Shown here: piece by piece, positions 1 to 41,064 of the stretch | How positions within the stretch are numbered: the stretch's first letter is position 1 | How the letters are laid out: each line of letters starts with the position of its first letter | DNA from: a virus | Virus record (IMG/VR): IMGVR_UViG_3300046012_000660 | Length of the DNA: 41,064 nucleotides | Direction: 5' to 3' (one strand) | Notes under the pieces: generated by a model | Told to the model about the DNA's origin: nothing | Databases searched by the model: none | The model's input: only the letters and a program-made list of their open reading frames with translations | Program-made: the position numbers and the translations under genes

Positions 1-78
1 CCGCAACTATCACTAATCTTGGTGTGGCCACGAATGGACAATTGCCTATCGGTTCAACCGGAGCTGACCCCGTATTGG
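1..78. repeat. Terminal overlap: nt 1-78 are identical to nt 40987-41064
   Basis: Compared the two window ends by eye. Unit length is 40986 bp, a multiple of 3, so the reading frame is preserved across the junction. Confidence 0.95.
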
Positions 79-452
79 CGACATTAACAGCGGGATCAGG
101 TATATCCATAACAAATGGTGCAGGATCAATCACCATTGCCTCTACGGCTGTGGCATTAAATTATACGAATGTAAATCATGCCGCATCTCCTTATACAGTA
201 TTAACAACAGATCAATATATTTCTGTCGACTGTTCCGCAGGAACTGTGCAACTTAATTTCCCAAATTCTCCAACTTCAAAAGAATTTTGGATAGTTAAAG
301 ACAGAACAGGAAATGCGTCGACTAATAATATCACTCTTACAACAGCAGGAGCAACAGTCACTTTTGATGGGCTTACTACTTATACCATGAACTCAAATTA
401 TCAAGCCATAAATCTACTTGCAAACGCCACTCCAACTTATGAGGTCTATTAA
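1..452 (+). CDS. Tail fibre protein, C-terminal part; same gene as 40548-41064 across the circular junction
   Basis: The open frame is continuous with the end of the window. It has a Thr/Gly/Ser/Asn-rich fibre composition and shares ...VGAGTATITNLGVATNGQLPIGSTGADPVL... with the fibre paralogues at 1749 and 38476. The GTG at 24 in the ORF track is internal, not the start. Confidence 0.75.
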   Translation, partial: ATITNLGVATNGQLPIGSTGADPVLATLTAGSGISITNGAGSITIASTAVALNYTNVNHAASPYTVLTTDQYISVDCSAGTVQLNFPNSPTSKEFWIVKDRTGNASTNNITLTTAGATVTFDGLTTYTMNSNYQAINLLANATPTYEVY

Positions 453-1747
453 TGGGATACAGAGATTATAGCTCGGCTAAAGGTCATATAGTTGATTCCA
501 CAGGTCATGGTGATTTTACAACCATTGTTTCTGCTATAACCGCAGCCTCATCTGGACAAACGATTTTTATTCGACCAGGAACTTATACAGAGAACCCAGC
601 TTTAAAAGCTGGAGTTAATTTATCAGCATACGATAGTGATGGTCTTGTCATTGGAATTGCTGGAAACACAGGAACTGTCGTAATTAATGGGAAAGTCTCA
701 ATGACAACTGCCGGAACATCCGTTATATCAGGTGTTACATTTCAAACAAATTCAGATTATGCTCTTTCTGTAACAGGATCAGCTGCAACGAATGTTTTAT
801 TAACAAATTGTACCATTTCTGGTTCTAATCATAATTTAATTGAATTTACCAGCTCAAGTTCTAGTGCGAATATATTTATTCAATATTCTAATACATATAT
901 CAGCAATGCTACATATAATTTGTACGATATGACTTCTCCTGGAAGCCTATCTTTTTATTATTGTTCATCTTCCCAAGCAGGAACAGTTGCATCAAACAAT
1001 AGCGCAGGGGTCTTGACTCAAGAATATGTTAATGGAAACACTGTCATGACTACCAGTGGAACAGGAATAGTCACGATGATTCAATCTGATATCGATACTG
1101 GTAACACAACAACTTTAACCACATCTGGGACTGGTCAAACAATAATTAGAAATTCAGCTTTAACTAGTGGAACATCCTCATGTCTTTCAATTGGATCTGG
1201 AACTACAGGGGACGTTCGATCATCAGTAGTTTCTTCTACAAACACGAATGCTATAGCTGGAGCAGGAACAATAAATTATTCGGCATTAAATTTTACAAAC
1301 ACTAGTGCAAAAATTAGCACAACAACACAAACAGGTGGGCTTTTAAAAGGAGGATTAACACAAAACCCTAACGCTGGATTCATTGGTGAACATATTCGAG
1401 CTAATGCAACCGTCTCAATTACTACAGCAACAGCAGGGAACGTTACTTCCATCAGCTTAACTGCGGGAATCTGGGATGTTTCAGGTATTGCTAACTATGC
1501 TTTCACGACCTCTGCAACATCTACAACAACTGGATTGAGTATTACTAGTGCTACTTTTACAGGGTCGCAGGGTGACGATTATGTTAATTTTATTAATACA
1601 TTTTCCACGAATGCACAGATTTCCGTAAGCATTCCCTCTAAAAGAGTTATGGTAACTTCGACAACAACCTTTTATTTAGTTCAACAAGCAACTTTTATTG
1701 GAACAGCAACTTGCTTAGGAAGAATTTCAGCAACCAGAGTAGGATAA
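452..1747 (+). CDS. Tailspike with a right-handed beta-helix (pectate-lyase-like) domain; possible polysaccharide depolymerase
   Basis: The N-terminal signature GDFTTIVSAITAASSGQTIFIRPGTYTE is typical of pectin-lyase-fold tailspikes. The rest is a long Thr/Ser/Asn/Gly-rich repeat body. The ATG overlaps the upstream stop (TAATG). Confidence 0.65.
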   Translation: MGYRDYSSAKGHIVDSTGHGDFTTIVSAITAASSGQTIFIRPGTYTENPALKAGVNLSAYDSDGLVIGIAGNTGTVVINGKVSMTTAGTSVISGVTFQTNSDYALSVTGSAATNVLLTNCTISGSNHNLIEFTSSSSSANIFIQYSNTYISNATYNLYDMTSPGSLSFYYCSSSQAGTVASNNSAGVLTQEYVNGNTVMTTSGTGIVTMIQSDIDTGNTTTLTTSGTGQTIIRNSALTSGTSSCLSIGSGTTGDVRSSVVSSTNTNAIAGAGTINYSALNFTNTSAKISTTTQTGGLLKGGLTQNPNAGFIGEHIRANATVSITTATAGNVTSISLTAGIWDVSGIANYAFTTSATSTTTGLSITSATFTGSQGDDYVNFINTFSTNAQISVSIPSKRVMVTSTTTFYLVQQATFIGTATCLGRISATRVG

Positions 1748-1748
1748 T

Positions 1749-2960
1749 ATGGTAAATAATAGCACCACTCCAACAAGCTTTGATGCCTTAGCAGTAGGAC
1801 GTTCCTCAACGAATCCTTTCATCACAGTTTTTTCTCCACGCAATCCTACTAGTAATGATGTTAACTATCCTATCCAGCAACGCTGGTACAATCACATAAA
1901 TGAAACAGAATATATTCTTACAGCCTTTAGCGTTGTTAATGAAACAAAAACCGCTGTTTGGCAGCCCATCAATGCTTCACAATTTGCAGCCACTGAAACT
2001 TTGACTGGAAATAGCGGTGGCCCTATTGCAGTTGATATGAACAACAATATCAATGTCATAGGTGATGGAACGACCATAAACATCGTCGGGAATCCAGGAA
2101 CTAACACCTTGACTGCGTCTGTTGTAACAGGTTCAGTAATTACGGAAACATTAACTGGAAATAGCGGTGGTGCTGTTTCACCAACAGCTGGCAATATCAA
2201 TACGCTCGGCATAGGATCAATCACCATCGTTGGGAATCCTGGTACAAGCGCCTTAACTACTCAGCTTACAGGGTTAACAAATCACAATGTATTAGTCGGA
2301 GCCGGAACAACCACTATTACAAAAATTGCACCATCAGCGACTAGTGGAGTTCCTTTAATTTCTCAAGGTGCAGCTGCCGATCCCCTATTTGGTACGGCTG
2401 TGGTCGCAGGAGGAGGAACAGGCGATACAAGTTTTACAGCATATGCTCCCATTGTTGGAGGAACAACAACAACAGGGCCACTTCAATCGGCCCCGACTGG
2501 TCAATCTACTAGCGGATTTGTTTTTACTAGTACAGGGTCTGGATCGCTTCCTACTTTTCAATCAATTTATACTCAAGGAACCTTTACTCCCACCTTGCAA
2601 TTTGGAGGAGGAAGTACAGGGATCACGTATTTAAGCCGAACCGGACTTTATACAGTGATTGGCAATATGCTATTTTTTGAAGCTCAGTTTACTTTAACTA
2701 GCAAAGGAAGTAGCACAGGTGTCGCTCAAGTTATAAATCTTCCATTTACTGCCAATTTTGGAACGAGCGCTTTTTTATCTATCACTCAATTTACCCTTCC
2801 AAATACAACAACGCAAATTTGGGGACAGATCAATACTGGAGGAACAAGTTTACTTTGCATTTATGCTGATTCTGCAACAGGAGCGTCTGTACAAATGTCT
2901 AATTCAAATTTCATGAATAACACCGCTATTTTATTCCAAGGATTTTACTTTTTATCATAA
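1749..2960 (+). CDS. Tail fibre protein, paralogue of 38476 and 40548
   Basis: Contains two copies of TETLTGNSGG...NIN..G.G.I.IVGNPGT..LT. Its N-terminus is similar to 38476 (NYP..+RW.N.I...EY.LT). The C-terminus is knob-like (GTFTPTLQFGGGSTGITY...LPFTA). Confidence 0.75.
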   Translation: MVNNSTTPTSFDALAVGRSSTNPFITVFSPRNPTSNDVNYPIQQRWYNHINETEYILTAFSVVNETKTAVWQPINASQFAATETLTGNSGGPIAVDMNNNINVIGDGTTINIVGNPGTNTLTASVVTGSVITETLTGNSGGAVSPTAGNINTLGIGSITIVGNPGTSALTTQLTGLTNHNVLVGAGTTTITKIAPSATSGVPLISQGAAADPLFGTAVVAGGGTGDTSFTAYAPIVGGTTTTGPLQSAPTGQSTSGFVFTSTGSGSLPTFQSIYTQGTFTPTLQFGGGSTGITYLSRTGLYTVIGNMLFFEAQFTLTSKGSSTGVAQVINLPFTANFGTSAFLSITQFTLPNTTTQIWGQINTGGTSLLCIYADSATGASVQMSNSNFMNNTAILFQGFYFLS

Positions 2961-3123
2961 ACCATAAATTGGCAAAAAACCTTATTTTGATCCTTTGTTT
3001 TTCAAATAAATAGATGGCGCGGTTTCTAAAAATTTCATCTCGATCGTCATCATAAAGACTCATTGGGACTCCAATATTTTTTCATATTAATAGAATAGAC
3101 TAAGGGTATCGTTTTTTCAAACT

Positions 3124-3324
3124 TCAAAAATGCAGCATCTTTTCTGCCTCAAGATGCACAAACCTTTTTAATTCCTCTTTCATTGCCCTATAGTCTTTCA
3201 CTTCGCCAAACATCTTGCAGTAGATAAAATATCGCTTAATTCCAGCTCGTAGCTCTTCTTTCACATCTTCGATGTAGTCGTCTTGATCTTCAAATATTAT
3301 ATATGTGTCTTGCGCTTTTTCCAT
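3124..3324 (-). CDS. Hypothetical early protein (66 aa, acidic)
   Basis: ORF only; lies in the leftward early block. Confidence 0.45.
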   Translation of the reverse strand: MEKAQDTYIIFEDQDDYIEDVKEELRAGIKRYFIYCKMFGEVKDYRAMKEELKRFVHLEAEKMLHF

Positions 3325-3535
3325 GATTACCGTATGCTTGATAGATTTATTCGATATCTCATGTTATCTGATAAAGAGCAAGATTATGAAGGGGATGTTA
3401 AGATGGACAATGCCAGAAGCGGAATTGCATGATTTAAACTTATAAGTATATCGAATAGTATTATTTAACTTTTATTTTGTCTGACATAAGGACTATTATC
3501 AGACAATAAGAAATATCTTTATGGTTGACTTATAT

Positions 3536-3799
3536 TTAATTAGTTTCTTCGTCTGAACATCTATTCAAAATCCAAATCACGGAGTTTGCAATAATAGTTG
3601 ACATTTCAATATTGCTGATTTTGGTTCGTCGGATTTCGATCAGGTTGAAATATAAATCTTTTTCTAGAGATTTTATCATTTCTGAAAGGCTGGTAGATGT
3701 AACTCTTGATTTATTGTATGCGACGACTCCTTTTTCCCACTCTTCCTGGGTATCATAGAAGGTTCCTCTATAAAAATAGTTTCCATTTTGCTCATCCAT
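3536..3799 (-). CDS. Hypothetical protein (87 aa)
   Basis: The ORF overlaps the upstream gene by 8 nt, consistent with coupling. Confidence 0.5.
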   Translation of the reverse strand: MDEQNGNYFYRGTFYDTQEEWEKGVVAYNKSRVTSTSLSEMIKSLEKDLYFNLIEIRRTKISNIEMSTIIANSVIWILNRCSDEETN

Positions 3800-4088
3800 C
3801 CTCGACCTCCATCACATCAACCCCAGTATAAAACTTCACATTCCCCAAAAAACCTTTAGCTAGCATCACAGCCGCTCTTTTGATTTCTTCGGGCTTATCG
3901 GAAATATATAGCTGAACCATCATCGCCATAACATGATTCATCGCTGATAGGTTTAAATTGCTGTTAGCATCGCTAATGATAGGCTGAAGAGCATCGCATA
4001 TTTTTTTGATGTGTACGCCCATTTCCTCTATGACATAATCAGGAACATCTTCACATTTATAAAGGTTCAACAACTTCATTTTTACCAT
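3792..4088 (-). CDS. Hypothetical protein (98 aa)
   Basis: ORF in the leftward block. Confidence 0.5.
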   Translation of the reverse strand: MVKMKLLNLYKCEDVPDYVIEEMGVHIKKICDALQPIISDANSNLNLSAMNHVMAMMVQLYISDKPEEIKRAAVMLAKGFLGNVKFYTGVDVMEVEDG

Positions 4089-4166
4089 CGTACATTCCCA
4101 GTTGTATTTAAAATAGACAGAAAAAACTTACTACATATATAGAAGATACCATATGGAGCCAAAACG

Positions 4167-4358
4167 ATGACAACCCAAATCATGAAGGCAATCAGCAAAA
4201 TCTTAGCTGCCTTAATCATTTTACTTCCCTTAAACAGTTGCACTATAACAGACATCTGCGTTCACAATGAAAGCGGATCAACCTGTACAGTCGACGCTAG
4301 CACTTCGGCAAATCCTGTGGTAGATCCGATGGTGGATGTGCCTTTAAAGCCTCAATAG
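4167..4358 (+). CDS. Possible small secreted protein or lipoprotein (63 aa)
   Basis: N-terminal hydrophobic stretch ending in LPLNSC (an imperfect lipobox). The 3' end overlaps the convergent gene 4297-4881 by 62 nt, so it may be spurious. Confidence 0.3.
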   Translation: MTTQIMKAISKILAALIILLPLNSCTITDICVHNESGSTCTVDASTSANPVVDPMVDVPLKPQ

Positions 4359-4881
4359 CTTGATCAGCTAATTTTTCACATTCAAACTTTACAAACCCTA
4401 TGTTTCTATATGTCTTTTTCTCCATCATAAACGAATTAAACTTAACTGTAGGGCCGTTCTGAATTTTCTCCAATACTTCTCTATATTTAAAATATTCTTC
4501 GGAGTCTTTTTCTACCATTGACATCATAAAACGTAACCCTTTTTCGGCAGTATATGGAATTTCGTCTCTATAATGAGCGCAATCAAATCCGATTTTAATT
4601 AATCCATCCTGATTATCAGAAAAATGTGTTATTCCTCCATGAACTTCGGCATCTATATCCTGAGATTCCACATGTTCCCATGGATGTTCTTTTGGTAGAA
4701 TGATATAACCGCAAAGGTGTCCCAGGCCAATTAATTGACCATCCATTAAAGACGCATTCCGAATGATTTCACATCGGATATCTTTATAGTGCCAATGAAC
4801 CTCATCGGCTTCTTCTACCCATTCTCCATAGCCCCAATAGGACAATTTTTGTTCTGAAGTAAAAAGATGTGTTTCTGTCAT
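4297..4881 (-). CDS. Conserved phage protein of unknown function with His/Asp-rich motifs
   Basis: Motifs GYIILPKEHPW, VHGGITHF and GFDCAHYRD recall a recurrent uncharacterised phage family (from memory, not verified). Confidence 0.6.
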   Translation of the reverse strand: MTETHLFTSEQKLSYWGYGEWVEEADEVHWHYKDIRCEIIRNASLMDGQLIGLGHLCGYIILPKEHPWEHVESQDIDAEVHGGITHFSDNQDGLIKIGFDCAHYRDEIPYTAEKGLRFMMSMVEKDSEEYFKYREVLEKIQNGPTVKFNSFMMEKKTYRNIGFVKFECEKLADQAIEALKAHPPSDLPQDLPKC

Positions 4882-4961
4882 TCAGTTTTTAACCATATCC
4901 CAATTAACAACAAGACAACCAAGATTCTAAAGTGTTCATTAATCCAGTCTTCCATCTTATC

Positions 4962-5147
4962 TCAACATGTCCATTGGATCTTCTTAGTTTTAAGATACCA
5001 CTCGGCAAATTCATCTAAATCTGGACAATAACCAAATTCATCTTCAAATTCCCCTGATAAATCCTCGTAGGCGCTTTGCAGTGCTTCCGATTCTTGTTCT
5101 CTGAGTTGATTCCAATGGACGTCATCATTAACATTAAACTTTTCCAT
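4962..5147 (-). CDS. Hypothetical acidic protein (61 aa)
   Basis: ORF only. Confidence 0.5.
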   Translation of the reverse strand: MEKFNVNDDVHWNQLREQESEALQSAYEDLSGEFEDEFGYCPDLDEFAEWYLKTKKIQWTC

Positions 5148-5174
5148 ATTTTAACATTTCCCCTATGTTATTCC

Positions 5175-5984
5175 CTATCGGGTGCTTAACATATCCATTG
5201 GTTCGGCTTTAACAAGAACCATATTCTTGTCAGATTCAATTTTTTCTTCAACCCATTTTAGATAAGACTTAGAGAATCTGTCAGCATTTTTAATTGCTTG
5301 GTTGATGGTTTCTTCGGAAGTCTTCTTGCTTTTCTCGGAGATAAACGAAACGAAATCATTGAGGTCATAATCCATATTCTCTATGGATTTGAATGTTTCC
5401 TTGAATTTATTAGAAGCATCAATGTTATCAATGGACTTTGCCTCACCAGAGGAAGTTTCAATTGTTTCGATGTTTTCTTTTTTATCTTTTTCTTCTTCAT
5501 CTAGCTCTCCTTCAACATATGCCATTCCAATAACATCAGGAAACAGTCTACGCGCTAACCTAGATAGCGCCCTAGCAAAACACATATCAGATGGATATTT
5601 TTCCCACCCGCCATTTGGTTTAACAAGTCCCGCTTTTCTAGCATCTTCGAGAGAAAAAGAGACTTCGCAGCTCTCTCCCGTATCTTTTCGAGTGCCGACA
5701 ATAATTGATCTCTGATCGTTACTGTCTATCTTAAGCTTATGGCCAGCTCTTCGGATCATCGCGTTCATTAGCTGAGGAGCAATCGTAATCTTCCCCATGA
5801 TATTAGAGAAGCCACCGAATAGGGCTGACATGATAGGGACATTGAGTTCCCTGGCGTACATCGCAATAGAGAAGGCTCCAGGAAACCCCCCTAGCTTATC
5901 TATAAATTTACTCTCAACGGCTTGCTTAGCCATTACTTCAATGGCTGTAATTTCTGCTTGAGTTGGTATTAAATCTTTGCTCAT
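5175..5984 (-). CDS. recT: RecT-family single-strand annealing protein
   Basis: ...GGWEKYPSDMCFARALSRLARRLFPDVIGMAYVEGE... matches the RecT core as I remember it. An acidic C-terminal tail follows. The start at 5984 makes an ATGA overlap with the upstream micro-ORF; an alternative ATG lies at 5993. Confidence 0.7.
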   Translation of the reverse strand: MSKDLIPTQAEITAIEVMAKQAVESKFIDKLGGFPGAFSIAMYARELNVPIMSALFGGFSNIMGKITIAPQLMNAMIRRAGHKLKIDSNDQRSIIVGTRKDTGESCEVSFSLEDARKAGLVKPNGGWEKYPSDMCFARALSRLARRLFPDVIGMAYVEGELDEEEKDKKENIETIETSSGEAKSIDNIDASNKFKETFKSIENMDYDLNDFVSFISEKSKKTSEETINQAIKNADRFSKSYLKWVEEKIESDKNMVLVKAEPMDMLSTR

Positions 5985-6154
5985 ACATCCCATCCTTTTC
6001 GTGTTACATCTTCTTGTATAAATTGTGTCTGCTCGATCAGCTTATTCTTGATTCTCTCAAGATTCGCAATTTCCTCTTCAATCTCATCAATCTGATCATA
6101 GACTGAATCTAAAAGGATCTCGTCTCTGCTGGGTCTATAGTAGGAGGCAACCAT
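5981..6154 (-). CDS. Small coiled-coil protein (57 aa), absent from the ORF track
   Basis: Hand translation gives MVASYYRPSRDEILLDSVYDQIDEIEEEIANLERIKNKLIEQTQFIQEDVTRKGWDV. It overlaps the upstream gene by TAATG and the downstream gene by ATGA. Confidence 0.45.
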   Translation of the reverse strand: MVASYYRPSRDEILLDSVYDQIDEIEEEIANLERIKNKLIEQTQFIQEDVTRKGWDV

Positions 6155-6798
6155 TATTTCCTCCTCACAACAAACTTCTTCCCCTTCACGATCTTCACCC
6201 CAGGAATTTCCTTCTTCCCTAGATCAATATGTTTCTGTAAGAGCTTTTCATCAACAACCCAATACTCATCTGGAATCAGATCCACATCAACAATCTCAAA
6301 CGAAAGCTCTTCCTTAAAATATGTCGTTGCCTTAGCGCTGTGAACATTTCTAGCGTCACTAGGGATCACAATATCTACCCCTAACTTAGCTGAAAGCTCT
6401 TTCACGGACTCCTCAGCCACTTTCATTTTCTCTTCTTCTTTCATATGATAAGTAGCGATCTTAACTTTAACATCATGCTCAGCCCTTGAAAGGATCTCTT
6501 GCAATCCCTTGGCAGAGTCATTGATCATCTGAATCAAACGTCTAGCAGGCTCTCCGGCCTTCTTTCTCAAGTCCTCGATCGCCTTGTCTAGATTCCGGAT
6601 ATCAGCCGTTATATCTAAAGCAACGCCACACGCTGATGAATCATCAACGGTTAGGTTCTTAGCCATCAGAGATAGCTTGCTGATTGTAGGGAGGTGTTTT
6701 TCGATTTCAGAAATTGCCGGATGTCTATCATCTGGCAGCACATCGTAATCTTCTTTTAGAAAATCGAAGAAGTCTGTATTGTCTTTTGTATCATTCAT
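6154..6798 (-). CDS. Siphovirus Gp157-like protein, a common partner of RecT modules
   Basis: Coiled-coil centre and a C-terminus ...IPDEYWVVDEKLLQKHIDLGKKEIPGVKIV... like the Gp157 family as I remember it. It sits between the exonuclease and RecT genes. Confidence 0.45.
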   Translation of the reverse strand: MNDTKDNTDFFDFLKEDYDVLPDDRHPAISEIEKHLPTISKLSLMAKNLTVDDSSACGVALDITADIRNLDKAIEDLRKKAGEPARRLIQMINDSAKGLQEILSRAEHDVKVKIATYHMKEEEKMKVAEESVKELSAKLGVDIVIPSDARNVHSAKATTYFKEELSFEIVDVDLIPDEYWVVDEKLLQKHIDLGKKEIPGVKIVKGKKFVVRRK

Positions 6799-6898
6799 TG
6801 GCTCCTACCTTTGTTTGATTTTTCTAGTGTACTATTCCTTTTAGCCCGACGTTGACGCGTCGGGTTTTTCATTTACATTCACCATTGTAAAATGGCTT

Positions 6899-7483
6899 TC
6901 ATTTATTAGTCAAGTGGATATATAGATTATAGGCAGCTAGCGCCGCCGAAGTTAGCCCCTTGGTTATTTCGTATTCCCATACTTTAGGGTAAAGTCCATT
7001 TTGGTCAAGTTGCACGAAAAAGCATGTTTTTTCAATCTCTATTCCATTCAGATCGGCTAAAATGGCATAAAAGGCAGCCTGAAGAGGCCATTTAACGGGA
7101 TCTTGGGCTACAGTACATTTAAAATCGATCAGATAAGACTTTTCAGATGAACCTAAGCATGCAAGCATGTCTATAGACCCCGTGAGCTTCATTGGCTCGT
7201 AATAGATCCTTAAATCTGTTGTAATCGGCTTAACTGATATAGACTTCTCCCACTCTAAATAAGACTTTACATACCCATCTTCTTTGGCTGATGTGGGGAT
7301 AAACTCATCATTAACATGGGCAGAGATTGCGGCGTGAACGGCTGTGCCAAGATCAGCCTTGCGCTGAAGCACTTCTTCATCGATAGCCTGCATTGGATAG
7401 CACCATTTGCCATTCTGGCCCATTGTGGGGAGCATAGATAGGATTGTGCTTACTCGAATCCATTTGGGGTCTGGTTGTTCCAT
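6899..7483 (-). CDS. PD-(D/E)XK (RecB/Cas4-like) exonuclease
   Basis: Motifs GTAVHAAI, GSIDML...YLIDFKC and QLQAAFYA. GGAG SD lies 4-5 nt before the ATG. Confidence 0.65.
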   Translation of the reverse strand: MEQPDPKWIRVSTILSMLPTMGQNGKWCYPMQAIDEEVLQRKADLGTAVHAAISAHVNDEFIPTSAKEDGYVKSYLEWEKSISVKPITTDLRIYYEPMKLTGSIDMLACLGSSEKSYLIDFKCTVAQDPVKWPLQAAFYAILADLNGIEIEKTCFFVQLDQNGLYPKVWEYEITKGLTSAALAAYNLYIHLTNK

Positions 7484-7500
7484 TTTTCTCCAATTTCCTG

Positions 7501-7532
7501 TTGATTATATATAACTATGAACATATAATCAA
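7501..7532. promoter_or_regulatory. Palindromic divergent sigma70-like promoter pair and likely operator
   Basis: The sequence ttgattatat-N12-atataatcaa reads TTGATT-N17-TATAAT on both the plus and the minus strand. It lies in the 73-bp gap between the leftward ATG at 7483 and the rightward ATG at 7557. Confidence 0.6.
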
Positions 7533-7556
7533 GTGTATAAATGAAAATAGGTAATT

Positions 7557-7832
7557 ATGACTCTTAACGAATGGCTTAAAGAAAACAATATGAGCATGAA
7601 CGCTCTAGCTAAACTCTGCGGTCTATCGACAACAACTATTTTGAACATAACATTAGACAAGCCCGTTGTTTTTAGGACTATCAGAAAATTAATGCAGCTC
7701 ACCAAAAACTTCCGCATACCGATAACACCTGAGATGTTTCCAAGGGTTTATCTTCATGGTAAGGATGAGATAATCACTGGGTCTATGGCCTATGCAATTG
7801 AGATTAGGAAATATCTAAATCGCAAGAAATAG
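7557..7832 (+). CDS. XRE/Cro-type helix-turn-helix regulator (91 aa)
   Basis: The N-terminus MTLNEWLKENNMSMNALAKLCGLSTTTILNI has an HTH pattern. It is the first gene rightward of the switch region. Confidence 0.65.
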   Translation: MTLNEWLKENNMSMNALAKLCGLSTTTILNITLDKPVVFRTIRKLMQLTKNFRIPITPEMFPRVYLHGKDEIITGSMAYAIEIRKYLNRKK

Positions 7833-7918
7833 AAAAGGGCGCTTTTACACGCCCTAAAATAAGAAAAGGGAATAGCCGACATGGCTAAACTCACCTTATT
7901 TCGTGGTCTCATTTTGGG

Positions 7919-7947
7919 GCAAGATAAAAAGATATCTGGCTTTTTTT
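7919..7947 (+). terminator. Rho-independent terminator candidate
   Basis: Stem gcaagata/tatctggc (8 bp, one mismatch), loop aaaaga, then T7. Confidence 0.45.
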
Positions 7948-8010
7948 GAAAAGGTTTGGGTAGGATAACCCTTACAAAGCAAGAAGGCCCGAACTTACGT
8001 CCGAGCCAAC

Positions 8011-8048
8011 TTTAAGATAACGAGTAGTGATATACCGGTTATCTTAAA
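8011..8048. repeat. Perfect 11-bp inverted repeat TTTAAGATAAC-N16-GTTATCTTAAA
   Basis: Read directly from the sequence. It lies 76 bp upstream of the putative replication gene start. Confidence 0.8.
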
Positions 8049-8123
8049 TGTGGCCATTAATTTCAAGCAATAGAAATTAAATAAAAGAAAAAGTTTGTGG
8101 TCTTCTTCAAAAAAGGAGACCCA

Positions 8124-8885
8124 ATGATCTTATCAATCGCAACACTTCTAGACGCCGCCGGCCAATACTACACTCTCACGCCCTCTGCTCAAGCTGTTCT
8201 AAATGAACTCATTGATGGAGAAAAAAAACGTCGTGATGGGATCTTTACTAAAATCTGGTATGGGAAACTCCACTTTCAACGCAAGACGAAATATTCTGCT
8301 GAGGCCATTGAGGACGCTTGGAAGCTTCTATTAAAAAAGAAAATGATAAATATTATTCCAAGACCAGGATGTACGCATGTTTTTGAAATAAATAGTTTAG
8401 TTTATGACTTTTGCACCCAACTGCGCTTTCTTAACTTCCACATAAGTCCAAAAAAATATTTGAAAGAGGTAATGGAGGGACTTGCCGACAACCCTCTTTT
8501 CTTGGTCCATAAATATAACGCCTACAATAGGAGAAAAACTAAAAAAGTACCCCCCTCAAATCCGCAAAAAGTACCCCCTATTAGGACTTCTTCTTTAGTA
8601 GGACTTAGATCTAGAGTACGTATTAGAATACGTGCGCCAGATTCGGAATCTAAAAGAGTCCCTGAAATACCGAAAATTCTACCCATTGTGAGAAGCTTTT
8701 CGTTTTTTAATGATTACGAAAAATATCGCATCTCTCAGGACTTTGAATATGTCGACATTTTAGCAGCAAAACAAGATATGGACAACTACCAATATAAATT
8801 CTTGAAGACAATAGACTCGGAAGCTGCTTATTTTATTAATGCTCTAAATCGACAAAAAAAACGGAGAATGAGTTATGCAATTTAA
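8124..8885 (+). CDS. Putative replication initiator or winged-helix DNA-binding protein
   Basis: GGAG SD 5 nt before the ATG at 8124; the track's GTG at 8097 is less likely. The position after the switch region and the internal iteron-like repeats recall lambda O. There is no strong motif match. Confidence 0.4.
   Translation: MILSIATLLDAAGQYYTLTPSAQAVLNELIDGEKKRRDGIFTKIWYGKLHFQRKTKYSAEAIEDAWKLLLKKKMINIIPRPGCTHVFEINSLVYDFCTQLRFLNFHISPKKYLKEVMEGLADNPLFLVHKYNAYNRRKTKKVPPSNPQKVPPIRTSSLVGLRSRVRIRIRAPDSESKRVPEIPKILPIVRSFSFFNDYEKYRISQDFEYVDILAAKQDMDNYQYKFLKTIDSEAAYFINALNRQKKRRMSYAI
8542..8633. repeat. Iteron-like repeat cluster (candidate origin)
   Basis: AAAAAGTACCCCC occurs twice (8542, 8566), TAGGACTT occurs twice (8582, 8599), and the palindrome ACGTATT-AG-AATACGT lies at 8618-8633. 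All are inside the CDS. Confidence 0.45.
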
Positions 8886-9066
8886 GAACCACGAAGACCA
8901 ACAAGCATTTGAACTCTGGGCTTTTGGAAGGACTGGAGTGGATTATGAGATACAATTAATGCACACATGGAACTCAAAGCATGGGAATAAAGTTTGGATA
9001 ACTCCAAGCGAAACGATCCCACTATCCTTGAAAAAGATGTACGCGCTCTATTTGGAGTCGAAATAA
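8875..9066 (+). CDS. Hypothetical protein (63 aa)
   Basis: ORF that overlaps the end of the upstream gene. Confidence 0.45.
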   Translation: MQFKNHEDQQAFELWAFGRTGVDYEIQLMHTWNSKHGNKVWITPSETIPLSLKKMYALYLESK

Positions 9067-9461
9067 TGCTTTTTACAACTACGACCATTCCACCGCAAAT
9101 TCATCAGTATTTTACTGAAAAAATGCTATCCCTTCCAACCCCAAAGATGCGCGATGATAGCGCAACCCTTCGACGAGTTTACTTTTGGATAAAGACGAAG
9201 CTTATGAAAAAATGCGTTAAATATCCTGAATGGAAAAAAGAGTGCGAGCAATTAGAAAAACAATTTTTGGAGTTATATGAGCGGACGTTGGCTAAAGAAA
9301 AAGAGCTTGAAACAGAAAAAGGACACAAAACTCAAGAACCCTTCTACTGGATTACAGTTGCTAATAGAAGCAACCAAGCAATATTTAGAGGATTGCAACG
9401 CAACAGCAACAAGATTTCCCTCGAACTCTGGAGAAACAATGAGGTTTCGGCGGTATTCTGA
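9066..9461 (+). CDS. Hypothetical protein (131 aa)
   Basis: TAATG coupling at 9064-9068; the track's start at 8994 overlaps the previous ORF. Confidence 0.5.
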   Translation: MLFTTTTIPPQIHQYFTEKMLSLPTPKMRDDSATLRRVYFWIKTKLMKKCVKYPEWKKECEQLEKQFLELYERTLAKEKELETEKGHKTQEPFYWITVANRSNQAIFRGLQRNSNKISLELWRNNEVSAVF

Positions 9462-9512
9462 GCTTCCAGAAAAAGAATAGATGATGTATCCAAAGCCTAA
9501 AGGAGCAACTCA

Positions 9513-9644
9513 ATGACCCTTGTCCAAGCCAAGATCAAAATTAAACGATGGTGCAAAGCTGTCTTTCTAAGAAGTTCAGTTTGCCCATTCTGCAAGGAAA
9601 CGTTTAACCAAAGAAGCCATCCAAGATTTAAGAGGAAGAGATAG
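9513..9644 (+). CDS. Small basic Cys-containing protein (43 aa), absent from the ORF track
   Basis: AGGAG SD 7 nt upstream. Translation: MTLVQAKIKIKRWCKAVFLRSSVCPFCKETFNQRSHPRFKRKR. Confidence 0.45.
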   Translation: MTLVQAKIKIKRWCKAVFLRSSVCPFCKETFNQRSHPRFKRKR

Positions 9645-9806
9645 ATGGACAAAAAGATGAGAAAGCAAGTCGGGAAACCTCTTAAAAAGGCTGAAAAGCT
9701 AGTGAATAAGGCCGAGAAGGCTAACGCAAAGCTTGCCAACTATGACGAAAAGGTCAGAGATCCTATGATTGCTAAATACAAGAAGATGAAGGGCCGTTGT
9801 AAATAA
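9645..9806 (+). CDS. Small Lys-rich protein (53 aa), absent from the ORF track
   Basis: The ATG follows the previous TAG directly. Translation: MDKKMRKQVGKPLKKAEKLVNKAEKANAKLANYDEKVRDPMIAKYKKMKGRCK. Confidence 0.4.
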   Translation: MDKKMRKQVGKPLKKAEKLVNKAEKANAKLANYDEKVRDPMIAKYKKMKGRCK

Positions 9807-9862
9807 TCTACTCTGCTGCTATGGATTAATTTTAGAGACTAACTATCAACTAGGAGGTTGTT

Positions 9863-11122
9863 ATGGTTTCTAAAATAAGTATAAGTCTAATAACACTGTT
9901 CATGAGTTCTTTATTAGCTCATGATAACTATAGCCAGATTTCAATAAATGTTAACCCCTTTGAGTCAGCAGCCTCTTCTGTCAAGTTTGATCATCAATCA
10001 CATTTGTACGCTCCTAATGGGGATGTTCTTCTTCTACATTTGTCTCATTCTCCTCACCTTAAATTCTTCAAGAATGAAGTAGGATTGGGATATCGAAAGA
10101 TCTTCCCTGCTTTTGGGATGGGTCTAAATTTCTATTATATGAACATGACGAAGCCTGGTGTTTTCATTCACCAGCTAAGCCCTGGCATTGAGGTGTTTTA
10201 TAACAACTTTCAGTTTTCTTATAATACCTATCTACCCACTCAAATGAAGAAAAGCTTTAAGAAAGGAACGCTATATCACAGTCTGGTTTCTGAGTTGGGA
10301 ATTAACTATAAACCAACAAAAGACCTAATGCTGGGGCTATTGCCATTCTTTGACCATTCCAAAAAAGAGTGGGGATTGAATTCCAAGGTGACTTACACGA
10401 TCAAAGATAAGTTTGAGTTTGCCGTGTCTCCCTATCTAAAAAAATCAGGGAACGGATGCCTATTTTCTTTTGGCATTAACTTTGGTGGTGAGAAAACTAG
10501 AGCCAATCAGTCGATTCATAGATCCAATGATTTTTCTTATCTCATCGAGAAGAGGATTCCTAAGATCTATACGCTAGAGCTTAAGCCTGCTTATGCGCCA
10601 GCTCCCATAATTATGCCGGCTATACAACCTGTTATTTTACCTCCAATAGAGCAGGAAGAGGAGTCTTTGCCTAAAGAAACAATTGAAGAAAAAAGCAATA
10701 GTGCAAAACCTGTTGTAGAGCCTATAAAAATTGAAGTTCCTCCAGAAAAACCGTATTCGTGGTGGGACAATATCCCCTTTTTTAACTACAAAGGGATAGG
10801 AATAGCTCAAGAGTCTTTGCAACAACCGATCAGAATAGTAGAGCCGTTAAGCGAATCTAGCTCTTTTGAGATGTTATCCTCTGCTTCTAGAGAGTCTTCT
10901 TCGAGTAGCTGGGAATATATGAACTCAGGCTCATCGGACTTGAGTTCTTCAAGTGGAGATGAGTTTTATGAGGTACCATTTCCTTCAAATAAGTTTTATG
11001 AGCCGGAAACTTGGGAGCCATACCAACCTCCAGAGCATCATGCTTCGTCATCATTTAATGGTGGTAATGAACTGCACATCTGGGAAGATTATGTCGATGC
11101 TAAGGATGTCCTTAATCTTTAA
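9863..11122 (+). CDS. Inverse-autotransporter (intimin/invasin beta-domain)-like outer-membrane protein with a disordered C-terminal region
   Basis: Signal peptide MVSKISISLITLFMSSLLA. NEVGLGYRKIFPAFGMGLNFYYMNM...GIEVFYNNFQFSYNTYLP matches the remembered IAT beta-barrel pattern GLG.R....G.N.FYD....G.E....L..S.N.Y.P. The C-terminal 170 aa are Pro/Glu/Ser-rich. Confidence 0.55.
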   Translation: MVSKISISLITLFMSSLLAHDNYSQISINVNPFESAASSVKFDHQSHLYAPNGDVLLLHLSHSPHLKFFKNEVGLGYRKIFPAFGMGLNFYYMNMTKPGVFIHQLSPGIEVFYNNFQFSYNTYLPTQMKKSFKKGTLYHSLVSELGINYKPTKDLMLGLLPFFDHSKKEWGLNSKVTYTIKDKFEFAVSPYLKKSGNGCLFSFGINFGGEKTRANQSIHRSNDFSYLIEKRIPKIYTLELKPAYAPAPIIMPAIQPVILPPIEQEEESLPKETIEEKSNSAKPVVEPIKIEVPPEKPYSWWDNIPFFNYKGIGIAQESLQQPIRIVEPLSESSSFEMLSSASRESSSSSWEYMNSGSSDLSSSSGDEFYEVPFPSNKFYEPETWEPYQPPEHHASSSFNGGNELHIWEDYVDAKDVLNL

Positions 11123-11174
11123 TATTTGACAATTATTTTTATTATCATCATTACTGATATTCGCGAGGTATTAA

Positions 11175-12293
11175 ATGATAATCCACGGCGACTGCTTAGA
11201 TGAGATGAAGAAGATGGCGGATAACTCCATTTCAGGGATTGTAACAGATCCGCCTTATGGGTTATCATTCATGGGAAAAGGATGGGATCATGCAGTACCA
11301 GGAATTGAATATTGGAGAGAATGTTATAGAGTCCTCAAACCAGGTGGACATTTGCTTGCTATGGGAGGAACTAGAACCTTTCATCGTCAGACTTGTGCAA
11401 TCGAGGACTCAGGGTTTGAAATACGCGATTGTCTTATGTGGCTCTATGGATCAGGATTCCCTAAAAGTCACAATAACTTCGGATTCGATGGATACGGCAC
11501 AGCTCTTAAACCTGCTTATGAGCCTATTACCTTATCCATGAAACCCCTTGATGGCACATTCAAGCAGAACGCTGAGAAATGGGGTCAGGCTGGGATTAAT
11601 ATTGATGGGTGTAGGATTCCAACAACAGATAAATATTCTTATCCCAATGGAGCTGGCGGAAATGGCTTTCATGGGGGCGTAGGACGCGAACCAGATGGCA
11701 CTCGCACTGAGGATGTTCGAAGCAGTCCCAAAGGCCGCTGGCCAGCCAATGTCATATTCGATGAGGAAGCGGCGAAGATGCTCGATGAACAGAGTGGGGA
11801 GAGTAAAAGCCCTTCATTAACATCTAGAGGGAAAAGACAATCCAATTATGGGATGGGGGTGCAGTTCGATATTCCTTGTCATAATGATTCCGGCGGATCT
11901 TCCCGCTTCTTCTACTGCGCTAAGACATCATCAAAGGAAAGAAATGAGGGGTTGGAGGGTTTGCCGGATAAAGTTGGCGGGGGGATGTGCTCAACTGTTT
12001 CTGGTGATACGAGATCAGGTCACATAACGATTCAAAAGAACAACCACCCCACCGTCAAACCTCTCAAGCTCATGCGCTATCTCATCACTCTCATCATGCC
12101 ACCAAAAGACGGCATATTACTCGACCCATTCGCCGGCTCTGGGTCTACCATCATAGCAGCTCATCAATTAGGTGTTAAAGCCATTGGTATCGAAAAACAG
12201 AAAGAATATGTTGAGATTGCCAATAAAAGACTAGAATACTATATGAACACAAAAGAAGAGAAAGATTTAGATCTCTTTAGTACAGCGGTTTAG
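11175..12293 (+). CDS. Beta-class N6-adenine/N4-cytosine DNA methyltransferase (orphan)
   Basis: Motif IV DPPYG is near the N-terminus and motif I FAGSGST is near the C-terminus. GRWPANVIFD, RFFYCAK and NHPTVKPLKLMRYL are typical of phage orphan methyltransferases. Confidence 0.9.
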   Translation: MIIHGDCLDEMKKMADNSISGIVTDPPYGLSFMGKGWDHAVPGIEYWRECYRVLKPGGHLLAMGGTRTFHRQTCAIEDSGFEIRDCLMWLYGSGFPKSHNNFGFDGYGTALKPAYEPITLSMKPLDGTFKQNAEKWGQAGINIDGCRIPTTDKYSYPNGAGGNGFHGGVGREPDGTRTEDVRSSPKGRWPANVIFDEEAAKMLDEQSGESKSPSLTSRGKRQSNYGMGVQFDIPCHNDSGGSSRFFYCAKTSSKERNEGLEGLPDKVGGGMCSTVSGDTRSGHITIQKNNHPTVKPLKLMRYLITLIMPPKDGILLDPFAGSGSTIIAAHQLGVKAIGIEKQKEYVEIANKRLEYYMNTKEEKDLDLFSTAV

Positions 12294-12299
12294 AATTAT

Positions 12300-12758
12300 A
12301 TGCCACGCAAGCCTAAAGAGATAAAGAGACCTACAGGAAGACAGCCTGCCGAAATAGACTGGAAGCTGGTAGATGATTATCTAGAAGCTGGATGTGCGGG
12401 GACTGATATTGCAGCGCAATTGGGCGTTTATCCTGATACTCTTTATGAAAGATGTCAGAAAGAAAAAGGAACTACTTTCACGGCTTATTCACAACAAAAG
12501 AAACAATCTGGAGATTATTTATTAAAGAAAGCCCAATTTGATAAAGCAATTGGAAGAACTGAGCATGGGGATAATACTCTTTTAATATGGCTTGGTAAAG
12601 TACGGTTAGATCAAAAAGAAACCACCACAATCGCAGTATCGGCTGAGACAGAAAAAAACTACCGATCATTAATGGAAGATCTTGCTGAAATGCAAGCAAG
12701 TAGGCAGAATGTATCCTCAGTAAAACTAGAGGAAATAGATGAACATTCAGAATCTTGA
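12300..12758 (+). CDS. Small terminase subunit-like HTH protein
   Basis: The N-terminus ...GRQPAEIDWKLVDDYLEAGCAGTDIAAQLGVYPDTLYERC..., followed by ...LIWLGKVRL..., resembles TerS proteins. No other TerS candidate lies next to TerL. Confidence 0.45.
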   Translation: MPRKPKEIKRPTGRQPAEIDWKLVDDYLEAGCAGTDIAAQLGVYPDTLYERCQKEKGTTFTAYSQQKKQSGDYLLKKAQFDKAIGRTEHGDNTLLIWLGKVRLDQKETTTIAVSAETEKNYRSLMEDLAEMQASRQNVSSVKLEEIDEHSES

Positions 12759-13110
12759 GCTATGGATGATAGCGATATTCCAACTGCTAATGGTTGTTTG
12801 CACATGCGGTCTTGTGCGTGTGACAAAATCCCTTGGAAATGACTCAATCAATCACATCGAAAACCTCCATAATGACATTGAAAGACTACGGGTTGATCTA
12901 GATGGGAAATTCGACATTGTTAACCAATATCTTGCCGAGAATCATGAGAACATCCAGGACATTAAAGAGCGCCTCACATTCTTAGAGGCATACAATTCAT
13001 TCTCAATGGCCATACGTCCCTATGAGCCTGTTCAACCCAATCCCCGATCTGAAGCGGCGCGCGAGATGTGGAAGAGAAGGAAGCAGAAGAGCCTGGACAA
13101 GAAGGAATGA
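12739..13110 (+). CDS. Single-pass membrane protein with a coiled-coil (123 aa)
   Basis: TM helix LWMIAIFQLLMVVCTCGLV, then a heptad-like region. Confidence 0.55.
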   Translation: MNIQNLELWMIAIFQLLMVVCTCGLVRVTKSLGNDSINHIENLHNDIERLRVDLDGKFDIVNQYLAENHENIQDIKERLTFLEAYNSFSMAIRPYEPVQPNPRSEAAREMWKRRKQKSLDKKE

Positions 13111-13280
13111 CTCTCATTAAATGCGATCTCGTGGGATGCGGGAAGATGTCGGACTCGCCCAAAAGCTGGGGATATGCGATTGTAGAGGGGGAAAAGATAT
13201 GGCTTTGCCCCGATTGCGTAAAAGAGAATTGCCAGACAATTGACATTCCAGACAAGAGTATTTATATTTCACCTAGATAA
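13107..13280 (+). CDS. Mini zinc-ribbon protein (57 aa), paralogue of 23658-23801
   Basis: ATGA coupling. Contains C..C...W.YA.V....IWLCPDCVKENC. Confidence 0.5.
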   Translation: MTLIKCDLVGCGKMSDSPKSWGYAIVEGEKIWLCPDCVKENCQTIDIPDKSIYISPR

Positions 13281-13293
13281 TTGGAGAAGAAAG

Positions 13294-13497
13294 ATGTCTA
13301 AAAAGACAGATGGTCGCGATCAATGCTCCAAATGCAAGAAGCCTCTTGACGGCGGTTCAGTCTGGTTTTCTGGAGGTAAATCATTCCCGTTTTGTAGGGG
13401 CTGCGATGCTATTCTCAAGGCAGGAGCATCTATTATGATTAATGAGTTTTTAAGTGATGGAAAAAGCAATATCAATTCCGTAAGGTCACGAAAATGA
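13294..13497 (+). CDS. Small zinc-ribbon protein (67 aa)
   Basis: GGAG SD 7 nt upstream. Contains CSKC...CRGC. Confidence 0.55.
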   Translation: MSKKTDGRDQCSKCKKPLDGGSVWFSGGKSFPFCRGCDAILKAGASIMINEFLSDGKSNINSVRSRK

Positions 13498-13504
13498 TAA
13501 GAAT

Positions 13505-13672
13505 TTATTTAATAAATCCTCTAATCCAAATAAATAAACAGATCAACACAGCACAGTCTATCGCCGCTATAAATTGAGCCGTTATAATCTCTTGTGTCCC
13601 CCAATTATGTCTTGGCTTCGCTAATCTGAACTCTAAGTATCTTATAATTAAGCTTGCTAAATAATGTTTCAT
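13505..13672 (-). CDS. Small protein with a C-terminal hydrophobic helix (55 aa), absent from the ORF track
   Basis: Hand translation gives MKHYLASLIIRYLEFRLAKPRHNWGTQEIITAQFIAAIDCAVLICLFIWIRGFIK. AGGA lies 8 nt upstream. Confidence 0.4.
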   Translation of the reverse strand: MKHYLASLIIRYLEFRLAKPRHNWGTQEIITAQFIAAIDCAVLICLFIWIRGFIK

Positions 13673-13693
13673 TCAAATTGTCCTGTGTTAATC

Positions 13694-13819
13694 TTAGCTC
13701 TTTTCTTCTAAAAAGGACTCTTTCAACGGGCCGTAAACATAAATCATTTTACCATCGCATTTGAGCCAATATCTTTGGAGTAGTCCAAAGCGAAATAGCG
13801 TTTGTAATAACCATCTCAT
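13694..13819 (-). CDS. Micro-protein (41 aa), absent from the ORF track
   Basis: ATGA overlap with the upstream 66-aa gene. Translation: MRWLLQTLFRFGLLQRYWLKCDGKMIYVYGPLKESFLEEKS. Confidence 0.4.
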   Translation of the reverse strand: MRWLLQTLFRFGLLQRYWLKCDGKMIYVYGPLKESFLEEKS

Positions 13820-14016
13820 TTCATAATTCCTTTAAAAGGGGTTCCCCACAGAATCTTCAAAGAGCTTCTTCTTTCTTCGGGCGTTTGTTCAAGAGATTCA
13901 TATGCAGGACTGCACAATTTACAACACATTCGCCCTTCATAAACAGTATCGCAAGAAAACCCATTGCCCCATGGACAGAGACTGATTTCTATTGATTTTA
14001 CTTGGTCTTCTTGCAT
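13816..14016 (-). CDS. Cys-rich small protein (66 aa)
   Basis: AGGAG SD 9 nt upstream; seven Cys residues. Confidence 0.55.
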   Translation of the reverse strand: MQEDQVKSIEISLCPWGNGFSCDTVYEGRMCCKLCSPAYESLEQTPEERRSSLKILWGTPFKGIMK

Positions 14017-14093
14017 TTAAAGTAACTCCTATATATATCCCAAATTATCGTTCGCCATCGTAAATGGCTTCTCGCCGGCCGCGTTAAAGCCAA

Positions 14094-14122
14094 ATAATCG
14101 CTGACATTGCGTTACATGTCAA
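14094..14122 (-). promoter_or_regulatory. Sigma70-like promoter TTGACA-N17-GATTAT for the leftward three-gene cassette
   Basis: Read on the minus strand. The -35 is overlapped by the inverted repeat tgacat-N8-atgtca. Confidence 0.4.
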
Positions 14123-14218
14123 TCGATGTATCTGAAAACGGGCTGTAGCACGTCGGGAACTCGTTCCCTCGCCCACGGATCAATATATCACAAACGTTTA
14201 AGTCCAATAGGATTTGAA

Positions 14219-15187
14219 ATGTCAATTACGACAACTGGCAATTTAGGCCCATTGATCTTGCAAAGCTTAGCTCCTGCAATGCTCTATGTTCCTACGCCAA
14301 CAATGAACTATATTACAATTTGCGACAAAGTTTCGATGCCCTCCAATGGTGGGACGACTTGTCGCTTTATGAGACCTCGCGCATTACAACCGCCCACCGT
14401 ACAGTTGGGAAACTCTGGAATTGACCCTCCAGCACAAGTGCCACAAAGAGACATCATTGATGCTCAAATGGCGTTCTTTGGAACAGGATGTATCATCAAC
14501 GAACAAGTTATTCTCCAAGACCAAGAAGGCGTACTAGCCTGGGTATCTGAGAGATTGGCTGTTGCGATGAGACAGGCTGAAGACCTTATCCTCCGCGACT
14601 ACATAATTTCTGCTGCGTCGGAAATTAATGCAGGCGGCGGAAATAACGGCGACAATCCTACGAATTTAGGACTGTCAGATTTCAGCTTAGTTGCGACTAC
14701 ACTTGACACCAACAATGCCTATAAATTTATGGCGGGTATTCTTGGCGAGGATCGCTATGGATCTGGCCCGATTCGTTCATCTTATTTCATGCTAAGTTCT
14801 ACAGAACTTCAGTCTGATTTTGATGCGCTCGTTGGCTCTGGCGTGATCAACAACTGGAATTATCCTAATAATTCCTCAGCTCTTGCAAGCGAATGGGGTA
14901 GCGTGTTTAACGTACGAATCCTTACTAGCTCTGAAGCTCCTGTTGCTCGTGGTGCCTCTGCTAACGGAAACGACGTGTACTATAATACCGTCGCTGGAAA
15001 GCAGGCAGTAACTCACATCAATCAAGATGGATTTTCCATGAATTTGATTTATCGTGATCCTTACTATTCTGGCATTCTCGCTCAGAACGCGACACTCGCT
15101 GTTAAATTTGCTCAAGCGCAAGCTCTGACGCAAGACACTGCGATTCGTAATCTGCTCTGTACACGCTTAACCAATTTGGGGGTGTAA
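14219..15187 (+). CDS. Major capsid protein (HK97 fold, T7/N4-gp56-like)
   Basis: The internal ATG at 14219 has an upstream AGGA. The size is about 323 aa. ...RFMRPRAL..P.V.LGNSGIDPP....RDIIDAQMAFFG...I.......QDQEGVLAWVSERLAVAMRQAEDLILRDYI fits the capsid family pattern as I remember it. It is the first gene of the structural block. Confidence 0.7.
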   Translation: MSITTTGNLGPLILQSLAPAMLYVPTPTMNYITICDKVSMPSNGGTTCRFMRPRALQPPTVQLGNSGIDPPAQVPQRDIIDAQMAFFGTGCIINEQVILQDQEGVLAWVSERLAVAMRQAEDLILRDYIISAASEINAGGGNNGDNPTNLGLSDFSLVATTLDTNNAYKFMAGILGEDRYGSGPIRSSYFMLSSTELQSDFDALVGSGVINNWNYPNNSSALASEWGSVFNVRILTSSEAPVARGASANGNDVYYNTVAGKQAVTHINQDGFSMNLIYRDPYYSGILAQNATLAVKFAQAQALTQDTAIRNLLCTRLTNLGV

Positions 15188-15188
15188 C

Positions 15189-16316
15189 ATGGGAGAATAT
15201 GATAAAATGGCTCATGGAACGTTTGTTTCCACTGGCGCCGCTAAAGCCATTAACTTGCCATTTCAGCCTACACGGGTTGATATTTGGAACTATTCAGCAG
15301 CTCTCGCAGCTCCATCGGCTAACGCCGTTTTAACTGCGCACTGGGATAGCTTCATGGGCAACGGTTTTGCGATTGAACAAGCCTATAATGCCACTCCTGT
15401 TTTAGTTGCCGACGTTGTCGTAGCAAACGGGATTAGCGTATTTTCGGCAGGTTTATCTCAACAATTTGGGGCAAAGCAACAAGTTATTGGGATTACAAAA
15501 GCAAACCCAGCTCGGGTTAACGTCACTGCTCACGGATATTCTGTGGGTGATACCGTTATCTTAGGTGGACTTGCTCAGTCGGCCACAACTGGTATGAATC
15601 AGATTTCAGGAATTCCTTTTACTATCGTCACTGTGTCAGATGCTGACCATTTCGATGTAGAGTGGAATACTAACCAATCTAATTTCACTGCTATTTCTGG
15701 CTCGCCTACTGGCGCTTATGTGATGAAGGTTTTATACCCTTTCCTCTATGCACCAGAAGATAATGTTGTCTCTTTTGTAACAACTGGAGCGACAACTACT
15801 ATCACAACAACCATGTATCATAACTTTGAAGTCGGTCAAGAGATTGCTTTCCGCATTCCTAGCGTTTACGGAACAACTCAATTGAACTCACTTCCTAACG
15901 TTGTGATCCCTGGATCACCTGTGTATGGATATGTGCTCTCGGTAACAGATAACTGGACTTTTGTTTGCTCAATCAACTCTGTTGGTTATACAGCATTCAA
16001 TAGCAATCAGCCTTATGCTAATTACCCTGGATTGCAATTCCCGCAAGTGGTGGCTGTTGGCGATGTTAATTCTGGAGGCCAAGTTATTTACTCTGGCTCA
16101 CCATTATATCCATCACCAAGGTTCCCAACATCAACGAACCGTGTTCCTACGATCAACGGTCCTGCGATTAACGGAGCATTTGCAAACAACACAAGACAAG
16201 GATTTGTCATTGGTACAGGAGCTGGCTCTAACCTGACTTCTTCTGTTTTAGTTGGAGCAAACACCAATATCATTTATTGGGCTGCGTATTATGACAGCCT
16301 GGGATTGGGCAGCTAA
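15189..16316 (+). CDS. Capsid-associated virion protein (possible decoration protein or head fibre)
   Basis: Immediately follows the capsid gene. It carries two copies of a small beta-module (see findings). Function is inferred from position only. Confidence 0.4.
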   Translation: MGEYDKMAHGTFVSTGAAKAINLPFQPTRVDIWNYSAALAAPSANAVLTAHWDSFMGNGFAIEQAYNATPVLVADVVVANGISVFSAGLSQQFGAKQQVIGITKANPARVNVTAHGYSVGDTVILGGLAQSATTGMNQISGIPFTIVTVSDADHFDVEWNTNQSNFTAISGSPTGAYVMKVLYPFLYAPEDNVVSFVTTGATTTITTTMYHNFEVGQEIAFRIPSVYGTTQLNSLPNVVIPGSPVYGYVLSVTDNWTFVCSINSVGYTAFNSNQPYANYPGLQFPQVVAVGDVNSGGQVIYSGSPLYPSPRFPTSTNRVPTINGPAINGAFANNTRQGFVIGTGAGSNLTSSVLVGANTNIIYWAAYYDSLGLGS

Positions 16317-16358
16317 TTCTTTTATCGACTTGTAAATAAAAGTTGATATCAGCATTTT

Positions 16359-16395
16359 GAGGACGAGGACCTAACCACTCGTCCTCTTATTATTT
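16359..16395 (+). terminator. Strong hairpin (9-bp perfect stem gaggacgag/ctcgtcctc, 10-nt loop) plus T-rich tail
   Basis: Read directly from the sequence; it ends at the ATG of the next gene. Confidence 0.55.
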
Positions 16396-16818
16396 ATGGC
16401 AATCACCGGTCCAATCGCTTTATATTCGAATGTCACAATCACGGCACAATTCTACGCGCCCTGGCGCTTTGTGATATCTAATATTACGCTGGGAGCAACG
16501 ACTGTTGTGACTATGACAATCCCTTCCACAACAGAGCTTAATTACGTTGTTGGGCAACTTGTTAGACTCATTATCCCACCTACTTTTGGATGCCGTCAGC
16601 TAAATGAGAAAACAGCCTATGTGATCGCGGTAACTCTTCCAGATCAAGTTACGCTAGACCTCAATTCTATTGGGTCAGATCCATATATCGCATCGGCTGC
16701 AACGACACCCGCACAGATACTAGCGATTGGTGATATTAATACTGGGCCTACAAATACTGGTAGACAAAATAACCAAACTTACATATCTGGTAGCTTTATA
16801 AACATCAGTCCTAACTAG
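16396..16818 (+). CDS. Virion protein with one copy of the same beta-module (140 aa)
   Basis: ...NYVVGQLVRLIIPPTFGCRQLNEKTAYVIAVTLPDQVTLDL... Confidence 0.5.
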   Translation: MAITGPIALYSNVTITAQFYAPWRFVISNITLGATTVVTMTIPSTTELNYVVGQLVRLIIPPTFGCRQLNEKTAYVIAVTLPDQVTLDLNSIGSDPYIASAATTPAQILAIGDINTGPTNTGRQNNQTYISGSFINISPN

Positions 16819-16826
16819 AGGTAATT

Positions 16827-17420
16827 ATGACAGAAATGAAACAAAAACCAAAGAATCTTAACTCTGCATCTGAGAAAGAGTTAGATAAAGTCGCCCAGCA
16901 GTTCGACAAGTTCGATGCTGAAGTCAAAGAAATGACAATGGATCGTATGAATATGGCTCCTAAAGAAGAAGTAGAGCCACAAACCAAACTCTCGCAAAAC
17001 GAGATTGCGGCTTCTAAAGATGTTTATCTAAAACCCCACAAGGTGATTAGTTGCAGAGAGAAATTCAATGAGAAATACCGAGATGAATACAACTATCAGA
17101 AAGAGTACGTCAATTTCATTGCAGAACACAAAGAATTAATCGGAGAAAGCATTGATATTTGGACTAGACCTTTTCCTGGTATGCCCGCTGAAGAGTGGTT
17201 AGTTCCTACAAATACACCTGTTTGGGGTCCACGGTATCTCGCAGAGCAAATCAAACGCAAATTCTATCATCGCCTGGTCATGAAAGAAAACGTTGTCACT
17301 GATACAACTGGCATGGGTGTAATGTATGGAAAGATGGCCGCTGATACAACAATTCAAAGACTGGATGCTCAACCAGTGACTAAGAGAAAGTCAATCTTTA
17401 TGGGCGATAAAAGCTTTTAA
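16827..17420 (+). CDS. Hypothetical structural-block protein (197 aa)
   Basis: ORF with an upstream GAGG; charged N-terminal half. Confidence 0.55.
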   Translation: MTEMKQKPKNLNSASEKELDKVAQQFDKFDAEVKEMTMDRMNMAPKEEVEPQTKLSQNEIAASKDVYLKPHKVISCREKFNEKYRDEYNYQKEYVNFIAEHKELIGESIDIWTRPFPGMPAEEWLVPTNTPVWGPRYLAEQIKRKFYHRLVMKENVVTDTTGMGVMYGKMAADTTIQRLDAQPVTKRKSIFMGDKSF

Positions 17421-17437
17421 CCAAAATGGAGAAGAAA

Positions 17438-17545
17438 ATGGCTAAGAAGAAAGTTATGAAAAAAGAAATGAAGCGCGATAAGAAAGAAATGAATGAAAAA
17501 AAGCTGGTTTCTCATAAGAAATTCTTGGGGAAAAAGGGCAAATAA
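17438..17545 (+). CDS. Lys-rich micro-protein (35 aa; 39 aa if started at 17426), absent from the ORF track
   Basis: Translation: MAKKKVMKKEMKRDKKEMNEKKLVSHKKFLGKKGK. Its stop overlaps the next ATG (TAATG). Confidence 0.35.
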   Translation: MAKKKVMKKEMKRDKKEMNEKKLVSHKKFLGKKGK

Positions 17546-17730
17546 TGGCTAAAGAAAGCAAGAAAGCTCAGAGTAAGATTGGGGCGGTAATGCGCGAGTT
17601 CAAATCAGGGAATCTGCACTCAGGATCTAAGAAAGGTCCCGTGGTTGTTAATAAGAAACAAGGAATCGCTATTGCTCTTTCAGAAGCTCGTAAGAAAGGT
17701 ATGAAAGTGCCAGGAAAGAAGCCTAAATGA
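17545..17730 (+). CDS. Small basic protein resembling the bacterial family I recall as DUF6496
   Basis: KIGAVMREFKSGNLHSGSKKGPVVVNKKQGIAIALSEARKKG. Confidence 0.55.
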   Translation: MAKESKKAQSKIGAVMREFKSGNLHSGSKKGPVVVNKKQGIAIALSEARKKGMKVPGKKPK

Positions 17731-18959
17731 ACCTTCTCTCGGATATAATAACCTACGTCCGGCGGCTGATCAAATCTCCGTCGGATGCTGTTATCACAGA
17801 CAACCTGATTATAGACTATATTAATAGATTCTGGATCATGGATGTCGATGCTCGGATGCAGCTTTTCGATCTTAAAACAGTCTATACTTTTCAGACAGTT
17901 CCTGGTGTAGACCAATATAATATGCCACTTTATGATGTTCAAGTTGAAGGGGCAACGCCCACAACAAACATCAATTTCTATCCTGTCTATCAAGGGTTTT
18001 TACCATATGCAAGAATAGCTGGAGTTTCTGTCGGGTTTTATACTCAGAGAGCTGAATTCTTCTCTTATTGGGAAAACTACATCCAACCCTATGAAGTCGT
18101 GGGGATTGGAGATGGTGGCGCAAACTACACGCTTCAAATCCCTTTTGCTCCAGCATCACAGCAAAGTGTAAATGTAATTCCTAGTGGGATATTGAGAGGC
18201 CACGTTGATATGAGTGGTATTATTGCTACTGGGCAGAATGTCGATCCGCCGGTTGCTACAAATCTAAACTTGGCTATTCCCTACACAAGTATCTACCCAG
18301 CTGTGTATTTCACAACAGTCGACTCATCAGGTCAATCACGTGTTGTACAAGATTCAGGTCAGTTTCTAGAAGGCAATGTCAATTATGGCTTAATGATGAC
18401 CAACGGAACAGCTCCATCTGGATATCAGGAATTAAATGGAAGCCAGCAGTCTGTTGCTCAAGTCTATACAACAGCGCTCAATACCATCAATTACAATACA
18501 GGAATAGCCAACGTCACCTTTACTGATCCGGTTAGCGGAAGCCCTGTAAATATTCCATCGGGGCAGCAAATTAATGCCCAGTGTTATTACTTCAATCCTG
18601 GTATTCCAAGAGCTATTTTGTTCAACAACAACACACTTACTTTAAGAACAGTCCCCGATACACAATATTTGGTTGAATTAGAGGCCTATTTGTCTCCTGC
18701 CGCTTTCTTAAATGGAAGTACAGGAATTCAATTTTCTTATATGAGCGAGTATATCGCACGAGGCGCTGCTAGAAAGATTCTGTCTGATACCGGCGATACC
18801 GAACAATTTAACTTCTACGAGCCTCTTTTTAGAGAACAAGAGCTTCTTGTTTGGAAAAGAAGCCAAAGACAGTTTACATCAACTAGGACCCAGACGATCT
18901 ATAGTCAAGGAACTGGTCAAGGCAATTCAAATAGCGTTTACGGAGTAGGTACACCATGA
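17727..18959 (+). CDS. Virion protein, possible head-tail adaptor or tail tubular A-like (410 aa)
   Basis: ATGA coupling. It lies upstream of the nozzle-sized gene. The assignment rests on position only. Confidence 0.35.
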   Translation: MNLLSDIITYVRRLIKSPSDAVITDNLIIDYINRFWIMDVDARMQLFDLKTVYTFQTVPGVDQYNMPLYDVQVEGATPTTNINFYPVYQGFLPYARIAGVSVGFYTQRAEFFSYWENYIQPYEVVGIGDGGANYTLQIPFAPASQQSVNVIPSGILRGHVDMSGIIATGQNVDPPVATNLNLAIPYTSIYPAVYFTTVDSSGQSRVVQDSGQFLEGNVNYGLMMTNGTAPSGYQELNGSQQSVAQVYTTALNTINYNTGIANVTFTDPVSGSPVNIPSGQQINAQCYYFNPGIPRAILFNNNTLTLRTVPDTQYLVELEAYLSPAAFLNGSTGIQFSYMSEYIARGAARKILSDTGDTEQFNFYEPLFREQELLVWKRSQRQFTSTRTQTIYSQGTGQGNSNSVYGVGTP

Positions 18960-19525
18960 CAATAGCTTATTCTTCAGCCATTCCAGATCCAGTCAACGAT
19001 CCGGGAGATGATGTCTCGACCATGCAATCAAATGCAGGGGCAATAAGTCAAATCGTTGCGATAGATCATGTAGGATTTAATGTCAGTGGAAGCGGACAGC
19101 ACAATCAGGTGACGTTTAATGCAAATAATGTTCCTGTTCCACCCGTGAGCCCTCCAATATTGTTTACAAATACAGCAGCAGGGCTGCCTCAGCTCTTCTT
19201 TTATTCAGGTAATGCAGCTCACAGTTCAGATCAATATGTGATTTCAGGTAATGGCAGTGTTTTAGTCATGGGAGGAATTATCTTGAAGTGGGGAAGCTAC
19301 ACAATGGCCAATGGTGTTGCAACAACTCCGGTTGTCTTTGCAAGTCCTTTCCCAAACTCAAACCCTCCTTTTGGGGTTTATTTTGGTAGCAACGTCTCAG
19401 GAAGTCCTAATAACCTACCGATTGTTCAGGTAGGGACTCTCACAAATGCAGGATTTACTGCTGCTAGGGTCAGCGGCTCATCTGGCGGAACTTATACATA
19501 TTATTATCTTGCTATAGGCAACTAA
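18956..19525 (+). CDS. Tail-associated protein (189 aa)
   Basis: ATGA coupling. The C-terminus ...ILKWGSYT....VVFASPFPN... resembles small fibre or knob domains. Confidence 0.45.
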   Translation: MTIAYSSAIPDPVNDPGDDVSTMQSNAGAISQIVAIDHVGFNVSGSGQHNQVTFNANNVPVPPVSPPILFTNTAAGLPQLFFYSGNAAHSSDQYVISGNGSVLVMGGIILKWGSYTMANGVATTPVVFASPFPNSNPPFGVYFGSNVSGSPNNLPIVQVGTLTNAGFTAARVSGSSGGTYTYYYLAIGN

Positions 19526-19526
19526 T

Positions 19527-22181
19527 ATGCCTGATCAAATCTATATTGGTAACTTTGCAAAAGGTCTTACCACTAGTAGACTTCCGTTTGTCATAGATAA
19601 CGATTCCTTTCCGACAATGTTCAATTTCTATTCATGGAGAGGAAGGGCAAAAAGAAAAAGGGGTACGATTTTCTTAGGACAACTCCAGATTCAGGAGCAA
19701 ATTGCCGCGGTGCCGCTTGCATGGCAACTTGCCAGTTTTAATTTGGTTGCAGGGGCCGGAAATCTCATTTCTCATTACAGCCTTGGATCAAGCGCCTCGA
19801 TTACACCAGGATCGTTGGGTTTGATTGTAGGGGCTAATACCTATACAGATTTGAATATGGATGGGACTTTGCAGGGAACGCCCGCAGGTTCTGGAACCAT
19901 TAACTATACGTCAGGTACTTTTACAATCTCAGGAGGAGGTGCAGGTGCAGTTACAGGAACATTTTCTTATTATCCTGGAAACCCTGTTATGGGCCTTCGT
20001 GATTTGGCTTATAGTGCTGTCGCCAATATTCCTCCTGTGCGCTCTCTTTATCCAAAACTTTTAGCATTTGACACCACCAAGGCATATCAGATTAATCAAA
20101 CTACATCTGGACAGAACTTCTATAATGTAAGCTATTACAAGCAGACAAACAATCCTGTGACATGGAGTGGTCAGGACTATCAACAGTTTTGGACGACCAA
20201 CTATCAAGCGGCGTTATGGGCAACAAACAACAAGCCAGGATTTAATTTCGTTAATGGGACATATACATCCGGGAGTGGCACTGCGGTCATCACATTTAAT
20301 TTTAAATCCGGAGGAGTCAATTACACATCTCTGGTTGTAGGAGACAAGCTTTGGTTTAATGAATGGTCTACCGGCGGCAGTACGATCAATGGTTTAACAG
20401 GAACCGTTACAACTGCGACAGATGCAGCCAATGGAAACTACGTCGTAACTTTTACAGGAAATCAGACTGTTGCAGGAACAGGAATAGCTCAAACACTTAC
20501 AGCAAGTATCACGGGCCAAGATGGCATTAAATGGTATGATGGTGACCCAACTAGTGCGACTGGACTCCCTACAACCACCGCATTAGGCTGGGTCAATTTT
20601 GCCCCTCCTTTAACGGCTGCAACGGTCTCAATTGATGACGAGACGGCTGCTAAGTATTACTTAGTCGGTGCGTTATTAATCGTTCCATTCAAGGATCGTT
20701 TATTGTTTTTAAGTCCATGGATTCAGACAAGCACAGGTAATCCTATTCAGCTTTCAGATACGGCTTTGTGGAGCTGGAATGGCACACCATATTATTCAAC
20801 ATTGACGCCTGCTGGAGAAACTAGCGATGTTAGAGCTTATTACCAGGATCAAACAGGACTCGGTGGAAATCTTCCTGCTGGAACAGGTCAGCCGATTGCC
20901 ACCGTTGCTAATAACGAAGATGTTTTGATTATTGGATTTGGGGGAACAGGCCGTAAGACACGGTTTGTTTACACAAGCAATGATTTACAGCCATTTTTAT
21001 TCTATAACATCAACTCCGAGCTTCCATCCGATAGTACATTTTCTGCCATTACTCTTGATAAAGGCGCTTTAGATATCGGGGCCTATGGAATTGCTATGAC
21101 GGATCAGCAATCGAGCCAAAGGATAGATTTAGATATTCCAGATCAAGTGTTCCAAATTCAGGCGCTAAACAATGGCGCTTTGAGAGTCAATGCAGTTAGA
21201 GATTTTTACAGGGAATGGGTTTATTTTGCATATCCTGTAAGTAATAGCAAATGGAAGTTCCCGACTCAGACGTTTTTATTCAATTATCGAGATAATACGT
21301 GGGGAGTTCAATACGAGAACTTTACAGCTCATGGAACATATCGCCCCGTGTTGAAAAAGTCTTGGTCAACAATTGGATATCAGTCTTGGAATACTTGGAG
21401 AGAGCCTTGGAATTCCGGAGCGAATTCACCGCAGTTCCCGAGTATTGTAGCCGGCAATCCCCAAGGGTATGTTTTAACAAAGGGCCAAGGAACTGGCGAG
21501 GGAATATCCGGGACTATTCAAGCCATAGCGAGTTCTGGGGGAAATACTCAGATTACCTCCATTAATCATTGCGTTCGGCCTGGAGACTATCTTTATCTTT
21601 CAGGCATTTTAGGGCCAACTTCATATAATGGACTGATCGGAAGGGTTGAATCCACCTCAGATGCTAATACATTTGTCATAGACTTGCCATTTGATGCGAC
21701 AACTTATCTTGGTCTTGGCAAGTTTACTCGATTATCCCAACCGCTTTTACAGACGAAACAATTTGCAGTCTATTGGGATCAGGGCCGGCAAACAAGATTA
21801 TCTGCTCAGAAATATTTAATGGATTACACGGCCAGCGCACAAGTTACAGTCAATGTATACTTATCACAAGATCCCGATGATATATGGAATACGCCACAGC
21901 CCATTAATAAAACTTCTGCTTTAGTATACTCGCAGCTTATGTATACCTGTCCTGAGTCTACTAATATCGGCCTCACACCCGCTAATACAAATCTTCAAAT
22001 GCCAACAGCAGAAGGTCAGTTCCAAATTTGGCATAGATTTAATACATCTTTGATCGGAGACAGTGTGCAGATCGGAATTACACTCAGTGATGCACAAATG
22101 AGAAACTTGACTTACGCGACGAGTGAGATTACTCTACAGGGGATGCACCTTACGGTGGATAAAGCGAGTCATTTAGCGTGA
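19527..22181 (+). CDS. Large tail protein, possible nozzle or tail tubular B-like (884 aa)
   Basis: Supported by size, position and the N-terminus ...GNFAKGLTTSRLPFVIDNDSFPTMFNFYSWRGRAKRKRG. It contains inserted copies of the beta-module. Confidence 0.45.
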   Translation: MPDQIYIGNFAKGLTTSRLPFVIDNDSFPTMFNFYSWRGRAKRKRGTIFLGQLQIQEQIAAVPLAWQLASFNLVAGAGNLISHYSLGSSASITPGSLGLIVGANTYTDLNMDGTLQGTPAGSGTINYTSGTFTISGGGAGAVTGTFSYYPGNPVMGLRDLAYSAVANIPPVRSLYPKLLAFDTTKAYQINQTTSGQNFYNVSYYKQTNNPVTWSGQDYQQFWTTNYQAALWATNNKPGFNFVNGTYTSGSGTAVITFNFKSGGVNYTSLVVGDKLWFNEWSTGGSTINGLTGTVTTATDAANGNYVVTFTGNQTVAGTGIAQTLTASITGQDGIKWYDGDPTSATGLPTTTALGWVNFAPPLTAATVSIDDETAAKYYLVGALLIVPFKDRLLFLSPWIQTSTGNPIQLSDTALWSWNGTPYYSTLTPAGETSDVRAYYQDQTGLGGNLPAGTGQPIATVANNEDVLIIGFGGTGRKTRFVYTSNDLQPFLFYNINSELPSDSTFSAITLDKGALDIGAYGIAMTDQQSSQRIDLDIPDQVFQIQALNNGALRVNAVRDFYREWVYFAYPVSNSKWKFPTQTFLFNYRDNTWGVQYENFTAHGTYRPVLKKSWSTIGYQSWNTWREPWNSGANSPQFPSIVAGNPQGYVLTKGQGTGEGISGTIQAIASSGGNTQITSINHCVRPGDYLYLSGILGPTSYNGLIGRVESTSDANTFVIDLPFDATTYLGLGKFTRLSQPLLQTKQFAVYWDQGRQTRLSAQKYLMDYTASAQVTVNVYLSQDPDDIWNTPQPINKTSALVYSQLMYTCPESTNIGLTPANTNLQMPTAEGQFQIWHRFNTSLIGDSVQIGITLSDAQMRNLTYATSEITLQGMHLTVDKASHLA

Positions 22182-22663
22182 CAACCCCAACAAATAACCT
22201 CCAAGTATCCCCGTATCTCAAGACGCAGTGGCAATTTCCTTATGATGATCTTCGTGGATTATCTCATCAAATTGATATCTCTTACATCGATATTGCCTCT
22301 AAAGTCAATGCCCGCACAATCGGAACCTATGCAATAAATTATCCAGTTGTCACTGGTGAAAGATGGTACTTTTCTGGATCTTCAACACCGCAACAAAGCC
22401 TTCGTCAAGTTTATACTTTCACAGGAGCGGGTAATATCGCCCATGGGATAGATTTAACTGCGGTTTCTCAATTTTCTTTTAACACTTATGGCTCTTATAC
22501 CGATGGGACAAATTGGTATGGGGTTATCTTTTCTTCGTCTGTCGGCATCGCTGGACAGGTGACATTTTCTATCACTTCTGCTAACATCGTTGTCGTTGTC
22601 GATGCTGGTGCACCAGCCGTCACGAGTGGGACGATAGTTTTAGAGTGGCTTAGTCAGTTCTAA
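22178..22663 (+). CDS. Tail protein (161 aa)
   Basis: Overlaps the upstream stop; last gene of the tail block. Confidence 0.45.
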   Translation: MTTPTNNLQVSPYLKTQWQFPYDDLRGLSHQIDISYIDIASKVNARTIGTYAINYPVVTGERWYFSGSSTPQQSLRQVYTFTGAGNIAHGIDLTAVSQFSFNTYGSYTDGTNWYGVIFSSSVGIAGQVTFSITSANIVVVVDAGAPAVTSGTIVLEWLSQF

Positions 22664-22686
22664 TACAAGCAAAATTAAAGGAGTTT

Positions 22687-22878
22687 ATGGATTGGACACA
22701 GGTTTTGACTGTTTTTGCGATTATGGCTACGAATTTGATTACCGTGATAACGCTATATATTCATTCGGATAATAAGATGAATGTTTTAATGAAAACGATT
22801 TCTGATGAAATGAGGGACTTTCATGGAAGACTATGTGCTATTGAAGAGAGAAGAAACAAGATTTTGGAGAAAGGATGA
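22687..22878 (+). CDS. Single-pass membrane protein with a coiled-coil; holin-like candidate (63 aa)
   Basis: AGGAG SD. TM helix VLTVFAIMATNLITVITLYI, followed by ...EMRDFHGRLCAIEER. Confidence 0.35.
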   Translation: MDWTQVLTVFAIMATNLITVITLYIHSDNKMNVLMKTISDEMRDFHGRLCAIEERRNKILEKG

Positions 22879-23135
22879 CATCTAATCACCATGCAGTAGT
22901 GCGAACCCATCATCACACAACGTTTTGTGGTTGTTTGGAATCTAAAAAGGACTTTCCTCAAAAGAAAAATCCTTTGATGATTAAGACGCCACCTCCACTA
23001 AACCGATCCGATGCGACGTTGACGGATAAAGATATTGTAGACCTTTCAAAGTTTTTAAATGCGGATAGCTCTGAAGATGAGATCTTCAAAATGGAAGAGG
23101 TTCTGGCTATAGCGAATATTTATGCGGAGCATTAG
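22875..23135 (+). CDS. Hypothetical His-rich protein (86 aa)
   Basis: ORF with ATGA coupling. Confidence 0.5.
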   Translation: MTSNHHAVVRTHHHTTFCGCLESKKDFPQKKNPLMIKTPPPLNRSDATLTDKDIVDLSKFLNADSSEDEIFKMEEVLAIANIYAEH

Positions 23136-23141
23136 AGATAA

Positions 23142-23360
23142 ATGAAATTAAATGATGTTATCAATACTTCCATTGATGTCTTCCCTTGGAAGTTTGTCAA
23201 AAAAATCACCTTTCTTAAGCGAGAAGTTATTATAGAGTTTATTTCAGGGAATGGAATGACGGCAAAACATTCGGATAGAAAAAAATATAATGAATTTCTG
23301 GCAGAAGCCAAAAAGAATCTTCAGCCAGACCAGATTGTAATAGGGGATATTGATGAATGA
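23142..23360 (+). CDS. Hypothetical protein (72 aa)
   Basis: ORF only. Confidence 0.5.
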   Translation: MKLNDVINTSIDVFPWKFVKKITFLKREVIIEFISGNGMTAKHSDRKKYNEFLAEAKKNLQPDQIVIGDIDE

Positions 23361-23661
23361 CTGCCAGAAAAGAGGCCATCACAAGCTTTTTATCACCTGT
23401 GAAGAATGTGGACAGGTTATCAATGAGGCGACGTTAAAGGAGAAGGGCGGGTGGATCGATGTGAAGGATAGATTGCCGGAGATAAAACAAAGAGGGTCTA
23501 CACAAAACCCTTGCTCTGATGAAGTTCTTTGCTCCGATGGGAAAAGATGCTCAATTGGAATTAGATGGATCTGTGGGACGACAGAATATTTTCTTCCTCA
23601 CGATAGAGAAAATATGGATAAAATTACCCACTGGATGCCATTACCGGAACCACCGAAATGA
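23350..23661 (+). CDS. DUF551-like phage protein with an N-terminal CxxC
   Basis: WIDVKDRLPE...ITHWMPLPEPP is the DUF551 signature as I remember it. Confidence 0.65.
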   Translation: MMNDCQKRGHHKLFITCEECGQVINEATLKEKGGWIDVKDRLPEIKQRGSTQNPCSDEVLCSDGKRCSIGIRWICGTTEYFLPHDRENMDKITHWMPLPEPPK

Positions 23662-23801
23662 GCACAATCCAATGCTATTGGTGTTATAAAAAATCTGAAT
23701 ACAAAATGGGATGGGCTTTAGTTAATCTGGATAATAATGCGGTTTATCTATGCCCGACCTGCATGAAGGAACATTGTAAAATTTTGGAGCCAGCGAAATG
23801 A
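23658..23801 (+). CDS. Mini zinc-ribbon protein (47 aa), paralogue of 13107-13280, absent from the ORF track
   Basis: ATGA coupling. Translation: MSTIQCYWCYKKSEYKMGWALVNLDNNAVYLCPTCMKEHCKILEPAK. Confidence 0.5.
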   Translation: MSTIQCYWCYKKSEYKMGWALVNLDNNAVYLCPTCMKEHCKILEPAK

Positions 23802-23926
23802 AATTCGCCACCAGGTTCATAATCTTAGTGTTCCTTTTCATCATCACATATGTTCTACTCTTTGATCTGTGGTGCAGGCTTAGAACGATTCAAGATGGAC
23901 AAATTCAAATATTGGAGAGATTGTGA
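23798..23926 (+). CDS. Small membrane protein (42 aa), absent from the ORF track
   Basis: ATGA coupling. Translation: MKFATRFIILVFLFIITYVLLFDLWCRLRTIQDGQIQILERL. Confidence 0.45.
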   Translation: MKFATRFIILVFLFIITYVLLFDLWCRLRTIQDGQIQILERL

Positions 23927-23934
23927 AAGAATTC

Positions 23935-24078
23935 ATGTCTTTGGTATATCTCTTCTTAGCTGTTTTTATTTTGGCCTATGGAGCTATTAGAATAGATCAA
24001 GCGATGGGCTGGGAAGCTAAAAGAGTAAAAATAACATTATATATAGGAGTTTATGAAAAATATACATGGATCATCTAG
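23935..24078 (+). CDS. Small membrane protein (47 aa; alternative GTG at 23923), absent from the ORF track
   Basis: Translation: MSLVYLFLAVFILAYGAIRIDQAMGWEAKRVKITLYIGVYEKYTWII. Confidence 0.4.
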   Translation: MSLVYLFLAVFILAYGAIRIDQAMGWEAKRVKITLYIGVYEKYTWII

Positions 24079-24430
24079 TCAGTTATTCGCATATCTTAGG
24101 GTCATCTCATTTGCCATTGTCCTGGTTATCATGGTGTTTGCAGCTATAAAGGGTTCGGCTCTCGGTTTTGCTCCTCATACGCCTGATATCGCATTGGATG
24201 CTGAAATACAGTATCATCGCCAGCAAACAGAGAAGCATAGAGATCAAAAGGCTAGCGAAAAGGTCGATAAATATAAACAGCATAAAGAAGACAAGAAGAA
24301 AGCGCCTCCTGAGCAGAAAAAGCCTAAAGAGAAAAAACACGGGCATAAAACAAAGCCCTCAAAACCGCCCAAGCCTTCAAGACAAGAGAAGAAAGACGCC
24401 AGAAAACATAAGGCGAGGACTTCAAGTTGA
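24053..24430 (+). CDS. Membrane-anchored protein with a Lys/Pro-rich basic tail (125 aa)
   Basis: AGGAG SD. TM helix VISFAIVLVIMVFAAI. The tail reads ...KKAPPEQKKPKEKKHGHKTKPSKPPKPSRQEKKDARKHKAR. Confidence 0.6.
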   Translation: MKNIHGSSSQLFAYLRVISFAIVLVIMVFAAIKGSALGFAPHTPDIALDAEIQYHRQQTEKHRDQKASEKVDKYKQHKEDKKKAPPEQKKPKEKKHGHKTKPSKPPKPSRQEKKDARKHKARTSS

Positions 24431-25083
24431 TTATTGACTGCATCTCCGACCTCCATGGTCACTATCCAGAACTAGAAGGTGGAGACTTGCTCATTGTGGC
24501 GGGGGATTTGACGCGAACCGATGACTACCAGGAATGGAAGGGATTTTTTACCTGGGTCAAGAGTCTGTGTTATAAAAAAAAGATCGTCATCTGCGGAAAC
24601 CACGATCGATATATGGAGTATAATCCAGGTTTTATGCAAGAGAGGTTCGACGAATTTACCTACCTCTGCGACTCCGGAACCGAATTCGAAGGTCTCAAAA
24701 TCTGGGGCTCTCCTTGGACTAAGCGATTTGAAGGAATGAATCCTAATTGCATGGCTTTTACGGTTGATACGGAAGAGGAGCTGGCTCAGAAGTGGGCGAT
24801 GATTCCAGAAAATATTGATATTTTGGTTACTCATTCCCCTTCTGAAGGAGTTTTAGATGAAATCAACGAAGTGACTAAATGGGGAACAAAGCACTTCAAC
24901 GTCGGAAGCTCAAGCCTTGTTATTCCTATGATTAAAAGTGGATGTAAGTTGCATGTTTTCGGTCACATTCATGAATCCTATGGGAAATTTTATAATGCAA
25001 TTAACGGAATAACCTATATCAACGCCTCCCACGTCAATGAAAAATACGAACCAGTCAATAAACCCATAAGAGTTATCCTGTGA
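24427..25083 (+). CDS. Calcineurin-like metallophosphoesterase
   Basis: Motifs DLHG, GDL, GNHD and GHIH appear in the canonical order. Confidence 0.85.
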   Translation: MIIDCISDLHGHYPELEGGDLLIVAGDLTRTDDYQEWKGFFTWVKSLCYKKKIVICGNHDRYMEYNPGFMQERFDEFTYLCDSGTEFEGLKIWGSPWTKRFEGMNPNCMAFTVDTEEELAQKWAMIPENIDILVTHSPSEGVLDEINEVTKWGTKHFNVGSSSLVIPMIKSGCKLHVFGHIHESYGKFYNAINGITYINASHVNEKYEPVNKPIRVIL

Positions 25084-25331
25084 AGTATATCATTCCCATC
25101 TTGATGTTCTTTGCATCTATCCTTTCCGCAGAAACGTTGCCTACTAAAACATTCAAATGGTACAAAGTCGAAGCCCTAGGTCATTCCTATATCGTATTCT
25201 ACGAAGATGTTACCAGTAATAACCTTCAAGTAAAACATGATCCAAGCTGCCAATGTCGTAAATTCACTGAAGAGCAAATAGCTAAAGTCATTGCCGAAGT
25301 TTTAAGGCTGCAAAGAAATCAAAAGGCTTGA
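25080..25331 (+). CDS. Small secreted protein (83 aa)
   Basis: GTGA coupling. Signal peptide MKYIIPILMFFASILSA. Confidence 0.5.
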   Translation: MKYIIPILMFFASILSAETLPTKTFKWYKVEALGHSYIVFYEDVTSNNLQVKHDPSCQCRKFTEEQIAKVIAEVLRLQRNQKA

Positions 25332-25343
25332 AATAGCTTAATC

Positions 25344-25601
25344 CTATTTCCCTACAACAGCCAATACTTGATCTTCATAAATCGCTAGGTATTTTTCTCC
25401 TTCAATCTCTACTGCATTACCTGTATGAGGGTTTAAGATGACAATATCAGACTCAATCAACTGCTCATCGACATCATGTCCAATAGCGATAACTTCTGCT
25501 TTAAATGGTTTTTTTTCGTTTACAGTAATGATGAGCTTTTTTTCATCTTTTTCTTCTGTAATTTCCTTTACGATGATGCGTTTACCTAATGATTTTATCA
25601 T
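25344..25601 (-). CDS. GroES-like co-chaperonin (85 aa)
   Basis: AGGAG SD. KRIIVKE..., ...KAEVIAIG... and ...GEKYLAIYEDQVLAVV align to the GroES/gp31-type pattern. Confidence 0.65.
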   Translation of the reverse strand: MIKSLGKRIIVKEITEEKDEKKLIITVNEKKPFKAEVIAIGHDVDEQLIESDIVILNPHTGNAVEIEGEKYLAIYEDQVLAVVGK

Positions 25602-25702
25602 TGGAAGACTCCTGTTTTCAACAACTTACCATTTGCAAAAAAAAAAGACAAATGAGATATATTGCTAAGCAATGATGTCATCAGCTTTCACTATGACGAA
25701 TT

Positions 25703-25731
25703 CCCCCTGAACCGTAAGTAAGGGGGTTTTT
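25703..25731. terminator. GC hairpin CCCCC-N14-GGGGG with a T5 run on the plus-strand side
   Basis: Read directly. It sits immediately after the stop of the leftward 55-aa ORF. The U-tract exists only for plus-strand transcripts. Confidence 0.35.
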
Positions 25732-25897
25732 ATTTTCTCTTTTTGAGTTTATTCAGATCGATCTCTTTAATATCATCTTGTAGATTGCAAAGGGAGTGTT
25801 CTAGGCGTATAAACGCGTCAGATAATATTTGAATATCGGTTGCAAGATGTTTAACCAGGTTTTCCAATGTTTCAATTCTTTTTTCTTGGTCTTTCAT
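25730..25897 (-). CDS. Small coiled-coil protein (55 aa), absent from the ORF track
   Basis: AAGGAG SD 7 nt upstream. Translation: MKDQEKRIETLENLVKHLATDIQILSDAFIRLEHSLCNLQDDIKEIDLNKLKKRK. Confidence 0.45.
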   Translation of the reverse strand: MKDQEKRIETLENLVKHLATDIQILSDAFIRLEHSLCNLQDDIKEIDLNKLKKRK

Positions 25898-25913
25898 ATG
25901 AAATCTCCTTTAT

Positions 25914-25986
25914 TGGGAATACTTGGATTTGAACCAAGGCACTACAAATTATGAGTTTGTTGCTCTACCAACTGAGCTATATTCCC
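25914..25986 (-). tRNA. tRNA with anticodon CAT (elongator Met, or Ile2 if lysidine-modified); no encoded CCA
   Basis: Hand-folded cloverleaf: GGGAATA / TA / GCTC-AGTTGGTA-GAGC / A / ACAAA-CTCATAA-TTTGT / AGTGC / CTTGG-TTCAAAT-CCAAG / TATTCCC plus discriminator A. G1-C72 is paired and the anticodon stem is AT-rich, which argues against an initiator. Confidence 0.9.
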
Positions 25987-26694
25987 TTACTCGTCTTCTT
26001 CTATCCATTTATAAGATTTGTTTTTTAAGATTCTGTTAATGGCCTGTTCTGACATTTCAAACATTTCGCATAATTGTTTTATCGTATATGACTTCCCTAG
26101 AGAACGAATCGTCTTTACATCGGCTGTTCTCTTGAAATTCCTCATCATTTTTTTCAAATACTCTGGGGATTTTCTTAGACAACCACAGCTCTGCATGTCG
26201 CCTAAATTATTGATGTTTTTTTCTCGCACAGCTCCACATTCGCAAATAACTTCATAAAATGAGTTAAACTTTTTTGGATTATTTGTTTTAGGCCTCATGC
26301 CTAAAAATTTTGTAATTGTGTATTTACCTATTTTTTTACCAATCCAGTTCTTTCGAGCTTTGCCCCTATTTTTTTCTTTAAGACAACCACAAGATTTTAT
26401 CTTGTTCTCGAACAGATCTTTCCCATTGTTGTATTTTATATTTCCGCATGAACATTTGCATTCATATCTTTTTTTAGATGGAATGAATTTTATGCACTTT
26501 AGTTTTCCAAATTTTTTGCCTATTACTTGATATTTTATTTTTGAGCATCCGCAAGTTAGTGTTTTTTTAAAGTCTGATCGTGAGATTATCTTTTCATTCC
26601 CGCAGTCGCATTTAACAAGGATCTTCCCCTGATCTAATTGTTTTAAACAGACTAATTTTCCATATCTTTTTTCAGTAAGATCAACTTTATTCAT
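25987..26694 (-). CDS. Triple zinc-ribbon repeat protein with a C-terminal HTH
   Basis: Three repeats of +.GKL........C.C.CG........(S/T)CGC. The C-terminus ...YTIKQLCEMFEMSEQAINRILKN is HTH-like. Confidence 0.6.
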   Translation of the reverse strand: MNKVDLTEKRYGKLVCLKQLDQGKILVKCDCGNEKIISRSDFKKTLTCGCSKIKYQVIGKKFGKLKCIKFIPSKKRYECKCSCGNIKYNNGKDLFENKIKSCGCLKEKNRGKARKNWIGKKIGKYTITKFLGMRPKTNNPKKFNSFYEVICECGAVREKNINNLGDMQSCGCLRKSPEYLKKMMRNFKRTADVKTIRSLGKSYTIKQLCEMFEMSEQAINRILKNKSYKWIEEDE

Positions 26695-27427
26695 CTAAAG
26701 AAAATGGTTGGTGATTTTTGAAATTATAAATCGAAATCAGAAGTTCCATCCATTGCTTTGAGTTTGCTTGAGGTTTTAATTCAAACCATTTTATAGAGAG
26801 CTTCTGTAACAAGATTTTTATTGGGATTCCACTGATAATTAAATATCTAAATGCCGAAGTGAAATAAGCGCTTTTAATCATGCTAAGAGGGGCAAGCCTT
26901 CGTTCTTTGGCCCAACATAAAAGCTCTTCATATGAGTCGATTAGGGTTTTATTTTGTATGTTATCGGAGGGGAATATAAATTTTCCCTTCTGAATTAAAT
27001 TACAAACTCCATGAGAAGATGTACCCAGAAGTAGGCAAAGCATTGCTTTGACATCAAGTTCTAGTTTTTTCATATATTCAATTAACAAAATGTAGTCTTT
27101 CAAATGATCTTTTACGGCATAAAATTTTATGGCATCTTTTACACTTCCACGCTTTTGGATAAGATTTGCATTTAAAATATGGGAATAGTCTACATCTCCC
27201 AATACATAGTAGATTTCTAATCCCAAATCCTGAGCTGCTGCCAGACGGTGTTGTCCATCAATAACTTCCATTTTTTCATTAACTATGATAGGGTGAAATG
27301 CCAGAAGATTATTTTCCTGAATTATATGCTTCAGGTTTTCAATATGCGATTTTTGCTTTTCTCTGTTGAAGCTTACGAATTTAAATATTGAGTAGTCGGT
27401 TGTCGACTGTATTTGTGGTTTTTTCAT
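26687..27427 (-). CDS. ParB N-terminal domain / DGQHR-motif protein
   Basis: ...FHPIIVNEKMEVIDGQHRLAAAQDLGLEIYYVL... is the ParB/Srx-fold signature (the DGQHR motif also seen in DndB-like proteins). Confidence 0.7.
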   Translation of the reverse strand: MKKPQIQSTTDYSIFKFVSFNREKQKSHIENLKHIIQENNLLAFHPIIVNEKMEVIDGQHRLAAAQDLGLEIYYVLGDVDYSHILNANLIQKRGSVKDAIKFYAVKDHLKDYILLIEYMKKLELDVKAMLCLLLGTSSHGVCNLIQKGKFIFPSDNIQNKTLIDSYEELLCWAKERRLAPLSMIKSAYFTSAFRYLIISGIPIKILLQKLSIKWFELKPQANSKQWMELLISIYNFKNHQPFSLDE

Positions 27428-27558
27428 AGCATTCCTTTTTTTTAAAAATTCTGCATAATTTTACCAAATTTGAAAGATATTATAAAGATATAAACATTCC
27501 TTACTTCCTTCTTCAATAAATCTCTTTCTCCTGCTATGTTGAAGAAAAGAGGTATATC

Positions 27559-28149
27559 ATGTCTATTTCAGCAGGCAGTAGAGGCGCGGCGGGTAATAAG
27601 ATCCCTAGAGGTTATTCAGCGGGTAGATTACAACAATTTACTCCAGAGCAGCAAAGCCTCTTTCAAAGCTTGTTTCCTTATGTCTCACCAGGCAGTCAAC
27701 TATCTCAACAAGCTCAAGGAAGCGACCAAGGATTTGGTCCTTTTGAGGATTATGCTCATCGACAATTTCAGGAGTTTAGTGGGGAAAATGCTTCACGGTT
27801 TAGTGGTTTGGGCATGGGAGCTAGAAAAGGAAGCGGTTTTCAGAATTCACAGACCCAAGGAGCGCAAGATTTCGCTAGCCAATTAGCTATGCAAAGACAG
27901 GGACTTCAAAGACAAGCCCTAATGGATTTAATGGGAATAAGTGGACAGATTTTAGGCCAAAGACCTGAAGAAAACTTTTTGATTAGAAAACAGCAAAAAC
28001 AACCGGGTTTTTGGAATAGGCTATTTGGAGCGGCTGCACCCATAGCAGGGGCTGGGATTGGAGGTTTATTTGGAGGGCCGATCGGGGCTTCTTTTGGATC
28101 ACAATTAGGCAGCGGATTGGCATCGGGCTTCCAACCAACGCAATATTGA
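27559..28149 (+). CDS. Gln/Gly-rich putative internal virion protein (196 aa)
   Basis: Low-complexity Q/G/S composition with a Gly-rich hydrophobic C-terminus, AAPIAGAGIGGLFGGPIGASFG. Function is inferred. Confidence 0.4.
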   Translation: MSISAGSRGAAGNKIPRGYSAGRLQQFTPEQQSLFQSLFPYVSPGSQLSQQAQGSDQGFGPFEDYAHRQFQEFSGENASRFSGLGMGARKGSGFQNSQTQGAQDFASQLAMQRQGLQRQALMDLMGISGQILGQRPEENFLIRKQQKQPGFWNRLFGAAAPIAGAGIGGLFGGPIGASFGSQLGSGLASGFQPTQY

Positions 28150-28156
28150 GGAATAT

Positions 28157-28777
28157 ATGTTACAAATTATAGACGAAATGCCTAAAAGACCCAAGTTTAT
28201 GGATCAATTGCTTGGGGGTGTACAAAAGGCTGGGCAACAATTGCCTGGACTACTTGGAAATATGGCTGAAGATCAGAAAATTGAACAATTGACAGGCCAG
28301 AATGTAAGTGGCCTCTCCCCGGAAATGAAGCAATTGTTTTTTCAAAATATCATGAAAGGCCAAGGCCAAAATCAAGCGAAACAAGGGGCATATCAAAAAG
28401 CTCAAGGATTGATAAATAGAGCCAAACAAATTTCTCAAACAGGACATCTTGGCCCCAAAGTCGGAATTCTTGGAACAGGGCGTGATTTTGGAAGCACCTT
28501 TTCATCAGAAGGACAGAAGCTTCGTTCTGAATATAAACAGATAGGTAAAGCTCTTGTTCAAGCTGCTGCTCCATTAAAAATTACGAATAGAGCAGAATTT
28601 CAACATTATGCAGAAGACTTAGAAGATCCAACAAGAAATTTAGAGGATATTCAAGGATCATTAGAAGCTCTTGAAAGAATTATACGCGATAGCATGCAAA
28701 TGGAACAATTAGACAGTTCAGTTGGATCGCCTGTATCGCAACAAAAAAGACCTTCTTTATCTTCATTTATGAGGTAA
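28157..28777 (+). CDS. Gln-rich putative internal virion protein (206 aa)
   Basis: Assigned from composition and position. Confidence 0.4.
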   Translation: MLQIIDEMPKRPKFMDQLLGGVQKAGQQLPGLLGNMAEDQKIEQLTGQNVSGLSPEMKQLFFQNIMKGQGQNQAKQGAYQKAQGLINRAKQISQTGHLGPKVGILGTGRDFGSTFSSEGQKLRSEYKQIGKALVQAAAPLKITNRAEFQHYAEDLEDPTRNLEDIQGSLEALERIIRDSMQMEQLDSSVGSPVSQQKRPSLSSFMR

Positions 28778-28779
28778 AT

Positions 28780-30366
28780 ATGGCCAAGAAATTTGATTTT
28801 GAAGGAGCGCGGAAAGCGGGTTATTCAGATCAAGAAATAGGGTCATATCTAGGTGAACAAAGCCCACATTTCGATGTACAAGGGGCAATTCAAGCAGGTT
28901 ATTCACCTGAAGAAGTCAGTGTTCATTTAAGTGAACTTAAACAACCCTCTAGAACAAAATCTATTCTTTCAGCGGGAACTAAGGGTTTGCGTAGGGGATT
29001 GGCTGCGTTAAATCCTTTATCGAGTGGTCCAATTCCTGAAAAATTAGCTGAAAGGGCTTTCGAAGAAAAAATGCCATCTCAAGAAAAAGGCGTTGAACAA
29101 TTTGTTGAAAGAGCCGGGGAATTGGCTCCTATTGTGGCAACAGGGCCAGAAGGGTTATTATCTAAAGGTATTCAACTAGGAGCCGGAACTTTAGCTGGTC
29201 ATATAGCTGAAAAAAAGGGGCTTGGGAAAACTGGCCAAGGCATTTCCGAAGCTACTGCAATGTCTATTCCAGGGCTAGTTAAGGCGGGTTTTAAAACTGT
29301 AAAAGGGGCTTTAACTAGAGAAACCGAGAAGTTACCTAGCGGTCTAACAAAAATCAAAGCACTAGAGGCCAAAAATCCTGCTCTTGCTTCTCTAGAATCA
29401 GTTAAACAGAAAGAAGTTGTAAGAAAGCTTAACGATGAAGCTTCTAAACTGACAAAAGCATCGGTTGAAAAAAACATTCCAATCTATAAAGAAATAGAAA
29501 AAGGATTTGATTTTCCTCAACATTTTGAAAAGCGATTTGGGGAATTACAAAAAGTTGCAGAAAAGGCGAACCCAGAAATAAACATTACTCCAGTTAGTGA
29601 ATTATTTGCAGCTACTAGAGAGAAATATCGAGGCATCCCAAGTCTGCATGCTGATGCCATTAAAATAGGTAAAGAAATACGATCCTTTGCAAATAAGCCT
29701 CAAACAGGATTGAAAAGCCTATATAGGATATATCGTTCAAACAATCAGAAATTAAAACATATTTATGAAACGGCGTTTACAGGTGGAAAACAGCAAGAAT
29801 ATGCCGATTTCTTGCTTGATATGAATAGAAGTATCGCTAGGTCATTTGAGCAAACGCTTCCTAAAGACTCTCTTTGGATGAAGAATTTCAGAGACCTTAA
29901 TAAGGGATATTCTCAATTCCAAGCGACTAAGAAGGCTCTAAAAGAACTAAGGCCACTCTTAGGCGGAAGACCTTCTCTTGAAAGACTTGAACGTTTTGCT
30001 AATGACGAGAAAACATTTAAGAAATTATCAATGTCGATGGGGAATTCCGGTGCGAAAGAGATTAGGCAGATAGCGACAGATTTAAAACAGTCAAGGGACG
30101 CTATTAGGAAGATTCCTATCAAAGATCTAACAGGATTTGACAAAGTCTATGCGATTTCATATTTGATTCCTGGATTGAAAGTTTTTGCTGGCGTTTTGAC
30201 AGCTCTTAAGGGGATTAAAGGATCAAAGCATCTCTATGGAATGTATCTTTCTACTCCGGCAAGACGAAGAGCTTACCAAGAATCGTTAAGGGCATTAATA
30301 TCTAATGATCTACCTGCCTATACTAAGGCAACGGCTGTTTTGAAGAATGAAATGGAAAAGAATTAG
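28780..30366 (+). CDS. Putative internal virion or ejection protein (528 aa)
   Basis: Two N-terminal repeats (GARKAGYSDQEIGSYL and GAIQAGYSPEEVSVHL), Lys-rich helical body. Function is inferred. Confidence 0.4.
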   Translation: MAKKFDFEGARKAGYSDQEIGSYLGEQSPHFDVQGAIQAGYSPEEVSVHLSELKQPSRTKSILSAGTKGLRRGLAALNPLSSGPIPEKLAERAFEEKMPSQEKGVEQFVERAGELAPIVATGPEGLLSKGIQLGAGTLAGHIAEKKGLGKTGQGISEATAMSIPGLVKAGFKTVKGALTRETEKLPSGLTKIKALEAKNPALASLESVKQKEVVRKLNDEASKLTKASVEKNIPIYKEIEKGFDFPQHFEKRFGELQKVAEKANPEINITPVSELFAATREKYRGIPSLHADAIKIGKEIRSFANKPQTGLKSLYRIYRSNNQKLKHIYETAFTGGKQQEYADFLLDMNRSIARSFEQTLPKDSLWMKNFRDLNKGYSQFQATKKALKELRPLLGGRPSLERLERFANDEKTFKKLSMSMGNSGAKEIRQIATDLKQSRDAIRKIPIKDLTGFDKVYAISYLIPGLKVFAGVLTALKGIKGSKHLYGMYLSTPARRRAYQESLRALISNDLPAYTKATAVLKNEMEKN

Positions 30367-30423
30367 CGGTTCATAAGACATAGCCAAATTGCAACGACAA
30401 TGCTTAATGCAATAAATCCCATC

Positions 30424-30666
30424 TTATTTCTCCTCCGCTACTGCCATCAATTCTTTTGGAAATTGATCTTTGACCATCAATACTGCTTTCATTACGGCCA
30501 TGTCTTTCTCTAATTCAGCAAATTTAAGATCAACTTTTGCGAATCTTTCGTAAACTTGTGTGAATTTTTCATCAACTTGAGTGAATTTATGATTCATCCA
30601 AAAAACAGAAGATAAAATTCCCCCTAAAACAACAACCGTATCCACATGTTTTTTAAACAGATTCAT
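30424..30666 (-). CDS. Single-pass membrane protein with a coiled-coil (80 aa)
   Basis: TM helix VVVLGGILSSVFWM, then the repeats KFTQVDEKFTQVYERFAKVDLKFAELEKD. Confidence 0.55.
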   Translation of the reverse strand: MNLFKKHVDTVVVLGGILSSVFWMNHKFTQVDEKFTQVYERFAKVDLKFAELEKDMAVMKAVLMVKDQFPKELMAVAEEK

Positions 30667-30749
30667 AAATTGTCCTCATTTTCCCAATCATTATAGACGA
30701 AAACCTCGATTATTCCAAGATAAAAAGGGGGATTTCTCCCCCTAAAAGA

Positions 30750-31436
30750 TCAAATGCGTAATCTCTTTTTTAATTCCTTCATCTTTTCATAAGCATTTTT
30801 TTGACCCGCTTCACTAAAATCACCTGCTGCTGCATAAGGAGCCGATCCTACGCCCGAAGGCTGGTAATAGGGGCTTCTCTTATTAGCGTCAATTTTTTCC
30901 TGTACAGAAGATTGTTTTTGTTCGGGCTTATCCACGCCAAGGGCTTTAATATTCTCATAGACGAGTTTTTGCCTTTCAAACCCATCTGGCATCCTTAATA
31001 TGTTTTCAGCAAGTCTTGGGTGCTTCTGTGCAAACTTCTCAATGGTATCAGGGTTCATGACTTGTTCAAAATCAGCATTTTCTCTCAAATAACTATGCTT
31101 TCTCTCTACTTCAATCATCGCAGCTGCTTTTGCTTCAGCTTTTTGGTCTATTGTTTTTTCAATGTTGGCTTGAAATTTGTTAAGTTCTTTAGATAATTTT
31201 CGACGATCGACATAAGGCTCATTGTCTTCTTGATCGTCTTCATCATCGGAACTAGATTTTCTTGATCTTTCTTGAGAAGCTCTTTCAAGAGCAGCAATTC
31301 TCTCCTCGGCTTGTTGTCTTGCGAGTCGTTCTTGTTCGAGCTGACGTTCGTACATTTTACGTTGTTTTGAAAGATTGCTTTCAATAGTGTCATTCTTTGT
31401 TTCCTGTGTTGGATTGACTTGTACTTCTTCTGACAT
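30750..31436 (-). CDS. Scaffold-like acidic coiled-coil protein (228 aa from the ATG at 31436)
   Basis: AAGGA lies 5 nt before the third in-frame ATG; the track's start at 31511 would abut the divergent gene. The protein is highly charged, helical and Glu/Lys/Gln-rich. Confidence 0.4.
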   Translation of the reverse strand: MSEEVQVNPTQETKNDTIESNLSKQRKMYERQLEQERLARQQAEERIAALERASQERSRKSSSDDEDDQEDNEPYVDRRKLSKELNKFQANIEKTIDQKAEAKAAAMIEVERKHSYLRENADFEQVMNPDTIEKFAQKHPRLAENILRMPDGFERQKLVYENIKALGVDKPEQKQSSVQEKIDANKRSPYYQPSGVGSAPYAAAGDFSEAGQKNAYEKMKELKKRLRI

Positions 31437-31513
31437 ATACATCCTTTTCATCTTGACGCCGATGCGCGGTTGGATATATGTTCGTCTAACATAAACACTT
31501 ATTTGAGGCAACT

Positions 31514-31693
31514 ATGGACATCGACGAGCTGGAGAAGTTTATGAACTATGCAAAAGTTGCAAATCCAACTTACAATTCGGCCGAACACTTCCTTTGCGTA
31601 ATCAATAGATTGAGATGGTTGGAGAGAAGAATGGGCGATTTACAAGGTGAATTGGAGTATTTGAGGGAAGATGATGAAGATTACAAGAACTGA
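31514..31693 (+). CDS. Small protein (59 aa), absent from the ORF track
   Basis: Translation: MDIDELEKFMNYAKVANPTYNSAEHFLCVINRLRWLERRMGDLQGELEYLREDDEDYKN. A TTGACG-N16/17-TATATG promoter-like sequence lies upstream. Confidence 0.4.
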   Translation: MDIDELEKFMNYAKVANPTYNSAEHFLCVINRLRWLERRMGDLQGELEYLREDDEDYKN

Positions 31694-32186
31694 CGCGCAT
31701 GACCGTTTTTCTTTCTATCAGAAGCAAGATTTCGACATTGCCGCTTGTTGTCAAAACCTGATAGATAAAAGACCTTTCGGAGACTATCCCTTCTATATCT
31801 TTGCCCATGCCAGAACATTAGGATTAGATGAGAAGATTAAACTCTACTCATCAGGGAAATATGCAACCTTAGACCAGGTTCCAGAGAAAACAATCATTTG
31901 GCAACCTCGCCTAACAAAGCCTAAAGCACAGACGAATTCAATGCTTTTCAAGGCCTATCCTGGATCTGACAATATAAAGGTTATCTGGGTTATCCCCCCA
32001 AAAGAGTTATGGGAGCAGTTCAAAAAAGGCAACATGACTGAAAATGAGACCATTTGTATAAGCATTCATGACTTTGAGCATAACCGAGACCAATTAGAGG
32101 CTAAAGAATACGATGATTTGCCAGATGAAACAATCGATCGTATCTACAGAGAAATCAGCAGTTCAATTAAGGAGAATAATAAATGA
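31671..32186 (+). CDS. Hypothetical protein (171 aa)
   Basis: ORF only. Confidence 0.55.
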   Translation: MMKITRTDAHDRFSFYQKQDFDIAACCQNLIDKRPFGDYPFYIFAHARTLGLDEKIKLYSSGKYATLDQVPEKTIIWQPRLTKPKAQTNSMLFKAYPGSDNIKVIWVIPPKELWEQFKKGNMTENETICISIHDFEHNRDQLEAKEYDDLPDETIDRIYREISSSIKENNK

Positions 32187-32407
32187 GAGAATGGCCTAAG
32201 TTTTCTAATGATGAGTTATGGTCGATTTGGAAAAGCTATTTAAGAACGGAATTTCCTAGCGGTGATGATCCATTAAATATATGTCGGATAAAAGATAAGT
32301 CAATAAGACTTACTCCTATGGAAATCATACGACTAGTCGAAGAGCTGATGAATAGATTGGAAATCAAAGACAAAGAGGCGCCCGATGGAAAAGCAAAGAT
32401 TATTTGA
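32183..32407 (+). CDS. Hypothetical protein (74 aa)
   Basis: ORF with ATGA coupling. Confidence 0.5.
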   Translation: MREWPKFSNDELWSIWKSYLRTEFPSGDDPLNICRIKDKSIRLTPMEIIRLVEELMNRLEIKDKEAPDGKAKII

Positions 32408-32466
32408 TGGGTTAGAAGATAGACTTCTTAAGATTTTACTTTTTATTGAGTTTCATTTGGTAAAAA

Positions 32467-32640
32467 CTAGGCTAAACTCTTAGGTGGTTTTTTCATCGCT
32501 TTCGGTTTTGGAGGGTTCGAATCAATCGGATAAGATGAGCGCATTTTCCCCACCTTCTGAGGAATCGCTTTACCATAGAAATCGCCCATTCCAAACTTAG
32601 CATTTGCTGAATGTGCTTCTTTATGCTTTTTCATCTTCAT
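32467..32640 (-). CDS. Small basic protein (57 aa) with a GDFYGK...VGK motif, absent from the ORF track
   Basis: Translation: MKMKKHKEAHSANAKFGMGDFYGKAIPQKVGKMRSSYPIDSNPPKPKAMKKPPKSLA. Confidence 0.4.
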   Translation of the reverse strand: MKMKKHKEAHSANAKFGMGDFYGKAIPQKVGKMRSSYPIDSNPPKPKAMKKPPKSLA

Positions 32641-32872
32641 CTTTTTTTCGGGAAGGAAACCAAGTTCTTTAGGACTTGGAGGAATTCCCGCTCCATGTTA
32701 AAGTTGTTGTTTTGGTCTGTATTGCCCACGACACGACCACCGTCGCGAGACACTAAAAGCACATCGGGGCTTGCCAACCTATTGGTTGTGTAACAGGCGT
32801 AAGGGGTATATCCCCGAGGTAAACCGTCTCAATGTTGGCCCCTTGTGGGTACAATAAATCACCGCCTTAGAG
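32641..32872. other. ORF-free, G+C-enriched segment with multiple helices (candidate structured RNA, pac site or regulatory region)
   Basis: No ORF longer than 19 codons on the operon strand. By hand count, 32701-32820 is about 52% G+C, against a visibly AT-rich genome. Hairpins are described in the findings. Confidence 0.4.
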
Positions 32873-33094
32873 TCAATCGCTGGTGCGCGAGTGAATGTTC
32901 GGGTTGGGTGTCAAAAAGCTTTCGTCTTTAGACGAGAGTTGTTTACATGGACCAATCTTCTTTATGGTGATCTTTTTAAAGCAGTGAGGACATTGCTTAA
33001 CTAATGGGAGAGGCGCTTCTTTGAAACGGAAAATCTCATCACATTCAGGACAAATTGTCACGGTTGTGGATTCAAATAGACTCTGATCTATCAT
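32873..33094 (-). CDS. Zinc-ribbon protein (73 aa)
   Basis: CPEC...CPHC. Confidence 0.55.
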   Translation of the reverse strand: MIDQSLFESTTVTICPECDEIFRFKEAPLPLVKQCPHCFKKITIKKIGPCKQLSSKDESFLTPNPNIHSRTSD

Positions 33095-33357
33095 TTTTCC
33101 ATTTCAATAGATAAGTTTTTACGAGGGATTTCGTCTACTTCCATAGTTTTAACTCGGCCTTTGGGAAGTACTGGGGATGTCGATTTAGGATTTCCAGAAT
33201 GTCCGACAGGCTGTTTATGGCCTACGCCGTAATGAGAACCTGCATTGACATAGCAGCTAGACCTTTCATCATAATCAGGACATGTAAAATCCCAGGGAGA
33301 TTTCATCTGTTTGCCTTCTTTGACTGCGATAGGGTCTTTAAATCCTGATTTTTCCAT
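33091..33357 (-). CDS. Small protein (88 aa) with an HYGVGHKQPVGH motif
   Basis: ORF with ATGA coupling; weak paralogy to 32467-32640. Confidence 0.55.
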   Translation of the reverse strand: MEKSGFKDPIAVKEGKQMKSPWDFTCPDYDERSSCYVNAGSHYGVGHKQPVGHSGNPKSTSPVLPKGRVKTMEVDEIPRKNLSIEMEK

Positions 33358-33424
33358 ATTTATACCTATTTATACACGGTTATACAGGGGTTATACAAAA
33401 GAGCAGTATAAACTGCCCTTAAGT

Positions 33425-33640
33425 TTAGTTTCTGTAAGAAGGCTTAAGAGGATGACCTTTCGCTTTTGAAACGCCTTTCTCTTGTTGGCTCTTAATTGCA
33501 GCGTCGGTATCTTCGTATTCAGTTTCTTTTCCAGCGCCCTCTACTGAAGAATAATGCTTCACAGAGTTCTTTGATTTCATAGCCATATCGGAAGTGTGCG
33601 GCATTCCTCCGAAATCGTTAATTTTTTGTCCACCTGACAT
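33425..33640 (-). CDS. Small charged protein (71 aa)
   Basis: GGAGG-like SD (cggaggtaattATG). Confidence 0.5.
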   Translation of the reverse strand: MSGGQKINDFGGMPHTSDMAMKSKNSVKHYSSVEGAGKETEYEDTDAAIKSQQEKGVSKAKGHPLKPSYRN

Positions 33641-33701
33641 AATTACCTCCGGGTAATTTATTGTTGTTCTTCTTTTTTAGTAACACTATAACCATATTCG
33701 T

Positions 33702-35852
33702 TCAAGAATTCATTACATTTTGTTCTTGATTGCCCATTTCGCCTTGTTGTTCTTGTCCACCACCCATACCAGCTAGCATTTGAGCAACAAAATCGTTTGA
33801 CATCGAGGTTCTTTTTGCGTCATCCTTAGCTATATCTTCTTTAGTCTGTTCTTGTGTATCTAAGGATTGAATATTGTTCATCTTAAGATGAGCTTCAAGT
33901 TCACCATAACGATGAGTGACTTCAACAAGTTTCTCAAGGGCTTCCATTTTAGCCTTGGTACTCATTGAATTGTTGCGCCCGATCATACTTAAACGCTCCT
34001 CAAATAGCCCAATATTTGACTCAGCACGCCCATGTCTTTCTCTAGCATTTGCCACTGCCATAGCAGTTTTAGCATACAGCTCTTTAAGTTTAGCTTCTTC
34101 AACAGCGTGTTCAAGGTGCATGCTGTGTTCAGCAGCAGCAGCTTGTTGTTGTTTTTGTTGTTCAAGGATCTTAATGATCTCTGCTTTTCCAGTAATATTG
34201 AGCTTAGGTATGATTTGATCTGGAGTAAATACTTCACGTCCAAAACGTTCATTCATATCTAGCATTTGCTGTGCTTGCAAGTTTTGCTGCGTCGGAGTTA
34301 AATCGCTCTCTTCTACGATTACTTTATATTTTGAGAATACCTTAGAGTAAAAAAATGGACTTGGTTCTTCACCGATAAGCATTTCTACTTTTTCTGCACT
34401 CCAATTATTTAACATAATCTGAAGATTTGTTTCTCCAAGCAACATGTCAGAGTAATCCCATTGATCGAAATACTTCTGAAATACCATCAAATTTGCGGCC
34501 TGTTTTAGCAAGACAGTCAAACTAGAAGTTTGCTTATCTTGTTGACCTGACCAGTTTTCAAGATTGATCCCTGATGATTTATACATCAAGTCTTCCATCT
34601 GTTGAGCTAAAGCAAGATCGGATTCTGGAACAGCAGAAGGAATGATCTTTTCAACGTCAGTCAACTCATATCCATCATTGACGATAACATCCCACCCTTG
34701 ACCGGACTTCTTAAGATTATCTTCATTCGCTACAGCCCCTATTTTACGCTTCCATCCAGCATTTATGGTAGCAGCAGCAATATCGTTATTTTGGATGACT
34801 TTATGATTGAATAAAAATTGAGACGATCGCATTGGTCTTATAAGTCCACGAACCCGTAAATCATAGTAATTAATATGAGGTTCGTAATTCCAGTGATAAT
34901 TAATGAATGGGCATGAATCAAATTTAAGAGGATTATCGCCTTGATAGACTAATTGATCGTTTAAGACTACAGCAACTTTCCAGGTGGGCACTTCTACAGT
35001 GACTTCTTCTAAATCTGGAATATTCTGGATAAGGATATCAATATTACCATCTCCTCCAGCAAAATCGAAGAATTGGTTTCTTTTCTGAGAATATAGTCTT
35101 TTCTTCTTCCGCTTCCATTTATACCACACATATGAAAGCACCATTAAATCATTACGAGCCATGTTGTAGTTTTCAGGAAGGAAATAGAAAGATCCATAAC
35201 GCTGTGGTGCGCCAGACATTGGAGCAATATTGACTTTTTTGTCTGGGAATCTGGATTCAGCCTCTCTTTTGGAAATGTATTCTTGACACCATATAAACTG
35301 TGCATCAGACATATCAGGATTTCGGAAGTATGGATCTATTAGAAATGAGTTGTATTCCCATATTTTTGTTTTTAGTTCACCTTGTGCCTGATCATCTCCA
35401 GTATAATCAAGATAGGGCTGAACAAGAACCATGCCACAAATTGCAGCCAATTCTTTTGCTTTAGATTTCTTTTCATGAATTCCTCCAATATTGGCTGTAT
35501 GTGTTAATAGCTTGGTATATTGATCTGTAGTCTGATTGTCAGCCCCTTCAATAGCCTGACACATAAATCCCTTACGATGTTGCCTCTCATACCCAGTAAC
35601 CATATTAATAGGTTGCTGGCAGATATTGAAGTAGTAGTTGGAATTGGAAGAGCTGTTATTGCCATTATTATTTCCCAAATATCGATTAAGAAATGACTGC
35701 TCTCCGGCATAGAAAAGCGTGTCGATGTTGGATTGGTTCCAGCGACTTTGCTCTATAGGCATCACCTTGGCGTAGAGGTTGTCGAGCCACGTGCGGACAT
35801 TGCCCTGATTAGGTTCTAGATCGTTCTGCCAAGGCGGATAATAAAAGGACAC
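33702..35852 (-). CDS. Portal protein (716 aa, GTG start)
   Basis: Supported by size, by position downstream of TerL/HNH, and by a long C-terminal helical Gln/Ala-rich barrel-like region (EQQKQQQAAAAEH...). GGGGG SD. Confidence 0.7.
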   Translation of the reverse strand: MSFYYPPWQNDLEPNQGNVRTWLDNLYAKVMPIEQSRWNQSNIDTLFYAGEQSFLNRYLGNNNGNNSSSNSNYYFNICQQPINMVTGYERQHRKGFMCQAIEGADNQTTDQYTKLLTHTANIGGIHEKKSKAKELAAICGMVLVQPYLDYTGDDQAQGELKTKIWEYNSFLIDPYFRNPDMSDAQFIWCQEYISKREAESRFPDKKVNIAPMSGAPQRYGSFYFLPENYNMARNDLMVLSYVWYKWKRKKKRLYSQKRNQFFDFAGGDGNIDILIQNIPDLEEVTVEVPTWKVAVVLNDQLVYQGDNPLKFDSCPFINYHWNYEPHINYYDLRVRGLIRPMRSSQFLFNHKVIQNNDIAAATINAGWKRKIGAVANEDNLKKSGQGWDVIVNDGYELTDVEKIIPSAVPESDLALAQQMEDLMYKSSGINLENWSGQQDKQTSSLTVLLKQAANLMVFQKYFDQWDYSDMLLGETNLQIMLNNWSAEKVEMLIGEEPSPFFYSKVFSKYKVIVEESDLTPTQQNLQAQQMLDMNERFGREVFTPDQIIPKLNITGKAEIIKILEQQKQQQAAAAEHSMHLEHAVEEAKLKELYAKTAMAVANARERHGRAESNIGLFEERLSMIGRNNSMSTKAKMEALEKLVEVTHRYGELEAHLKMNNIQSLDTQEQTKEDIAKDDAKRTSMSNDFVAQMLAGMGGGQEQQGEMGNQEQNVMNS

Positions 35853-35868
35853 GCAGCCCCCTTTAATT

Positions 35869-35892
35869 AGGTGAAGGTTTAAAAATTCACCT
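35869..35892 (-). promoter_or_regulatory. Hairpin aggtgaa-N10-ttcacct between the HNH and portal genes
   Basis: 7-bp perfect stem read directly; no U-tract. Confidence 0.3.
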
Positions 35893-35922
35893 TACATTAA
35901 AGGTTTTATAGGGTCAATAGCG

Positions 35923-36195
35923 CTAAATCGCTAACAACATTTGATTGGGATTAGTCCTTCTAATTCTCCAGTGAAACTTTAAATGCTGCGATGGTGTAAG
36001 CATTAAAAGATTAGAAATTTCGTTGTTAGATGGGTCATCATCTCTGTGATGAATATCCATTCCTGATGGGATGTCTCCAAAATGGATCATCCAGACCCAA
36101 CGATGAGCATATAATTTGGGATCGGTTGTACAAACCCAATAACCATCTTTTCTTTCGTAGAACTTCTTTCCAAAATAGATTTGATGAGATTTCAT
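35923..36195 (-). CDS. HNH endonuclease (90 aa)
   Basis: ...DIHHRDDDPSNNEISNLLMLTPSQHLKFH... Confidence 0.85.
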   Translation of the reverse strand: MKSHQIYFGKKFYERKDGYWVCTTDPKLYAHRWVWMIHFGDIPSGMDIHHRDDDPSNNEISNLLMLTPSQHLKFHWRIRRTNPNQMLLAI

Positions 36196-36232
36196 ATCGA
36201 ATAACTTTAAGATAAGTTGATTATTAAATCAA

Positions 36233-37519
36233 CTAGAAGTTGCTCTTAAATCTATCTTGCATGTATTTGTTAGGGTTGTGTGCATAAGGCTGGTATTTGC
36301 TCACTTTATGAGTAAAAACAGCATAACGTAATGAATCCAAACAATGGTCGTTCTGCTTCAAAGGAGCATCTTCTCCTTTCTCAGCCTTTCGTTTATCCCA
36401 AACATATTGTTCTATTTCATCTATTAATACATTACAACCTTCGCAGACGAATAAATTTCCCTGAGCCATCTCGGATGTCATGTAAGTAATACCACTTAAC
36501 ACATCGTTATCAGCATCAATCGTTGCGATTCCCTTTTTTCTCAATTCTACCTTGAATGAAGCAGCGCTTGGATCTATATATACGCCGCGGATAGCATATG
36601 GAGCTAGGAACTCTTCAACATCTCTAGCATATTCAGCATTTGTCTTTTGCCGCTCTCTTTTGGCTGAATTCCATACATACTCCTTTTCTACCCACCTTAT
36701 TACACCTTGTTGTGTAGCATGGCCAGTATTTACACCTATTAAGGTGCAAGCGAAGTTGTTAGTAACTCCATAATCGATCCCGGCTATCCAATATTCGGCA
36801 GCTCTTGGAGGTCTCTTTACAACGTGGATCTTCTTATCAAAGAAATCAAAGATCGCACCCTCTGCTAAACACCACATCCCAAGGTAATTTCGCTTATAAA
36901 ACAACCCGGATAAGCTTTCTCTGACCATCCTTTTATATTCTTCATCAACATATGGATTGTCATCCAAAACAAACTTTAGTGCATAATATAAGGGGTCGCC
37001 ATTTGTGGCCTTATCGATCCATTGCTTGATCTTATGAGTAGGATGAGAGGGGTTGCAAGATGCAAAAAGCTGAGAATGGGGGTTAGAAAGTCGTGTATGG
37101 ATCATGTCAATGATAGACTCTGGATAAAGTGTAATCTCGTCGCAATAGGCCAGAGAAAATGTTTTCCCTTGTATAGCTCCGATTGCGCCTTCATCTTTTG
37201 CCCCGACCGTGGAGATTGTCTTATTTCTGAACTTGAGTTCAGCTTTACCTGGATGCCAAGTGAGGAATGGTTGATAGATGCTTAAGGGGTTGTTTGGTGT
37301 ATTGGCTTCCATTAATAGACGCACAGCGTTATGGTATATCGTACTAGAACTGTGGCCGATCATCCAAATCTGACTATCTGGACACGCATCAACCGCTTGC
37401 ATAAATCTAAATAAGGTGCTAACAGTTTTACCTGATCGTACAGATCCATACGCAATGTTGATCTTTTTTGTTGAGTCTAAGATAAACTCCATCTGACGTG
37501 GAGCAAGCAATTTTTGCAT
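36233..37519 (-). CDS. terL: Terminase large subunit (PBSX/XtmB-like)
   Basis: Walker A is GSVRSGKT and Walker B is LAYCDEI. The C-terminal nuclease motifs are IAGIDYG and ...NDHCLDSLRYA. Confidence 0.92.
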   Translation of the reverse strand: MQKLLAPRQMEFILDSTKKINIAYGSVRSGKTVSTLFRFMQAVDACPDSQIWMIGHSSSTIYHNAVRLLMEANTPNNPLSIYQPFLTWHPGKAELKFRNKTISTVGAKDEGAIGAIQGKTFSLAYCDEITLYPESIIDMIHTRLSNPHSQLFASCNPSHPTHKIKQWIDKATNGDPLYYALKFVLDDNPYVDEEYKRMVRESLSGLFYKRNYLGMWCLAEGAIFDFFDKKIHVVKRPPRAAEYWIAGIDYGVTNNFACTLIGVNTGHATQQGVIRWVEKEYVWNSAKRERQKTNAEYARDVEEFLAPYAIRGVYIDPSAASFKVELRKKGIATIDADNDVLSGITYMTSEMAQGNLFVCEGCNVLIDEIEQYVWDKRKAEKGEDAPLKQNDHCLDSLRYAVFTHKVSKYQPYAHNPNKYMQDRFKSNF

Positions 37520-37534
37520 ATATAAGGAGTCTTT

Positions 37535-37693
37535 ATGGAAAATGAAGATAAAAGTAAAATAATTAAATTACGTGATAAAGTAGGCACGAGTAAAATGACA
37601 GCATCGCAATATCTCCTGTGGGTATATAAGGAGGCAAAATTGGAAGAAGAAGCAAAATCATTAAGGAAAAAGTTGTTAAATGAAAAGGATTAG
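37535..37693 (+). CDS. Small protein (52 aa), absent from the ORF track
   Basis: AAGGAG SD 5 nt upstream. Translation: MENEDKSKIIKLRDKVGTSKMTASQYLLWVYKEAKLEEEAKSLRKKLLNEKD. Confidence 0.4.
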   Translation: MENEDKSKIIKLRDKVGTSKMTASQYLLWVYKEAKLEEEAKSLRKKLLNEKD

Positions 37694-38027
37694 CAGAGAA
37701 GAATACAAGTGGAAATTGCCGGATTTAAAATACCTCTCTTCAGGACATGAATTTTTGGTCTGGGTAAGCGATGATCAATGGGGTGATTGGCTGCCTTTTC
37801 AAGATCAAGATGAATTAGATTGTGCAATGGTTTTTTTAGAAAAGAAGATGAATTTCAATTGTTATAGATTTTCCTATGAAGATCATAAATATGAGAAAAG
37901 ACCTTATATATATGTCCCTGTTGACGTAGATCCAATTTTAAAAGAAGCGTATAGTCAACATCAAGAAGAACTGAACACAATTGGATTAAAATATAAAATT
38001 GGCATGAGTTATTTAGATGAAAAATAG
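37680..38027 (+). CDS. Hypothetical protein (115 aa)
   Basis: ORF only. Confidence 0.5.
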   Translation: MKRISREEYKWKLPDLKYLSSGHEFLVWVSDDQWGDWLPFQDQDELDCAMVFLEKKMNFNCYRFSYEDHKYEKRPYIYVPVDVDPILKEAYSQHQEELNTIGLKYKIGMSYLDEK

Positions 38028-38415
38028 AGCTAAATGCAAACTGTGTAATCAGATCCTGGAAAGCTTCCATACCTATGATTATGTCACATGCAAATGTGGT
38101 GAAATCAGCATATCAGGAGGAAATGATAAGTTAGAGTGTTCTGCTAAAAATTGGGAAAACTTTTTAAGGGTAGATGATGAAGGAAATGAGGTTGTTATAA
38201 AAGTGAAAGACAGTCAATTACCTAGTGATAATTCGGATTTTGTAGAAATCCCTGGTAAAGTTACACGAAAAGAGATGATTGAGATGTTTGAAGCGATGGT
38301 CAAGAACATCGAAAATCTACCTACAGGAGCCATGTCACAGCCTATTAATCATTACGATATGTTTTCGTTTATGGCTATCATCTTAGCAATTTTAAAGGCC
38401 AAAAAAAATAGTTGA
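38017..38415 (+). CDS. Zinc-ribbon-containing protein (132 aa)
   Basis: CKLC...CKCG at the N-terminus; hydrophobic C-terminus. Confidence 0.55.
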   Translation: MKNRAKCKLCNQILESFHTYDYVTCKCGEISISGGNDKLECSAKNWENFLRVDDEGNEVVIKVKDSQLPSDNSDFVEIPGKVTRKEMIEMFEAMVKNIENLPTGAMSQPINHYDMFSFMAIILAILKAKKNS

Positions 38416-38475
38416 TTATTTGCTTTAAAAAAATGTTGGTTAGTTGTAAGTGTGGGGTTAAATATAGGAGACCCT

Positions 38476-39528
38476 ATGACTGTTCAACCACCAGCAATGT
38501 TATATACGCAAGGATTCGGCTCAAGACCTGAGAATGTCGAAGTCCCTGTTATCTCAACTGTTTCACCATCAACGAGCGATACTAATTATCCTCTTGGTAA
38601 ACGTTGGGTTAATAGAATTGCAAACGCTGAATATGTTTTAACATCAGAAACATCTTCAGGTGGTGTCACAACAGCAAATTGGCAAGTCACAGCCAGTCCA
38701 ACTGGTGCCGTTTCAACTGAAACAGGCGATACAGGAACAGCTACCCCAGCAGCTGGAAATATCAAACACGCTGGCACAGCAAATCAAATCGTCACTTCTG
38801 CTTCAGGATCAACTGTCACATATGCTTTAACTGGACCTTATACACCTGCAACATACACAGCTCATGGTGTATTAATAGGTGAAGGAACAAGTTCTATTGC
38901 AGCTACCGCAGCAGGTACGGATGGCCAAGTATTGACTGGTGCTACAGGTGCTGATCCTTCGTTTGGTGCTATAGGCATTAGATCTGGACTTACTGCTCAC
39001 GGGATAGTATTGGGAGAAGGCGCAAGCGCCTTTGGAGTAACAGCAGCAGGATCTACTGGTCAAACATTAATGGGAAGCACAGGAGCTGATCCTGTATTTA
39101 CTGGCTCACCATCTTTTAATGGTTCAGTCACGGCAGCAACCACTATCACTGCAACACTTGGAGATATCACAGCAACCAATGGAAACTTTGTAGGTTCTAC
39201 AGCAGGAACTGGTCTTTTATTTAACTCTCCTGCTGCATCAGGTGTCGCGGCTTCCCCAGTTGTTGTTAACGGAAGATCTGGCCAAGCAACTTTCACAACC
39301 GTAAGTATCGCAGCAGCAGCTGACCTAACCTTGACTATTACCAACTCAGCTATTACAGGAGCAACAACTCAAGTTATCTACTCAATGAGCGGAGCAACTA
39401 CAGGTTCAGCTTTGTCTATTAAGAGCATAACTAATAGTGCTGGATCTTCAGCAATCGTGGTAACGAATGGCACAGGAGCAACCACCTCTACTGACGACAT
39501 AGTGATGAATTTTATAGTAATTAACTAA
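38476..39528 (+). CDS. Tail fibre protein, paralogue of 1749 and 40548
   Basis: AGGAG SD 5 nt before the ATG at 38476; the track's GTG at 38452 is less likely. The N-terminus parallels 1749. Contains the repeat HG(V/I)(L/V)(I/L)GEG.S...(A/V)TAAG(T/S).GQ.L.G.TGADP.F. Confidence 0.7.
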   Translation: MTVQPPAMLYTQGFGSRPENVEVPVISTVSPSTSDTNYPLGKRWVNRIANAEYVLTSETSSGGVTTANWQVTASPTGAVSTETGDTGTATPAAGNIKHAGTANQIVTSASGSTVTYALTGPYTPATYTAHGVLIGEGTSSIAATAAGTDGQVLTGATGADPSFGAIGIRSGLTAHGIVLGEGASAFGVTAAGSTGQTLMGSTGADPVFTGSPSFNGSVTAATTITATLGDITATNGNFVGSTAGTGLLFNSPAASGVAASPVVVNGRSGQATFTTVSIAAAADLTLTITNSAITGATTQVIYSMSGATTGSALSIKSITNSAGSSAIVVTNGTGATTSTDDIVMNFIVIN

Positions 39529-39536
39529 GGTCTAAA

Positions 39537-39872
39537 ATGAGCAATGTTCAAACAGTGTCTTTTGATGCTTTAAGAGCTTTAGCTAGTGGCAGTATTTCTA
39601 CAAGCTATGTTGCTGTTGGCACTCCCTTTACCCATCCAGTGCGATTGATCTGCATTACGAACAACACCGATGGCGACATGCTATTTTCAGTAGACGCGTC
39701 AACCGATATGCTATTCATTCCCAAAGGAGCATTCAAGTTATTCGATTTAAATACTAATAGATTAGCGCAAGATCAATATTGGGTGCTTCCTATCCGCACT
39801 CAATTTTATGTCAAATACAGCACAGCACCCATGTCAGGAGCGGTTTATATTGAAGCCCTTTGGGGGCAATAA
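39537..39872 (+). CDS. Hypothetical protein in the fibre locus (111 aa)
   Basis: ORF only. Confidence 0.5.
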   Translation: MSNVQTVSFDALRALASGSISTSYVAVGTPFTHPVRLICITNNTDGDMLFSVDASTDMLFIPKGAFKLFDLNTNRLAQDQYWVLPIRTQFYVKYSTAPMSGAVYIEALWGQ

Positions 39873-40513
39873 TGAAAGATGTTCAGGTTGTTGCTTCACT
39901 TCATGCGGTAGAAAGCAAACTTGAACAATATAAAATTGAATATGAATCAATTAACCATTCTATAAATGTCTTTAAAACACAAATACAAGAACTAAATAAA
40001 AAGCCTGATGTTCCAGAGGAATTTAAATCTTTTAGACTTGCAACAGAGAGTTTTATTAGTGATCTGAATCAAAAGCAAGTTACAAACAAGTCTTCCATTG
40101 AATCAATTAAAATAGACGTCGACTCATTAAAGAGAGCTTTGGTTATTCATGAGGAAAGAATCAGAATTACCTCAGAGCTATTGCCTGTATTAGAAAAGCA
40201 AACAGATGAAGTAAAGCAAGAAGCGTCTAAAAAAATCGTAGACATTTCAACAAGCTTTTCTGGAAGGTTTAACGAATACGCAGAAAAGCAAAAATCACAA
40301 CTAGAATCTTTTAGATCAGAGGCTTTATCTGCTCCTAAATCTGTGTTAGAAAGCAATAACAGAATATTAGAAAAACTTGAAGTTGCAATGCTAGATGCTT
40401 CTAATGCAATTCTAAAAACCAACAACATTGAATTGGCTATGAAGTTGTTGGAAAGAAAGCTTGAGCATTTAGTCTTACAGGTTAAAAAAAATGAACTTTC
40501 GCAACAGGGATAG
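39860..40513 (+). CDS. Coiled-coil protein in the fibre locus (217 aa)
   Basis: Charged heptad-like composition throughout. Confidence 0.5.
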   Translation: MGAIMKDVQVVASLHAVESKLEQYKIEYESINHSINVFKTQIQELNKKPDVPEEFKSFRLATESFISDLNQKQVTNKSSIESIKIDVDSLKRALVIHEERIRITSELLPVLEKQTDEVKQEASKKIVDISTSFSGRFNEYAEKQKSQLESFRSEALSAPKSVLESNNRILEKLEVAMLDASNAILKTNNIELAMKLLERKLEHLVLQVKKNELSQQG

Positions 40514-40547
40514 GTAATTTATCTCACAAGCTGGCGAAATAAGTGTC

Positions 40548-41064
40548 ATCAAGAATAACCCAGATATTCCTACTTCATTTTCGACTGATGGAGCTAATGC
40601 AGTTCCTATTGCTAATGACATAGAAATCTATGGAGAACATGTCGTAGCACAAGGCGATCCTGTATTTACATCAGGTGCAACGAATGTTGTAACGGTCAAT
40701 GTTCAAGCTGCCAGCGCTCAAGCATCGTCTAGTGCAGTTAATATGGGATTGGCTTCTTTTGATAGCACACAATTTAGCGTTGATGTAAATGGATTTGTTC
40801 AATTTAGTGGAACTGGTGGAACAGAGACGCTGACAGGCAATAGCGGTGGTGCAGTAGGACCAACAGCCAATAATATTAATACAGTTGGTACAGGATCTAT
40901 AACTATTGTCGGGAATCCAGGAACTAGCACCCTGACAACCCAATTAACAGGATTAACCAACCATTCTTTACTTGTAGGTGCAGGAACCGCAACTATCACT
41001 AATCTTGGTGTGGCCACGAATGGACAATTGCCTATCGGTTCAACCGGAGCTGACCCCGTATTGG
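40548..41064 (+). CDS. Tail fibre protein, N-terminal part (continues at nt 79 of the window, ends at 452); start codon unresolved
   Basis: The frame is open from 40518 and has clear fibre-like content (...GLASFDSTQFSVDVNGFVQFSG.., TETLTGNSGGAVGPTANNINTVGTGSITIVGNPGTSTLTTQLTGLTNH). There is no ATG, GTG or TTG before 40743. The ATC at 40548 aligns with the ATG of paralogue 1749. Confidence 0.65.
   Translation, partial: MKNNPDIPTSFSTDGANAVPIANDIEIYGEHVVAQGDPVFTSGATNVVTVNVQAASAQASSSAVNMGLASFDSTQFSVDVNGFVQFSGTGGTETLTGNSGGAVGPTANNINTVGTGSITIVGNPGTSTLTTQLTGLTNHSLLVGAGTATITNLGVATNGQLPIGSTGADPVL
40987..41064. repeat. Terminal overlap, copy of nt 1-78
   Basis: Compared directly. Confidence 0.95.

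Follow-up and report, generated by a model that had tools for sequence, protein, structure and literature searches.

The closest described counterpart of the locus analyzed here is the Pc/Pr promoter pair of pLS20, a conjugative plasmid of Bacillus subtilis. In this pair the two promoters are opposed and superimposed, the -10 box of each falling on the -35 box of the other, and one of the divergent genes encodes a helix-turn-helix (HTH) regulator (PMC4207663). The coincidence of the boxes was documented with a mapped transcription start, and Ramachandran et al. (2014) argued that polymerase can occupy a single promoter of the pair at a time (PMC4207663). Pr is weak, deviates from the consensus and depends on the regulator, a tetramer which acts through two operators and DNA looping (PMC4207663). 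Bidirectional overlapping promoter regions are also found with LysR-type regulators, for example at ilvY-ilvC (PMC11495319). The Warman-type promoters transcribe divergently owing to the symmetry of their core elements; their -10 elements are shared or abutting and their starts are 7-25 bp apart, 18 bp being the commonest distance (10.1101/2020.01.31.928960; PMC12825309). Competition between opposed polymerases was shown experimentally for these promoters (PMC12825309), while competition between overlapping promoters in general has been both modelled and shown experimentally and depends on promoter occupancy (PMC3167631, PMC12825309). The PR/PRM-OR and PL arrangement of phage lambda combines leftward recombination genes with a rightward operon starting with a Cro-like HTH gene. 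The lambda early promoters are placed back to back, about 80 bp apart.

The window, which is the whole stretch of DNA analyzed, comprises 41,064 nucleotides of the IMG/VR record IMGVR_UViG_3300046012_000660 and represents an essentially complete podophage-like genome (~41.7 kb). At 7501-7532 it carries a 32-bp palindromic core with two opposed sigma-70/sigma-A-type promoters predicted in silico. The -35 of each coincides with the -10 of the other, as in pLS20, and here also one divergent gene encodes an HTH regulator. In contrast to the weak Pr of pLS20 (PMC4207663), both promoters of the core are near-consensus and identical, and no operator repeats or looping partner were found in the window; a candidate operator repeat was identified in relatives only. 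The LysR-type regions share with the core the overlapping bidirectional promoters between a regulator gene and a divergent operon, but the phage regulator is a 91-aa XRE/Cro-type protein carrying neither HTH_1 nor LysR_substrate. Symmetry of core elements as a source of divergent transcription is common to the Warman-type promoters and, by prediction, to the core, whereas the -10 hexamers of the core (7504-7509 and 7524-7529) are separated by 14 bp, each lies over the -35 of the other, and the predicted starts are ~39 bp apart. The gene order is lambda-like, but there is no cI between the promoters and no tripartite operator, and the two promoters overlap fully. Tandem operator copies, a CI-type repressor or an integrase, which would mark a lambda-type switch, were not found (36 larger ORFs scanned).

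The mirrored core and its gene context

The core reads TTGATTATAT-N12-ATATAATCAA, and its two arms are complementary at 10 of 10 positions. A promoter consensus scan found TTGATT-N17-TATAAT on either strand (plus, 7501..7529; minus, 7532..7504). Each of the two scores 10/12 against the sigma-70-type consensus, which the host presumably uses. The core lies in a 73-bp gap (7484-7556), the sole divergent intergenic gap of the early region, with the exonuclease ATG at 7483 (minus strand) on the left and the ATG of the HTH gene at 7557 on the right. The sequence, coordinates, arms and identical reading of both strands given in the preliminary description were exact, as was its placement of the core between a leftward operon (ATG 7483, GGAG) and the HTH gene, and every factual statement in it was correct. 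The features of the region are as follows.

7501..7532, no strand: mirrored core with both promoters (scan, inverted repeat, shuffles, conservation); expected to be untranscribed from either promoter
7501-7510: left arm, TTGATTATAT
7511-7522: centre, 12 bp, ATAACTATGAAC
7523-7532: right arm, ATATAATCAA
7501..7506, plus: -35 of the rightward promoter P_R, TTGATT (scan); T, G and A at positions 1, 3 and 4 invariant in alignment A3
7524..7529, plus: -10 of P_R, TATAAT (scan); TAnAAT invariant in A3
~7536 (7535-7537), plus: predicted P_R start, placed by the usual 7-nt distance to the -10
7527..7532, minus: -35 of the leftward promoter P_L, TTGATT, reverse complement of AATCAA (scan); C60 and A62 invariant in A3
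7504..7509, minus: -10 of P_L, TATAAT, reverse complement of ATTATA (scan); T38, A39 and A34 invariant in A3
7497, minus: predicted P_L start, a G
7484..7497, minus: predicted 14-nt leftward leader, GAAATTGGAGAAAA, with GGAG Shine-Dalgarno at 7491..7488, four bases before the ATG
6899..7483, minus: PD-(D/E)XK exonuclease, 194 aa, first leftward gene of the recombination operon
6154-6798, leftward operon: possibly Gam-like protein of 214 aa (weak likeness)
5175-5993, leftward operon: RecT
7557..7832, plus: 91-aa Cro/C1 (XRE)-type HTH protein, presumed early regulator, first rightward gene
7836..7855, minus: terminator-like hairpin with T-run, on the minus strand only (pattern match only)

The hexamers overlap by 3 bp at each end of the core, the -35 of P_R with the -10 of P_L at 7504-7506 and the -10 of P_R with the -35 of P_L at 7527-7529. 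This overlap is contained in TTGATTATA, in which the -35 TTGATT shares three bases with ATTATA, complementary to TATAAT; TTGATTATA best reconciles TTGACA with the complement of TATAAT. Given a 17-bp spacer on either strand, the arrangement takes 6+17+6+3 = 32 bp and is necessarily palindromic over 9 of the 10 arm bases.

The symmetry of the core was compared with dinucleotide shuffles. Perfect 10-bp inverted repeats with a spacer of at most 20 bp occur three times in the window; shuffles gave 1.43 +/- 1.5, and at least three were reached in 43 of 200, so that such repeats are not enriched and the inverted repeat of the core, taken alone, is not beyond chance. Promoter-like matches are not enriched as a class either (18 in 5000-11000 against 13.6 +/- 3.8). 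Mirrored pairs in which each strand scores at least 10/12 are rarer, with one in the window and an occurrence in only 2 of 300 whole-window (41 kb) shuffles. Another mirrored pair, at 19900-19932 with 9/12 on each strand, is intragenic and at chance level. The half-site of the core has no other copy in the window beyond chance, with up to 1 mismatch allowed, and no significant repeats or repeat family were found in 7300-8200. A role of the core as RNA was also considered and rejected. Both predicted starts are situated outside the core, which should thus not be transcribed; Rfam gave no match for it, and its DNA hairpin is weak (-4.9 kcal/mol, z = -2.25).

The window encodes a P22-type portal, a large terminase, an SU10-type adaptor, capsid and tail-fibre proteins, a DNA methylase and one tRNA-Met. 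The tRNA-Met gene (25914-25986, minus strand) adjoins HNH endonuclease-like and ParB-like genes (26687-27427, minus strand, in the same region). No DNA match to the phage was obtained among 50,697 phage records, and a profile search of 185,579 representative genomes gave no relatives of the exonuclease. For the exonuclease, the start at ATG 7483 (194 aa) was favoured over the 174-aa form of the gene caller with an internal Met start, because the homologs align from residue 1 and share the DPKWIRVS motif. A MazG-like protein is also encoded leftward of the core. A Pfam and PHROGs scan of the 36 larger ORFs, which took in only a minority of the ORFs below ~120 aa, detected no integrase and no CI-type repressor with S24 peptidase domain. 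With no integrase found among these, a virulent and a plasmid-prophage lifestyle are both possible.

On the rightward side the HTH gene is followed by a ~290-bp gap and then by uncharacterised early genes. The 91-aa protein matched HTH_26 marginally (22.3 bits against a cut-off of 22), while 11 of 13 members of its family matched HTH_3 with a best E of 7e-7, and profile matches in PDB included Aca11, the prophage Lp1 protein 11 and HipB. A word-index search with the HTH protein matched itself only, and its homologs were obtained by tblastn in the loci fetched with the exonuclease. Two terminator-like hairpins on the minus strand (7855..7836 and 8007..7986) are present in the non-coding gap (7833-8124), together with an imperfect inverted repeat of 22 nt (8005-8026 / 8033-8054) whose core of 11-12 bp is perfect. 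This gap, for which Rfam gave no match, might serve as an origin or a second control region, or encode a small leftward RNA. For the 262-aa ORF after it, ATG 8125, with AAGGAG upstream, is probably the start rather than GTG 8097. Further rightward, a 419-aa protein (9863-11122, plus strand) shows a signal-peptide-like N-terminus and a Ser/Pro-rich tail; its match to the inverse-autotransporter beta domain is weak and below threshold, and among 5.8 billion proteins it has three homologs only. The protein is possibly a moron acting at the host surface, which would hint at a diderm host.

Conservation of the core in related phages

Related loci were taken from IMG/VR, from metagenomes of JGI and from other assemblies. 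In metagenomes 55 homologs of the exonuclease were found, a large number of them on contigs of ~40 kb; judged from the sample identifiers, the source samples of the lineage are presumably peat, soil and lake. In loci with an exonuclease identity of at least 49%, a homolog of the HTH protein (31-44% identity) is divergent from the leftward operon. The best plus-strand and the best minus-strand promoter of the divergent region stand in the mirrored register of the window in 9 of the first 11 distinct lineages, and L036 and L112 are further cases. As the preliminary description had proposed a search of related phages for the dyad, it can be stated that the mirrored geometry is kept in ten distinct related lineages, which share ancestry and so do not count as independent events. 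The mirrored layout is absent from L007, L035 and L037 and from the distant L009-L014, and is therefore not obligatory. In L035, an ENA contig of 99.8 kb (~2.4 phage lengths), only P_R is recognisable, as TTGATT-N17-TATTTT; the contig may have been assembled as a concatemer or may contain a prophage in host DNA.

Conservation is concentrated in the arms. Mean pairwise identity is 0.80 in the left arm, 0.90 in the right arm and 0.34, i.e. essentially random, in the 12-bp centre, as calculated from nine elements (eight with a 12-bp centre and L112; L002, with a 13-bp centre, was left out). In L006 the arms are identical to those of the window and the centre is unrelated. The tenth arm base (7510/7523) is not conserved. 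The invariant core columns of alignment A3 are T.GA in the -35 of P_R, TA, TA.AAT in the -10 of P_R, and C.A. Here TA stands at left-arm positions 8-9, inside the P_R spacer, and corresponds to T-12 and A-11 of the P_L -10 (columns T38 and A39), column A34 being T-7 of the same hexamer; C.A follows directly after the P_R -10, in the P_R discriminator, and corresponds to T.G of the P_L -35. As read from this alignment, P_R imposes no constraint on TA or C.A, and both are key bases of the predicted P_L. The leftward -10 occurs as TATAAT, TATAGT, TATATT and TATGCT, with T-12, A-11 and T-7 kept in all.

The three bases shared by the hexamers vary among lineages (ATT, ACT, AAT, AGC). To judge from their sequences, these variants trade the rightward -35, for which TTGACT is nearer to the consensus, against the leftward -10, and most relatives therefore score higher for P_R (12-15) than for P_L (9-11); symmetry is exact in the window, L006 and L112. 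The start of the first leftward gene is situated ~25 nt from the core in every lineage, behind a GGAG-type Shine-Dalgarno, and the TTTTCC/CTCC leader is kept even where a gene for a small membrane protein or another gene precedes the exonuclease gene. The conserved positions together with this fixed leftward distance are what two working promoters would predict. The claim of a symmetric, fully overlapping divergent promoter pair thus gains support from the comparison, in which the -35 and -10 are conserved on both strands around a free centre.

The exact layout TTGATTATA-N14-TATAATCAA was also searched in viral contigs, and mostly gave chance matches in AT-rich contigs. Divergent ORFs on both sides were present at 3 of 30 matches, and one of these is a true distant relative, L112 (IMGVR_UViG_3300044821_000188, element at 2488-2519), which the DNA pattern thus revealed independently. 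The exonuclease of L112 has 33% identity, and no similarity was detectable for its 73-aa HTH protein. The arms of L112 are perfect over 14 bp, GTGCTTGATTATAA, with start codons 18-26 nt off on each side; they reach past the hexamers, and polymerase contacts alone do not explain this extension.

Probable overlapping promoters and rival readings of the symmetry

The core is best understood, with a probability which we put at roughly 0.75, as the early control region of the phage, in which two overlapping, opposed promoters of sigma-70/sigma-A type would compete for polymerase. In this podophage of lambda-like organisation both promoters would be held within one 32-bp core, each -35 overlapping the opposite -10 by 3 bp (TTG-ATT-ATA). 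P_L, starting near 7497, would drive the exonuclease/RecT recombination operon and P_R, starting near 7536, the Cro-like HTH gene and the genes downstream of it. Since the polymerase sites would coincide, a single orientation could be occupied at a time and the two operons would compete for initiation. The footprint of polymerase extends from about -55 to +20 and so spans the whole core either way, for which reason P_L and P_R should be mutually exclusive. The 91-aa HTH protein probably feeds back on the region as a Cro/Aca-like autorepressor, and its operator need not be the arms.

The 38 bp between the predicted starts, G7497 and ~7536, are predicted to be untranscribed, and the predicted rightward leader of the HTH mRNA is ~20 nt long. 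The minus-strand terminator-like hairpin at 7836..7855 would keep leftward read-in away from the HTH gene and the P_L region. An A-rich box, (T)AAATG(A/G)AA, is conserved at ~+5 to +12 of the rightward transcript in the window (7541-7567) and in relatives. In L025, L028 and L023 the ATG of the box shares the HTH reading frame, so that the mRNA would have almost no leader; in the window the box opens an out-of-frame mini-ORF of 8 codons overlapping the HTH start.

The invariant positions are those which RNA polymerase needs on each strand, so the palindrome is best read as a by-product of packing a -35 over an opposite -10. Packing of the hexamers accounts for the symmetry, and a dimeric protein is not needed to explain it.

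The preliminary description had proposed such a protein, namely a dimer of the 91-aa HTH protein which, bound to the 10-bp arms, silences the two promoters or biases one, the dyad being mainly an operator and the region a minimal two-way switch. Perfect arms next to an XRE-type HTH gene invite this reading, and so does the presence of Aca11 and HipB among the nearest solved relatives of the protein. Aca11 and HipB are autorepressors acting on inverted repeats at their own promoters. The 14-bp arms of L112, going beyond the hexamers, keep the idea alive for that phage. For the window the comparison points the other way. The window and L006 share identical arms, yet their recognition helices are STTTILN and SVGAIHN, and further helices are SHNTISN in L004, PASTIFN in L018 and NELTIKN in L005; across the family the arms are nearly constant while the HTH proteins are only 34-48% identical. 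Operators of phage regulators would normally be expected to co-vary with the protein, and elements read by the host polymerase would not. The polymerase hexamers explain 9 of the 10 arm bases and the tenth varies, and the half-site has no second copy in the window. The arm centres are 22 bp apart, ~two helical turns, which is wide for a small XRE dimer; such dimers usually contact adjacent major grooves. Because the recognition helix differs among phages with identical arms, the palindrome is probably not an operator for the HTH protein; binding of that protein at the arms of the window is not favoured by the comparative data, and we regard the operator reading of the dyad as unlikely. The proposal of a minimal genetic switch of lysis/lysogeny type likewise found no support, as no integrase or CI-type peptidase repressor was detected among the 36 larger ORFs scanned, and no repeated operators were found in the window.

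A different candidate site emerged in five relatives, where the best candidate operator is a direct repeat flanking the P_R -10 at a constant offset of 23 bp, the first copy being placed within the promoter spacer and the second over the rightward +1. The repeat is clearest in L004 (IMGVR_UViG_3300050821_017785), exact over at least 11-12 nt (AAGTAAATGAC[A], P = 0.002) and matching at ~14/15 positions by eye, and is weaker in L002, L036, L025 and L028. These direct repeats are candidate half-sites of an HTH operator and are reminiscent of the direct repeats of the phage P2 C repressor. An equivalent in the window was not significant (P = 0.69).

A reading with a single real promoter, most likely P_R, would treat the mirror image as a non-functional effect of AT-rich symmetry and have the leftward operon transcribed from elsewhere. 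Inherent symmetry of the -10 does create mirror matches (10.1101/2020.01.31.928960), and the P_R -10 is invariant and P_R outscores P_L in most relatives. P_R has no role for the invariant T and A at left-arm positions 8-9 or for C.A, all of them key P_L bases, and the first leftward start codon tracks the core at ~25 nt in every lineage. The consensus scan found no other minus-strand promoter match between 7484 and the hairpin at 7836-7855 from which the leftward operon could be served. Taken together this makes a lone promoter improbable. That the palindrome is a chance product with no function fits the lack of enrichment of such repeats in the window, the weak hairpin and the chance occurrence of TTGATTATA-N14-TATAATCAA in AT-rich viral contigs, but it can practically be dismissed, as ten distinct lineages keep the geometry while the centre diverges, and the core occupies the single divergent gap with a mirrored pair reached in only 2 of 300 shuffles.

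The layout in cellular genomes and its significance

The preliminary description had taken the design for more compact and more symmetric than lambda-type architectures. Unusual compactness or novelty is not borne out; in pLS20 the boxes of Pc and Pr already coincide, and the same 32-bp layout is present at many LysR-type loci. The pattern TTTCCNNTTGANNATAN{14,15}TATAATCAA, derived from the phage family, occurs between divergent genes at 49 loci (L038-L086) of representative (GTDB) genomes, against a chance expectation of ~0.5 to ~10 by a rough, composition-based estimate. Nearly all are in Firmicutes, namely Clostridia or Paenibacillus, where TTGATTATA-N14-TATAATCAA recurs literally. At 22 of the 49 a LysR-type regulator is encoded rightward and a divergent target gene leftward; AraC-type pairs and enzyme pairs are included among the remaining ones. 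Many cellular loci extend the palindrome to TTGATTATAnCAC...GTGnTATAATCAA, and the LysR examples often possess an extra inner palindrome (CAC..GTG), which the phage core lacks. From their sequences these loci appear to share a mirrored promoter/operator design which is conserved in a LysR subfamily of gut Clostridia. With 49 cellular loci showing the layout, the 32-bp design is a recurrent solution in cellular genomes. The layout itself is thus not new; plasmids and many bacterial regulator genes already use such a design, and the core reveals no new regulatory principle.

By its conservation pattern, the core is real and well conserved; it adds to a known class a member of unusual symmetry, from an uncharacterised clade of phages. 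In the symmetric versions (window, L006 and L112) the orientation in which polymerase lands might, as a tentative proposal to which we give little weight, be an unbiased choice which splits early transcription without a repressor, and the Cro-like protein or flanking UP-like tracts might later tilt the balance from outside the arms. If this is true, the core would act on the early gene dosage of the phage as a natural 'orientation-competition' controller, setting the recombination arm against the regulator/replication arm, and the asymmetric relatives with TTGACT/TATAGT variants would represent evolutionary adjustments of this one control.

The phage lineage is known so far from metagenomic and SRA assemblies only. 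It provides a clean natural example of two promoters, predicted to be of full strength, on one polymerase-sized site, and the core could serve synthetic biology as a compact 32-bp bidirectional part. The relatives form a natural variant series trading the rightward -35 against the leftward -10, which would suit quantitative tests of the polymerase competition models (PMC3167631, PMC12825309).

What the first reader, a model, noticed from the sequence alone, without database searches (positions are those of the whole stretch)
9863..11122. Phage-encoded inverse-autotransporter-like outer-membrane protein with an acidic Ser-rich disordered passenger
The protein has a clear signal peptide. This is followed by about 190 aa whose core (NEVGLGYRKIFPAFGMGLNFYYMNMTKPGVFIHQLSPGIEVFYNNFQFSYNTYLPTQMKK) aligns position by position with the intimin/invasin beta-barrel consensus as I remember it (LGLGQRHF...MLGYNAFYDYD...RLGLGAEAWRDYLKLSANGYFRLSGWK). 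In inverse autotransporters the C-terminal part is exported. Here that part is not Ig/BIG repeats but a Pro/Glu/Ser-rich low-complexity tail. The tail carries aromatic-acidic short motifs (SSFEML, SSWEYM, DEFYEV, TWEPY, IWEDYVD). The gene stands alone between the replication block and the methyltransferase, as a moron would. A phage remodelling the host surface with such a protein could affect superinfection exclusion, adhesion, or interaction with a eukaryotic host of the bacterium. To my knowledge this has not been described.
Basis: partly seen in the sequence, partly recalled or inferred. Interest (0 to 1): 0.7.

Follow-up and report, generated by a model that had tools for sequence, protein, structure and literature searches.

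The report
Phage-encoded intimin-type outer-membrane barrel
A tailed phage encodes an exported outer-membrane barrel of the intimin/invasin (inverse autotransporter) type, with a selected, disordered tail in place of a folded adhesin; it is a core gene of a whole, undescribed phage group whose nearest cellular relatives are in environmental chlamydiae.

Summary
ORF 9863-11122 (+), 419 aa, has a strong ribosome-binding site and a signal peptide. Its ~190-aa beta domain is an inverse-autotransporter (IAT) barrel:
- Pfam IAT_beta is borderline for this protein (21.2-23.7 bits; cutoff 22.3), but 50 of 66 family members hit it.
- A family profile finds only invasin and intimin in the PDB.
- A confident AlphaFold model (pLDDT 94-99 over the barrel) matches invasin/intimin beta-domains best (E 1e-9, TM 0.7).

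The 184-aa tail is disordered but under purifying selection (dN/dS ~0.12). It has a Pro/Glu-rich spacer, a conserved aromatic block (SWWDNIPFF) and an acidic Ser-rich extension.

The "moron" reading fails. The gene is a syntenic hallmark of a deeply diverged clade of ~40-kb podovirus-like phages: all 10 database contexts examined and all 14 viral-contig hits are phage. The neighbouring methyltransferase is the insertion.

The cellular relatives found (22-25% identity) were almost all in Chlamydiota-type genomes. There the barrel carries ~400-aa beta-helix passengers.

Surface display of the tail is inferred from homology and was not tested. Function is unknown. My best guess is an envelope or surface role during infection; a spanin-like lysis role is the main rival. 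I class it as a new variant of a known kind.

The parts
9852..9857 (+). Shine-Dalgarno AGGAGG, 5 nt upstream of the ATG at 9863
   Evidence: Read directly from the sequence. It supports Met1 as the start rather than Met14.
9863..9919 (+). Signal peptide, residues 1-19 (MVSKISISLITLFMSSLLA, probable cleavage before HDN)
   Evidence: Sequence shows Lys4, a 15-residue hydrophobic core and Ala at -1. It is helical in the AF2 model. An N-terminal hydrophobic segment is present across the family. No signal-peptide predictor was available.
9920..10480 (+). Inverse-autotransporter-type outer-membrane beta-barrel, residues 20-206
   Evidence: Pfam IAT_beta. PDB profile search hits invasin and intimin only. 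AF2 pLDDT is 94-99. The DSSP pattern is compatible with 12 strands if 97-113 and 116-130 (mature numbering) are read as one long hairpin. Foldseek top hits are 4E1T, 4E1S and 5G26. dN/dS is 0.14.
10481..10567 (+). Post-barrel linker, residues 207-235 (…HRSNDFSYLIEK…), candidate pore-threading segment
   Evidence: R220, N222, F224 and Y226 are invariant among close relatives, and RxxxFxY appears in the family consensus. AF2 pLDDT is 86-97, with a short strand at full-length residues 226-230. It aligns only weakly to the cellular IAT linkers. Threading itself was not verified.
10568..10750 (+). Pro/Glu-rich spacer, residues 236-296
   Evidence: Composition and 47% identity to P0002 with dN/dS 0.16. 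Family-wide, the spacer has a median of 49 aa, 20% Pro and 18% Asp+Glu. AF2 pLDDT is 58-71.
10751..10807 (+). Conserved aromatic block, residues 297-315 (YSWWDNIPFFNYKGIGIAQ)
   Evidence: 89% identical to P0002 despite saturated synonymous sites. A W/F cluster is present in 51 of 59 unique family tails, against 20% of shuffled tails. There is a local pLDDT rise to 77 and a short helix.
10808..11119 (+). Acidic Ser-rich extension, residues 316-419, with acid-flanked aromatic motifs (SSFEML, SSWEYM, DEFYEV, TWEPY, IWEDYVD)
   Evidence: Net charge -15, 23% Ser, 63% identical to P0002, dN/dS 0.15. Acid-flanked aromatics are enriched (p about 0.007). It is shared only with P0002. Analogous acidic-Trp ends occur in other long-tailed members.
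9645..9806 (+). 53-aa highly basic ORF immediately upstream; syntenic companion of the gene
   Evidence: Homologues lie directly upstream of the IAT-like gene in L002, L003, L066 and L071. Similar tiny basic ORFs occur in L060, L063 and L078.
11175..12293 (+). DNA methyltransferase; context only, the real insertion at this locus
   Evidence: PHROG 67, E=5.9e-67. It is absent between the IAT-like gene and the 152-aa gene in L070 and L001. GC is 0.46-0.50 against 0.39 in the flanks.
12300..13110 (+). 152-aa HTH protein and overlapping 123-aa TM-helix + coiled-coil protein; syntenic downstream neighbours in this subgroup
   Evidence: tblastn finds them in L001, L002, L066, L068-L071, L073 and L076. 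TM segment at residues 5-29. This is a possible i-spanin- or holin-like partner, but it is not conserved clade-wide.

Best explanation
The gene encodes a Sec-exported outer-membrane protein. Its mature N-terminal ~190 residues form a minimal, 12-stranded inverse-autotransporter (type Ve, intimin/invasin-family) beta-barrel, followed by a conserved linker. The C-terminal 184 residues form an intrinsically disordered but selected tail with three parts: a Pro/Glu-rich spacer, a conserved Trp/Phe-rich block, and an acidic Ser-rich extension.

Shown:
- Barrel identity, by sequence, profile and structure.
- Tail architecture and its purifying selection.
- Status as a syntenic hallmark gene of a deeply diverged clade of ~40-kb podovirus-like phages.
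- The cellular relatives found, almost all in Chlamydiota-type genomes, are IATs with beta-helix passengers.

Inferred:
- After BAM-dependent insertion into the host outer membrane, the linker threads the pore as in intimin.
- The tail is then displayed on the infected cell's surface as a flexible ~15-nm stalk ending in an aromatic, membrane- or partner-binding motif.
- Because the gene is universal in the clade, lies beside the head genes, and is the fastest-diverging shared gene, it probably acts at the host envelope during the infection cycle. Examples are masking or occupying surface sites (exclusion of other phages, protection of progeny from debris) or engaging an adjacent membrane.
- It is probably not a lysogenic-conversion extra.
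- The host is probably a chlamydia-like diderm (about 0.5).
For: - ORF, ribosome-binding site and signal peptide.
- IAT_beta is the only Pfam family, borderline for this protein (21.2/23.7 bits against 22.3) and hit by 50 of 66 relatives, best 4.4e-16.
- NCBIfam weak hits are exclusively IAT families.
- Profile against the PDB finds only invasin (9.2e-7) and intimin (0.012).
- AF2 with 61 sequences gives pLDDT 87.6 overall and 94-99 over the barrel.
- Foldseek top three are invasin/intimin beta-domains (E 1.5e-9 to 2.2e-8, TM 0.67-0.71); the next barrels start at 5.6e-6.
- Linker segment has pLDDT 86-97, with a short strand after a 19-residue non-regular stretch.
- Tail dN/dS is 0.12, and the WW block is 89% identical.
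- 51 of 59 tails carry a W/F cluster, against 20% of shuffles.
- Phage contexts: and 14 of 14 IMG/VR loci.
- Synteny and divergence (capsid 94% against IAT-like 34% in L070).
- Cellular relatives: 51 HMM-verified ORFs in 44 loci. All but three loci are labelled Chlamydiota or Verrucomicrobia, and the copies are mostly ~700 aa with beta-helix passengers.
- Heinz et al. 2016 (PMC4943183) describe chlamydial IAT_beta proteins with pectin-lyase-type passengers.
Against: - The Pfam match for this protein alone is borderline and covers only 60 of 279 model positions.
- The linker aligns only weakly with the cellular IAT linkers.
- A disordered tail gives no folding energy to drive secretion.
- No expression data exist, and no promoter or terminator signal is above chance.
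- Exclusion genes are usually accessory rather than clade-wide.
- Host assignment rests on 22-25% identical cellular relatives found with a motif-biased DNA pattern.
- No other phage gene links to chlamydiae.
Confidence: 0.6

Rival explanations
1. Spanin-like lysis device. The barrel only anchors the protein in the outer membrane and the tail stays in the periplasm. The ~50-aa Pro-rich spacer spans the periplasm. The Trp/Phe (and in some members Gly/Ala-rich) motif inserts into the inner membrane or binds an inner-membrane partner, so that the two membranes are fused or the outer membrane is ruptured at the end of infection.
For: - The gene is universal in the clade, as spanins are in phages of diderm hosts.
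- It diverges fast, as spanins do.
- The architecture resembles lambda Rz1 (a Pro-rich outer-membrane-anchored peptide) and T1 gp11 (established knowledge): outer-membrane anchor, then Pro-rich spacer (median 49 aa), then an aromatic membrane-active end, with the protein often terminating there.
- Some members have hydrophobic Gly/Ala-rich stretches after the motif.
- A TM-helix + coiled-coil protein lies two genes downstream in this subgroup.
- No canonical spanin or endolysin was recognised in the window.
Against: - Homology to IATs predicts the opposite topology.
- There is no lipobox.
- The window's motif is too polar to be a TM helix.
- The gene is not next to holin- or endolysin-like genes in most relatives; its upstream neighbours are soluble basic mini-proteins.
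- The TM/coiled-coil neighbour is confined to one subgroup.
- Candidate membrane proteins cluster elsewhere, at 22.7-25.3 kb.
- The 110-aa acidic extension has no place in this model.
Confidence: 0.2
2. Eukaryote-facing or vacuole-facing effector. The host bacterium lives inside a protist. The surface-displayed tail carries short linear motifs, or a membrane-active peptide, that act on the inclusion membrane or host-cell machinery, helping phage or infected bacteria to spread.
For: - The nearest cellular relatives are in obligate intracellular Chlamydiota.
- The tails are disordered, selected, and rich in acid-flanked aromatics.
- Independent long tails end in similar acidic-Trp motifs: GEWDDD, GEWNDD, and YDDPxLxxWVxL, which is repeated in P0021 and P0015.
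- These resemble W-acidic and LIR-type eukaryotic motifs (a resemblance from my own knowledge, not tested).
Against: - The host is unproven.
- Such short motifs arise easily by chance: the core [WFY]xx[LIVM] is not enriched, and the acid-flanked LIR-like count (4 against 0.7 expected, p=0.016) reflects only two distinct sites.
- A protein on the bacterial surface inside a vacuole does not reach the cytosol.
- Most family members lack the long extension.
Confidence: 0.08
3. Lysogenic-conversion moron. An accessory gene expressed from a prophage to change host adhesion or exclude other phages, like lambda Lom or Bor.
For: - It is an outer-membrane protein in a phage, as with Lom (PMC3594210).
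- A Cro/C1-type HTH gene is present at 7557-7832.
Against: - The gene is present and syntenic in every relative examined.
- There is no compositional anomaly.
- There is no promoter or terminator signal above chance.
- No integrase was found among the ORFs scanned.
- Independent assemblies give contigs of 37-41 kb, which look like free genomes.
Confidence: 0.07
4. Plain pore or porin. A barrel-only channel that alters host outer-membrane permeability during infection, with the tail merely a plug or regulator.
For: - Phage-encoded porin-like barrels exist among predicted viral structures.
- The next-best structural matches are the small porins KdgM and NanC.
Against: - IAT barrels are occluded by their linker (established knowledge of 4E1S/4E1T).
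- The tail is long, selected, and carries a conserved motif far from the barrel.
- Porins match with far weaker E-values than IAT barrels (5.6e-6 or worse, against about 1e-9 to 2e-8).
Confidence: 0.05

Closest known systems
Intimin / invasin beta-domains (type Ve inverse autotransporters; Pfam IAT_beta PF11924; PDB 4E1S, 4E1T)
   Same: N-terminal signal peptide, then the barrel, then the C-terminal portion. The G-x-G-x-R … G-x-N-x-F-Y-D … G-x-E … N-x-Y motif block is shared. They are the best structural matches (TM about 0.7) and the only PDB sequence hits.
   Different: About 14% identity. The loops are much shorter and there is no periplasmic LysM or N-terminal domain. There is no Ig-like or lectin passenger; a disordered tail takes its place. 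It is encoded by a phage.
Chlamydial inverse autotransporters with beta-helix (pectin-lyase-like) passengers (Heinz et al. 2016, PMC4943183)
   Same: They are the nearest cellular relatives. The phage-family HMM aligns over the whole barrel at 43-116 bits. Both are IAT_beta-positive with the barrel N-terminal.
   Different: They are 22-25% identical. The cellular forms are ~700 aa with ~400-aa folded beta-helix passengers, Cys-rich ends and longer loops, and they are multi-copy on chromosomes. The Pro-rich/WWxxFF tail was not seen in any genome hit.
'invasin_beta-only' proteins noted by Heinz et al. 2016
   Same: Barrel without a recognisable passenger domain.
   Different: This family has a conserved tail architecture under selection and is phage-specific. 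The function of the barrel-only group is itself unknown.
Lambda Lom (Ail/Lom family) and other phage-encoded outer-membrane barrels
   Same: A phage genome encodes a host-type outer-membrane beta-barrel. Generic examples exist among predicted viral structures.
   Different: Lom is a small barrel of the unrelated Ail/Lom family, an accessory moron expressed from prophage. This protein is a 12-strand IAT-type barrel, a clade-wide core gene, and has a long tail. The protein itself has no PHROG match, and no predicted viral structure comes close.
Spanins (lambda Rz/Rz1; unimolecular T1 gp11)
   Same: A phage protein anchored in the outer membrane, with a Pro-rich periplasm-length segment and a membrane-interacting C-terminus. 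Both are near-universal and fast-evolving.
   Different: Spanins are anchored by a lipid (lipobox Cys), not a barrel. No lipobox, TM helix or lysis-cassette context is seen here. The predicted topology differs.
T5 Llp / Cor-type receptor-masking proteins
   Same: Phage-encoded outer-membrane-targeted proteins that act at the cell surface during infection and can be conserved within a phage group.
   Different: Those are small lipoproteins with known receptor targets. No target is known here.

Membership tests
Inverse autotransporter (type Ve), Pfam IAT_beta | N-terminal Sec signal peptide | tested here: met
   AGGAGG lies 5 nt before the ATG. The sequence has Lys4, a 15-residue hydrophobic core and Ala-His at the likely cleavage site, conserved in relatives. 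This was judged by eye; no predictor was available.
Inverse autotransporter (type Ve), Pfam IAT_beta | Sequence match to the IAT_beta model at or above its curated cutoff | tested here: met
   Borderline for this protein: 21.2 bits for the full protein and 23.7 bits for residues 1-240, against a cutoff of 22.3, covering model positions 94-153 only. Firm at family level: 50 of 66 members, best E=4.4e-16, with no other Pfam family. Relatives score 18-44 bits.
Inverse autotransporter (type Ve), Pfam IAT_beta | 12-stranded beta-barrel fold closest to intimin/invasin | tested here: met
   AF2 pLDDT is 94-99 over the barrel. Foldseek ranks 1-3 are 4E1T, 4E1S and 5G26, with E 1.5e-9 to 2.2e-8 and TM 0.67-0.71. 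The exact strand count is inferred from the DSSP string only.
Inverse autotransporter (type Ve), Pfam IAT_beta | Inverted order: barrel N-terminal, exported part C-terminal | tested here: met
   Barrel is residues 20-206 and the tail residues 236-419. Cellular relatives have the barrel followed by a Beta_helix passenger.
Inverse autotransporter (type Ve), Pfam IAT_beta | Linker threads the barrel pore and the C-terminal part is surface-exposed | not testable with these tools
There is only indirect support: a high-confidence 19-residue non-regular segment followed by a short strand.
Inverse autotransporter (type Ve), Pfam IAT_beta | Folded passenger (Ig-like/Big, lectin or beta-helix domains) | tested here: not met
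   No domain was found in residues 236-419. pLDDT is <50 to 77. The composition is low-complexity.
Inverse autotransporter (type Ve), Pfam IAT_beta | Periplasmic N-terminal LysM or other domain (optional in the family) | tested here: not met
   The barrel starts directly after the signal peptide. There is no LysM hit.
Moron (accessory phage gene) | Sporadic presence among related phages | tested here: not met
   Present and syntenic in all 10 looked-up contexts and all 14 IMG/VR loci, down to 17-20% identity.
Moron (accessory phage gene) | Own promoter and terminator; deviant composition | tested here: not met
   Nine promoter-like sites against 6.7+-3.1 expected. The only terminator-like site is on the minus strand at 12349-12333, outside the gene. 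GC is 0.37-0.42, equal to the genome average. The promoter scan assumes sigma-70-type sites.
Spanin (o-spanin / u-spanin) | Outer-membrane lipoprotein signal (lipobox Cys) | tested here: not met
   There is no L-x-x-C lipobox at the end of the signal peptide.
Spanin (o-spanin / u-spanin) | Location in a lysis cassette with holin and endolysin | tested here: inconclusive
   No endolysin or holin was recognised anywhere. Upstream neighbours are soluble basic mini-proteins. A TM + coiled-coil gene lies two genes downstream, in this subgroup only.
Ail/Lom family (lambda Lom) | Match to the Ail/Lom family model | tested here: not met
   Pfam returned only IAT_beta. The best structural matches are IAT barrels followed by other outer-membrane barrels (KdgM, OMPLA).

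The most novel reading that the evidence does not exclude
A new kind of phage envelope device. An inverse-autotransporter barrel, kept as a hallmark gene by a whole clade of tailed phages of obligate intracellular (chlamydia-like) bacteria, presents a stalk-borne Trp/Phe-rich membrane-active peptide. In some phages it also presents acidic-Trp linear motifs. The device breaches or engages a membrane beyond the bacterial outer membrane (the inclusion/vacuole membrane) or the bacterial envelope itself. This would solve the release-and-spread problem of phages whose hosts live inside eukaryotic cells.
Probability: 0.12. Interest if true: 0.9.

Novelty: new variant of a known kind. Interest (0 to 1): 0.62.

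Why it matters
Inverse autotransporters are known as bacterial adhesins and invasins, and I found no report of one as a phage gene. Here an IAT-type barrel is the signature gene of a large, deeply diverged, uncultured phage clade. Its folded passenger is replaced by a short, selected, disordered tail ending in an aromatic motif. That suggests phages have repurposed a type V secretion scaffold for their own cycle.

If the host link to environmental chlamydiae is confirmed, these would be tailed phages of a phylum for which I know only small ssDNA phages (my own knowledge, not checked here). The protein would then be a handle on how such phages deal with the chlamydial envelope and the intracellular niche.

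It also offers a minimal natural test case: can an IAT barrel export an unstructured passenger?

Tried and rejected
- PHROGs, NCBIfam and single-sequence PDB searches of the protein gave nothing useful. A 4-sequence profile against the PDB also failed; only the 61-sequence profile worked.
- The first AF2 run, with 4 sequences, was uninformative (pLDDT 39).
- The search for related loci on genomes failed twice because the alignment was too diverse. It then found no close relative. A hand-made degenerate DNA pattern was needed; 12 of its 56 genome hits were chance matches in other phyla and failed the HMM.
- Cluster look-up gave no taxon names.
- Host evidence from other genes led nowhere. TerL is a generic PBSX type, the capsid's best known relative is 23% identical (a Pseudoalteromonas phage), there is no plasmid match, and no other window gene occurs in the fetched chlamydial loci.
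- The literature searches found no tailed chlamydial phage with such a gene and no phage-borne IAT.
- My first regex for the aromatic motif was too strict, and I replaced it with a W/F-density definition.
- The LIR-type motif count is not robust: only two distinct sites, and the core motif is not enriched.
- A lipobox hit at 13068-13280 was rejected: there is no hydrophobic signal sequence and the ORF looks like a Zn-ribbon protein.
- No curated C-terminal sorting-signal model matches the WWxxFFF ends.
- There are no tandem repeats in the tail.
- Model coordinates could not be accessed to check the linker path.
Full report
**The feature**

A perfect AGGAGG lies at 9852-9857, 5 nt before the ATG. 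The four closest relatives conserve the MVSKI start. Met1 is therefore the real start, and the signal peptide (MVSKISISLITLFMSSLLA, then HDN) is real. The public gene call for the identical protein starts at Met14 (P0001, 406 aa) and probably truncates it.

The window is a tailed phage. It carries a P22-type portal (33702-35852, minus strand), large terminase (36233-37519, minus strand), major capsid protein (14126-15187), SU10-type adaptor (17727-18959), RecT, an exonuclease, a methyltransferase and two HNH endonucleases.

**Is it an inverse-autotransporter barrel?**

Four independent lines of evidence say yes.

- *Pfam.* IAT_beta is the only family hit. It scores 21.2 bits for the whole protein and 23.7 bits for residues 1-240, against a curated cutoff of 22.3. 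It aligns residues 71-132 to model positions 94-153. That is borderline for this protein alone.
- *The family.* An exhaustive profile search of 1.84 billion representative proteins found 68 relatives. Of the 66 I scanned, 50 hit IAT_beta at E<=0.01 (best 4.4e-16), and no other Pfam family appeared. Sub-threshold NCBIfam hits of family members are all IAT families: SinH, intimin, YchO/YchP and YrIlm.
- *PDB sequences.* A 61-sequence profile searched against all PDB sequences returns only invasin (E=9.2e-7) and intimin (E=0.012).
- *Structure.* AlphaFold2 with 4 sequences was useless (pLDDT 39). With 61 sequences it gave pLDDT 87.6 overall and 94-99 over the first ~210 mature residues. Foldseek against the PDB ranks invasin 4E1T (E=1.5e-9, TM 0.71), intimin 4E1S (1.2e-8, 0.70) and intimin 5G26 first. 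The next hits are other small outer-membrane barrels, starting at 5.6e-6. No predicted viral structure comes close (best 1.8e-4, generic barrels).

The DSSP string fits 12 transmembrane strands if mature residues 97-113 and 116-130 are read as one long kinked hairpin. After the last strand comes a 19-residue non-regular segment with pLDDT 94-97, then a short strand at full-length residues 226-230. This is what a pore-threading linker would look like. I could not open the coordinates, so this remains an inference.

**The tail**

Residues 236-419 have no domain match. They are predicted disordered and contain 15% Ser, 14% Glu and 12% Pro, with net charge -20 and no DNA repeats.

The tail is not drifting. 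Against the one relative that shares the whole tail (P0002 in L001), dN/dS is about 0.12 for the tail and 0.14 for the barrel. Synonymous sites are saturated, so these ratios are rough. The block YSWWDNIPFFNYKGIGIAQ is 89% identical.

Across the family the common plan is barrel, then linker, then a spacer, then a Trp/Phe cluster:

- The spacer has a median of 49 aa, 20% Pro and 18% Asp+Glu.
- The Trp/Phe cluster is present in 51 of 59 unique tails, against 20% of shuffled tails.
- In 28 of those 51 the protein ends within 12 residues of the cluster, often with basic residues (e.g. KSWWDFFFRGLGK).

The window's further 104-aa acidic Ser-rich extension is a minority feature. Within it, 9 of 13 aromatics are flanked by Asp/Glu, against 4.3+-1.6 in shuffles. 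Other long-tailed members end in comparable acidic-Trp motifs such as GEWDDD and YDDPxLxxWVxL.

**It is not a moron**

Every short-tail family member whose context I looked up lies on a phage contig of the same type. These have a P22-type portal, a ~315-aa capsid, an SU10 adaptor, Gp53-like_C, Metallophos and often Cpn10; several contigs are 37-41 kb. This holds even for members only 17-20% identical to the query: P0002-4, P0017, P0021, P0030, P0046, P0053, P0055 and P0069.

The same degenerate DNA pattern scanned over IMG/VR gave 14 loci. All were verified by HMM at 158-272 bits, and all have short tails.

The gene always lies next to the portal or head genes and is preceded by tiny, very basic, soluble ORFs. 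One of these is window 9645-9806.

In the closest relative (L070) the capsid is 94% identical and the adaptor 79%, but the IAT-like protein only 34%. It is the fastest-diverging shared gene.

The methyltransferase at 11175-12293 is absent from L070 and L001 at this position and has higher GC (0.46-0.50), so it is the insertion. The IAT-like gene has genome-average GC and no promoter or terminator signal above chance. No integrase was found among the ORFs scanned.

**Cellular relatives and the likely host**

The DNA pattern scanned over one genome per species (185,579 species) gave 56 loci.

- 44 loci (51 ORFs) were verified by the family HMM at 43-116 bits. All but three are labelled Chlamydiota (Parachlamydiales, Rhabdochlamydiaceae, Simkaniaceae and others) or Verrucomicrobia(e); several of the latter come from ~2 Mb genomes.
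- The three exceptions are one Candidatus Odyssella locus and two unnamed bacteria.
- The 12 hits in other phyla failed the HMM.

The cellular proteins are mostly ~700 aa: the barrel followed by a ~400-aa beta-helix passenger. Pfam Beta_helix is found in L038. They are often in tandem copies. This matches the chlamydial IAT group with pectin-lyase-type passengers noted by Heinz et al. 2016 (PMC4943183). P0059 is of this type and lies among RecBC and MFS genes.

The phage profile aligns over their whole barrel, and they simply have longer loops. The linker aligns only weakly. Identity to the window barrel is 22-25%, so the split is old.

This makes a chlamydia-like diderm the most likely host, but it is an inference. 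The pattern was derived from the phage family, and no other phage gene gave a host signal.

**How it most likely works**

Shown: an exported protein with an IAT-type barrel and a selected disordered tail, conserved as a core gene of a phage clade.

Inferred from the family's established mechanism: Sec export, BAM-dependent insertion, the linker in the pore, and the tail displayed outside on a flexible stalk of roughly 15 nm ending in an aromatic motif.

Given clade-wide conservation, position beside the late or head genes, and rapid divergence, I favour a role at the host envelope or surface during the infection cycle. Examples are occupying or masking surface sites, or engaging an adjacent membrane. 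I do not favour lysogenic conversion.

The main rival keeps the tail in the periplasm as a barrel-anchored analogue of a spanin. The spacer length, the membrane-active-looking end and the universality fit this. The IAT homology, the absence of a lipobox or TM helix, the non-lysis neighbours and the acidic extension do not.

A eukaryote-facing reading of the acidic-aromatic motifs is not excluded, but it rests on short motifs and an unproven host.

**Comparison with what is known, and novelty**

The barrel is a divergent member of a known family. Barrel-only and chlamydial IATs are on record, and phage-encoded outer-membrane barrels are known (lambda Lom; generic examples).

Three things are new. 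The IAT-type barrel is in phages. It is a hallmark gene of a whole undescribed clade. Its passenger is replaced by a conserved Pro-rich/aromatic tail. The protein has no match in PHROGs, INPHARED phages or PLSDB plasmids, no close match among BFVD structures, and none in the papers searched. I rate it a new variant of a known kind.

Noticed in passing
whole window; L060-L084; L064-L077: The window belongs to a coherent, deeply diverged clade of ~37-41 kb podovirus-like phages (P22-type portal, SU10-type adaptor, Gp53-like_C, Metallophos, DUF551). The clade has no close relative among 50,697 GenBank phages: the best capsid hit is 23% identical, to a Pseudoalteromonas phage. If the host is chlamydial, these would be tailed phages of a phylum for which I know only microviruses.
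   Followed up: partly
window 11175-12293: The DNA methyltransferase has higher GC (0.46-0.50 against about 0.39). It is missing between the IAT-like gene and the 152-aa gene in close relatives (L070, L001). It is the moron-like insertion at this locus.
   Followed up: partly
window 12739-13110: A 123-aa protein with an N-terminal TM helix (residues 5-29), a coiled-coil-like region and a basic end. Its start overlaps the end of the 152-aa HTH gene. It is conserved only in the window's subgroup and is an i-spanin- or holin-like candidate.
   Followed up: partly
window 22687-25331: A cluster of small membrane or secreted proteins after the tail genes: 63 aa with TM + coiled coil, 51 aa with TM, 125 aa with TM + a very basic tail, and 83 aa with a signal-peptide-like start. 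This is a possible lysis cassette, and the 63-aa gene is conserved in L060 and L082. No endolysin was recognised anywhere in the window.
   Followed up: partly
L063 7046-7717 (-): A related phage encodes a second outer-membrane-barrel-like protein (223 aa, signal-like start, ends …HFGYRF) next to its portal gene.
   Followed up: no
L062 4745-5002; L063 532-798; L080 222-536: Several phages of the clade carry a Cpn10 (GroES) homologue.
   Followed up: no
window 9513-9806; L060 9249-9924; L063 7813-8752; L078 3709-4627: Runs of tiny (37-87 aa), extremely basic, soluble ORFs sit between the portal and the IAT-like gene (e.g. MAKKKALVKKVNVSVKKKKPAKKLK…). They are possibly internal or DNA-binding head proteins.
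   Followed up: no
window 25914-25986 (-), 25987-26694 (-), 35923-36195 (-): A tRNA-Met gene sits directly beside an HNH endonuclease gene. A second HNH endonuclease lies between the portal and terminase genes.
   Followed up: no
P0001 vs window 9863: The public gene call for the identical protein starts at Met14 (406 aa) and so lacks most of the signal peptide. The Shine-Dalgarno site and the homologues support Met1.
   Followed up: yes
tails of P0021 (L060), P0015/L076, P0020, P0036, P0040, P0052-P0054: Independent long tails end in similar acidic-Trp motifs. YDDPxLxxWVxL occurs twice in P0021. Others are GEWDDD, GEWNDD and DDDWVIV. P0021, P0003 and P0031 also have Gly/Ala-rich hydrophobic stretches after the WW motif.
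   Followed up: partly
L030 (Candidatus Odyssella MAG), 424-2592 (-): An alphaproteobacterial amoeba symbiont carries an IAT with a beta-helix passenger related to the chlamydial ones (52 bits to the phage-family HMM; IAT_beta 37.7 bits). This hints at exchange among protist symbionts.
   Followed up: no
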